This document shows positions 1-29,511 of a DNA stretch of 29,511 nt, one piece after another. Source of the DNA: an uncultured virus (IMG/VR IMGVR_UViG_2882707223_000001) (taxonomy: Duplodnaviria > Heunggongvirae > Uroviricota > Caudoviricetes). How positions within the stretch are numbered: position 1 is the first letter of the stretch; each line of letters opens with the position of its first letter. The notes under the pieces were generated by a model. That model did no database searches. It worked only from the letters and a program-made list of their open reading frames with translations, and was not told the DNA's origin. The stretch is taken from the IMG/VR virus record IMGVR_UViG_2882707223_000001, one strand, 5' to 3'. The position numbers were made by a program, and so were the translations under genes.

Positions 1-80
1 GCAAAAATCAGAATTGTGACACCTGCGAATTAAAGGATCGTTGCAATCTGAAAAAAGAGGGAGGCACAGATGAAAATTAA
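1..80 (+). CDS. 3' end of an upstream gene with a Cys-rich tail (possibly holin), partial
   Basis: Frame from nt 3 reads [25 protein letters not shown] and overlaps the endolysin start; function inferred only from position. Confidence 0.45.
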
Positions 81-1482
81 CGAGTTGGCAGTAACGGCGG
101 CGAGTATCATTTTTGACAATGAAGGCAGCTATGGCAGCGTGAATAAAAATGACAATGGGGCGGTTTCGGTCGGCAAGCTGCAATGGCATGGCGGCAGAGC
201 CGCCGCCCTGCTTAAAAGGATCATAAACGCGGAGCCGGAAGCAGAAAGCATTTTAGGCGGCGCGCTTTATGGGGAAATTACCGGAGGCGCAAATTGGGCG
301 GCGCGCATTGTCACCGCAGCAGAGGCGGCAAAGCTGAAAGCGATCTTGACAACCAAAGCGGGAAAGGCAGCGCAGGACGAGCAGGCGATCGCAGATGTGG
401 AAAGTTACATTAAAAAAGGGCAAAGTTACGGATTAACCGATGCGGGCGCACTGATCTATTTCGCGGACGGCGTAAACCAGTACGGAACCGCCTCCGCATT
501 ATGGGAAAAGATCGCGGCAGAGGCGTTAAAAGGCGCGGGCGATGTGCGGGCGATGTATGAGGCAACCACGAAAAACACAAACAAATACCTGACACGCCGC
601 AAAAAGGTATATGAAAAGGTTGAGGCGATGCAGGAAAAGGAGGACACCATGACGGAAAAACAGTTAAGGGAAAAGGCAGTAAATACCGCGAAAGCATGGG
701 AGGGCTGCAAAGAGAGCAACGGAACGCATAAAAAGATCATTGACCTTTACAATTCTGTAAAGCCCCTGCCGCGCGGGTATGCAGTAAAGTATAATGATGC
801 GTGGTGCGCGACATTTGTTAGCGCGGTAGGTATCGCGGCGGGATTGTCAAAGGCGATCTTGCGTGAATGTGGGTGCGGCGCAATGATTGATCTCTATAAG
901 GCGGCGGGGCGTTGGCAGGAAAATGATGCCTATGTGCCGAGTGCGGGCGATGTGGTATTTTATGACTGGCAGGACACCGGCAAGGGCGATAATACCGGCT
1001 ATCCGGATCACGTTGGTTTGGTGTGCGGCGTTTCCGGCAGCACTATTAAAGTGATCGAGGGAAATAAAAATGATGCGGTGGAATACCGCGATTTGCCGGT
1101 AAACGGCAGGTACATCAGGGGTTACGGATTGCCGGACTATAAAAGTATGGCAACGGCAGCAGAGCCGGAAAAACCGACAGCACCGGCAAAAAAGAGCGTT
1201 GCGGAAGTGGCGCGGGAAGTAAAAGCCGGAAAATGGGGTAACAATCCCGAAAGAAAGAAACAGTTAGAGGCGGCGGGCTACAATTACGCCGAAGTGCAGG
1301 CGGCGGTTAATGCCCTTATAAACGGATCCGGATCGGCACCGGAAACATACACCGTAAAGCAGGGCGATACGTTGAGCGCGATCGCAAGGAAATATAATAC
1401 AACGGTTGCCGCCCTTGCAAAGCTGAATAACATTAAAAATGTGAATGTTATCAATGCGGGGCAGGTTTTAAAGTTGAGATAA
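70..1482 (+). CDS. Multidomain phage endolysin: lysozyme-like N-terminal domain + CHAP + Cpl-7/CW_7 + LysM
   Basis: AWCATFVS and DHVGLV...IEGN (CHAP), [24 protein letters not shown] (Cpl-7), [16 protein letters not shown] (LysM); GGAGG RBS. Confidence 0.9.
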
Positions 1483-1492
1483 GGAGGCACAC

Positions 1493-1768
1493 ATGGCAGA
1501 AAACAAGGCAAGCAAGGCGGCAGGAGAGGCGCAGGAACCGCCCAAAAAGGAAAAGACATATAAAGTTACCTGCGGTACATTTAAAGCCCGAAATGAGGCG
1601 TTACAGAGGGCGGCAGAGGCAAAAAGGGCGGGCGTTCATGTATCGCTGAAAATCTGCAAGACAGAGTATAGCCTGCTTTATGCGGAGGATATGACGAAAG
1701 CAGAGGCAGAGGCAGCAAGAAAGGCAATCGAGGCGAAAAAGGTAAATGCCGAGGTTTCCGAGCAGTAA
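1493..1768 (+). CDS. Small SPOR-like peptidoglycan-binding protein
   Basis: YKVTCGTFKARNEA resembles the SPOR motif YxVQxGAF; AAGGAGG RBS. Confidence 0.55.
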   Translation: MAENKASKAAGEAQEPPKKEKTYKVTCGTFKARNEALQRAAEAKRAGVHVSLKICKTEYSLLYAEDMTKAEAEAARKAIEAKKVNAEVSEQ

Positions 1769-1789
1769 AGAAATTGTAAATGCAATGTT

Positions 1790-1823
1790 GGGGTATGGCG
1801 CAGGCTATACCCCTTTATTTTTT
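1790..1823 (+). terminator. Intrinsic terminator after the lysis genes
   Basis: GGGGTATGGC-gcag-GCTATACCCC stem followed by a T tract. Confidence 0.8.
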
Positions 1824-1843
1824 GTGCGCGGAAATATTTTTTA

Positions 1844-1891
1844 AAATATTACGCAATATGTATTGACATATTGCGTAATATGTAATATAAT
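1844..1891 (+). promoter_or_regulatory. Consensus sigma-A promoter with palindromic operator, copy 1
   Basis: TTGACA 1863-1868, 17 bp, TATAAT 1886-1891; perfect 16-bp inverted arms ATATTACGCAATATGT / ACATATTGCGTAATAT (1846-1881). Confidence 0.85.
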
Positions 1892-1923
1892 GAATATATC
1901 AAATGAAAGAGAGGTAAAACACC

Positions 1924-2178
1924 ATGAAACAGTTGTTAGAGAAATTAAAAGAGGCAGAGAGAAAAGCAGATGCAGCCGATCGGGAATATGAAAACGATCC
2001 GGAAAATGAGGAAAAGGAAAAGGCTTTTGATTTGGCATATAGCGAAGAATACAAGGCATTTGAGGAATTGGCAAGGGCGATAGTAAAAGCGACAGCGGGC
2101 AAAATCGACACACAGACAGCGGCGGCAATGATAAGAGGCAGGCGGCAGCAGTTGGAAACCATTTTAGGAATGATGTAG
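1924..2178 (+). CDS. Hypothetical small acidic helical protein
   Basis: ORF with GAGAGG RBS right after the consensus promoter. Confidence 0.75.
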   Translation: MKQLLEKLKEAERKADAADREYENDPENEEKEKAFDLAYSEEYKAFEELARAIVKATAGKIDTQTAAAMIRGRRQQLETILGMM

Positions 2179-2190
2179 GAGGGCGGGAAA

Positions 2191-2478
2191 ATGGCAGAGT
2201 ATAGCACATTGGTACAAGCAGCAATCAAAGAGGCACAGCAGACAGCAGCAGAGCAAAGGAAGAAAGCCACAGTTTCGGAAGTATACGAAGGGCGGCTATT
2301 GGAAACGGAATACATAAAGCGTGGCGGCGCGGTGTGGCAGCAAATAAGGGTTGACGGAAAAGTGACGAGCGAAAACAGAGTATATAAAGTAAATTCTGAT
2401 AAACCATATACAAGGGGTTTCGGGCGATATTGGTATTTGGACGATGAGGCAAAAGAGGCGATGCAGGCAGCTTTATAA
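2191..2478 (+). CDS. Hypothetical protein
   Basis: ORF with AGGAGG RBS, co-oriented with the previous gene. Confidence 0.75.
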   Translation: MAEYSTLVQAAIKEAQQTAAEQRKKATVSEVYEGRLLETEYIKRGGAVWQQIRVDGKVTSENRVYKVNSDKPYTRGFGRYWYLDDEAKEAMQAAL

Positions 2479-2485
2479 AGTTTGT

Positions 2486-2533
2486 AAATATTACGCAATA
2501 TGTATTGACATATTGCGTAATATGCGTTATAAT
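2486..2533 (+). promoter_or_regulatory. Consensus sigma-A promoter with palindromic operator, copy 2
   Basis: 2486-2524 is identical to 1844-1882 (39 bp); TTGACA 2505-2510, 17 bp, TATAAT 2528-2533. Confidence 0.85.
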
Positions 2534-2582
2534 ATTCATGTAAACAGTTAAGGGGCGGCACAAAGGAAAGGAAACAAGCCCC

Positions 2583-2714
2583 ATGATAAAGTTAATAGAA
2601 GTTTTGGCAGAAATAGCAATAGTGACAGTCATTGCCTTAGAGATAATAGAGGACATAAAAAATAGGGTTGACAGCGACCAAACCGACAACCCCAAAGACG
2701 ATAAAGAGCAATAG
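2583..2714 (+). CDS. 43-aa hydrophobic peptide, candidate type I toxin (not in ORF track)
   Basis: MIKLIEVLAEIAIVTVIALEIIEDIKNRVDSDQTDNPKDDKEQ; AAAGGA RBS; hydrophobic N-terminus and charged tail. Confidence 0.65.
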   Translation: MIKLIEVLAEIAIVTVIALEIIEDIKNRVDSDQTDNPKDDKEQ

Positions 2715-2743
2715 TAGCTAAGTAACCAAAGCCCCTTAACTGA
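2657..2743 (-). ncRNA. Candidate antisense RNA (type I antitoxin)
   Basis: Minus-strand TTGACT (2776-2771), 16 bp, TGnTATAAT (2754-2749); minus-strand terminator GGGTTGTCGG...TGTCAACCC-TATTTTT at ~2657-2692; ends approximate. Confidence 0.6.
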
Positions 2744-2792
2744 TTTACATTATATCATGGGAGCCGGAAAAGTCAAGAAGGGAGGGTTGAAA

Positions 2793-2975
2793 TTGCGATC
2801 CAACAATGAGTTTAACCAAATTGCATACCAAAACGACTATATCAAAGAAAAGTACGATCGGATTAATTTAACGGTGCCAAAAGGCAGAAAGGAGGAAATA
2901 AAGAAAAGGGCAGCAGCAGCGGGAAAGAGTGTAAACGAATATATAAATAGCTTAATTGATGATGATATGAAATAA
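2793..2975 (+). CDS. Arc/ribbon-helix-helix DNA-binding protein
   Basis: YDRINLTVPKGRKEEIKKRAAAAGKSVNEYI; likely TTG start at 2793 after GGAGGG (ORF track starts at 2757). Confidence 0.8.
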   Translation: MRSNNEFNQIAYQNDYIKEKYDRINLTVPKGRKEEIKKRAAAAGKSVNEYINSLIDDDMK

Positions 2976-2992
2976 AAGGTTTGGCGCGTGTA

Positions 2993-3026
2993 AAGGGCGG
3001 CAGGTAGACTATTACCCGCCGCCCTT
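2993..3026 (+). other. GC-rich hairpin upstream of the transposase
   Basis: AAGGGCGGCAGGTA-gactat-TACCCGCCGCCCTT; no long U tract. Confidence 0.55.
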
Positions 3027-3059
3027 CGGCGTGTGCAGAAAGGAAGATGAAACAATTTT

Positions 3060-4094
3060 ATGAAATCATTTAAACAATTTACATATAATGACCGGTTGCG
3101 GTTGGAGGTATTGGTTAAAGCAAAGCATACACCAAAGGAAATCGCGGAAATTCTACATTTCCATATTAGCACAATTTATAGGGAACTGAACCGAGGACAG
3201 TTTGAGGCGTTAAATTCAGATCTTACAAAAGAAATGAGATATAGCCCTGATATAGCACAGCAACATAAAGAGGAGGTTTTAGCTGCAAAGGGCGCAGATC
3301 TGAAAATTGGGAATGAGCGGGCATTTGCAGAGCGGGTAGAGGAAATCATAATAAAAGAGGGGTACAGCCCCGCGGCGGCACTGGCAAAAGTGAAAGCTGA
3401 AGGATATGATTTTTCAATATGTGTAACTACTCTATATAGTTACATTGATAAGGGCGTTTTTCTGAATTTGACAATGAAACACCTGCCGGAAAAGAGGAAA
3501 GGAGAAAAGAAACATAAGCGGAAAACCACACAAAAGCGGGCTACAAAAGGTGAAAGCATCGAGAACAGACCGGACGAAATAGACACGCGGGAGGAATTTG
3601 GGAATTGGGAAATGGACACCGTTGTAGGGGCGCGGGGAGTTTCTAAAAAATCTTTATTGGTACTGACAGAAAGGAAAACGCGAAAAGAAATTATATTTTT
3701 ACTGAAAGATCATACATCGGCAGCAGTTGTAAAAGCATTAGACCGGTTAGAAAGAAATTTAGGAAAAAAATTTAGAGAAATATTTAAAAGCATTACCGTA
3801 GACAACGGATCGGAATTTGCGGATTGGGAAGGCATGGAGCGATCCAAGCGCAGCAAGAAAAAAAGGACAAAAATATATTACTGTCACCCATATAGCAGTT
3901 GGGAGCGTGGCAGCAACGAGAACCAAAACAAATTAGTGCGCCGCCATATTCCAAAGGGCGTTAATTTTGATGATAAGACGCAGGGGGATATTGACAACAT
4001 AACAGAATGGATCAATAATTACCCGCGCCGCCTACATGAGTACAGAACGGCAGAGGAATTATATAATAAGGAACTGGAAAAAATTGCAGCATAG
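3060..4094 (+). CDS. IS30-family DDE transposase, intact
   Basis: N-terminal HTH (EIAEILHFHISTIYRELNRG); GNWEMDTV, SITVDNGSEF, HPYSSWERGSNEN and INNYPR motifs. Confidence 0.95.
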   Translation: MKSFKQFTYNDRLRLEVLVKAKHTPKEIAEILHFHISTIYRELNRGQFEALNSDLTKEMRYSPDIAQQHKEEVLAAKGADLKIGNERAFAERVEEIIIKEGYSPAAALAKVKAEGYDFSICVTTLYSYIDKGVFLNLTMKHLPEKRKGEKKHKRKTTQKRATKGESIENRPDEIDTREEFGNWEMDTVVGARGVSKKSLLVLTERKTRKEIIFLLKDHTSAAVVKALDRLERNLGKKFREIFKSITVDNGSEFADWEGMERSKRSKKKRTKIYYCHPYSSWERGSNENQNKLVRRHIPKGVNFDDKTQGDIDNITEWINNYPRRLHEYRTAEELYNKELEKIAA

Positions 4095-4106
4095 AACAAA
4101 TGTTTG
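4093..4106. promoter_or_regulatory. LexA/DinR SOS-box-like sequence
   Basis: AGAACAAATGTTTG fits the Firmicutes consensus CGAACRNRYGTTYG except at the first base. Confidence 0.5.
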
Positions 4107-4274
4107 ATACGCAACTACCCTTTATTTCGTGCGCCCATTTTTAGGCATCGCAGAAAGCGATCCGGATCCGGATCTGCATCACATCAACACTCAAACTTAT
4201 TATATGTGAAAATAGCACAATAAAACATTGGTTATGTTGTGCATATTGCTAAAAGTGAAAAAATCAAAAAAAAC

Positions 4275-4300
4275 TTTCGCATTTAATGTTGACATTTTCA
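4275..4300 (-). repeat. IS30-type terminal inverted repeat (single copy), probable right end of prophage A
   Basis: Reverse complement TGAAAATGTCAACATTAAATGCGAAA has the TG...TCAA...TGCG shape of IS30-family ends; contains an outward TTGACA at 4289-4294; composition shifts at 4300. Confidence 0.65.
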
Positions 4301-4400
4301 TTTTATTATCTTATATAAACAAATGCTTGTATATTAACAAATCTTTGTCTATAATAGAGTATGGTGCTGTTTTTTAACTCTTATACAGAAAGGACAAAAT

Positions 4401-4700
4401 ATGGACAAATTTGTAAAAAAACTGGTGAAGAACCACTTAGGGGCGTTTATGAATAAAAGTATAGACGCTTTAGCCTTGGCTGATGAAACATACCTTCAGG
4501 ACAGTAAGGCGGCTGATGAACTGGAAGAACGCTATAACGCTTTAAATATCCCTGAAAAGGATAGAATTGTTATAAATGATTACATAGCGTGTCTGGCAAC
4601 AAAAGAGCATAAAATGCGGGATTTGGCGTATCTGGCAGGTGTGGCTGATAGTATTAAACTTTTTAATGGGTTAGGGGCTATTAAGGATTTGGGGGCGTGA
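4401..4700 (+). CDS. Hypothetical protein
   Basis: AGAAAGGA RBS; upstream TTGTAT-17-TATAAT. Confidence 0.75.
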   Translation: MDKFVKKLVKNHLGAFMNKSIDALALADETYLQDSKAADELEERYNALNIPEKDRIVINDYIACLATKEHKMRDLAYLAGVADSIKLFNGLGAIKDLGA

Positions 4701-4701
4701 T

Positions 4702-4929
4702 GTGATACAAAAAATATTTGAATTTTTGCTTTTTCATTCGGTTGATAATATAAAATTTTATAATTTCTTATGTGATACCTTCCCTAAACTGGAAGAAAAA
4801 TATATGGAAAAAGAAGAAGCAAAAAACAGAGAGATTTGCATACCACAAGAAGATTTAGATCGTATGAGTCACAATGTATGGCAACGGCTGTGTGATTCTT
4901 TTCCTGCGTTAGACAGAAGTAAATTTTAA
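4702..4929 (+). CDS. Hypothetical protein
   Basis: GTG start coupled to the previous stop. Confidence 0.6.
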   Translation: MIQKIFEFLLFHSVDNIKFYNFLCDTFPKLEEKYMEKEEAKNREICIPQEDLDRMSHNVWQRLCDSFPALDRSKF

Positions 4930-4951
4930 TCATTAGAAAGGATTATAAAAA

Positions 4952-5263
4952 ATGGAACAAGAAAAGAAAGATTTTACTAAAAAAATTATGATTGGTGCGG
5001 TGTTGGCGGTATTATATATTGTTGTTTGTTTACCTAAATTTCTTATGAATCCCTTCTTGGGCATTTTTCAATCATTGTTGGGTGCTGTATTTCTTTTTTG
5101 TGCGCCGTGGGGGTGGGGCTTACCTAATAAACTCGTGGCAAAAGGGAACACGGATTATATTATTCCATTCCCTCTATATGTAGCCTTAAAAGCATTTAGC
5201 GCCTTTTTCCTTGGGTGGGCGGGCTTCTTATATGATATATACAAAATGTTTATAAAAAAATAG
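4952..5263 (+). CDS. Small multi-pass membrane protein
   Basis: Three hydrophobic segments, Lys-rich ends, AGAAAGGA RBS; hairpin at 5277-5308 follows. Confidence 0.75.
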   Translation: MEQEKKDFTKKIMIGAVLAVLYIVVCLPKFLMNPFLGIFQSLLGAVFLFCAPWGWGLPNKLVAKGNTDYIIPFPLYVALKAFSAFFLGWAGFLYDIYKMFIKK

Positions 5264-5334
5264 AATCAATTTTTTAAAAGGGCAAGGGGTTTTGATCCCT
5301 TGCTTTTTAAATTTTTATATTATATAATTTATTC

Positions 5335-5473
5335 AGAGAGAAGGAAGAAAAATTATTTTTCCTATTTTTTCACTTATGATTTTTGTATATACTCCCTTAA
5401 TATAAAAAAAGATTGTTTTAAAAATTGAATATCGTGTAAAAAGATTAGCCTTGTAGTGTGCTAATCTTTTTTT
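5335..5473 (+). ncRNA. Candidate sRNA 1
   Basis: TTGCTT(5300)-17-TATAAT(5323), no credible ORF, terminator AAAGATTAGC...GCTAATCTTTTTTT at ~5437-5473. Confidence 0.45.
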
Positions 5474-5559
5474 GTTAATAACCATAGGTTATTGACTGGC
5501 ACAATTTTAATACAACTTATGAAATTAAGTTATAATGAATATGTTATGTTATAAAACAT

Positions 5560-5588
5560 TTGACAAAAATCTCTATTAGGGGTATACT
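5560..5588 (+). promoter_or_regulatory. Sigma-A promoter of the 5753-8877 operon
   Basis: TTGACA-17-TATACT. Confidence 0.65.
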
Positions 5589-5752
5589 GTATATACAACA
5601 TAATAAAAAAGAGAAAATACTAACTAATTAAAGAATTAAAGAATAAAGAGAAAAGGATAATTTTAAACAGTTTTTTTATAAACTGTTGTTTCCTGTTCTC
5701 TTTTTTATTTTGTCTAAATATGAAAAATCTATAAGAAAGGAAATAAAACACA

Positions 5753-5992
5753 ATGAAGAAAATAATTATAAAAATTACTGAAAGACCTAAAAAGCCCTTA
5801 TATGGTGATTATGAAATCTTATACGGCTTAGGTATAGATAGTGACAAGACTATTTATGAATTATATTTTGAAGATAACAACAAAAAAATCGGTAAACTTG
5901 TAAGTGCTAAAAACACAATAACAGGTAAAAACGAAAAATTAGAAAATGTTGTTATAAGGGGGCTTGAAAAATGGCAGACAAAAAGAAAATAA
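5753..5992 (+). CDS. Hypothetical protein
   Basis: AGAAAGGA RBS, 79 aa. Confidence 0.65.
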   Translation: MKKIIIKITERPKKPLYGDYEILYGLGIDSDKTIYELYFEDNNKKIGKLVSAKNTITGKNEKLENVVIRGLEKWQTKRK

Positions 5993-6126
5993 ATTTTAAT
6001 ATCAATAAAAATGTTCTGGCTGATTTAGATAAAAAAGCAAAAGAAAATGATATGACTAGAACAACACTAATTACAATTTTAATAAGAAAATATTTATATA
6101 AGAATGATGAAAGAGAGGTTATTTAA
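5971..6126 (+). CDS. CopG/ribbon-helix-helix protein, 51 aa (not in ORF track)
   Basis: MADKKKINFNINKNVLADLDKKAKENDMTRTTLITILIRKYL...; alternating beta strand then two helices; AAGGGGG RBS. Confidence 0.75.
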   Translation: MADKKKINFNINKNVLADLDKKAKENDMTRTTLITILIRKYLYKNDEREVI

Positions 6127-6127
6127 A

Positions 6128-6931
6128 ATGAAAAATAATAAATTAAATAAAAAAATTATAATCCCTGTTCTTATGGGGGCTTTAACAATAGCAAATTTAA
6201 CCAGTCCAGTCCACGCTGATCCTTCTGCGGCTGATAATGATTATCAAATAATAGTTATAGAAAAAGATCCCGAAACTGGAAAATATGTAAAAAAAATTTC
6301 TTACACAGAACACGCTTATTTCGGAACTACTGGATTTTGTAATATCTGCAATATGACAATCAATGAAGGAAATCATACAAACAAACTTGTAAAAGATGAA
6401 GATAAAGGCATTATCATTGGTAAAGATGAAGAAAGCGGTATTCCTGTTATTCCAGAAGATAATAGGGGCGTTGTTATTGGTAAAGATGAAGAAAGCGGCG
6501 TTCCTGAAATATCTACAACTAATGTTATTGTAAAAATGAACGGTGATGTTATAAATATTGACTGTAAAAGCGGCACTTATAAAGAAGTTTTTAACTATAT
6601 AAAAAATCTTGGTTATACAGATTTTACAGTTAAAAATTATTGGAACACACAAGTTTATTCTTGGTATAAATACGATAATAAAAAAATTTGTGATGTATTT
6701 TTAAATAATAATACTACTACAAATAAAGATGAAAAAGTTGTTGTTCAGTCTTTAAAAATCAATGGTAAATTTGTTGACATTGAATGTAAAAGCGGCACTT
6801 ATAAAGAAGTTTTTAACTATATAAAAAATCTTGGTTATACAGATTTTACAGTTAAAAACTATTGGAACACAACCGTTTACGCTTGGTATAACATAAACGA
6901 AAGCGGTAAATGTGAAGTATTTTTTAAATAA
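6128..6931 (+). CDS. Secreted protein with CxxC motif and a duplicated C-terminal domain
   Basis: Signal peptide MKNNKLNKKIIIPVLMGALTIANLTSPVHA; two ~55-aa copies of CKSGTYKEVFNYIKNLGYTDFTVKNYWNT; start reassigned from 6104. Confidence 0.8.
   Translation: MKNNKLNKKIIIPVLMGALTIANLTSPVHADPSAADNDYQIIVIEKDPETGKYVKKISYTEHAYFGTTGFCNICNMTINEGNHTNKLVKDEDKGIIIGKDEESGIPVIPEDNRGVVIGKDEESGVPEISTTNVIVKMNGDVINIDCKSGTYKEVFNYIKNLGYTDFTVKNYWNTQVYSWYKYDNKKICDVFLNNNTTTNKDEKVVVQSLKINGKFVDIECKSGTYKEVFNYIKNLGYTDFTVKNYWNTTVYAWYNINESGKCEVFFK
6563..6871 (+). repeat. Direct repeat 6563-6649 / 6785-6871
   Basis: 86 of 87 nt identical, offset 222 nt. Confidence 0.9.
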
Positions 6932-6951
6932 ATAGAAAGAAGGTAATAAGA

Positions 6952-8523
6952 ATGAAAAATAATAAATTAAATAGAAATGTAAATAAGGTAATAACAATAG
7001 GAATGGCGGGGGCTGTTGCCCTCTCTGCTCCACTTAGTTTTGTATATGCTAGTCCAGACGCTGACGAACAACACGAATACACAGATATTCACGGCGTATG
7101 TGATATATGCGGGGAAACAAAAGAAGATGGAAACCACTTTGTAGATGAAATTATAGATGATGGCATTATAGAAATTGATCCAAATGATACCGAAAATGAT
7201 AAAAAAGATGATGATGTTATTATAGTTGATACTTGCGATGAGGATCATATTGAATATCCTTTTGTGGATTTAGATAATGACGGTTTTTGTGATAACTGTG
7301 GGGCTGAAAAGAAAGAAAACACAGAGAACACAGAAAGCACAGAAATACCAGAAGAAAAGAAAGACTTTACTTTTTTTATAAAAGGTTATAATACTGCTGA
7401 TGATAAAAATATAACAAATATCTATAATAAATTAAAAACAGATGGAAAATATAAATTGTCTTATAGTGATAATAAAACAGAAAAAGATTTAAAGGTAAAA
7501 GTAAATATTTATAATAACAATGATGAAATTATTGATAATTTTGTACTTAGTAATAGTGATAATATTATAAAAAATTTACTTGATGAAGATGAACAAGGTT
7601 ATAAACAATTTTCTTGTAAATATGAACTTGTAGCCGAAAATTTGCACTATACAAAAGATAATAAATGTTTTATGTATAGTAGCATAAAAACAGAAAATGG
7701 CGAAATTCCTGTTTTGAAATTATTTCAATTAACGCCTTGTACTAATCACAGTGATTTTGAAAATCCTGTTCATATTGAAAAAGAATTTGGCGTTGTATGT
7801 GATTATAATAATCCTAATTTTGATTTAGATTTATTTTTAGAAGATGAAGAAATAGAAAACTTTTTCTTTGGTAATATAGTTGTTGATAAAGATTGCTGTT
7901 GTGTGAGTGGTGTTCCTGATTTACCAGACTTACCAGACATAAGCACAGAAACAACAGAAACTACGGAAAGCACTGAAACAGAAAGCACCGAAACAGAGAG
8001 TACAGAAACAGAGAGTACAGAAACAGAAAGCACTGAAACGGAAAGCACTGAAACAGAATCCTCTGAAACAGAATCCTCTGAAACGGAAAGCACTGAAACA
8101 GAATCCTCTGAAACAGAATCCTCTGAAACAGAAAGCACTGAAACAGAATCCTCTGAAACAGAAAGCACTGAAACAGAATCTTCTGAAACAGAGAGTACAG
8201 AAACAGAAAGCACCGAAACAGAATCTTCTGAAACAGAATCCTCTGAAACAAGAACAACTGAAACAACAACAACTCCTACTCCTGAACCTGTTAAACCTGT
8301 GAATCCTGTTGAACCTGTAAAGCCTGTTGAGCCTACACCAACACCAATTACAACCACAACAGAAACAACAACTACCACAACAGAAACAGGAAAAGTTGAT
8401 CCTAGTGAAAAAAATGAAATTGTTCAGACTGGCGATTTAGCAACTAATACATATTATGGCGGCTATTTCTTAACTGGGGGATTTGCTGTTTTAACTGCAT
8501 TTTTTAAAAAGTTTAAAAAATAA
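6952..8523 (+). CDS. Cell-wall-anchored acidic surface protein with Glu/Thr/Ser stalk
   Basis: Signal peptide, CxxC motifs, ETEST/ETESS array, PVEPVKP linker, sorting signal VQTGD + hydrophobic helix + KKFKK. Confidence 0.85.
   Translation: MKNNKLNRNVNKVITIGMAGAVALSAPLSFVYASPDADEQHEYTDIHGVCDICGETKEDGNHFVDEIIDDGIIEIDPNDTENDKKDDDVIIVDTCDEDHIEYPFVDLDNDGFCDNCGAEKKENTENTESTEIPEEKKDFTFFIKGYNTADDKNITNIYNKLKTDGKYKLSYSDNKTEKDLKVKVNIYNNNDEIIDNFVLSNSDNIIKNLLDEDEQGYKQFSCKYELVAENLHYTKDNKCFMYSSIKTENGEIPVLKLFQLTPCTNHSDFENPVHIEKEFGVVCDYNNPNFDLDLFLEDEEIENFFFGNIVVDKDCCCVSGVPDLPDLPDISTETTETTESTETESTETESTETESTETESTETESTETESSETESSETESTETESSETESSETESTETESSETESTETESSETESTETESTETESSETESSETRTTETTTTPTPEPVKPVNPVEPVKPVEPTPTPITTTTETTTTTTETGKVDPSEKNEIVQTGDLATNTYYGGYFLTGGFAVLTAFFKKFKK
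7972..8250 (+). repeat. 15-bp coding tandem repeat (ETEST/ETESS)
   Basis: Units such as ACTGAAACAGAAAGC and TCTGAAACAGAATCC, about 18 copies. Confidence 0.9.
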
Positions 8524-8550
8524 AAATTTATAGAAAGGGGGATATAAAAA

Positions 8551-8877
8551 ATGGAAGAATTAACATTATTTGAAAAAGTAATTTTATTTTTCAGTGGGGA
8601 AGGTGGCACAACAATAGAAGAAGTATTCTCATTTTTCAGGGATATGTTACCTATTTATGTAATTTTTACTCCTGCGGCTGTTGTTGGAATTTGTATACTT
8701 CTTGTAATGATAATGACAACTCCTAGTGATACAAAAGCGGTTGAATATAAAGAATATATAAAATATATATGTTGGGCATGGGTGATCCTTCAGTTCGTTC
8801 CTACTTTTATGGTAATGTGCTTTAATTATGCAACTGCAAATAACGCCTTCACTTGGGCTGTTTCTAACAGTATTTAA
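8551..8877 (+). CDS. Two-TM membrane protein, VirB2/TrbC pilin-like candidate
   Basis: Two hydrophobic helices joined by a Lys-containing loop (SDTKAVEYKEYIK), Pro after the second helix. Confidence 0.5.
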   Translation: MEELTLFEKVILFFSGEGGTTIEEVFSFFRDMLPIYVIFTPAAVVGICILLVMIMTTPSDTKAVEYKEYIKYICWAWVILQFVPTFMVMCFNYATANNAFTWAVSNSI

Positions 8878-8897
8878 TTATTAAACTATAAAAACTA

Positions 8898-8929
8898 AAT
8901 AGCGTATATCTTAGGTATGCGCTATTTTT
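8898..8929 (+). terminator. Intrinsic terminator
   Basis: AATAGCGTATA-tcttagg-TATGCGCTATT-TTT. Confidence 0.75.
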
Positions 8930-9047
8930 GATCTATTGCTTTTATAAATAAAAGATTATAAAATTAATATATAAGTTATTTATTTTATAAAAGTATAGTG
9001 TTTAAAAGTTAAAAGGTGGCGGCTTAATCTGCGTGATTATGTAAGGC

Positions 9048-9075
9048 GTCCATTATAAGAAAAGTTATGTAATAT
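9048..9075. other. dif-like Xer recombination site candidate
   Basis: GTCCATTATAA-GAAAAG-TTATGTAATAT, 11-6-11 layout with XerD-like TTATGTAA arm. Confidence 0.45.
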
Positions 9076-9210
9076 AACAATTTTATATTACTTTTAGATG
9101 AAAAATTATAAAATGAATAACATTTTTTTATATGACAACTAAATACAAAATTTAATATAGAGTAAACCAAAAAAACCAAAAAAATATAATGTGAAAGGAA
9201 ATAAAATATT

Positions 9211-9522
9211 ATGAAGAAAGAGATTTATAATGAATTAAAGAAGGAACTATTAAACAATGACAGAATAGAAAAGGTAAGTAAAAAAGGTGATTACATTACA
9301 TTAGAACTTAATGCAACTGATTATCTTTATACGCCTAATGAAATAAGATTTATTTTACATATTGCTCTTATGAATCTGAATAAAGATTTTAATTATTGCG
9401 AATATGAAAATGAAGAACTTCCAACAAAATATGGCAAGTTTAAATATGTTAAGCACGAACAAGGTAACAGTATAAGTCTTAATACTTTTATTGTTTATAG
9501 CGTAACCTATAAAATCATTTAA
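9211..9522 (+). CDS. Hypothetical protein
   Basis: GAAAGGA RBS; terminator-like hairpin at 9552-9602 follows. Confidence 0.7.
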   Translation: MKKEIYNELKKELLNNDRIEKVSKKGDYITLELNATDYLYTPNEIRFILHIALMNLNKDFNYCEYENEELPTKYGKFKYVKHEQGNSISLNTFIVYSVTYKII

Positions 9523-9645
9523 AATTTAATAAAAAACTTAATATTGAAATTAAGGGATCATCTTTTTTCGAGTAGAAGTGAAAAAGGTTGATCCCTTTTT
9601 TTATACTAAAACACAAAAAAACTTATAAAAAGGAAGGTAATAAAA

Positions 9646-9894
9646 ATGAAAATAGAAGAAGTTTATAAGATAATGCAATTATTAAAAAGAGATAAAAGAT
9701 TTGATGTATTTGTGGATATTGAAAATCTTGGAAAGGATTATGATCGTGAGAATTTACCATATATGATTTTAGAACATAATCCATATCAACCAGTTCAAGA
9801 ATTACGCTTACAAGGTTTAATTTATATGGGCTTTATTACTGATGGATATTATCATTTTCATAAAAAAGTATATCCTGTTGAAATATTTGCATAA
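9646..9894 (+). CDS. Hypothetical protein
   Basis: AAGGAAGG RBS. Confidence 0.7.
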   Translation: MKIEEVYKIMQLLKRDKRFDVFVDIENLGKDYDRENLPYMILEHNPYQPVQELRLQGLIYMGFITDGYYHFHKKVYPVEIFA

Positions 9895-9938
9895 ACAAAC
9901 TAATTATAAAAAACTTTTGAAAAGGAAGGGTAAAGATT

Positions 9939-10454
9939 ATGACAAAAACTTATTTTGAAAATGTAAACACACTTGAAGAATTAAGAAAGCAATACAAGAA
10001 ACTTATTAAAATGTATCATCCTGATAATGCGTTTGGCTCTGATGAAGATATGAAAGCAATAAACGCTGCATATGAGCGGCTTTTTAAAATCTTAAAAGAC
10101 AAGCACACACAGGAAACAGAAGAAACAGAAGCGGCAGGCGGTTATCAGTCTACATATTCAAAAAATATGTATAATTTTGAAGATGATTCCGTGTTGCGTG
10201 AAATGCTTACAAGAATTATAAATTTTGACTGTGATATAGAAATTATAGGCTCTTGGCTATGGGTTTTTAATTCATTCAATTACAGAAAAGAGTTAAAAGA
10301 ATTAGGCTTCAAATATGCAAGCAATAAAAAGGCTTGGTATTTTCATACTGAAGCATTTAGAAAATCAAGCAATAAAAAATTAAGCCTTGATGATATAAGG
10401 GCTTATTATGGAACTACTAAAATAAAAGAGGAAAAACGGCTATTAGAAGCCTAA
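9939..10454 (+). CDS. J-domain (DnaJ-like) protein
   Basis: LEELRKQYKKLIKMYHPD...MKAINAAYE with HPD motif; C-terminal IEIIGSWLWV...LKELGFKY domain. Confidence 0.85.
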   Translation: MTKTYFENVNTLEELRKQYKKLIKMYHPDNAFGSDEDMKAINAAYERLFKILKDKHTQETEETEAAGGYQSTYSKNMYNFEDDSVLREMLTRIINFDCDIEIIGSWLWVFNSFNYRKELKELGFKYASNKKAWYFHTEAFRKSSNKKLSLDDIRAYYGTTKIKEEKRLLEA

Positions 10455-10545
10455 AAAATTATAGGGATTATTTTTATAAAAGATAATCCCTTTTTATAAA
10501 AAAAGCACAATAAAACACAATAATTATAGAAAGGAAGAAAAAACT

Positions 10546-11622
10546 ATGAAAAAACTAATAATAACAATAACAAATATTTTAATGAGCCTTAGTATTATAG
10601 GCGGCTCTACAACTGAATATATAAAATTTAATGTAAATGATTTAATGAGAGTAGATACCTTTTTATATTCTGCTCCTGAAATTGTAGATGATGAACCATT
10701 TACACAAACGGCTTATACTATTATAAAAGAAAAGAAGGCTGTAAAACCTGAACCAGTGAAGGAAGAAACAACTCCTACTCCTGAACCAGTAAAAAAAGAC
10801 GATTCTAACCAAAAAACTGAACCAGTCAAAAAGGAAGAAACTCCTACTCCTGAACCTGTGAACCCTGAACCAGTAAAGGAAGAAGAACCACAACCACAAG
10901 AACTACAAGATACAGTGGCAAGCGGTAATATTATAAATTTTAACAATAATATTAATAAGCGTGGCGGCGTGGAAACTTTACCAGAGTATTTACAAGGTTA
11001 TGCGGATCAAATTATGGGCGTGTGCTTAAATAATGATGAAATGACACATTGCTTTCATTGGGCTGAACTTTCTGCGTCTGATATGGAAACTATAAAACAA
11101 GCAATAAATAGAACTTATTTCGCTTATTATGACGCTAGAATTATTATAAATTATTGGGATGAAGGGGAATATTATTTAACAACAAATAACAGTAGAGAAA
11201 GATATAATAAAAGTCTTGAAGTTGAGAATAATATAAAAAGTATTGTAAATAATATTGTAACTTCTGATATGACTGAAAAAGACGCTATAATTGCTATAAA
11301 TAATTATGTATGTGATCTTATAACATATGAATTATCACAAGGTGACTTTTATCTTGCTTTACAGACTGGAAAAGGAAACTGCAGAACATATGCTTGTATT
11401 TTTAAAATGATGTGTAATCAAGTAGGCATTGAATGTGACTATATAGAAGGTTATGCAAACGGCGGCGGTCACGCTTGGAATAGAGTATATATTGGCGGCG
11501 TTCCTTACTGGGTAGATGCTTGTTGGAATGATGGCGGCAATCAATATCTTTTAAGTGCTGATTTATGGGAAAATCATTCAGTAAGCACAGTCAATCAATT
11601 TTTTTATAATGATGAATTTTAA
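10546..11622 (+). CDS. Secreted transglutaminase-like (Cys-His-Asp) protein
   Basis: N-terminal hydrophobic leader, Pro/Glu linker, GNCRTYA, GHAWNRV, VDACW. Confidence 0.85.
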   Translation: MKKLIITITNILMSLSIIGGSTTEYIKFNVNDLMRVDTFLYSAPEIVDDEPFTQTAYTIIKEKKAVKPEPVKEETTPTPEPVKKDDSNQKTEPVKKEETPTPEPVNPEPVKEEEPQPQELQDTVASGNIINFNNNINKRGGVETLPEYLQGYADQIMGVCLNNDEMTHCFHWAELSASDMETIKQAINRTYFAYYDARIIINYWDEGEYYLTTNNSRERYNKSLEVENNIKSIVNNIVTSDMTEKDAIIAINNYVCDLITYELSQGDFYLALQTGKGNCRTYACIFKMMCNQVGIECDYIEGYANGGGHAWNRVYIGGVPYWVDACWNDGGNQYLLSADLWENHSVSTVNQFFYNDEF

Positions 11623-11706
11623 AAATAATAGTCTTTACTGCTTAGTGCTGTAAAGGCTATTTTTGATCTGTTGACATTTAAGAGTAAAAAATTATATAAT
11701 TATAAA

Positions 11707-11874
11707 TGACAGAGAAAGAACCCTGTTAAAAAAGTTTTTTATGAAGTTTTTACACTTCTATAAGTTTATTGTGTTTTAGACTTTTTACATTATAAAAAAT
11801 TTTACTCTAAAATATTTATGAATAAAAAAATGTTATTCTATATTATAAGCCGTATAAAAGCGGCTTATTTTTTT
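11707..11874 (+). ncRNA. Candidate sRNA 2
   Basis: TTGACA(11671)-18-TATAAT(11695), no credible ORF, terminator ATAAGCCG-tataaaag-CGGCTTAT-TTTTT. Confidence 0.5.
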
Positions 11875-12057
11875 GCTTTTTTGTAACTGCTTATTATTTT
11901 ATACATATGTTATATGTAATCTATACATAACTTATGGTGTATAAAATATGTATAAAAAGCCTTAAATGCGGTAGGATTGTTTTTAAATTTCTTCAATGAG
12001 TGTTTACCCTCTAAAAGTATTTTAAAATCATTCTGGCGTATTTTTTATAATAAGCAT

Positions 12058-12093
12058 AAGAAAAAGCCCTTATTTTAAAAGGGCTTTTGTCTT
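12058..12093 (-). terminator. Terminator downstream of the recombinase (possibly bidirectional)
   Basis: AAAAGCCCTT...AAGGGCTTTT stem. Confidence 0.7.
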
Positions 12094-12098
12094 GGCTT

Positions 12099-13619
12099 TT
12101 AAATTTTCCAGTCAATTTCTATATTTCCAGATTCGTCAAGTAATATCTTATTTACCAGAATTTTTAACAATGCCTGTTTTTCTTCTGTTGCTAAATCTTT
12201 ATAAATTGTATCTTTTGCTGTTATAGTTTCTGCGCCTGTTCTTTGTAAAACTTTTAAAACTCTATACTCAATTTTATCAGATGGGGCTATATCTGCCTGA
12301 ATCTTATAATTTATTTCTGCGAGTTGTTGCTCTCTTTCCTCTATTGCTTTTGTTATAGTTTCGGCTATTGCGGGGTTTACAGCAAGAGTGGATATAAGGT
12401 TATTTATTTCAGTCTGTAATGAATCGGCTTGCTTTTGGTATTCTTCAAGTTTTGCTTTCCATTCAAGTTGGTTTTTTGTAAAATCATCTAAATACTTTTG
12501 AATTTCAATGGCAACTTTTTCTTGTATTCCTTCCAGTCTTACGCCTTTAAAACTTGTATCACATATGCCTCTTAGTTCGCTTCTACCTACACAAGACATT
12601 GAACCATATTTCCCTTTTATTTTGATAGCCCGTCCACACTTAGCACATTTTACAAGTCCAGACAATTCAGCAAATTTGCCCTTTGGCGTATTATCTCGTG
12701 AGTATGATGTATTTTGGCTTAACCGTTCCTGAACCATTAAAAAGGTGCGGCTGTCAATATATCCCTTCCAGTTGGTTATATAAATTTTCCAGTCGGTGGG
12801 CGGGTTTTGTAAGGTTTTCTCTCCTGATTGATCGGTTTTGTTTAAAATACAACACGCCCGCTCTCCATTCCATTCGCTAGAATCATTTAAAAAATTTGCT
12901 CCTAAACTTTTATAATAATTATATAGTTTTTGGTCTGCTATTGCGTATATAGGGTTTGATAAAATATTATTTATGGCTGTTGCTGTCTTAGATATTCCTT
13001 TTTTATCATATAAAAATTTTGTTAATTTGTGTAATGATGTATTGCTGTCAAAAGCATATTTTTTATATAAAAGTTCTATAATTTCTTTGTCTGCTGTTGG
13101 CTTTAATGTGCTTAATCCGTTTTTATCTTTTGCTAATTTAAAAGCATATGGGGTTTTCCCGCCTAACCAACGCCCGTCTGTTTCTGCTCTGGCATAATAA
13201 GAATCTTTTACTCTTAGCTGTATATTTTCTCGTTCCATTTGGGCAAAATTGATTAAAATACCTATCAATAACCGCCCTATGCTTGATGATGTATCAAATT
13301 CATCTTTTACAGAAACAAAATCACAATGATGTTTATTCATAAAATCATATAAATTATAGAAATCAACAACATTGCGGCTTATACGGTCTAGCTTATAAAC
13401 TATAACTTTGTCAATCCTGTTGTTTTCAATTTCTTCCATAAGGTTTTTAAGTTGTGGGCGTGCTGTATTTTTTCCAGAATACCCTCTATCCTCATAAACT
13501 TTTATATCTGCGCCTTTTTCCCTTCTCTCAACTTCTGCTCTACAAGTTTCGATCTGTGTATCAATACTTAAACTGTCCTCTTTAAAAACGCTCTGCCGTG
13601 CATATATTGCTATTGTCAT
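12099..13619 (-). CDS. Large serine recombinase (integrase)
   Basis: IAIYARQS catalytic Ser, DRGYSG, VYKLDRISR, recombinase domain, zinc ribbon CAKCG...C...C, coiled coil; GGAGGG RBS. Confidence 0.95.
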   Translation of the reverse strand: MTIAIYARQSVFKEDSLSIDTQIETCRAEVERREKGADIKVYEDRGYSGKNTARPQLKNLMEEIENNRIDKVIVYKLDRISRNVVDFYNLYDFMNKHHCDFVSVKDEFDTSSSIGRLLIGILINFAQMERENIQLRVKDSYYARAETDGRWLGGKTPYAFKLAKDKNGLSTLKPTADKEIIELLYKKYAFDSNTSLHKLTKFLYDKKGISKTATAINNILSNPIYAIADQKLYNYYKSLGANFLNDSSEWNGERACCILNKTDQSGEKTLQNPPTDWKIYITNWKGYIDSRTFLMVQERLSQNTSYSRDNTPKGKFAELSGLVKCAKCGRAIKIKGKYGSMSCVGRSELRGICDTSFKGVRLEGIQEKVAIEIQKYLDDFTKNQLEWKAKLEEYQKQADSLQTEINNLISTLAVNPAIAETITKAIEEREQQLAEINYKIQADIAPSDKIEYRVLKVLQRTGAETITAKDTIYKDLATEEKQALLKILVNKILLDESGNIEIDWKI

Positions 13620-13666
13620 ATGAAAAGCCCTCCTTTTGTGGTATAGTCGTGTTATCTACTATAACT

Positions 13667-13695
13667 ATTATATCAGAAAAGTTGACTTTTGACAA
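13667..13695 (-). promoter_or_regulatory. Recombinase promoter at the element boundary
   Basis: TTGTCA (13695-13690), 17 bp, TGnTATAAT (13672-13667). Confidence 0.7.
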
Positions 13696-15028
13696 TATCG
13701 GCTATCTGCTGAAGACCATGATGGATAAGATGATGTGGCAGGCGTATTACAGCTGCTTTGATGAATACCTTAAATCAGAGCTGCAGATGGATTACACGAT
13801 GGCAACCCGCTTCATCAAGGCGTGCGAGAAATACTCCGCCAAGGGAAACGGCATGGAGATCGAGGAAAAATATGAAGGATACTCCCAGGCGGTTCTGATC
13901 GAGATGCTGAACATGCCGCCGGAACTGGAAGAAAAGATAGCTCCGAGTATGACCGTGAAGCAGGTGAGGGAGATAAAGCGGCAGGCAAAACAGAAAGATA
14001 AGCCTCTGAAAGAGTCAGAAGAACCAGCTGATGGAGATATAGTCATAGACGGGGAATACAGAGAGATCGATATACCGGAATCAGAAAATATTGTTCCGGA
14101 GAAAGTTGCGACGTCGCAACCTGAGGATCCTGGCGAGATTCATGATGAAAGATGGTTCGTGGAACAGTATGTTAAATTTGAACCGAAGGAATCTGAAGAA
14201 TTGATGTGCATTTGTCTCCGGGAGAAAGACAATTCTGACAGGGCGGATGCTATTCAGAAGCACATATCCCCATATGGGTACAATTGCGGTGGAAGTTCGG
14301 AATTCGGTTTTGCTTTCCGTAGTTTCGCTGTCGGGGTGAGGCTTTATACAAAAAAAGAGAAGATCCATATGACATATAGGCGATTTGCAAAAGAGCTATG
14401 CCGGATAGCGGAAGAAACAGCGCTACCGCAATCGGCGAAATCGGCATATGGACTTGAAAAAACAGAATACCCGGAAGGGAGTTCTTTGGCGGGAGAAGGA
14501 TGCGGGCATAAGTATAATTGTTTTTTATGCGCACAGGCCTGCAGCATCAGAGGGGAAAACCGGCACTGTAGGTTTGCACCGCTTGGAGCTCCGTTTGATT
14601 GTGAAACGATGGAAATCCTTGAAAAAGGAGATCTGGAGAAAGTAGGGGATAGGTGCCAATTTGTTAATAATGATCTGGCATATCATACAGCAGGCAGCAA
14701 AGAGGCGGATCCATGCTGTAGGGTGTGTGAAGAGGTGTGTGAGTATCGATGCCAGAGATCGATTCAGGAGAATAAAACGGAGAAGCAGAGTGAATCAGAA
14801 GTTCTCCAAGAAAAAGAAATACTGGAGTCGGAAGCTGAGACAGAGAAGGATGAAGATCCCGAGCCGCTGAACGAGATGTGTGAGGTGCGTAAAATTTTGG
14901 AACAGGAGAAACAACATCTTAATGATTATCTTGAAATAGGGGGCATACCGGAAAAAACAATATTCCGCCAGAAGATTATCGTGGCAGCGCTTTCAGCGTT
15001 GGTACGTAATCTGGAAAAATCCGAATAA
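13696..15028 (+). pseudogene. 3' part of a DUF3102-like phage protein gene interrupted by element B
   Basis: Phage-like sequence starts at IGYLLK...YSCFDEYLKSELQMDYTMATRFI with no RBS or start; the first ~33 codons of the listed ORF are AT-rich element-B DNA. Confidence 0.7.
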
Positions 15029-15044
15029 AAGGGAGCAGAATGAA

Positions 15045-15299
15045 ATGAAAAATACACTTACAGACCTTAATAATTATCTTTTTGAGCAGTTAGAGAGGCT
15101 CAACGATGATGATCTGACGGGGGAACAGCTTGACCGGGAACTGCAAAAGACTGACAGCATCGTCAAGATATCCGAGAAGATTATCGAGAACGGAGAACTG
15201 GCTTTTAAGACCATGAAACATTTGGATGAATTCGGATACCATCCGGACAAGAGCATCAGATCAGTACCCCCGATGCTTACCACGGAAGGGAAGTGGTGA
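15045..15299 (+). CDS. Small phage protein upstream of the HNH gene
   Basis: MKNTLTDLNNYLFEQLERLND...; GGGAG RBS. Confidence 0.8.
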   Translation: MKNTLTDLNNYLFEQLERLNDDDLTGEQLDRELQKTDSIVKISEKIIENGELAFKTMKHLDEFGYHPDKSIRSVPPMLTTEGKW

Positions 15300-16132
15300 A
15301 AATGCCTGTATATAGATATTCGCAAGAGGTTCATGATTTCGTAAAGAAATGGAGTCTGAAGCTCCGGGACGAAGATTTGGCTGAAGCATGCAACAGTGAA
15401 CTGGGGACGCATTTCACAGCGCAGTCCATGAAAGCCTTCAGAGGAAATCATGGGTACAGGAATGGCAAGAAGCAATGGACAAAAGAGGAGTATTGGAAGT
15501 ATCAGAAAAAGTATCCCCAGGGGATGTACGAATTTGTCAGGGATAATTCCTGGGGCGTGAGTTCCAAAGAGATGGCAGAGATGGTGAATGAAAAGTTCGG
15601 CACCAGTTTCACGCAGACGATGATGAAGCAGTTCCGGCAAAGGCACGGCATTAAATCCGGCTGTACAGGCTGGTATCAGAAGGGACACCCACCGGGTACG
15701 AAGGGCAGAAAGCAGGAGGACTATATAAAAGATCCAGATGCACTCGAGAGGGCTAAGGCTACGCGCTTCAAAAAAGGTGACAGGCCAGCAAACGAACTGC
15801 CTGTCGGTGCGATCGTAGTCAATTCTGCCGGCTATAAGCTTCGGAAAAAGCAGATGGAGGGGAGTCTCTGGGAACGTTGGGAGTTTCTTCACAGGGCGGT
15901 TTGGGAAGAGCACAACGGGCCGATACCGGAAGGCGTGGTCGTTATTTTTAAAGATAATGACAAGCTGAATTGTGATATTGAAAATCTGATGCTGATCACG
16001 AAGGGTGAAAGCTGCGCATTGACGAGACTGGGTTACCGCTTTGAGGATCCGGATCTGACGCAGGCAGGATTGGGGATCGTTCGGCTGAAGCAGACAGTAG
16101 CAAAGAAAAAGAAGAAAGGGAAGAAGGCATGA
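15293..16132 (+). CDS. HNH endonuclease-like phage protein
   Basis: HRAVWEEHNGPIPEGVVVIFKDNDKLNCDIENLMLI with N-terminal repeats. Confidence 0.85.
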   Translation: MVKMPVYRYSQEVHDFVKKWSLKLRDEDLAEACNSELGTHFTAQSMKAFRGNHGYRNGKKQWTKEEYWKYQKKYPQGMYEFVRDNSWGVSSKEMAEMVNEKFGTSFTQTMMKQFRQRHGIKSGCTGWYQKGHPPGTKGRKQEDYIKDPDALERAKATRFKKGDRPANELPVGAIVVNSAGYKLRKKQMEGSLWERWEFLHRAVWEEHNGPIPEGVVVIFKDNDKLNCDIENLMLITKGESCALTRLGYRFEDPDLTQAGLGIVRLKQTVAKKKKKGKKA

Positions 16133-16214
16133 ACAGAATAGAAAAGGCGGTAGATGAAATAGCAGCCTATGTGTGATAAGGTTTGCGGACATAGAGCGGA
16201 AGAATGGAGGGGTA
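16129..16214 (+). pseudogene. Frameshifted remnant of a small phage gene
   Basis: ATGA-coupled start MNRIEKAVDEIAAYV* continues as CDKVCGHR in another frame at a GTGTG run. Confidence 0.4.
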
Positions 16215-16634
16215 GTGTTGGACAAAAAGGTTTTATCGGATTACATAGATATCTGTGAGCTGATCAGCGAGATGGAGGAAGAGATACAGAATCTGCGAAA
16301 AAAAAAAATAGCGCATGACAAAGTAACTGGAAGCAACCCGGAGTTCCCATATGAGCAGAGAAGCTTTCATGTATCGGGGATAATTGAAGCGGATCTGGAC
16401 AGTCAAAAGCTGAAAAGTGAACTGGAGCTGTTGAAAGAGAGAAAATACCAGGCGGAAAAAATGAAAGCGGAGATCGACAGGTGGATGAAGACCATACCGG
16501 CGAGGATGCAGCGGATTATTCGGATGAAATATTTTGAACGGAGAACGTGGGATGAAGTTGCGATTAAGCTGGGAAAAACGGCTACGGCGGATAATACGAG
16601 AAAAGAATTTGAAAGATTTTTGCAAAAAAAATAA
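16215..16634 (+). CDS. RinA/ArpU-like late transcriptional activator
   Basis: C-terminal sigma-r4-like HTH (QRIIRMKYFERRTWDEVAIKLG), last gene before the packaging module; start at 16215 or 16218 after GGAGGG. Confidence 0.75.
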   Translation: MLDKKVLSDYIDICELISEMEEEIQNLRKKKIAHDKVTGSNPEFPYEQRSFHVSGIIEADLDSQKLKSELELLKERKYQAEKMKAEIDRWMKTIPARMQRIIRMKYFERRTWDEVAIKLGKTATADNTRKEFERFLQKK

Positions 16635-16795
16635 AATTTTGTCCGTTTTGTCCACATTGTCCGGTTTTCCTATGTTAAAATGTAAAATGAAGTTGGTATG
16701 CAGAATACCTCCCCAATACATTTTTCAAAATACCTGGCTATTTCCCGGCTGGGTATTTTGTTTTTGCTGGTATGTCCAATAATATAACGTCTAAA

Positions 16796-16849
16796 ATACG
16801 CATTAAATACACATTTACTATTGACAGATGTGTAAAAAATGTGTATCAT
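16796..16849 (+). promoter_or_regulatory. hicAB promoter with inverted operator boxes
   Basis: TTGACA(16821)-17-TATCAT; ATACGCAT, ATACACAT, ATGTGTAA and ATGTGTAT placed symmetrically around the -35. Confidence 0.7.
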
Positions 16850-16869
16850 ATATACATAAGGAGGACATA

Positions 16870-17040
16870 ATGAAACAGAGAGACTTAATAAAGCGGTTGG
16901 AAAAAGGTGGATTTGTACTTAAGAGGCATGGAAGCGATCATGATATATATGTTAGAGGCGAGGATGAGGAGCAGGTACCGAGACACCGGGAAGTAAACGA
17001 AAGATTAGCAAAAGCCATATTGAGAAAGTGGGGATTGTAA
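16870..17040 (+). CDS. hicA: HicA toxin
   Basis: MKQRDLIKRLEKGGFVLKRHGSDHDIY...VPRH; AGGAGG RBS; start reassigned from 16828. Confidence 0.9.
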   Translation: MKQRDLIKRLEKGGFVLKRHGSDHDIYVRGEDEEQVPRHREVNERLAKAILRKWGL

Positions 17041-17095
17041 AATCCCCTCTTTCCCAATAAATGTATAGAGCGGAAAAGAAAGAAGAGGGAATAAA

Positions 17096-17518
17096 ATGAA
17101 AAACGTATATCCTGTAATATTTACACCATTAAGAGACGAAAAGGATACCGTACTGGTTGAGGTTCCGGATTTAGAAATACTGACGGAAGGTTATGGTATG
17201 GTAAATGCTGTTTATATGGCAAGGGATGCTATCGGATTAAAAGGAATAACGCGGGAGGATGAGGGAAAGGGCATACCAGCTCCCAGAGCATTAAATGACA
17301 TTGACGTATCAAAAGGAACATTTGCGGAAGATGGGAAAGGATATGTTTCGCTGGTGGATATAGACTTTGTGGAGTATCGGCGCAGGGTAGATAATAAAAC
17401 AGTGAGAAGAAATGTTACACTTCCGAACTGGCTGAATCAGGAAGCGGAAAAAGCGCACATCAATGTATCCAGAGTTTTACAGGAAGCACTGATGGCAAAA
17501 CTGAATGTGTCAAAGTAA
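17096..17518 (+). CDS. hicB: HicB antitoxin
   Basis: YPVIF...VEVPDL...TEG...MARDAI and C-terminal RHH VRRNVTLPNWLN...INVSRVLQEAL. Confidence 0.92.
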   Translation: MKNVYPVIFTPLRDEKDTVLVEVPDLEILTEGYGMVNAVYMARDAIGLKGITREDEGKGIPAPRALNDIDVSKGTFAEDGKGYVSLVDIDFVEYRRRVDNKTVRRNVTLPNWLNQEAEKAHINVSRVLQEALMAKLNVSK

Positions 17519-17568
17519 AAATTCCTGTTGCGACATCGCAATATAGTAAACCAAAGAGAATTATTTTT

Positions 17569-17597
17569 AAGAGTCGGCACAGCACCGGCTCTTTTTT
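17569..17597 (+). terminator. Intrinsic terminator after hicB
   Basis: AAGAGTCGG-cacagca-CCGGCTCTT-TTTT. Confidence 0.75.
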
Positions 17598-17625
17598 AAA
17601 AACAAACGAACAGGAGGCGGTGAGC

Positions 17626-17787
17626 ATGGCGAGACCAAGGAGCCCCGGCAGAGACAAAGCAAGGCAGCTCTGGCTGGATAGCGGGAAGAGCCGCCTGCTG
17701 AAGAGTATTGCAGAGGAACTGCAGGTATCAGAGGAACAGGTCAGAAAATGGAAAAATCAGGATAAATGGGATTTAGTAACGTTATGA
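17626..17787 (+). pseudogene. Truncated terminase small subunit (N-terminal HTH only, 53 aa)
   Basis: MARPRSPGRDKARQLW...LKSIAEELQVSEEQVRKWKNQDKW then stop at the junction; AGGAGG RBS. Confidence 0.85.
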
Positions 17788-18127
17788 AGCCTGCGGAGAG
17801 CTGGAGGCACAGACAAAACGAAACTCTAAGGTAAAGACTGGGCAGACAAAGGGTTCTTACGTATATGTTGTCGATGAGGCGGAGCTGAAAGGGTATGTCG
17901 GCTCAAACTATGAAAATGCCATCTGGGAGGAGTTCGGCACTGGTGAATATGCTTTGAATGGCGATGGGCGCAAAGGAGGCTGGCATTATCAGGACGAAAT
18001 GGGTGGGTGGCACTTCACGAGAGGAAAGAAGCCGCGGAGACCGCTTTTTAAAGCATTTACTTTACTCAAAGGCAGGATTACTCAGATGGCAGAGCAGATA
18101 ATAAGAGAAAGGCTGGACACAGAATGA
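17783..18127 (+). pseudogene. 5'-truncated HK97 gp10-family neck/tail-completion gene
   Basis: YEACGELEAQTKRNSKVKTGQTKGS...VGSNYENAIWEEFGTG...TRGKKPRRPL; in-frame stop at 17777 and no start codon; ATGA overlap with the next gene. Confidence 0.85.
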
Positions 18128-18519
18128 GCGCAGATGTACTGAACCTCATAAAGAATGCTATGGAAGCCCTGGGGCTGAAATATGGTTTTATGGAGTATAA
18201 GGTAAATGCCGGTGAGGCGCTGCCGGCTACTTACTTTGTCGGAGAATATCATGAACTGGAATCTGACGGTGAGGCCGGCGAAGAGGATACGGTATTTATA
18301 TTGACCGGTTTTTCACGGGAAAAATGGATCCGACTGGAGGAAACAAAGGAGATGATAAAAAAATATTTCCCCCGTAACAGTGGGAGGGTGATAGCAGCCG
18401 GATCCGATTCAACGGTCGCCCTCTTTTATGGGAACAGCCTCCCCCTGCCTGTGGAGGACGATGAACTGAAAAAAATGCAGATAAATCTAGTTATTAAAGA
18501 ATGGAAGGTGGAACAATGA
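18124..18519 (+). CDS. Tail terminator-like protein
   Basis: Size and position between gp10 and the major tail protein; YFVGEY motif. Confidence 0.7.
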   Translation: MSADVLNLIKNAMEALGLKYGFMEYKVNAGEALPATYFVGEYHELESDGEAGEEDTVFILTGFSREKWIRLEETKEMIKKYFPRNSGRVIAAGSDSTVALFYGNSLPLPVEDDELKKMQINLVIKEWKVEQ

Positions 18520-19259
18520 GAAAATCAGGTATTAATAATGACACGCCGAATGACTTCCTGTTGGGAGCAGGTGTTGTGTTTAAAAATTTTAAATACGTGT
18601 ATGAAAAGTATGAAGCTGAGGAGACGCTGGTGGCGGAGGATATTAAATTGAGCCAGATAGAGAACAATGTCTCTTTTATCGGCGTAAAAGACGGTTACAC
18701 ACCGGCGGTGGGGGATTTTGTCACAGGCGCGTGGGACGATTCTGAAAAGAATGTGCTCGGTGCTACCAATGGAGGGAATAAACTTTCTATTGTTCCGGAG
18801 ATCACACCCATTGAAGTGGATGGTGCGGTAGTAGAGATCAAAGGACTCAATCAGAAAACGGGGGAAACCGGGACACTGGAGGTGAACCTTGCACAGCATA
18901 CGGTTGAATCGCTGAAGCGTGCGATCGTAGGAAAAGAGGTCGAGAGTTTGATTCCGGGGTATAAGCAAATCCAGACGAAGTCGTTGATCGAATTGTCGGA
19001 TTATCTGGATAATATTGCTTATGTCGGCAGTATGACGGACGGGACGGAGATCATAGCAATCATGGAAAATGCGATCTGCTCGTCGGGGCTTGAATTAGAC
19101 TCGAAAAATAAGGAGACATCTGTTGTCAAGACCACGTTCAAGGCTACGGCTGATTTTAAGAGCGGCGTATATGATACACTGCCCATCTATATTTTCTATC
19201 CGGATAAGGAAAAACAGGAGACACAGACAAAGAAAATATATAAGATCGTGGAAGGGTAA
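18516..19259 (+). CDS. Major tail (tube) protein
   Basis: TPNDFLLGAG, LGATNGG, DYLDNIAYVG, MENAIC motifs and position; start reassigned from 18501. Confidence 0.8.
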   Translation: MRKSGINNDTPNDFLLGAGVVFKNFKYVYEKYEAEETLVAEDIKLSQIENNVSFIGVKDGYTPAVGDFVTGAWDDSEKNVLGATNGGNKLSIVPEITPIEVDGAVVEIKGLNQKTGETGTLEVNLAQHTVESLKRAIVGKEVESLIPGYKQIQTKSLIELSDYLDNIAYVGSMTDGTEIIAIMENAICSSGLELDSKNKETSVVKTTFKATADFKSGVYDTLPIYIFYPDKEKQETQTKKIYKIVEG

Positions 19260-19269
19260 GAGGTGGATC

Positions 19270-19704
19270 ATGAAGAAAATGGAAATAGGAGATACACTGC
19301 AGGATTCTGTAGCAGAAAAAGCGTGTGAACAAAAAACAGAGTCAAACATTGAACGCCAGTATACACTGCGCAGGCTGAAAGACTCCGACCTGTTCCCACT
19401 TCTTAAAATCTTGAAAAAAATAGGCATCAGGGATTGCAAAGAGGCCTTCATTCAAGTGGCTTCCGGGGAAAAAACTCTGAAACAAATAGGGATCATGGCT
19501 ACTTTCGATATAGCAGACATTCTGATCGGGAATCTGGCGAAGGTCGAAAATGAAACCTATGAAATGTGGTCAGACATATCAGGCATTCCGGCGGACGATA
19601 TAAGAGAGATGGAATTCGGCACACTGCCGTTGATGATCATGGACACTTTTTCAGAGGCAAGAAATACGAGTTTTTTCAGGGTGCTCTCCAGATTTCTCTC
19701 ATAG
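19270..19704 (+). CDS. Tail assembly chaperone (G-like)
   Basis: Between major tail and tape measure genes; GAGGTG RBS before ATG 19270. Confidence 0.75.
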   Translation: MKKMEIGDTLQDSVAEKACEQKTESNIERQYTLRRLKDSDLFPLLKILKKIGIRDCKEAFIQVASGEKTLKQIGIMATFDIADILIGNLAKVENETYEMWSDISGIPADDIREMEFGTLPLMIMDTFSEARNTSFFRVLSRFLS

Positions 19705-20033
19705 GAGAATTTGAATTCATGGACTTGTTGTATTCCAGATACGCAAGTCCTGTGGATTTCATGAATGTGTATATTGCACAGGGAAGATTTGGAGAATTTG
19801 TAGCTAAAATCTTTGAAATGGATGTGAGGCGTAAAAAAGAAGCAATTCGAAAAGAAGATGATAACATGCTGTGGCAGGCGTATGTCCATAGTGTGACGGA
19901 TAAGACGTTTCAGGATTGGAAAGATGGACTGATTCAAGAGAAGGAACCAGTATCATACCGTATGTCGGACAGACAGGTTAATGCTGTGAAACGGCAGACA
20001 AGAGAGATCCTGAGCAGAATATCTCCGGCGTAA
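19671..20033 (+). CDS. Tail assembly chaperone extension (T-like), reached by -1 frameshift
   Basis: Slippery heptamer T TTT TTC at 19671-19677; the -1 frame is open to 20033. Confidence 0.75.
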   Translation, partial: FFQGALQISLIGEFEFMDLLYSRYASPVDFMNVYIAQGRFGEFVAKIFEMDVRRKKEAIRKEDDNMLWQAYVHSVTDKTFQDWKDGLIQEKEPVSYRMSDRQVNAVKRQTREILSRISPA

Positions 20034-20054
20034 GAATCGGGAGGAACATATACG

Positions 20055-22739
20055 ATGGAACTTTTTAAACTGTTTGGAACAATCACAGTTAAAAATACGG
20101 AGGCGAACAGTGCGATCGATGAGACCACTGATAAGGCACAGTCTTTCTCACAAAAATTATCGGATAAATTTGAGGATGTCGGCACAAAAGCCACGAATCT
20201 GGGGACAAAGATGAGCCTGGGGTTAACAGCGCCTATCACACTGATCGGAACAAAAGCGATTCAGGCAACCGCAGATTTTGAGTCCGCAATGTCGGAAGTA
20301 GGGGCTATTTCAGGCGCTACGGGTGATGATCTTATAGCCCTGAGGAATAAAGCGGAAGAGATGGGGAAGACAACCAAGTTCTCAGCTTCTGAATCTGCGG
20401 AGGCTCTGAAATATATGGCGATGGCAGGATGGAAGACGGAAGATATGTTGGATGGCCTGGAAGGCATTATGAACCTTGCGGCGGCTTCAGGGGAAAATCT
20501 GGGGACCACATCCGATATCGTGACGGATGCGCTTACTGCTTTTGGGATGAAAGCTTCTGACAGCGGGCATTTTGCAGATGTATTGGCGCAGGCATCCTCA
20601 TCGGCGAATACTAATGTGGGCGAAATGGGAGAGGCATTTAAGTATGTAGCACCGGTGGCGGGAGCTTTGGGATATAGCATTGAGGATGTATCGCTGGCTA
20701 TTGGATTGATGTCTAACGGAAGTGTACATGCATCTCAGGCAGGTACAGCTTTACGAGGATCATTAAGCAGACTGGTAAAGCCTACCGAAGATATGATAAG
20801 TACAATGGTAAATCTGGGGTTGGCCACAGAAGAAACTACCAATGTTGTTGACAGTGGAAAGCTCCAGAAGGCCCAGACGAAAGTCGAAAATAAAACTATC
20901 GATATGCAGAAAGCGCAGATCAAATATAATGATGCTGTCGCCAAATACGGCGTAAATTCTTCACAGGCTCAGACGGCGGCATTAAACCTTGAAAAAGCGC
21001 AGAATAATCTGGAGGCCGCTGTTTACGATCTGAATGTAGTACAGGAAGGAGAAACGGAGACTTTAGGCATCACAAATAACCTTCTCGTGGACAGTGAAGG
21101 AAATACGAAGTCGCTTCGAGAAGTAATATTGGCGTTACGCACAGCATTTTCCGGATTGACAGAGGAAGAGCAGGCTCAGGCTGCTACTACATTATTTGGC
21201 CAGGAAGCAATGGCAGGAATGCTCAATATCATTAATGCGGGTGAAGATGATTTTAATAAATTTGCAGATGCTATCGATAGTTCAGAAGGCAGAGCAAAGG
21301 AAATGTCTGACATTATGAAAGACAATCTGTCTGGGCAGTTAACAGAGCTTGGATCAAAGTTAGAAGGTCTCGCTATACAGTTTGTAACGTTGATCATGCC
21401 TTACCTGAAACAGGGTGTGGAATGGCTTTCCAAAGTGTGCGACTGGATATCGGGACTGGATGACGGGACAAAAAAGATGATTATAACAGCGGCCGCACTT
21501 CTGGCCGCCGCAGGTCCAGTGCTTATCTTTGTAGGAAAAATGGCCACCGGAATCGGTTCAGTCATCAGCATCGGGAGCAAGCTGATCGGGGGCATTACTA
21601 CTCTTATCCCGATCATCAGTTCCATCACTGCGCCTGTTGCCCTTGTAATAGCTGCGATAGCGGCACTGGTGGCCATAGGGGTTACCCTGTATAAAAACTG
21701 GGATACGATAAAAGAAAAAGCGGGAGAACTGAAGGAGAAAGTAGTCAGTAAAGTAACAGAGATGAAAGAAAAAGCGATAGAAAAATTTACAAATCTGAAA
21801 GAGGAGGCATCGGAGAAAGTAAAAAATTTGAAGGAAGATGCGGTTGCCGGATTTACTGAATTAAAAGAAAGAGCTGAAAGTCGGATAGAGGGTTTGAGGG
21901 CAAGGGCAGCAGAAAAATTTGGGAAAATGAAAGAAGATGCATCGGAAAAGGTGAGAAATCTGAAAGAAAACGCTATATCTGGATTTACTGAGTTGAAAGA
22001 AAAAGCGGAAACCCGGATAGAAGGACTGAGGGCGAGTTCAGCGGCAAAATTCACGCAGATGAAGGAGGATGCATCGGAAAAGGTGAAAAATCTGAAAGAA
22101 AACGCCGTGTCTAAGTTCCAGGAGTTAAAAGATAGAGCGTCTGAAAAAATCACTTCCCTGAAAAATAAAGGAATTGCTGATTTTGAAGCCTTGAGATCCG
22201 GTGCAGTCCTAAAGTTTGAAAATTTGAGATCCGGTGTGACACAGAAACTGGATGCAGTAAAGAATTTTACATCTAATACTGTTCGGAAGCTGAAAGAATT
22301 CTTTAACTTTGACTGGAAGCTGCCGAGAATCAAGCTTCCGCATTTTAGTATCAGCGGAAAGTTTTCACTTAACCCGCCGTCAATTCCGAAATTCAGTGTG
22401 GACTGGTATAGAAGAGCGATGGATAATCCTCTGTTGATGGAAAAGCCGACAGCGTTTGGAATCAATGCGAGAGGGCAGATTATGGCGGGCGGCGAAGCCG
22501 GGAGTGAAGTGGTGAGCGGGACGCAGACGCTGATGAAGATGATCTCTGCGGCGGTCGCAGAAAACAATGAACGGCTCTATACGATCCTGAATCAATTATA
22601 TGATCTGTTAAGCGAATGCCTTCCGGCGCTGGAAAAGAGGCAGTTGGTCCTGGACTCTGGAGTGCTGGTAGGCGAACTTGCCCGGCCGATGAATGAGGAG
22701 CTCGGCAGAATTACATATATGAGGGGGAGGCGGAATTAG
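20055..22739 (+). CDS. Tape measure protein (TP901-type core)
   Basis: ADFESAMSEVGAISGATG, TKFSASESAEALKYMAMAGW, hydrophobic block, 11-aa periodic repeats, AGGEAGSE. Confidence 0.93.
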   Translation: MELFKLFGTITVKNTEANSAIDETTDKAQSFSQKLSDKFEDVGTKATNLGTKMSLGLTAPITLIGTKAIQATADFESAMSEVGAISGATGDDLIALRNKAEEMGKTTKFSASESAEALKYMAMAGWKTEDMLDGLEGIMNLAAASGENLGTTSDIVTDALTAFGMKASDSGHFADVLAQASSSANTNVGEMGEAFKYVAPVAGALGYSIEDVSLAIGLMSNGSVHASQAGTALRGSLSRLVKPTEDMISTMVNLGLATEETTNVVDSGKLQKAQTKVENKTIDMQKAQIKYNDAVAKYGVNSSQAQTAALNLEKAQNNLEAAVYDLNVVQEGETETLGITNNLLVDSEGNTKSLREVILALRTAFSGLTEEEQAQAATTLFGQEAMAGMLNIINAGEDDFNKFADAIDSSEGRAKEMSDIMKDNLSGQLTELGSKLEGLAIQFVTLIMPYLKQGVEWLSKVCDWISGLDDGTKKMIITAAALLAAAGPVLIFVGKMATGIGSVISIGSKLIGGITTLIPIISSITAPVALVIAAIAALVAIGVTLYKNWDTIKEKAGELKEKVVSKVTEMKEKAIEKFTNLKEEASEKVKNLKEDAVAGFTELKERAESRIEGLRARAAEKFGKMKEDASEKVRNLKENAISGFTELKEKAETRIEGLRASSAAKFTQMKEDASEKVKNLKENAVSKFQELKDRASEKITSLKNKGIADFEALRSGAVLKFENLRSGVTQKLDAVKNFTSNTVRKLKEFFNFDWKLPRIKLPHFSISGKFSLNPPSIPKFSVDWYRRAMDNPLLMEKPTAFGINARGQIMAGGEAGSEVVSGTQTLMKMISAAVAENNERLYTILNQLYDLLSECLPALEKRQLVLDSGVLVGELARPMNEELGRITYMRGRRN

Positions 22740-22741
22740 AA

Positions 22742-23365
22742 ATGTATGGCGCAGTATTCGGGGATAAGCATACAAAAGAGGACTATGGCGCTGTCATGAA
22801 TTATGTCAGGATAACACCGCCGGCTGTAAAAGAGAATTATGTGGATATTGCCGGCGGAAATTCCTCCATCGATCTGACAGAGGCGGTTGGCGGGGTGGTA
22901 TTTGAAGATGGAGAGATCGATTTTAAATTTACCCTGTTTGATGCGGGGTGCAAAGAAAAGATGAAAAATGATCTGCATGGACGGCGCATGAAAATCATTT
23001 TGGAAAGGGAGCCGGAATTTTACTATGAAGGCCGCATATCCGTCATCAGCGAGAAACAGACGGGAAATATTTATGAATTATGCATGAAAGCAAAGGTAAA
23101 ACCTTATAAGCTGGATCGAGTAATGGTTCATGAAGAGGAGATAAAAGGTGAGAAAGAGATTATCCTGTTCAGCGACAGGATGCCGGTCATGCCGCTCATA
23201 ACAGTTGAGGGAAATATTGCTGTCAGTTATGAGGGCATCCGTTTTGCGCTGGAAGCCGGAGTATATGAAATACCTGAGATTACCTTTCAGGACGGACCAA
23301 ACAGGCTGAAGGTATCTGGAAGGGGGAAAATCCGACTGGAATACAGAAAAGGACAACTGATATGA
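22742..23365 (+). CDS. Distal tail protein (Dit)
   Basis: Follows the tape measure gene; PPAVKENYVDIAGGNSSIDLTE, LHGRR motifs. Confidence 0.8.
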   Translation: MYGAVFGDKHTKEDYGAVMNYVRITPPAVKENYVDIAGGNSSIDLTEAVGGVVFEDGEIDFKFTLFDAGCKEKMKNDLHGRRMKIILEREPEFYYEGRISVISEKQTGNIYELCMKAKVKPYKLDRVMVHEEEIKGEKEIILFSDRMPVMPLITVEGNIAVSYEGIRFALEAGVYEIPEITFQDGPNRLKVSGRGKIRLEYRKGQLI

Positions 23366-25005
23366 TAATCATAAAAAACGGTGAGAGACAGATATATCAT
23401 CCACGCAACCCTAATCTGGCGTTGATCAATCCGAAATTGACACTGGAGGATAATGGGGCCGGAAGCCTTACTTTTAAAATATATGACAGCAATCTGAATT
23501 ACCACACGATCAGAAAGCTCTATCCACTCATATCAGTAATCAGAGATGGCAGGACATTATTTAAAGGAAGGGTAATTTCTGATAAGAAAGACTTTTACAA
23601 TGGAAAATCTGTGGAAGTGGAAGGAAAATTGACTTTTTTAAATGATTCCTATATGGAACCTTTTTCTTTCTCGGGAAGTCCGTCGGAATTGTTCAGGATG
23701 ATTATCGAAAATCATAATGCGCAGGTGATGGACTGGCAGCAATTCAAAATAGGAGTCGTGACAGTCGTCGATAACAACGATTATATTGTCAGGAGCAGTG
23801 AGAATGTTATAAATTCCTGGAATGCCTTGAAGGATAAATGTTTTAAGTCATCTCTGGGAGGGCATATCAGAATAAGGTATGAAGAGGATGGAGATTATAT
23901 TGACTGGCTTTCAGATTATGATGTTGTGTCAAAGCAGAGCATTGAGTTTGCAAAAAATATGATAGATATGTCTTCGGAGCTGGATGCGACAGAGACTTAT
24001 ACGGCGATCAGGCCAGTTGGAGCGGAGGTAGATGGTGTTAAGGTTAATATTTCTTCTGTGAACGGTGGGAAGACCTATATTATCAATGAGGAAAAAGCGA
24101 CTGAATATGGGATTATATTTGCACCGGAGAATGAATCTACCTGGGAAGACGTGACACTGCCACAGAACCTTCTAAAAAAGGCGAAAGAAAAGCTTTTTCA
24201 TTCATTTGTCACATTGAATGAGACATATGAGATCAAAGCGGTTGATCTGCACCTGACGGATGCAAGCATTGAAGCCCTGGATATCTGTGAATATGTTCCG
24301 GTGGTCAGCCGTCCGCATGGGATAAACGGGAATTACCTGTTGAGCAGAGCAGATATCTATATTGCAGAACCGCAAAATTCGGTATTCTACCTGGGCTCCA
24401 GCAGACGGGTATTAAGCGATATGAATATGGCTGGAGGCGTACCGGCTGCAGTTCCAAAGAATATTAGCTCTTTTGAAAATGATGCAGGATACATATCGGA
24501 AGAAAAGACAGAAAAAATTCTGGCAGACTATTCCAAAACGATAGAGGTTGAACAGATCGTAAACGAAGCGGTATCGCAGATACCGAGTGGAGCAGACGGC
24601 AAGGATGGCCTGTCCGCTTATGAAATAGCGGTGAATAATGGCTATACCGGAAATGAAAGCGAATGGCTGGAATCCCTGAAAGGGATGAAGGGAGAAGATG
24701 GAGCACCTGGGTGGGATGGTAAGGATGGAATAGATGGTGTTGATGGAGAAACGCCTTTCATAGGTGATAATGGGAACTGGTTTATCGGTGGTGAGGATAC
24801 AGGAAAGCCTTCCCGCGGAGAAAAAGGTGAGAAGGGGGATAAAGGTGATGCCGGTTCTGCTGGTGGATCATCAGGTGGGTTGGGAATGTATGCATTTGAA
24901 ATTCGGGAAGATGGGCACTTGTGGGTGATGTCAGAGTCGGAGATGCAGTCAGAGAATTTTGGCATTAATGATGATGGACATCTTATTTATACAGTGGAGG
25001 GATAA
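23362..25005 (+). CDS. Tal/tail spike protein with collagen-like C-terminus
   Basis: AGSLTF...LFKGRV...EGKLTFLNDS; GLSAYEIAV...EWLESLKG; Gly-X-Y repeats; IGDNGNWFIGGEDTG. Confidence 0.8.
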   Translation: MIIIKNGERQIYHPRNPNLALINPKLTLEDNGAGSLTFKIYDSNLNYHTIRKLYPLISVIRDGRTLFKGRVISDKKDFYNGKSVEVEGKLTFLNDSYMEPFSFSGSPSELFRMIIENHNAQVMDWQQFKIGVVTVVDNNDYIVRSSENVINSWNALKDKCFKSSLGGHIRIRYEEDGDYIDWLSDYDVVSKQSIEFAKNMIDMSSELDATETYTAIRPVGAEVDGVKVNISSVNGGKTYIINEEKATEYGIIFAPENESTWEDVTLPQNLLKKAKEKLFHSFVTLNETYEIKAVDLHLTDASIEALDICEYVPVVSRPHGINGNYLLSRADIYIAEPQNSVFYLGSSRRVLSDMNMAGGVPAAVPKNISSFENDAGYISEEKTEKILADYSKTIEVEQIVNEAVSQIPSGADGKDGLSAYEIAVNNGYTGNESEWLESLKGMKGEDGAPGWDGKDGIDGVDGETPFIGDNGNWFIGGEDTGKPSRGEKGEKGDKGDAGSAGGSSGGLGMYAFEIREDGHLWVMSESEMQSENFGINDDGHLIYTVEG

Positions 25006-25008
25006 TTT

Positions 25009-25662
25009 ATGGCCCAGGCAGATTTGGGAAAGGTGCGACTGACAGATGCGGAACTGTCAGAAAAAATAATTCAAACAAACGGAGGCGTAAGGTTTGGAAA
25101 GGATGCAGATGGAAAACCGGGATATGTGGTAACGGATGCGGAAACAGGTGCTGATACAGTGATCCCTTTTAGCAATGGATCCTCTGGGGGGATTCCAGTA
25201 CAAGGATCTATTTGCTTTGCTGGGTCAAAAATACATTCTGTTTCAGGGGGTTCAGATTATTTGGCGTTTGTTTTATTCGATGATCCAATAGAGATTTCGC
25301 AAATTAAAGAAATTAAAACAATAACACAAATTTCTAATTGGTATAGAATAAGCAGTGGATATACTACTTCGCTGTCAAGGATGATGTATATTTTTTTGTA
25401 TATAGAAAATAATGATGGTCAATTTCAGCAGTTTCGATATTCTTTTCCAGTTATAAATGTATCTGGGACGGGAAGCGGGGTTGCCAATGAGAAAGAAATG
25501 ATTATACCACCATCGTTAATATCACAATATAAGAATTTGATAGGAATAGGTTGTGATTTTTATCAATATGGAGGTGGATCTTCTACTGGATATTGGTTCA
25601 CATCTCAAATTGGAAATGCAGCAGATCCTCATGGATCGGAAATGAAATATTTTATAAGCTGA
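25009..25662 (+). CDS. Putative receptor-binding/tail-tip protein
   Basis: N-terminal RFGKDADGKPGY...GADTVIPF then an AT-richer beta-rich C-terminus. Confidence 0.55.
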   Translation: MAQADLGKVRLTDAELSEKIIQTNGGVRFGKDADGKPGYVVTDAETGADTVIPFSNGSSGGIPVQGSICFAGSKIHSVSGGSDYLAFVLFDDPIEISQIKEIKTITQISNWYRISSGYTTSLSRMMYIFLYIENNDGQFQQFRYSFPVINVSGTGSGVANEKEMIIPPSLISQYKNLIGIGCDFYQYGGGSSTGYWFTSQIGNAADPHGSEMKYFIS

Positions 25663-25694
25663 TAACTTATATTAAGACAGAACGGAGAATAAGT

Positions 25695-26495
25695 ATGGCA
25701 CAGATAAAATTATTGCTGGAAAAACAGCTTTTGACAATTCAGAATCAGGATATCATTGCTTCAGGTGACAGCAACTTTGATTCTTGTAAATTTATATTTG
25801 ATAAAACATGGGAAGGATTCACGAAAACAGGTGTATTTTATCAGGACAAAGCCAACGTACAGTATGCAGTGCTGGGAAATAATGATACCTGTATGATTCC
25901 TGCGGCGGCCATGGCGAGAGCCGGACGGATGTATATCGGAGTATTTGGCATGAAAGATACTGCGGTAGTTACATCAACGCTGTGCATCATTGATATAAAA
26001 GAAGGTGCTATTTCCGGCGAAAATGTGTCCATGGAGCCGACAGACGATATCTTTTTAGCGATTATTGCACAGTATCAGAGAATCGCAGATCTGATGAGCA
26101 GATACGAGGAGACAGCGGAGCAGTTTAATATCACGATGGCGGAGCAAAACAGCATTCTGGAGACGTTAAATGCTTTTGATGTGACAGAGATCAGTCAGAG
26201 ACTCGATCTGATTGAGGATCGGATGATAAATTATACCAACCTGGCTAAAGAGATACAGAATCGTGAGATTATTATTCGGGACGTCCCGATTAAGTTTGTA
26301 AATAAAGTCTGCAGGATAGCGAGTGATGTTATTACAGAGAATTCACTTTGTGATATCTATTTCGATGAATATTCTTTTGAGATTGCATCGAAAGCGCTTA
26401 TCATACCGGTATCGCATGTTGGGTACATAGAATTGACGAGTTCTATTGATATTCTGGATGAATTGAATGCAAATATACTTGTCAGGAGGAATTGA
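25695..26495 (+). CDS. BppU-like baseplate/fibre adaptor protein
   Basis: CKFIFDKTWEGFTKTGVF...CMIP...IGVFG, EPTDDIFLAII followed by coiled coil; start reassigned from 25593. Confidence 0.6.
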   Translation: MAQIKLLLEKQLLTIQNQDIIASGDSNFDSCKFIFDKTWEGFTKTGVFYQDKANVQYAVLGNNDTCMIPAAAMARAGRMYIGVFGMKDTAVVTSTLCIIDIKEGAISGENVSMEPTDDIFLAIIAQYQRIADLMSRYEETAEQFNITMAEQNSILETLNAFDVTEISQRLDLIEDRMINYTNLAKEIQNREIIIRDVPIKFVNKVCRIASDVITENSLCDIYFDEYSFEIASKALIIPVSHVGYIELTSSIDILDELNANILVRRN

Positions 26496-26497
26496 TT

Positions 26498-27691
26498 ATG
26501 CTGGGAAAAACGAATATAACAACATTATCAGAAGGCGCCATTGTAACTGAAATTGAAGATTATAACTGGATACAGGTACAATCAGGTGTTTTTGCTGATT
26601 TTGTAGCGGCAATTTTTAAAAATGGATATCTGGTGGCCATTACTGCGGATGGTACTGTTGTTTATACAACGGATGGAGAAGCATGGCAGACACATATGCT
26701 GGAATATGAAAATTGCAGGCTGAATGATATTGACTGGGATGGGAATGATTTTGTATTGGCGGGTGGGTATATTAATAATGGAAAAAAAACCGGGTTAATA
26801 CTTAGAACAGCAAACTTTGAGGAGTATGTAGAGTTAAATACAGAAAATAGCAGCGATTCAGAGACCAACTATGATACTGAATATCATGCAATATATCCGT
26901 CTAATGGAAAGTACCTTGTTATAGCGGAAAGAATAGAGAAAACTTACAGGTATGTATATGCATATGCCGGAGATTTAGTAAATGCATGGGACAGAATGAA
27001 TAGATTACACGCTAAAAATGAAACAAATGGAGTGGCTTATTATGTAGAAAGTGTAACAGTCGCAAAAAATTCCAGCGAAATGTTGCTGCATATCAATTAT
27101 TATGCACAGACAAATACAACTACTACCTGGTATAATGAAATACAAAAAATAGACAATAAAGGAACATTTACTCATTTGCATAATATAAAATCGGGTAATA
27201 TACCTGTTATGAATGTCTATGAGTGTAAGGATGCCCTGTTTTACAGTTCTATGATGTCAACGGACGATTATAAAATAGTAAAAGTTTTGCCTTCCAATGA
27301 AACGAACATATTAAGTACCGGGCAGAATTTTTTCTTTAAAGATGGGGTATATTTTAACGAATGTCAGCTCTTCATTAATAGTCATGAAATGCTGATTGTC
27401 AAAAAGAGGGAGAGTATTTCAGACAAAACGTTAGATGATTTGATTGAGATCGCCCCGGAACTTACCATGAACTGTATCACAAAAGCATTCGGGCAGTTGT
27501 ACATATTCGGTAACCAGGGCGTAATACTCAAATCCAGCGTTGAAACAAATAATGAAGAGGCGATAATTGTTCAGACAATATCTGCAAAAAAGGCGCTTCA
27601 GGATGCAAAGAAATATACAGATGAGCAATATGCGGCTTTAGAGGCAAGGATTGTGGCTCTTGAAAAAGGAGGTTCCGGGAATAATGGATAA
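26498..27691 (+). CDS. Beta-propeller-like tail-associated protein
   Basis: YTTDGEAW and GNQGVILKS blade-like motifs; C-terminal AKKYTDEQYAALEARIVALE coiled coil; AGGAGG RBS. Confidence 0.55.
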   Translation: MLGKTNITTLSEGAIVTEIEDYNWIQVQSGVFADFVAAIFKNGYLVAITADGTVVYTTDGEAWQTHMLEYENCRLNDIDWDGNDFVLAGGYINNGKKTGLILRTANFEEYVELNTENSSDSETNYDTEYHAIYPSNGKYLVIAERIEKTYRYVYAYAGDLVNAWDRMNRLHAKNETNGVAYYVESVTVAKNSSEMLLHINYYAQTNTTTTWYNEIQKIDNKGTFTHLHNIKSGNIPVMNVYECKDALFYSSMMSTDDYKIVKVLPSNETNILSTGQNFFFKDGVYFNECQLFINSHEMLIVKKRESISDKTLDDLIEIAPELTMNCITKAFGQLYIFGNQGVILKSSVETNNEEAIIVQTISAKKALQDAKKYTDEQYAALEARIVALEKGGSGNNG

Positions 27692-27775
27692 TGAGAGGAC
27701 GAGAGCGATAAGGGATCCGCCTGACTGAACATTATATAAGCATGCAAAAAATATCTAAAGAAAGGAAGAGGTAGA

Positions 27776-28261
27776 ATGAAAACCGAAAACTTTGTAAAAG
27801 GGACTGTGACGGCAGTCTCTTCTTTTTTTACGTCAATTCTGGGCGTATTGGCGGTTCCGATAGGGCTGATGGTGCTCAGCAACCTGATTGATTATGGAAC
27901 GGGTCTGATGGCGTGCAAGTTCAGGAACGAAAATATCAGTTCCTATAAATCGATCAGAGGAATCATGAAGAAAGTCTGCATGTGGCTGCTGGTGGCGGTC
28001 GGGGCGATCATCGATGTACTGTTAAAATATGCATCCGAAACGATAGGCATAGCGCTTCCGTTTACATTCCTGGTGGCGTGTATCGTTGCCATATGGATCA
28101 TCTGTAATGAGATTATCAGCATCCTGGAGAATATAAAAGATATGGAAGTGGAATTGCCGGTATTTTTAGAAAAGCTTACCCAGAATATAAAATCACAGGT
28201 AGAGGAGTTGGGAGAGCAGAGACAGGGAAATATTGACACCAAGAACAGAGAGGGTGAATAA
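27776..28261 (+). CDS. Phage holin (holin_4_1-like)
   Basis: LIDYGTGL...ISSYKSIRGIMKK...NEIISILEN. Confidence 0.9.
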   Translation: MKTENFVKGTVTAVSSFFTSILGVLAVPIGLMVLSNLIDYGTGLMACKFRNENISSYKSIRGIMKKVCMWLLVAVGAIIDVLLKYASETIGIALPFTFLVACIVAIWIICNEIISILENIKDMEVELPVFLEKLTQNIKSQVEELGEQRQGNIDTKNREGE

Positions 28262-28306
28262 TTGCCCTCTTTTTATACCTGAGCAGAGGAGGCAGAAAGA
28301 AAAATT

Positions 28307-29020
28307 ATGATTATAAATATACATGCCGGGCATAATCCGGCGGGGAAGGTAGCATGCGGCGCTGTAGGGCTGATCAATGAGTCAACAGAAAACAGGCGGG
28401 TAAAAGATGAGGTGATATCCCAGCTCCGGGAACTCGGTCATATAGTCTATGACTGCACCGTGGATAACGGGAGCGGCCAGAGTGATGTGTTGAATAAAAT
28501 AGTGGCAAAATGTAACGCCCATGCGGTGGATCTGGATGTGAGCATTCATTTCAACAGTGGCGCTGCTGACAAAAAAGGAAACGGGAAGACAACAGGCGTG
28601 GAGGTTTTGGTATACTCGGCGAACAGTGAATCCAAGGGCACAGCGGAAAAAGTGTGTACTGCCGTGGCAGAGCTGGGATTTAAAAATCGCGGTGTAAAAT
28701 ACAGGCCGAATCTTCGTGTGCTGAAAAGCACAAAAGCACCGGCAATGCTGGTAGAATGCTGCTTTGTGGATGACAGGGATGATGTGGAAAAATATGATTA
28801 TTTTTCGATGGCTACTGCTATCGTGAGGGGGATCACCGGCCAGGCCGTTCAGAATGTTCCGGAAACCGCGCCGGCAGGATCCTGTGAAGAGACTGTCGTG
28901 GGACCTTCCGGAGCGCTGTACAGGGTACAGGTAGGCGCATACAGCAGGAGGGAAAATGCAGATGCAATGGCGGAAAAGCTGCGCAGAGATGGGTTTGATG
29001 CCTTCATCGTTATGGCATAA
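28307..29020 (+). CDS. N-acetylmuramoyl-L-alanine amidase (Amidase_3 + SPOR) endolysin
   Basis: HAGH, SIHFN, GVEV, AMLVECCFVD; YRVQVGAYS SPOR domain. Confidence 0.92.
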   Translation: MIINIHAGHNPAGKVACGAVGLINESTENRRVKDEVISQLRELGHIVYDCTVDNGSGQSDVLNKIVAKCNAHAVDLDVSIHFNSGAADKKGNGKTTGVEVLVYSANSESKGTAEKVCTAVAELGFKNRGVKYRPNLRVLKSTKAPAMLVECCFVDDRDDVEKYDYFSMATAIVRGITGQAVQNVPETAPAGSCEETVVGPSGALYRVQVGAYSRRENADAMAEKLRRDGFDAFIVMA

Positions 29021-29058
29021 GACTAAGTAATGTCTTAGCAATTATTCCATTTATCATT

Positions 29059-29511
29059 CTTATCGGTACGCCGATCATTGCTGCGGAGTCTGGCTATGTG
29101 GAAGCCCTGGGGTGGAATCAGTATGGCGGCTGGCGTATCGGCATCCGGAGTTTTGACAAAAAACGTTACTACTATTATGCGCATCTGCGGCAGAACTATC
29201 CCTATGCGGAAAACCTGAAAGAGGGGGATATCGTTTCGGCCGGGGATGTGATCGGCTACATGGGACATACGGGCTACAGCGCAAAGGAAAATGTGAATAA
29301 TATTGAGACGGTACATCTGCATTTCGGACTGGAACTTGTATTTGACGAATCCCAGAAGGAGAGCAATAACGAGATATGGATCAACTGTTATGAGCTCACA
29401 AAGTTTTTGGCAAAAAATCGCAGCGAGGTGTACAAAGTTGAGGGGACGAAAGAGTGGAAAAGGGTGACGGACATTAAACTGCCGGAGGTAGAAAACGCTA
29501 ACCAAAGTTAA
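29059..29511 (+). pseudogene. 3' half of a LytH-like M23 metallopeptidase gene, truncated at the prophage edge
   Basis: LIGTPIIAAESGYVEALGWNQYGGWRIGIR...YYYAHL...GDVIGYMGHTG...HLHFG; the HxxxD motif and a start/RBS are missing upstream. Confidence 0.8.

Follow-up and report, generated by a model that had tools for sequence, protein, structure and literature searches.

What integrates a tailed phage whose prophage ends with the transposase gene of an insertion sequence (IS)? The question is raised by a stretch of 29,511 nucleotides of an uncultured tailed virus (IMG/VR record IMGVR_UViG_2882707223_000001), named here the window, which corresponds to G000:C4:91916-121426. An earlier note, written from the letters of the window, proposed that an IS30 transposase replaces the integrase and that the whole phage is the transposable unit. 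The analysis described below leads to a probability of about 0.9 that a temperate myovirus-like phage of the Lagaffe/IScream kind, 41,415 bp long and built as one giant IS30-family element, has its right end in window positions 1-4300. The transposase encoded at 3060-4094 serves as the integrase of this phage.

The transposase gene and the boundaries of the element

The transposase gene product matches the Pfam families rve and HTH_38, the latter at residues 4-46. It aligns with the PHROG transposase family phrog_4646 over residues 1-343 of 344 (E 4.5e-129) and covers the NCBIfam model NF033563 'IS30 family transposase' completely (model positions 1-267/267), scoring 239.4 bits for a cut-off of 80. 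Residues D186, D248 and E287, found in the motifs WEMD, TVDNGSEF and ERGxNE, are invariant in all nine aligned relatives (53-61% identical); judged by IS30 motifs, they are the presumed catalytic triad. The nearest relatives found, in phage records and IMG/VR, are phage-borne: those of phages Saumur (56.5% identity) and Lagaffe (52%) and those of 47 IMG/VR loci. The gene is the final one of the prophage and comes after those for endolysin, a SPOR-domain protein, two small ORFs and an Arc-like ribbon-helix-helix (RHH) protein (Table 1). The initial description of an intact IS30 DDE gene closing the prophage is thus correct.

The RHH gene is a candidate regulator gene. The record of phage Saumur names an 'Arc-like repressor' ~1.4 kb upstream of its transposase gene; four small ORFs separate the two. 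A search for a repressor with PHROGs and Pfam among the minus-strand and small ORFs near both ends gave nothing usable.

Table 1. Features of the window, in window coordinates; positions preceded by C4 refer to that contig.
Feature	Position	Strand	Evidence or remark
Late prophage end: tail of holin gene and genes to 2478	1-2478	+	Pfam, PHROGs
Endolysin (CHAP, CW_7, LysM)	70-1482	+	Pfam, PHROGs
SPOR-domain protein	1493-1768	+	Pfam, PHROGs
Small ORFs	1924-2178 and 2191-2478	+	Pfam, PHROGs
Putative promoter-like site TTGACA-17-TATAAT, 5' of the RHH-transposase gene pair	2505-2533	+	Consensus 12/12
Arc/CopG-like ribbon-helix-helix gene	2757-2975	+	Pfam Arc, RHH_5; phrog_13890, phrog_582
GC-rich hairpin in the interval between RHH and transposase genes	2993-3026	+	14-nt arms, 93% complementary
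IS30-family DDE transposase, 344 aa, outward-facing	3060-4094	+	Pfam, PHROG, NF033563, alignment
Right end of the element; tip at 4300	4095-4300	+	Comparison with C22 copy
Inverted-repeat core TTTCGCATTTAAT	4275-4287	+	End comparison
TTGACA in right tip; putative -35 half upon abutting	4289-4294	+	Junction contigs
Right copy of 15-bp target duplication TTTTATTATCTTATA	4301-4315		Left copy C4:54786-54800
Host-side promoter-like site TTGTAT-17 nt-TATAAT	4327-4355	+	-35 3/6, -10 6/6

The tip of the element lies 206 nt beyond the end of the transposase gene. Its position is defined by a second element of the same genome, found in contig C22, whose right end is 78% identical to window region 4202-4300; identity reaches 95% in the last 44 nt before window 4300 and C22:107933. 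The two right ends part directly after ...TTGACATTTTCA (TTTTCA), which places the right tip at window position 4300. The GC content is ~0.41 before this position and 0.23-0.34 beyond, so that the composition break where the first reading had put the end of the element coincides with the point of divergence from the C22 copy.

The same reading had found no partner repeat upstream of the gene and placed it at the far end of the prophage. The region 2600-3060 of the window indeed has no partner of the terminal core. The phage extends leftwards beyond the window to C4:54801, where the partner inverted repeat is found on the same contig, 41.4 kb upstream of the right tip and next to an identical 15-bp flank. 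The entire phage (C4:54801-96215, 41,415 bp) is therefore one transposable unit. Its inverted repeats are complementary at 20 of their 26 first positions, including a perfect 13-nt core ATTAAATGCGAAA; IS30-family elements typically have terminal repeats of ~20-30 bp. The C22 element has its partner repeat at position 68571, with 19 of 26 positions matching, and spans 39,363 bp (C22:68571-107933).

Two other repeats were considered and discarded. The complementary pair 4207-4225/4282-4300 (74%) lies 3' of the transposase gene and is thus unable to delimit an IS. At C33:160689-160708, 20 nt resemble the tip; their surroundings are unrelated and the resemblance is taken as chance.

These data bear on the simplest alternative, an ordinary IS30-family IS of ~1.3 kb that happens to border a prophage with another means of movement. 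The gene is that of a standard full-length IS30-family transposase and ISs of this family are known inside other phage records, for instance those of staphylococcal phages. Such a coincidence is nevertheless extremely improbable here. The inner inverted repeat that an IS would have is absent from 2600-3060; the partner repeat is found at a distance of 41.4 kb, together with the other copy of the 15-bp duplication. Stand-alone IS copies, which the earlier note had named as evidence against its reading, are missing from the genome: a six-frame NF033563 search of its 4.02 Mb gives two matches only, in C4 and C22. The same arrangement is found in the C22 prophage and in eight other genomes, and the interior of the element has no other recombinase.

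Phage cargo and organisation of the element

The segment C4:54801-96215 codes for a complete myovirus-like phage, as judged from Pfam and PHROGs, with all genes on one strand. The first gene (C4:54865-55149) codes for a 94-aa protein that carries HTH_38 only and matches transposase residues 2-68. Then follow, from left to right, genes for a replication initiator (Rep), methyltransferases, SSB and ParA, a block coding for HNH, TerS, TerL, portal, major head protein, adaptors, sheath, tube, tape measure and baseplate, and a right part with a diversity-generating retroelement (DGR; Avd and reverse transcriptase) followed by holin and endolysin. A tyrosine or serine integrase is not among these genes, as the earlier note had anticipated: six-frame searches gave 11 matches to PF00589 and 18 to PF00239 genome-wide, none of them within C4:54801-96215 or C22:68571-107933. 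Two ORFs that cross locus borders contain no recombinase domain, and a large ORF of 514 aa has no Pfam match.

The C22 element is a different, siphovirus-like phage with TerL, portal, protease, head, tape measure, Dit and its own reverse transcriptase. It also has an HTH_38-only gene at the left end, and its transposase gene is 62% identical to the one in C4. Only ~2.4 kb of DNA can be aligned between the two phages: besides the tips, it comprises a methyltransferase gene and a portion of the transposase gene. The presence in one genome of the same end module on two unrelated virion types indicates that the module is exchanged among phages.

The host of the C4 phage is a mouse-gut genome. The phage sits inside a low-GC island (C4:~47000-54800 plus window 4301-13600) which codes for a Rep_OBD protein, a fragment of a tyrosine recombinase (C4:53604-54266), a cro/C1-type HTH protein immediately left of the insertion and a large serine recombinase (window 12099-13619). 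The island lies in turn amid another siphovirus-like prophage, with replication genes at C4:44003-46800 and tail and lysis genes at window 13598-29511.

Phages with this architecture were named IScream by Wirbel, Hickey et al. 2025, who found circles and DNase-protected DNA in B. hansenii (PMC12823448, available portion). According to that portion of the article they are complete tailed prophages without tyrosine or serine integrase. One end has a full-length IS30 transposase that faces outwards, and the gene derived from IS30 at the opposite end is truncated and lacks the catalytic domain. The hosts are gut Clostridia, the same phage occurring in different host taxa. The assignment of the window to the IScream phages, made in the earlier note, agrees with these features.

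The article likens this organisation, in the part available, to composite transposons. For the C4 phage this would mean two IS30 copies around the phage, one of them decayed, a picture to which the transposase-derived HTH gene of the left end lends itself. It is improbable for three reasons. There is a single terminal repeat per end, and the two transposase-derived genes each lack a repeat pair of their own; the left-end gene begins 64 nt inside the tip, directly 3' of the junction promoter described below; and this gene is kept in lineages down to 52% transposase identity, which makes it look functional rather than debris. Judged from the arrangement of its ends, the phage is a single giant IS-like unit with defined tips and not a loose two-IS 'sandwich'. 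The composite and single-unit readings differ more in the history that they imply than in the present mechanism.

Another relative is the Faecalibacterium phage FP_Lagaffe, which is not mentioned in the accessible text of PMC12823448. The portion available of Cornuault et al. 2018 (PMC5883640) describes it as a myovirus with a DGR, an 'IS30 TPase' as integrase, direct repeats and hosts of different families. Lagaffe shares with the C4 phage the myovirus type, the DGR (reverse transcriptase and Avd), an IS30 transposase (52% identical) that carries the annotation of integrase and has an HTH gene after it, the repeat core TAAATGCGAAA and a promoter split between the ends (record MG711461). It differs in size (48.2 kb, compared to 41.4 kb) and in the spacer of the split promoter (16 instead of 17 nt).

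Mu-like phages such as Mushu (PMC5883640) resemble the C4 phage in that a DDE transposase carries out integration and the target is duplicated, but their transposase belongs to another family and the duplication has 5 bp. These phages replicate by transposition, package host flanks and use near-random sites, according to the same source. Genes for TerS, TerL and HNH are present in the C4 phage, and packaging in Lagaffe is from a cos site.

Target duplications and abutted ends

The earlier note expected a target duplication of 2-3 bp, in keeping with IS30, which cuts its target 2 bp apart. The C4 element is flanked instead by two identical copies of a 15-bp sequence (Table 1). The C22 element likewise abuts with its tips a 15-bp direct repeat, AGGATGATGGTTGAG, and the corresponding site is empty in a genome of the same genus, G021, which has a single copy of the repeat. 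In eight other genomes, where the left tip was found by a pattern search and its flank then compared with the right one, a 15-bp repeat is present in 8/8 and has a different sequence each time. When 36 unique left flanks from IMG/VR were matched with 54 right ones, four cross-contig pairs were added, three with 15 bp and one with 16 bp; two further suffix-prefix matches of 8 nt are A-rich and were attributed to chance. In total, 13 insertions have a duplication of 15 bp and one has 16 bp, and the duplicated sequence differs at all 14 sites. Counter-evidence comes from two IMG/VR contigs that have both ends and no flanking repeat (L077/L125 and L089/L121), which recombination between copies or chimeric assembly could explain.

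Repeats of 15 bp around a prophage have the classic look of att sites, and they could be read as the attL/attR cores of a nearby conventional recombinase, either the tyrosine-recombinase fragment or the large serine recombinase of the island, whose genes are both less than 10 kb from the ends. The preprint 10.64898/2026.07.08.737213, in its accessible part, deals with an element of 15 kb that is bordered by a partial IS30 and surrounded by 15-bp repeats, and reads the repeats as products of site-specific recombination. We consider this interpretation highly implausible for the C4 phage. The repeat is different at each of the 14 sites while the adjoining tips are constant, both recombinase genes lie outside the repeats, in the low-GC island that the phage interrupts, and neither has a counterpart near the C22 element. 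The repeats and the circle junctions, which have 2 nt between the tips and no 15-bp core, speak against the conventional integrase with att sites that the earlier note had listed as a possible contrary finding.

The junctions were found in 14 distinct IMG/VR contigs in which right tip, two variable nucleotides and left tip follow each other. Spacers in the largest lineage are AA (five contigs), TT (two), CG, GA and GC (one each). Two further contigs have the C4 element's own tips, with spacer AT in L175 and CT in L176. Circles, concatemers or tandem copies may all be the source of such abutted ends. The junction of IS30 itself has a spacer of 2 bp.

Abutting of the ends creates a promoter-like sequence whose halves are apart in the integrated phage, and the junction promoter that the earlier note predicted from the outward TTGACA is thus present in the abutted contigs of relatives and in L175 and L176. 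Its -35 hexamer, provided by the right tip, is TTGACA or TTGACT in every lineage; the -10 hexamer, provided by the left tip, is TAAAAT, TAGAAT, TAATCT, TAAGAT or TAATAT (summarised TAnAAT); and the gap between them has 17 nt, or 16 in Lagaffe, whose record likewise has the promoter split at the junction. The direction of this putative promoter, which like all promoters here was called by consensus match and not by mapped transcription starts, is into the early genes.

In E. coli IS30 the abutted IR-IR junction is the reactive intermediate and the joined ends form the promoter Pjunc (PMC9333248, part seen). The C4 phage shares with IS30 the transposase family and, through the contigs of relatives, the abutted junction and a putative junction promoter. 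The differences, as far as the same part of that source goes, are size (1.2 kb for IS30, 41 kb here), cut and duplication (2 bp compared to 15 bp), targets, which for IS30 are palindromic hot spots or its own repeats and not promoters, and the gene served, since Pjunc drives the transposase while the junction promoter of the C4 phage faces the early genes.

The repeat core of the left end also makes up the 5' arm of a hairpin. This hairpin precedes a U-run and is strong, with calculated energies of -17.8 and -20.0 kcal/mol in the C4 and C22 elements (z -4.6 and -6.7). Hairpins of the same layout and other sequence are found in two other lineages. A transcript begun 7-8 nt past the junction -10, a start assumed by rule of thumb, has no outer arm, and its energy is reduced to -6 and -5 kcal/mol. 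The folding model suggests that host read-through would be terminated at the left-end hairpin while transcripts from the junction promoter would pass.

Evidence of movement comes from several sources. Ten mouse-gut metagenome-assembled genomes, which belong to several named genera, have transposases 95-97% identical, each at another site. In four mouse-gut runs from four studies the contigs that cover window 2494-4300 end at 4300 or enter other sequence; the runs were available as assembled contigs, which are unable to show rare circles. The contig of run X5 is identical over 2494-4300 and then has a different flank, with TTGA at +27. Depth along the window is uneven in the four mouse-gut runs.

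It may still be asked whether the copy in C4 belongs to the right family and is an immobile fossil. The element is buried among nested mobile elements, the abutted-tip form is known from relatives and the C4 copy from assembled contigs only. We regard this as unlikely, considering that all modules are present with open frames, that the catalytic residues and the tips are intact, that the copies of the duplication are identical and that contigs from other mouse-gut runs, identical over 2494-4300, enter different sequence past 4300, as in the X5 flank.

Landing sites and a proposed route of integration

The right flanks of integrated relatives were gathered from 94 loci with a recognisable tip. 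Setting aside 21 junction forms, dropping 3 flanks shorter than 62 nt and merging near-identical ones left 54 unique integrated right flanks. The best match to TTGACA-(16-18)-TATAAT starts 25-27 nt past the tip in 42 of them, and in 34 the distance is exactly 26 nt; with shuffled flanks the number at offset 25-27 averages 2.7 and never exceeds 8 (300 rounds). A TTGACA match of at least 5/6 is found at offset 26 in 30/54 flanks and at any other offset in 3 at most, while TATAAT (at least 5/6) is found at offset 49 in 28/54. Among the 27 flanks with two strong hexamers, 25 have the -35 at offset 26 with a spacer of 15-18 nt. The -35 position stays fixed while the spacer varies, and it is therefore the -35, rather than the -10, that sets the distance. 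In 12/54 flanks a promoter-like site is absent at offset 25-27.

The promoter next to the tip is host DNA and is present at the empty G021 site. At the C4 site its -35 starts 26 nt after the tip and the first downstream gene is at 4401-4700; the site next to the C22 element is TTGCAT-17-TAAAAT. The flanks have A-tracts at +9 to +13 and +18 to +22 which look like an UP element. Base frequencies of the -35 in the aligned flanks presumably resemble those of ordinary promoters, and docking on promoter-bound RNA polymerase is accordingly a live possibility.

The following route can be proposed. By analogy with IS30 (PMC9333248), the transposase would join both ends into a circle by copy-out; the junction would then be cleaved at both tips, again as in IS30, and the ends would attack the target 15 bp apart. 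The flank sequences show insertion in one orientation, with the right tip 26 nt upstream of the host -35, across the A-rich UP-like region. The -35 may be read directly by the transposase or by its HTH paralogue; alternatively, the complex may dock on promoter-bound RNA polymerase through sigma region 4 or the alpha C-terminal domains. Cuts 15 bp apart across the UP-element region would leave the host promoter and genes intact. Integration would divide the early promoter of the phage in two and the left-end hairpin with its U-run would block host read-through, so that early genes would probably be silent in the lysogen and turned on only after the ends rejoin.

On balance we lean towards promoter-guided transposition of this kind, in which the phage circle would be placed one way, 26 bp upstream of a sigma-A -35, by cuts 15 bp apart, and the lysis-lysogeny state would be held in DNA topology with no classical repressor. 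Ty3-type eukaryotic retroelements insert at a set distance from transcription start sites, tethered to Pol III factors. The likeness to them is limited to insertion at a set distance upstream of a promoter with genes left intact, and there is no homology. If promoter guidance is true, a promoter-finding DDE transposase would be the bacterial counterpart of promoter-tethered integration in eukaryotic elements, and it could become a programmable 'safe-harbour' inserter for large DNA.

The phage class is already published (Lagaffe 2018, IScream 2025). As far as seen, four points are added to it: a target duplication of 15 bp, a 2-nt spacer at the junction, a split promoter and a target close to promoters. 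Inverted or direct repeats, target duplication, promoter and integration site are not mentioned in the available portions of the Nature text (PMC12823448) and preprint, nor in the 11 of 17 IScream supplement files that are searchable. A literature search on promoter targeting or long duplications in the IS30 family returned unrelated papers only. The landing rules (15-bp duplication, 26 nt upstream of the -35, one orientation) would allow prophage boundaries to be set to the exact base in gut metagenomes.

Promoters of tRNA genes were considered as the rule for the target and rejected: a tRNA gene lies just downstream at 2 of the 15 loci with long right flanks, which points to promoters generally as targets. 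A promoter as target, in place of a host-specific att site, may be part of the reason why these phages are reported to have a broad host range.

Ends shared by unrelated phages

The host genome carries another IS30-transposase prophage on contig C22 (C22:68571-107933; loci L004-L006), which is siphovirus-like and encodes its own reverse transcriptase. Its DNA aligns to that of the C4 phage over only ~2.4 kb. Even so, the left tips of the two elements are 93.5% identical across 62 nt and their right tips 95% identical over the final 44 nt. The end module thus appears to be swapped among unrelated phages.

At C4:54817-54860 (L001:10817-10860) the left-end repeat core is the 5' arm of a strong hairpin, behind which comes a U-run. 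Equivalent hairpins with U-runs occupy the matching position in the C22 prophage, in locus L013 and in Faecalibacterium phage FP_Lagaffe (L165:2590-2655). The layout is kept across lineages, with stems that differ in sequence. This structure may act as an entry terminator, as a second, inverted transposase-binding site, or in both roles.

In two IMG/VR viral contigs (L083/L043 and L092/L040) only ~4-7 kb separate the left tip from the transposase gene. These are mini-elements that have the same ends and no space for a phage. Two elements of <10 kb are likewise mentioned in the IScream paper on IS30-transposase phages (PMC12823448). Two further IMG/VR contigs with both element ends, L077/L125 and L089/L121, hold elements of ~34 kb and ~22 kb, respectively, and lack the flanking direct repeat at these ends, which may result from recombination between copies or from chimeric assembly.

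Nested mobile elements

Mobile elements are nested three deep at this locus: the C4 phage, a low-GC island and an outer prophage. The island (GC 0.22-0.36) is cut in two by the C4 phage, and the third element, a siphovirus-like prophage, is likewise found in pieces. Terminase, portal and major capsid gave no match in the window part of the outer prophage. A gene pair inside it (16828-17040 and 17096-17518) matches the PHROG families 'toxin' (phrog_353) and 'HicB-like' (phrog_497).

Control region and retroelement of the C4 phage

Two promoter-like sites point apart between small ORFs and the RHH-transposase gene pair, and this stretch may act as a region that controls expression of the transposase. 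A diversity-generating retroelement (DGR) lies immediately left of the window, at the tail-fibre end of the C4 phage; FP_Lagaffe has the same DGR arrangement.

Features of the C4 phage and of the elements around it (coordinates without prefix are window positions)
Feature	Coordinates	Strand	Element
Promoter-like site, near-consensus	2505-2533	+	C4 phage
Promoter-like site, near-consensus	2776-2749	-	C4 phage
DGR	C4:88457-91406		C4 phage
Avd-like protein	C4:89576-89983		C4 phage, DGR
Reverse transcriptase	C4:90294-91406		C4 phage, DGR
Left part	C4:~47000-54800		Low-GC island
Right part	4301-13600		Low-GC island
Rep_OBD/helicase protein			Low-GC island
Tyrosine-recombinase fragment, 220 aa			Low-GC island
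cro/C1 HTH gene			Low-GC island
DnaJ-domain protein	9939-10454		Low-GC island
Transglutaminase-like protein	10546-11622		Low-GC island
Large serine recombinase	12099-13619	-	Low-GC island
Left part: primase/AAA_25, RusA	C4:44003-46800		Outer prophage
Right part: HNH, regulator, head protein, major tail, tape measure, Dit, tail proteins, holin, endolysin	13598-29511		Outer prophage
Further serine recombinase	C4:32454-32900

Follow-up and report, generated by a model that had tools for sequence, protein, structure and literature searches.

Probable recent decay of a gut siphovirus prophage that lacks its head module and is split by a 58.5-kb insertion

Head-less, non-contractile phage tails of the F type are represented by the F-type pyocins of Pseudomonas aeruginosa, which occupy a fixed chromosomal locus, and by the monocin, which is conserved across its species. 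In the lytic Bacillus phage SPP1, tails formed without the tail completion protein are of normal length and mostly lack the terminator, which this protein helps to load. The monocin is encoded by an 18-gene locus that contains regulatory, structural, and lysis genes only, and the available portion of its structural description lists no tail completion protein in the particle as resolved (PMC11830787). For the F-pyocin, a preprint describes the cap as dispensable for killing (bioRxiv 10.64898/2026.02.24.707460).

The window analysed here, that is, the whole stretch of 29,511 nucleotides (IMG/VR record IMGVR_UViG_2882707223_000001, an uncultured virus of the Caudoviricetes), contains tail and lysis genes without a head, which a preliminary description had taken for an actual or nascent tailocin. 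Comparison with intact relatives leads us to a different reading. The locus probably reflects the recent decay of an ordinary temperate siphovirus prophage of a gut bacterium, which was damaged twice and whose late arm is found in the window, rather than a purpose-built tail weapon.

Loss of the head and packaging genes

The gene for the small terminase subunit (17626..17787; all genes lie on the plus strand unless stated otherwise) is a stub of 53 codons, which encode the DNA-binding N-terminus and are followed by TGA. The open reading frame spans 17620-17787 and likely starts with the ATG at 17626. Its product matches positions 1-49 of 67 of Pfam PF10668 (E 2.5e-23) and positions 1-49 of 276 of phrog_1889, and the TerS of the relative G003 comprises 229 residues. 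At 17784/17785 the stub runs into a tail completion gene of the HK97 gp10/SPP1 gp16.1 kind, which has 141 codons and is entered at codon 28. The start codon and codons 1-27 of this gene are lost and the first possible ATG, GTG, or TTG in the remaining fragment (17783..18127) does not occur before 17954; the fragment probably is not translated. The preliminary description had thus identified the partner of the stub correctly, but the break is located near the start of the gp10-like gene and not in its middle.

The reference for the missing block was provided by two intact relatives from two other species of the same genus (G003 and G006). Their alignments with the window stop and resume at the deletion junction (17782..17784), and the two sides of the join are spaced 8,173 bases apart in G003 and 8,210 bases apart in G006. 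In G003 this block contains the rest of terS, terL, the genes for the portal, minor head protein, scaffold, and major head protein, two adaptor genes, and codons 1-27 of the tail completion gene. Approximately 8.2 kb of head and packaging genes are therefore absent from the window, and the earlier account of a terS gene that stops after 53 codons and joins an HK97-gp10-like gene, with the large terminase, portal, capsid, and adaptors missing, holds against both relatives. Homology at the break is restricted to the three-base microhomology TTA (17782-17784), and the TGA that ends the stub was created by the join.

The assignment of the broken gene is based on several lines of evidence. The fragment matches positions 126-210 of 239 of phrog_5 ("tail completion or Neck1 protein"; E 2.9e-08), as does the full-length protein of G003 (E 3.4e-11), and no match to Pfam PF04883 was obtained for the tail completion protein at E <= 0.01. 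A conserved N-terminal stretch in alignment A1 is missing from the fragment. The model of the full-length G003 protein has 9mu2_P as its best fold match (TM 0.70, rmsd 2.2, E 0.042), which also is the sole match with TM > 0.25 and belongs to an entry titled [quoted passage not shown]. In the window as well as in G003, the gene directly precedes those for the terminator and the tube.

All genes between the tail terminator and the amidase, both included, are open, abut or overlap their neighbors, are collinear with the relatives, and have the lengths found in G003. The AlphaFold model of the intact terminator (18124..18519; pLDDT 88) has 13 PDB matches at E <= 0.001, which include the monocin cap 9j1j_A and T5 p142, and matches the lambda gpU/tail cap more weakly (E 1.3e-3 to 1e-2). 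The major tail (tube) protein (18501..19259; phrog_885, E 1.2e-46) shares 92% amino acid identity with that of G003. It is followed by a tail assembly chaperone pair (19270..20033; phrog_1021, E 6.3e-14), for which frames and sequence indicate a -1 frameshift at the slippery site T_TTT_TTC (19671-19677), 25 bases ahead of the chaperone stop. Further downstream are genes for a tape measure protein of 894 amino acids (20055..22739; Pfam PhageMin_Tail, E 8.7e-52; phrog_1533, E 5.9e-144), a distal tail protein (22742..23365; phrog_33, E 3.4e-07), and a tail-associated hub with a collagen-like C-terminus (23362..25005; Pfam Prophage_tail, E 1.4e-20; phrog_3558, E 1.3e-101). Three tail-tip or fibre genes (25009..27691; 217, 266, and 399 amino acids), which have weak PHROG matches only and contain variable stretches, are collinear with G003 and G006 and, judging from their position, probably encode receptor-binding proteins. 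The lysis genes code for a holin (27776..28261; Pfam Phage_holin_4_1, E 9.2e-26) and an endolysin, which is an amidase with a SPOR domain (28307..29020; Pfam Amidase_3, E 7.7e-24; SPOR, E 1.2e-08). The open, tightly coupled frames and the chaperone frameshift site noted earlier were thus corroborated by frames, G003 lengths, and the slippery motif. The accompanying statement that the tail genes are intact applies from the terminator to the amidase; it does not extend to the gp10-like gene, which is a tail gene itself and is broken.

The larger prophage and its 58.5-kb insertion

The element extends beyond the segment 17626-29020 described earlier, which belongs to the right arm of a larger prophage. 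Its left arm lies on the same contig of the source assembly (C4:31-47 kb) and retains a serine integrase (C4:31359-32915), an S24-peptidase repressor of the SOS type (C4:35810-36427), Sak4, a helicase, a primase, and RusA. On its right, the prophage is flanked by an M23 peptidase fragment and a cation efflux gene, which are syntenic with G003 and G006. The context is thus that of a prophage, with an integrase, a repressor, and flanking host genes.

Early genes on the left are parted from late genes on the right by an insert of 58.5 kb (C4:47143 to ~105617), whose right-hand 13.7 kb occupy positions 1..13702 of the window. A large serine recombinase of 506 amino acids with the Pfam domains Resolvase, Recombinase, and Zn_ribbon_recom is encoded at one end of the element (12099-13619, minus strand). 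The target was a phrog_15077 gene, which is split between C4:47141 and window position 13703, with the TA crossover at 13703-13704, and whose 3' part from codon 38 onward is found at 13703..15028 (E 1.1e-34). The uninterrupted gene in another genome (G012:C38) has 606 codons, of which codons 1-37 correspond to C4:47027-47141 and the remainder to the window from 13700 onward. TA is present at both joints and the inverted ends of the insert match at 17/22 positions. The site is empty in G012 and in the public sequencing run X4, and the contigs of X4 and of a further run, X1, depart from the window at 13703. The element itself is composite, as it contains a whole myovirus prophage with a diversity-generating retroelement, an IS30-family transposase, and low-GC cargo.

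Between the insert and the terS stub, the window encodes a small phage protein (15045..15299; phrog_2044, E 9.8e-28), an HNH endonuclease (15293..16132; Pfam HNH_3, E 5.2e-18; phrog_1891, E 7.8e-64), and a transcriptional regulator resembling sigma-70 region 4 (16173..16634; phrog_36, E 8.6e-16; Pfam Sigma70_r4 below cutoff). The gene of this regulator shares 79% DNA identity with its G003 counterpart and likely codes for an activator of the late genes. A phage-carried HicA/HicB toxin-antitoxin pair follows (16828..17518; Pfam HicA_toxin, E 4.3e-10; HicB_lk_antitox, E 8.6e-07), with a promoter-like site at 16821-16849 (11/12). Ahead of the stub, conservation with the relatives begins as early as 17525.

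Near-identical intact copies and competing explanations

Contigs of four public runs (X1, X4, X11, and X18; most labelled gut or mouse gut) depart from the window exactly at the break. Among the 32 contig pieces listed of 124, those of the four runs that extend to the break have an end at 17783/17784, and none crosses 17784/17785; these pieces represent contigs, from which rare variants are dropped. A contig of 32,356 bases from X4 covers window positions 16196-17784 and 17783-20588 with ~8.16 kb in between, and carries the head module at the break. In X1, two contigs leave the window after 17784 and another has 453 off-window letters directly before 17783; contigs of X11 and X18 also diverge at 17784. 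X1 does not differ from the window over 13703-17661 and differs once over 17783-19689, which corresponds to one base in ~5.9 kb. No alignment across the break was found in the 60 other genomes, each representing one species, and head genes precede tail genes in all 35 of the viral loci (of 39) that have more than 1.4 kb of upstream DNA. The junction, whose occurrence in other strains had been proposed as a check, is so far unique to this assembly, an outcome that the preliminary description had named as refuting its tailocin reading.

This uniqueness would also be expected if the organism had an intact prophage and a chimeric read or mis-join had produced the junction. Such an artefact of library or assembly is unlikely, even though the three runs with the largest share of sampled words from the window (0.98, 0.97, and 0.93) come from one study with libraries labelled whole-genome amplification, a procedure that produces chimeras, and X1, which is one of these runs, has near-identical contigs on both sides that continue into other sequence at the break. 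The contamination score of the genome (5.2%) also points in this direction. However, a mis-join would normally leave the 8.2-kb head module as a separate contig, and none of the 65 contigs of the source assembly, which is 98% complete, contains this module; the only partial matches belong to an unrelated prophage on contig C22. Moreover, three shared bases are insufficient for an assembler to make a join, and the DNA of X1 is not that of the window, as it has clustered differences at 20165-20270 and no 58.5-kb insertion. The absence of the head module elsewhere in the assembly and the shortness of the homology make it likely that the deletion, with its junction known from this one assembly, is real rather than misassembled.

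If the deletion is real, it might have been kept by selection in a working or nascent F-type tailocin, whose SOS-induced head-less non-contractile tails would be released by the holin and amidase and kill rivals bearing the receptor. In line with this, the window has the full set of non-contractile tail genes (terminator, tube, chaperones, tape measure, distal tail, hub, and three tip genes, all open and of full length compared with G003), a lysis cassette of holin and amidase, and no functional head or packaging genes; the S24-type repressor is retained upstream, and a late promoter may survive ahead of the terS stub, now directly before the tail genes. The same combination of complete tail set, intact terminator, lysis pair, and SOS-type repressor would be expected of a young tailocin. 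The broken completion gene need not block a killing particle either, considering the composition listed for the monocin in the available text (PMC11830787) and the persistence of F-pyocin killing after cap loss (bioRxiv 10.64898/2026.02.24.707460). Nevertheless, we consider this explanation distinctly improbable. The flanks are almost identical to those of an intact phage and leave no time for selection to be recorded. The head-less form is not maintained across strains or species in the 60 other genomes, the listed contigs of the four runs, and the 35 viral loci. Instead of a dedicated locus without integration and replication genes, the prophage still has integrase, S24 repressor, Sak4, helicase, primase, RusA, HNH, and the terS stub, its late region is 58.5 kb away from the early region, its tail completion gene is truncated, and killing by free tails of an ordinary siphovirus is not established. 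Purifying selection on the tail genes had been suggested as a test, and their dN/dS values against G003 are 0.04-0.27. These values are uninformative, because the dead, start-less completion fragment is equally low (0.063); dN/dS measures the history of the phage and not the time since the deletion. With one difference in ~5.9 kb of X1 flanks, the loss occurred too recently for selection to be revealed by open frames or low dN/dS. A tailocin at birth is very improbable; in this case the single 8.2-kb deletion would have left an SOS-inducible siphovirus prophage that makes free non-contractile tails along with a lysis cassette, and the tails would already kill related gut strains, so that the deletion would be favoured rather than drift. 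As a side possibility of this improbable kind, the TerS stub might impair packaging of the co-resident phage on C22, with whose TerS it agrees at 49 of 53 residues.

The evidence favours what the preliminary description had offered as a hedge, namely a recent neutral deletion of the same appearance: near-identical phage that carries the head module occurs in public runs, as indicated by the flanks in X1 and the ~8.16 kb at the break in X4. In the probable course of recent decay, illegitimate recombination between two sites that share only TTA removed ~8.2 kb from terS codon 54 to codon 27 of the completion gene, and with it the large terminase, portal, scaffold, capsid, and head-tail adaptors. 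The 58.5-kb large-serine-recombinase element entered a TA dinucleotide within a phage gene and now lies between the early and late genes. The prophage can no longer form virions, and its tail and lysis genes would be open because there was no time for decay, not because they were kept for a new use. The deletion would then have been neutral or merely disabling. Upon SOS induction, lysis of the cell may still occur and free tails might be set free, of which many would be uncapped if the completion protein helps to load the terminator as in SPP1.

As one more defective prophage, the locus is routine. It cautions that a tailocin should not be called solely because tail and lysis genes are present and head genes are lacking, and illustrates the speed of prophage dismantling in gut bacteria. 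It also is a dated example, as intact near-identical copies from the same kind of habitat show that no more than a few substitutions have accumulated since the deletion and the nested insertion. If killing tails were released by this strain, the initial step of tailocin evolution could be observed in a gut anaerobe, which is rarely possible.

Comparison with known systems

The monocin shares with the window the terminator cap, tube, chaperones, tape measure, distal tail, hub, fibres, holin, and lysin, and the terminator model matches the monocin cap 9j1j_A. In contrast, the prophage keeps integrase, replication genes, HNH, and a terminase stub, and its head-less form, known from genes alone, occurs only here among the data sets examined. 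The F-type pyocins resemble the window in having a non-contractile tail with cap, tube, tape measure, and fibres, and as they do not need the cap, a capping defect need not abolish activity (bioRxiv 10.64898/2026.02.24.707460). They differ in being lambda-like and Gram-negative, and the likeness is one of parts and not of compared sequences. The truncated completion gene is placed in the family of SPP1 gp16.1 by phrog_5, gene position, and the fold match to 9mu2_P, but the capping result stems from a lytic Bacillus phage. Like elements and phages with large serine recombinases, the 58.5-kb insert has the recombinase domains at one end, imperfect inverted ends, and a 2-base crossover within a gene; its target, a gene of another prophage, and its composite content set it apart. 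Agreement is also seen with defective (cryptic) prophages that arose by internal deletion. The prophage is collinear with its intact relatives except for one missing block, and shares with this group a single clean deletion, endpoints within genes that have few bases in common, otherwise intact genes, and a retained integrase and repressor. It differs from them in that the deletion took exactly the head and packaging block and that the prophage was also split by another element.

Absence of the head module from the late genes

The window corresponds to G000:C4:91916-121426 in its own genome assembly (65 contigs), and every sizeable ORF between 13.6 kb and 29.0 kb lies on the plus strand. According to family scans, this region codes for a phrog_15077 protein, a phrog_2044 protein and an HNH endonuclease, followed by a sigma-70 region 4-like regulator (phrog_36), a HicA/HicB pair, a terminase small-subunit stub of 53 codons, and a fragment matching phrog_5 ('tail completion or Neck1 protein'). 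Further downstream are a 131-aa protein, the major tail protein (phrog_885), two overlapping chaperone frames, the tape measure protein, the distal tail protein, a Prophage_tail hub protein, three genes without family assignment, a holin, and an Amidase_3-SPOR endolysin. The chaperone frameshift site named in the preliminary description was recovered as a canonical -1 slippery heptamer, T_TTT_TTC, at 19671-19677, 25 bases upstream of the stop of the first frame. The HicA/HicB toxin-antitoxin pair (16828-17518), situated between the late regulator and the terminase small-subunit gene (terS), has a strong promoter-like site of its own (16821-16849); a second HicB-like gene in the left arm of the prophage (C4:34658-35116) adjoins a Fic/DOC gene. 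The tape measure gene contains an internal direct repeat of 229 bases (21779-22139; 76% identical, offset 132 bases).

The terminase stub matches small-terminase models at positions 1-49 only, its terminal TGA is a product of the join itself, and the first start codon in the frame after the stub occurs only at 17954. When 61 genomes, each from a different species, were searched at the DNA level, both sides of the join were found about 8.2 kb apart in G003 and G006, intact relatives from two other species of the same genus, and each of these alignments ends or begins at window 17782-17785. In pairwise alignments the missing stretch measures 8,173 bases (G003) or 8,210 bases (G006), and TTA is the sole sequence common to the two break points. 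In G003 this stretch codes for the remainder of the 229-aa TerS, TerL, the portal, a minor head protein, the scaffold, the major head protein, two adaptors, and codons 1-27 of the 141-codon completion gene. The absence of head and packaging genes behind a 53-codon stub was thus correctly described from the outset, but the join, then placed in the middle of the gp10-like gene, lies near the start of that gene. The missing head block was not found elsewhere in the 65 contigs of the assembly, where only an unrelated prophage on contig C22 gave partial terminase matches. This C22 prophage (G000:C22:224502-245559) is a siphovirus with full head genes; of residues 1-53 of its TerS, 49 agree with the stub (DNA identity 87%, 17614-17784), and the conserved terS start is also present in G003, G006, and two further comparison genomes, G011 and G012.

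Intact copies in public data

Twenty of the 24 listed sequencing runs, from 12 studies, carry all or part of window 17300-18300. At least half of its words occur in 16 runs, most of them labeled as gut or mouse gut metagenome or lacking an organism name; the highest word share among the 24 was 0.98, and thirteen runs reached 0.84. RNA-labeled runs were represented by contigs or very small shares. Four runs, each from a different study (X1, X4, X11, and X18), supplied contigs for comparison with window 11500-29511, and no piece crossing the junction was found among the 32 of 124 pieces listed. A single X4 contig of 32,356 bases matches window 16196-17784 (7 differences) and 17783-20588 with about 8.16 kb in between, and represents the phage in intact form. 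In X1, contigs agree with 13703-17661 without any difference and with 17783-19689 apart from one, the latter match being preceded by 453 letters foreign to the window; two X1 contigs diverge after 17784 into letters resembling the terS continuation of G006. Contigs of X11 and X18 likewise diverge from the window at 17784. Of 39 IMG/VR loci that encode a related tube protein (61-83% identity), 35 extend upstream for more than 1.4 kb, and all 35 have head genes in that upstream part.

The exact 29-base junction pattern was not found in metagenome_contigs or genome_contigs, nor was a 35-base pattern covering just the right flank in these two collections or in viral_contigs. Since the flank alone gave nothing, the collections hold no close relatives and the blanks for the junction pattern are uninformative. 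A megablast search of 13598-29020 against phage GenBank records returned no match. This assembly is the sole known source of the head-less form. The otherwise near-identical X4 phage has 1,449 additional letters between window 16175 and 16196, and 375 letters in place of 14823-15045, which represents module swapping among very close relatives. The stretch that varies most among the runs compared is the part of the tape measure gene at 20.2-21.4 kb.

A prophage nested in the prophage

The siphovirus prophage is split by an insert of about 58.5 kb (C4:47143 to about 105617), the right part of which is window 1-13702. In G012 (contig C38) the phrog_15077 gene is whole, with 606 codons; codons 1-37 correspond to C4:47027-47141 and the remainder to the window from 13700 onward. 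Contigs of X1 and X4 also diverge from the window at 13703, and the insertion site is empty in G012 and X4. TA is present at both joints, the inverted ends agree at 17 positions out of 22, and a large serine recombinase of 506 aa is encoded at the right end (12099-13619, minus strand). Read depth in X1 was 0.7-2 over the serine recombinase region versus about 15-28 over the phage, a difference weighed only jointly with the contig diverging at 13703. At this position X4 has a loose end of 30 letters, for which the window's own genome gave no match with up to 3 mismatches allowed; the left arm of the split gene was located via G012, and the genome's own copy differs from the X4 loose end, as counted by eye, at 7 of 30 places.

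The insert contains a complete myovirus-type prophage (C4:54.5-93.4 kb) with sheath, baseplate, holin, a diversity-generating retroelement (Avd, C4:89576-89983; reverse transcriptase, C4:90294-91406), and, at its end, a CHAP-CW_7-LysM endolysin (window 70-1482). The insert in the siphovirus prophage is a prophage nested in a prophage. An IS30-family transposase (window 3060-4094; phrog_4646, E 4.5e-129), of which C22 carries a diverged copy (about 72% over 480 bases), separates the myovirus lysis genes from low-GC cargo. This cargo forms two stretches (window 4400-11700 and C4:48-54.3 kb) with a GC content of 0.24-0.34 versus 0.489 for the genome. Its genes, mostly without known family, code for 523-aa, DnaJ-domain, transglutaminase-like, and Rep_OBD/helicase-like 550-aa proteins, and PADLOC found no credible system in it. 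A 177-base direct repeat (87% identical) occurs at window 11868-12044 and C4:54348-54525, 49 kb apart. Each copy immediately follows both a stretch of low GC and a terminator-like hairpin, and the repeat may indicate two related units in the insert.

To the left of the insert, the siphovirus early genes match the early region of G003 at 84% and encode a 518-aa serine integrase, a Fic protein, an HTH-S24 repressor, Sak4, a helicase, a primase, and RusA. The right flank (window 29098-29511 and C4:121.4-122.9 kb) contains an M23-peptidase fragment, a cation efflux gene, and a membrane protein. This flank, 3' of the amidase, is syntenic with G003 and G006 beside their related prophages, and relatives of this phage therefore occupy a single chromosomal site in three species.

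Tail genes and the nature of the locus

The preliminary description had proposed to look for purifying selection in the tail genes. Compared with G003, dN/dS of the tail and lysis genes is indeed low (0.04-0.27), but the value for the completion-gene remnant, which has lost its start codon, is just as low as for the live genes (0.063). As a selection test dN/dS was thus rejected; the low values are an inheritance from life as a phage. Open frames are also expected under neutrality, because an intact copy is only 1 difference in about 5.9 kb away.

When solved structures were searched by sequence, with the completion and terminator proteins used one by one or as profiles, nothing above chance level was returned, so a fold search was needed. 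The AlphaFold model of the 131-aa protein (pLDDT 88) yielded 13 PDB matches (E <= 0.001), most of them to tail terminators or neck/cap proteins, among which are T5 p142 and the monocin cap; lambda gpU matches more weakly (E 1.3e-3 to 1e-2). For the full-length gp10-like protein of G003 (pLDDT 75), which has no match to PF04883 in a Pfam scan, the single meaningful fold match is 9mu2_P (TM 0.70, E 0.042), a chain of the entry 'SaPI1 neck structure with DNA, tail completion protein, and tape measure protein'. SPP1 lacking its tail completion protein makes tails of normal length, mostly without terminator (PMC11099176). By this likeness the broken gp10-like gene is itself a tail gene, and the earlier statement that the tail genes are intact applies to all but this one.

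The locus is probably a temperate siphovirus prophage damaged by two very recent events, an illegitimate deletion of 8.2 kb and the integration of another element into the prophage. Alternatively, the junction might have been created during assembly, a reading favored by the lack of independent sightings. Such an artefact is unlikely, however, as the head module is absent from the whole assembly and the overlap at the break is just 3 bases.

Could the damaged prophage still serve as a tailocin? Apart from the completion gene the tail set is intact, as are the terminator, the lysis pair, and an SOS-type repressor. Capping is dispensable for killing by F-pyocin (bioRxiv 10.64898/2026.02.24.707460), and no completion protein is listed among the parts of the monocin particle (PMC11830787). 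Nevertheless, a working tailocin appears unlikely, with late genes now 58.5 kb from the early genes and a head-less form seen in no other data set examined. A recently damaged prophage also agrees better with the gene content: the prophage described here retains everything that tailocin loci have lost.

Follow-up and report, generated by a model that had tools for sequence, protein, structure and literature searches.

The window analysed in this study (29,511 nucleotides, corresponding to C4:91916-121426 of a 4.02-Mb, 65-contig genome, here termed G000) consists largely of prophage DNA and terminates in part of a peptidase gene. This raises the question of whether the gene was simply inactivated by integration of a phage, or whether the inserted DNA is excised during sporulation, so that the gene is rebuilt.

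The terminal fragment (positions 29062-29511, plus strand) was identified as the 3′ half of a split M23 peptidase gene by its translation, by Pfam analysis and by its 96-98% identity to residues 219-365 of intact relatives. Its reading frame, IGTPIIAAESGYVEALGWNQYGGWRIGIR...YYYAHL...GHTGYS...VHLHF, begins 41 bases past the TAA codon of the preceding amidase gene (29018-29020) and is open up to the TAA with which the window closes (29509-29511). It contains the motifs AHL, GHTGYS and HLH (the last at 29314-29322). An earlier note on this DNA had described the frame as M23-like from LIGTP (29059), about 40 bp after the amidase stop and just after the expected position of HxxxD, with HLH present and the 3′ half undamaged. 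All of this agrees with the present results except for the first residue, since the L is derived from the element and the gene itself begins at 29062. The match of PF01551 (Peptidase_M23) to the 3′ half alone (E = 6.7e-15) covers positions 12-88 of the 96-position profile; because it begins only at position 12, the start of the M23 domain is absent from this half.

A search for longer proteins with the fragment as query gave 7,999 scored candidates, all with E < 0.001. The best 120 of these 7,999 candidates were M23 proteins of 321-427 aa, with up to 98% identity over 85-93% of the fragment. Full-length relatives read across the break as ...RPHLGHDMMGQ/IGTPIIAAESG... (RPHLGHDMMGQIGTPIIAAESG), which places the cut four residues past the D of HxxxD. 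The 5′ half was found, intact and in the same orientation, 89.6 kb further upstream on this contig, outside the window (C4:30684-31334). It shares 78% identity with the N-terminal part of the homologue P0012 and ends with HLGHDMMGQIGTPI, followed by 22 foreign codons and a stop. It contains HLGHD, and both zinc motifs of M23 peptidases (HxxxD and HxH) are thus accounted for. When three full-length relatives were used in tblastn, residues 2-223 aligned to C4:30672-31334 and residues 219-365 to C4:120977-121417, on the same strand. The N-terminal ~200 residues of the protein have no Pfam family.

Both junctions carry a 15-bp direct repeat, ATCGGTACGCCGATC, located at C4:31320-31334 (attL core) and at window positions 29062-29076 (attR core); no further exact copy occurs in the 4.02-Mb genome. 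The empty sites of three intact relatives, flanked by the same conserved genes (DUF6033 upstream and a cation-efflux gene downstream), align to C4 in two parts, one ending at 31334 and the other starting at 120977, with 15 bases shared between them, which defines the 89,642 intervening bases as a clean insertion. In silico removal of the insert together with one repeat (89,657 bp) generated an intact frame equal to the gene of the relatives, the two pieces (636 and 447 bases, each a multiple of three) being in frame across the repeat. Since the intact relatives have a single copy of the repeat at the empty site, precise excision would restore the frame. These results confirm that the gene is split by the insert and that its precise excision would rebuild one frame. 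The earlier note had proposed that a 5′ half ending near HxxxD would lie next to an integrase and that the two halves would join in frame; indeed, the undamaged 5′ half is adjoined by the recombinase gene LSR1, and the joined frame is as given above. The same note had named an intact copy at the other end of the element as evidence against such a model. No second close or intact copy was detected in the genome; four other M23 matches in the genome exceed the Pfam cut-off. The annotation of such split genes as pseudogenes is unwarranted.

LSR1 (C4:31359-32915, outside the window) encodes a 518-aa large serine recombinase (LSR) with the Pfam domains Resolvase, Recombinase and Zn_ribbon_recom. 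The gene adjoins attL and lies on the strand opposite to the M23 gene. To the right of LSR1 the insert contains a lysogeny and replication region (encoding Fic, HicB, an S24 repressor, a helicase, a primase and RusA), followed by a stretch resembling a plasmid, in which Rep proteins are encoded next to a short ORF of the tyrosine-integrase type, and then by methylase genes. Upstream of the window lie the genes for terminases, portal, capsid, sheath, tube and baseplate of a contractile-tail late region, which is complete and includes a diversity-generating retroelement (bAvd and reverse transcriptase); this region ends with holin and endolysin genes at window positions 70-1482. The endolysin (CHAP, CW_7 and LysM domains) and a SPOR protein (70-1768, plus strand) form the end of this module.

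The remainder of the window is composed of several further modules. A transposase gene (3060-4094, plus strand; rve, E = 1.8e-08; HTH_38, E = 8.8e-07), which we read as IS30-like, is followed by unassigned ORFs and by LSR2 (12099-13619, minus strand; Resolvase, E = 5.1e-34; Recombinase, E = 4.7e-07), a nested second large serine recombinase gene. LSR2 shows 30% identity to LSR1 in BLASTP, the YPRKSV motif being present in the alignment of the two proteins, and is probably not the recombinase acting on the 15-bp-repeat sites. Past LSR2, HicAB and a small terminase-like ORF were observed. A headless tail module (20055-25005, plus strand; PhageMin_Tail, E = 8.7e-52; Prophage_tail, E = 1.4e-20) encodes a tape-measure protein, a 207-aa protein without a family match and a prophage tail endopeptidase; the Pfam scan identified no large terminase, portal or capsid gene between 13619 and 29020. 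Next to the M23 fragment lies a phage lysis module, consisting of a holin gene (27776-28261, plus strand; Phage_holin_4_1, E = 9.2e-26) and a gene for an N-acetylmuramoyl-L-alanine amidase with a SPOR domain (28307-29020, plus strand; Amidase_3, E = 7.7e-24; SPOR, E = 1.2e-08).

The element-side arm of attR (P arm; 64 bp, 28998-29061) reaches 23 bases into the 3′ end of the amidase gene. This arm is common to LSR1-type elements with differing adjacent cargo: G410 aligns only from C4:120913, a contig of the public run X4 diverges at the same boundary, and a homologous arm, inverted, is present in G234. In G234, a congener, the same M23 gene is flanked by genes for an LSR with 90% identity to LSR1 and a holin with 91% identity to that of the window (blastn), and the element-side arms of its junctions are homologous to those of G000. 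The holin lies beside the 5′ half, the element being inverted relative to G000. Since the outer ends recur together in G234, the whole composite is the att-bounded unit, and its interior is rearranged and invaded. The earlier note had assigned the split to a smaller unit (its "element C"); in its place has to be put the entire composite of 89.6 kb that lies between the two copies of the 15-bp repeat, with LSR1 at its far left.

How the gene and the insert coexist may be judged from comparative evidence of five kinds: the promoter of the gene, its phyletic pattern, recurrent split alleles under purifying selection, mini-elements and cotJC-splitting paralogues. These are best explained if the insert is a sporulation gene-intervening element that is excised during sporulation, a reading to which we give somewhat better than even credence. 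The element would have integrated by an LSR-mediated crossover at the AC of GGT-ACG (encoding part of IGTP), four codons after HxxxD. In the terminally differentiating mother cell, LSR1 and a putative recombination directionality factor (RDF) would recombine attL with attR, the 89,657 bp would leave as a circle, and the rebuilt gene would be transcribed from its sigma-E/K-type promoter. The forespore chromosome would retain the element, and hence both the element and the gene would be inherited.

The most serious alternative, which we nevertheless consider unlikely, is ordinary integration: a conserved palindromic attB would be a favoured target, and a redundant, dispensable peptidase would stay inactive while the element is resident, returning only on its loss or induction. 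The attB core, GATCGG-TACG-CCGATC, is a near-perfect natural palindrome and as such an ideal LSR target, and the four other M23 matches mentioned above would fit redundancy. LSR elements often integrate into conserved genes without a developmental role, and many LSR phages are known to disrupt their target genes without regulated excision. Moreover, the elements found at this gene include apparently complete prophages and ICEs, and phages of the LSR1 type have moved between species, as seen from the inverted copy in G234 and from LSR dS values lower than host dS. The distribution of the insertions, the state of the halves and the promoter of the gene all bear on this alternative.

The distribution of the gene was examined in 401 Lachnospiraceae genomes (one per genus, plus G000), with P0012 as query and the resulting table read by eye. 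An M23 orthologue was found in 107 of them, with best E values ≤ 3.7e-65, compared to ≥ 4.9e-29 for the other group. Seven of the 107 orthologues are split beside an LSR gene. Five of these insertions are located at IG^TP: LSR1-type prophages in G000, G234 and G359 (LSRs 58-90% identical to LSR1), a 47-kb ICE in G313, and a 2.86-kb element in G334 composed of a gene for a 496-aa LSR and two small ORFs. The sixth, a 10.9-kb element of G213 in which three LSR genes stand in tandem and phage genes are lacking, lies at HLG^HD, and the seventh, a 28-kb ICE of G389 with a 14-base junction repeat, lies at GHTGYS. Two further candidates (G218 and G175), apparently split near residues 172-190, were left uncounted, as both pieces stop at contig ends. 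The best 80 loci by score are all intact because ranking by score hides split genes, and a family-wide search was required to reveal them. Several of the elements at this gene look like ordinary active prophages and ICEs.

Within the genus of the window, the gene is present in 10 of 13 genomes (the remaining three are 83-86% complete). Eight of the 10 gene-bearing species have a split copy and two an intact one. LSR1-type elements oriented as in G000 occur in G000, G410, G403, G408 and G401 (the LSRs of the other four are 81-97.5% identical), the inverted one occurs in G234, G406 contains a 3.99-kb element (a 601-aa LSR and an 87-aa ORF) at IG^TP, and G411 contains an element of the three-LSR type at HLG^HD. 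The seven split 3′ halves that were translated (that of G411 is not among these) are all open. The 2.86-kb and 3.99-kb mini-elements encode little besides the LSR, have no transfer or phage genes, and reside in intact halves. Both the predominance of split but open alleles and the existence of such mini-elements speak against ordinary integration.

LSRs of the different element types share only 20-30% identity, and three sites within the gene are used (HLG^HD, IG^TP and GHTGYS). In six element types the attP arms show dyad symmetry around the AC of GGT-AC; at IG^TP the arms are inverted repeats centred on AC in G359, G334, G416 and G406, and are less perfect in G000. The position of these repeats suggests that the AC of GGT-ACG is the crossover dinucleotide. 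In the phage orientation, the attP of G234 has the complementary central dinucleotide, which would account for its opposite orientation. A broader reading, which we hold only tentatively and at somewhat less than even odds of being right, is that the M23 gene is a family-wide landing pad for developmental elements, on which at least four LSR lineages have converged, mostly at the same AC, and that maturation of the spore wall has become routinely dependent on excision; as part of this reading, the orientation of integration in G000 and G234 would be set by a natural flip of the attP central dinucleotide.

Selection on the two halves was estimated from pairwise dN/dS values (Nei-Gojobori) of nine alleles. 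All 36 pairs gave ratios of 0.00-0.10 in the 3′ half, and the 32 pairs with computable dS gave 0.04-0.13 in the 5′ half; pairs of split alleles were not above the pair of intact alleles; dN/dS alone cannot date the insertions, since dS is mostly >1 and the phage is mobile. In some pairs, LSR dS was below host dS, and the element of G234 is inverted, both indicating movement of the phage between species. For this reason many of the insertions may be recent, and their intact halves uninformative.

More informative are two pairs in which the insertion appears to be old. Between G000 and G410 the alignment is uninterrupted, with 97.4% identity across the 5′ half, attL and LSR1 and 97.1% from the 64-bp arm through the 3′ half, which is most simply explained if their common ancestor already carried the insert. 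The halves of these two alleles differ by 4 nonsynonymous and 16 synonymous changes (binomial P = 3.9e-7 against a 3:1 neutral expectation, the 3:1 being an approximation of the site ratio), and the 3′ half alone by 0 and 6, respectively. LSR1 itself, 97% identical between the two strains, shows a dN/dS of 0.08. In the second pair, G334 and G416, the elements occupy one and the same site in one orientation, their LSRs are of a single type (66% identical), and the halves are open in both. Their uncorrected pN and pS values are 0.22 and 0.73 for the 5′ half, and 0.22 and 0.78 for the LSR; such equal divergence of the halves and the LSR fits long co-divergence. The selection argument needs insertions that predate the G000/G410 and G334/G416 splits, and this is the parsimonious, if not the only possible, reading of both pairs. 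A gene that is never rebuilt should not show such a pattern; the purifying selection on a 3′ half devoid of a promoter and the equal divergence in the 2.86-kb type speak against ordinary integration.

The upstream region of the gene was inspected for sporulation-type promoters. At the level of gene content the host would be classed as an endospore former, as it encodes SpoIVA, Spo0A (two Spo0A_C matches), sigK/sigE-like genes, SpoIIID, SpoIIM, BofA and YabP. The sequence GAATGTC-N14-CATATATT is located 34 nt upstream of the M23 start codon. It conforms to a strict sigma-E/K-type motif, xxAT(A/G)xx-N13-15-CATA(C/T)AxT, which occurs 165 times in the genome (both strands) and four times on the 123-kb contig. 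Two of the four contig matches are inside the insert, and only the one of the M23 gene is placed cleanly before a gene start. When ORFs preceded by the strict motif within 170 nt and by a ribosome-binding-like site were collected, three of the 50 obtained, besides the M23 gene, were those of BofA, SpoIIM and YabP. In B. subtilis, bofA, spoIIM and yabP are sigma-E genes. The rest of the 50 were mostly unrelated genes or fragments within genes. A near-match, TCATACA-N14-CATAAACT, precedes spoIVA. Sigma-E and sigma-K promoters have a common -10 element and differ in the -35 element (ATA versus AC), according to the account given in Saujet 2013.

The same motif recurs among orthologues. The strict form was found upstream of 30 of 80 orthologues; among control ORFs taken from these loci, 8 of 854 had it. 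The -10 element alone was found upstream of 36 of 80 orthologues, compared to 45 of 857 controls. The contrast is overstated because the loci are related; the strict motif is absent before the other 50 of the 80. In the genus of the window, GAATGTC-N14-CATATA(C/T)T is present in all ten alleles, while the spacer to the start codon varies in both length and sequence. Its conservation in split alleles is a further point against ordinary integration. The -35 part of the motif overlaps, in this genus, a hairpin of the upstream gene.

The phyletic pattern of the orthologues points in the same direction. SpoIVA was detected in 104 of the 107 orthologue-bearing genomes, compared to 262 of 401 overall, an association that is overstated since the genomes are related; the three SpoIVA-negative bearers are 72%, 100% and 83% complete. 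From the promoter and this pattern we infer that the M23 gene is probably a mother-cell-type, sporulation-linked peptidase gene.

Excision might also serve a reversible switch outside sporulation ("active lysogeny"), in which excision and reintegration, or excision in a subpopulation, would respond to another cue and control a vegetative hydrolase. The phage in comK of Listeria provides a precedent, and selection on the halves and on LSR1 requires only occasional rebuilding, which need not take place in the mother cell. The promoters of the recombinase genes are also compatible with such a switch: none of ten LSR genes examined is preceded by a sigma-E-type motif, and sigma-K-like matches were found before only two of them (LSR1 of G000, at -309, and the LSR gene of G334, at -223), a weak signal. 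The promoter of the M23 gene itself is, however, of the sigma-E/K and not of the sigma-A type, the orthologues are nearly confined to SpoIVA-positive genomes, and excision in dividing cells would put mini-elements that are unable to reinfect at risk of loss. Together with the cotJC targeting described below, this makes a switch outside sporulation improbable, more so than ordinary integration. As regards the RDF that the proposed excision during sporulation would employ, none was recognised in the insert, and the strict motif scan gave no usable match for an RDF promoter there; the heavily rearranged element of G000 may have lost its RDF.

Paralogues of the G334 LSR (46-49% identical) adjoin a truncated Mn-catalase gene in G334 (contig C5 of that genome) and in G417. 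In G334 the missing start of cotJC, MWSYEKKLQYPVNIKTSNPKLAQVIISQFGG, was located after cotJB, ~5.7 kb away, and the junction has a 10-base repeat, TTTGGTGGTC, placed between perfect inverted repeats. In G413 a paralogue lies ~1.8 kb downstream of cotJB, and its target is presumably cotJC as well. Counting G413 on this basis, such paralogues appear to split cotJC just after cotJB in three genomes. The cotJC gene has been described as a recurrent target of intervening elements (bioRxiv 10.1101/2021.11.22.469490, citing Abe 2013) and is listed among their targets (bioRxiv 10.1101/2022.02.25.481979). The cotJC-splitting elements of these genomes resemble the G334 mini-element in their LSR family and differ in the target gene. 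Their sole bearing on the window is that the G334-type LSR family seems to be resident in sporulation genes.

That the halves were joined to phage DNA by a chimeric contig, as might be feared of a 65-contig draft with 5.2% estimated contamination, has a negligible probability, given that independent contigs of two public runs (X1 and X2) bridge attR with 0-2 differences, that the same junctions are present in five other species of the genus, and that an exact 15-bp repeat marks both junctions. The bridging contigs represent the integrated form, and no contig of the G000 strain contains an empty site or a circle junction. This is uninformative as to excision, since contigs are prone to drop rare forms and the comparison registers skips of up to 20 kb, which the element exceeds. 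None of the public runs listed as containing the region is recorded as RNA. Loose ends at L001:1687-1693 were considered as an excision signal and rejected, since they belong to orthologues of other organisms (5-7 differences per ~60 bases).

The likely function of the peptidase was approached through its homologs. No LytH-specific NCBIfam match was obtained, the matches being sub-threshold ones to ShyC, Pgp3 and one other M23 family. A PDB sequence search retrieved generic M23 domains (best hit 3nyy_A, 1e-20), protein atlas clusters carry only the name "M23 family metallopeptidase", and the only lead to LytH is the NCBI name of one homologue, P0074. LytH (YunA) of B. subtilis, likewise an M23 peptidase, is expressed during sporulation only and has the peptidoglycan of the spore cortex as its substrate (PMC9662197). 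The putative likeness to it lies in the M23 domain and the name of P0074; the earlier note had matched the motif GWNxxGGWRIGIR...YxAHL to Bacillus LytH. A LytH-like role in remodelling of cortex or engulfment peptidoglycan is our guess. Identity with SpoIIQ was considered and seems unlikely, as the gene lies apart from spoIIID (contig C5 of G000) and lacks a promoter of the forespore type.

Mother-cell genes that are rebuilt by excision, mostly in Bacilli and in a few Clostridia, include sigK, spsM, kamA, spoVFB, spoVR, gerE, cotJC, yabG and others. If the excision proposed here takes place, a peptidoglycan peptidase would be added to this list of targets, and the phenomenon would extend to the Lachnospiraceae, an abundant gut family in which spread from host to host is governed by sporulation; the split would be the majority state across a genus, and not an oddity of one strain. 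In the literature searched (the fuller list of Abe 2013 and supplements being outside its scope), no report was found of an M23 or lytH gene as a target of an intervening element, or of the phenomenon in Lachnospiraceae. The points of interest are its prevalence in the genus, the diversity of recombinases at one dinucleotide, and the mini-elements. The divergent LSRs, sharing one crossover dinucleotide in a conserved attB, constitute a natural panel useful for the study of integrase specificity, which includes a pair whose orientation differs through the central dinucleotide.

In its anatomy the insert matches skin, SPbeta, vfbin and gin, the known elements that interrupt sporulation genes. 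As described in the sources available, the skin elements in sigK of Bacillus subtilis and of Clostridioides difficile (skinCd) are prophage-derived, contain an LSR gene, interrupt the coding sequence of a mother-cell gene, have short junction repeats, and may be degenerate and of variable size between species (PMC5025042, PMC4191935, bioRxiv 10.1101/2022.02.25.481979). The present case differs from skin in its target, which encodes an M23 peptidase and not a sigma factor, in its host, a member of the gut Lachnospiraceae, in the use of three sites within one gene by at least four unrelated LSR lineages, and in that excision, its timing and an RDF are here predicted.

SPbeta in spsM of B. subtilis (SprA/SprB) is reported as a large prophage with an LSR gene at one end that splits a gene for envelope maturation in the mother cell, its attB being a symmetric sequence within the coding region, as is the case here (PMC5595907, PMC5499854, PMC4191935). 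SPbeta, however, constitutes one active phage, and its RDF is known and controlled by sporulation. The insert of G000 is composite and rearranged, comprising a complete module for a contractile tail, a tail module lacking head genes, LSR2 and an IS, and, as stated, no RDF was recognised in it. The gin element in gerE of Bacillus cereus ATCC 10987 is described as a non-phage element with three serine recombinase genes (PMC5595907). Its putative counterpart, the three-LSR type, occurs at HLG^HD in genomes other than that of the window, and the elements concerned, those of G213 and G411, resemble gin in having three tandem LSR genes and no phage genes.

A contig from public run X4 and the genome of G410, a congener of G000 (the genome carrying the split M23 peptidase gene), match the G000 sequence at this end of the insert only from a point 64 bases before the 15-bp core repeat (L001:1599, corresponding to C4:120913 and window position 28998) and to the right of it. 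A short conserved arm is therefore common to elements of the LSR1 type, i.e. those with a recombinase related to LSR1, the large serine recombinase adjoining attL in G000. The lysis genes adjoining this arm differ among such elements.

A phage of the same type as that of G000 was identified in another congener, G234 (L095 and L096), where it is integrated in the opposite orientation. Comparison of these two loci with C4:31320-31360 and window positions 29036-29076 revealed that the attP arms of the two phages are homologous, and that their central dinucleotides are complementary (AC in G000 vs GT in G234, read in phage orientation). Judged from these junction sequences, the pair is a natural example of a crossover dinucleotide setting the orientation of integration.

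The composite insert of G000 contains nested elements. LSR2, a second large serine recombinase (window 12099-13619), shares 30% identity with LSR1. A further nested gene (window 3060-4094) encodes a transposase with HTH_38 and rve domains, in our reading IS30-like. Just upstream of the window, the tail-fibre region of the contractile-tail prophage module ends with genes for a bAvd-like protein and a reverse transcriptase (L005:8576-10406, i.e. C4:89576-91406), which belong to a diversity-generating retroelement. In the G000 genome as a whole, tblastn with three recombinase queries detected approximately 14 large-serine-recombinase-like genes, distributed over 11 contigs; sigK appears uninterrupted.

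At another position in the peptidase gene, the HLG^HD site, the genomes of G213 (L089:7705-12707) and G411 (L163:4463-8819) carry elements composed of three consecutive large serine recombinase genes without phage genes. In this respect they resemble the gin element of B. cereus, which also has three recombinases. The 2.86-kb mini-element of G334, located at the IG^TP site, contains a 1.1-kb segment bordered by two inverted repeat copies, each roughly 80 bases long (L088:2090-2175 and 3230-3395). This segment, placed just upstream of the recombinase gene, comprises a 58-aa ORF with four cysteines and a 99-aa ORF, and its position between the repeats could mean that it is invertible, or could be what is left of a nested element.

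Paralogues of the mini-element recombinase were also found at cotJC, a gene just after cotJB that encodes a coat protein of the Mn-catalase family. On contig C5 of G334 (L169:1736-3873 and L173), cotJC is split by one such paralogue; the insert, of about 5.7 kb, has the repeat TTTGGTGGTC and carries HicAB together with a T5orf172 gene. In G417 (L167) the part covered is a truncated cotJC adjoining a paralogue, and in G413 (L168) it is a paralogue lying near cotJB. The cotJC frame of G416 diverges past ...DIGTEELA, which may represent another insertion, at a second site.

The G000 peptidase gene ends with ...ENANQS-TAA (window 29503-29511), the stop codon ending on the last base of the window. 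Its closest relative, P0003, extends three residues further (QSYGS), and the C-terminal tail varies among relatives.
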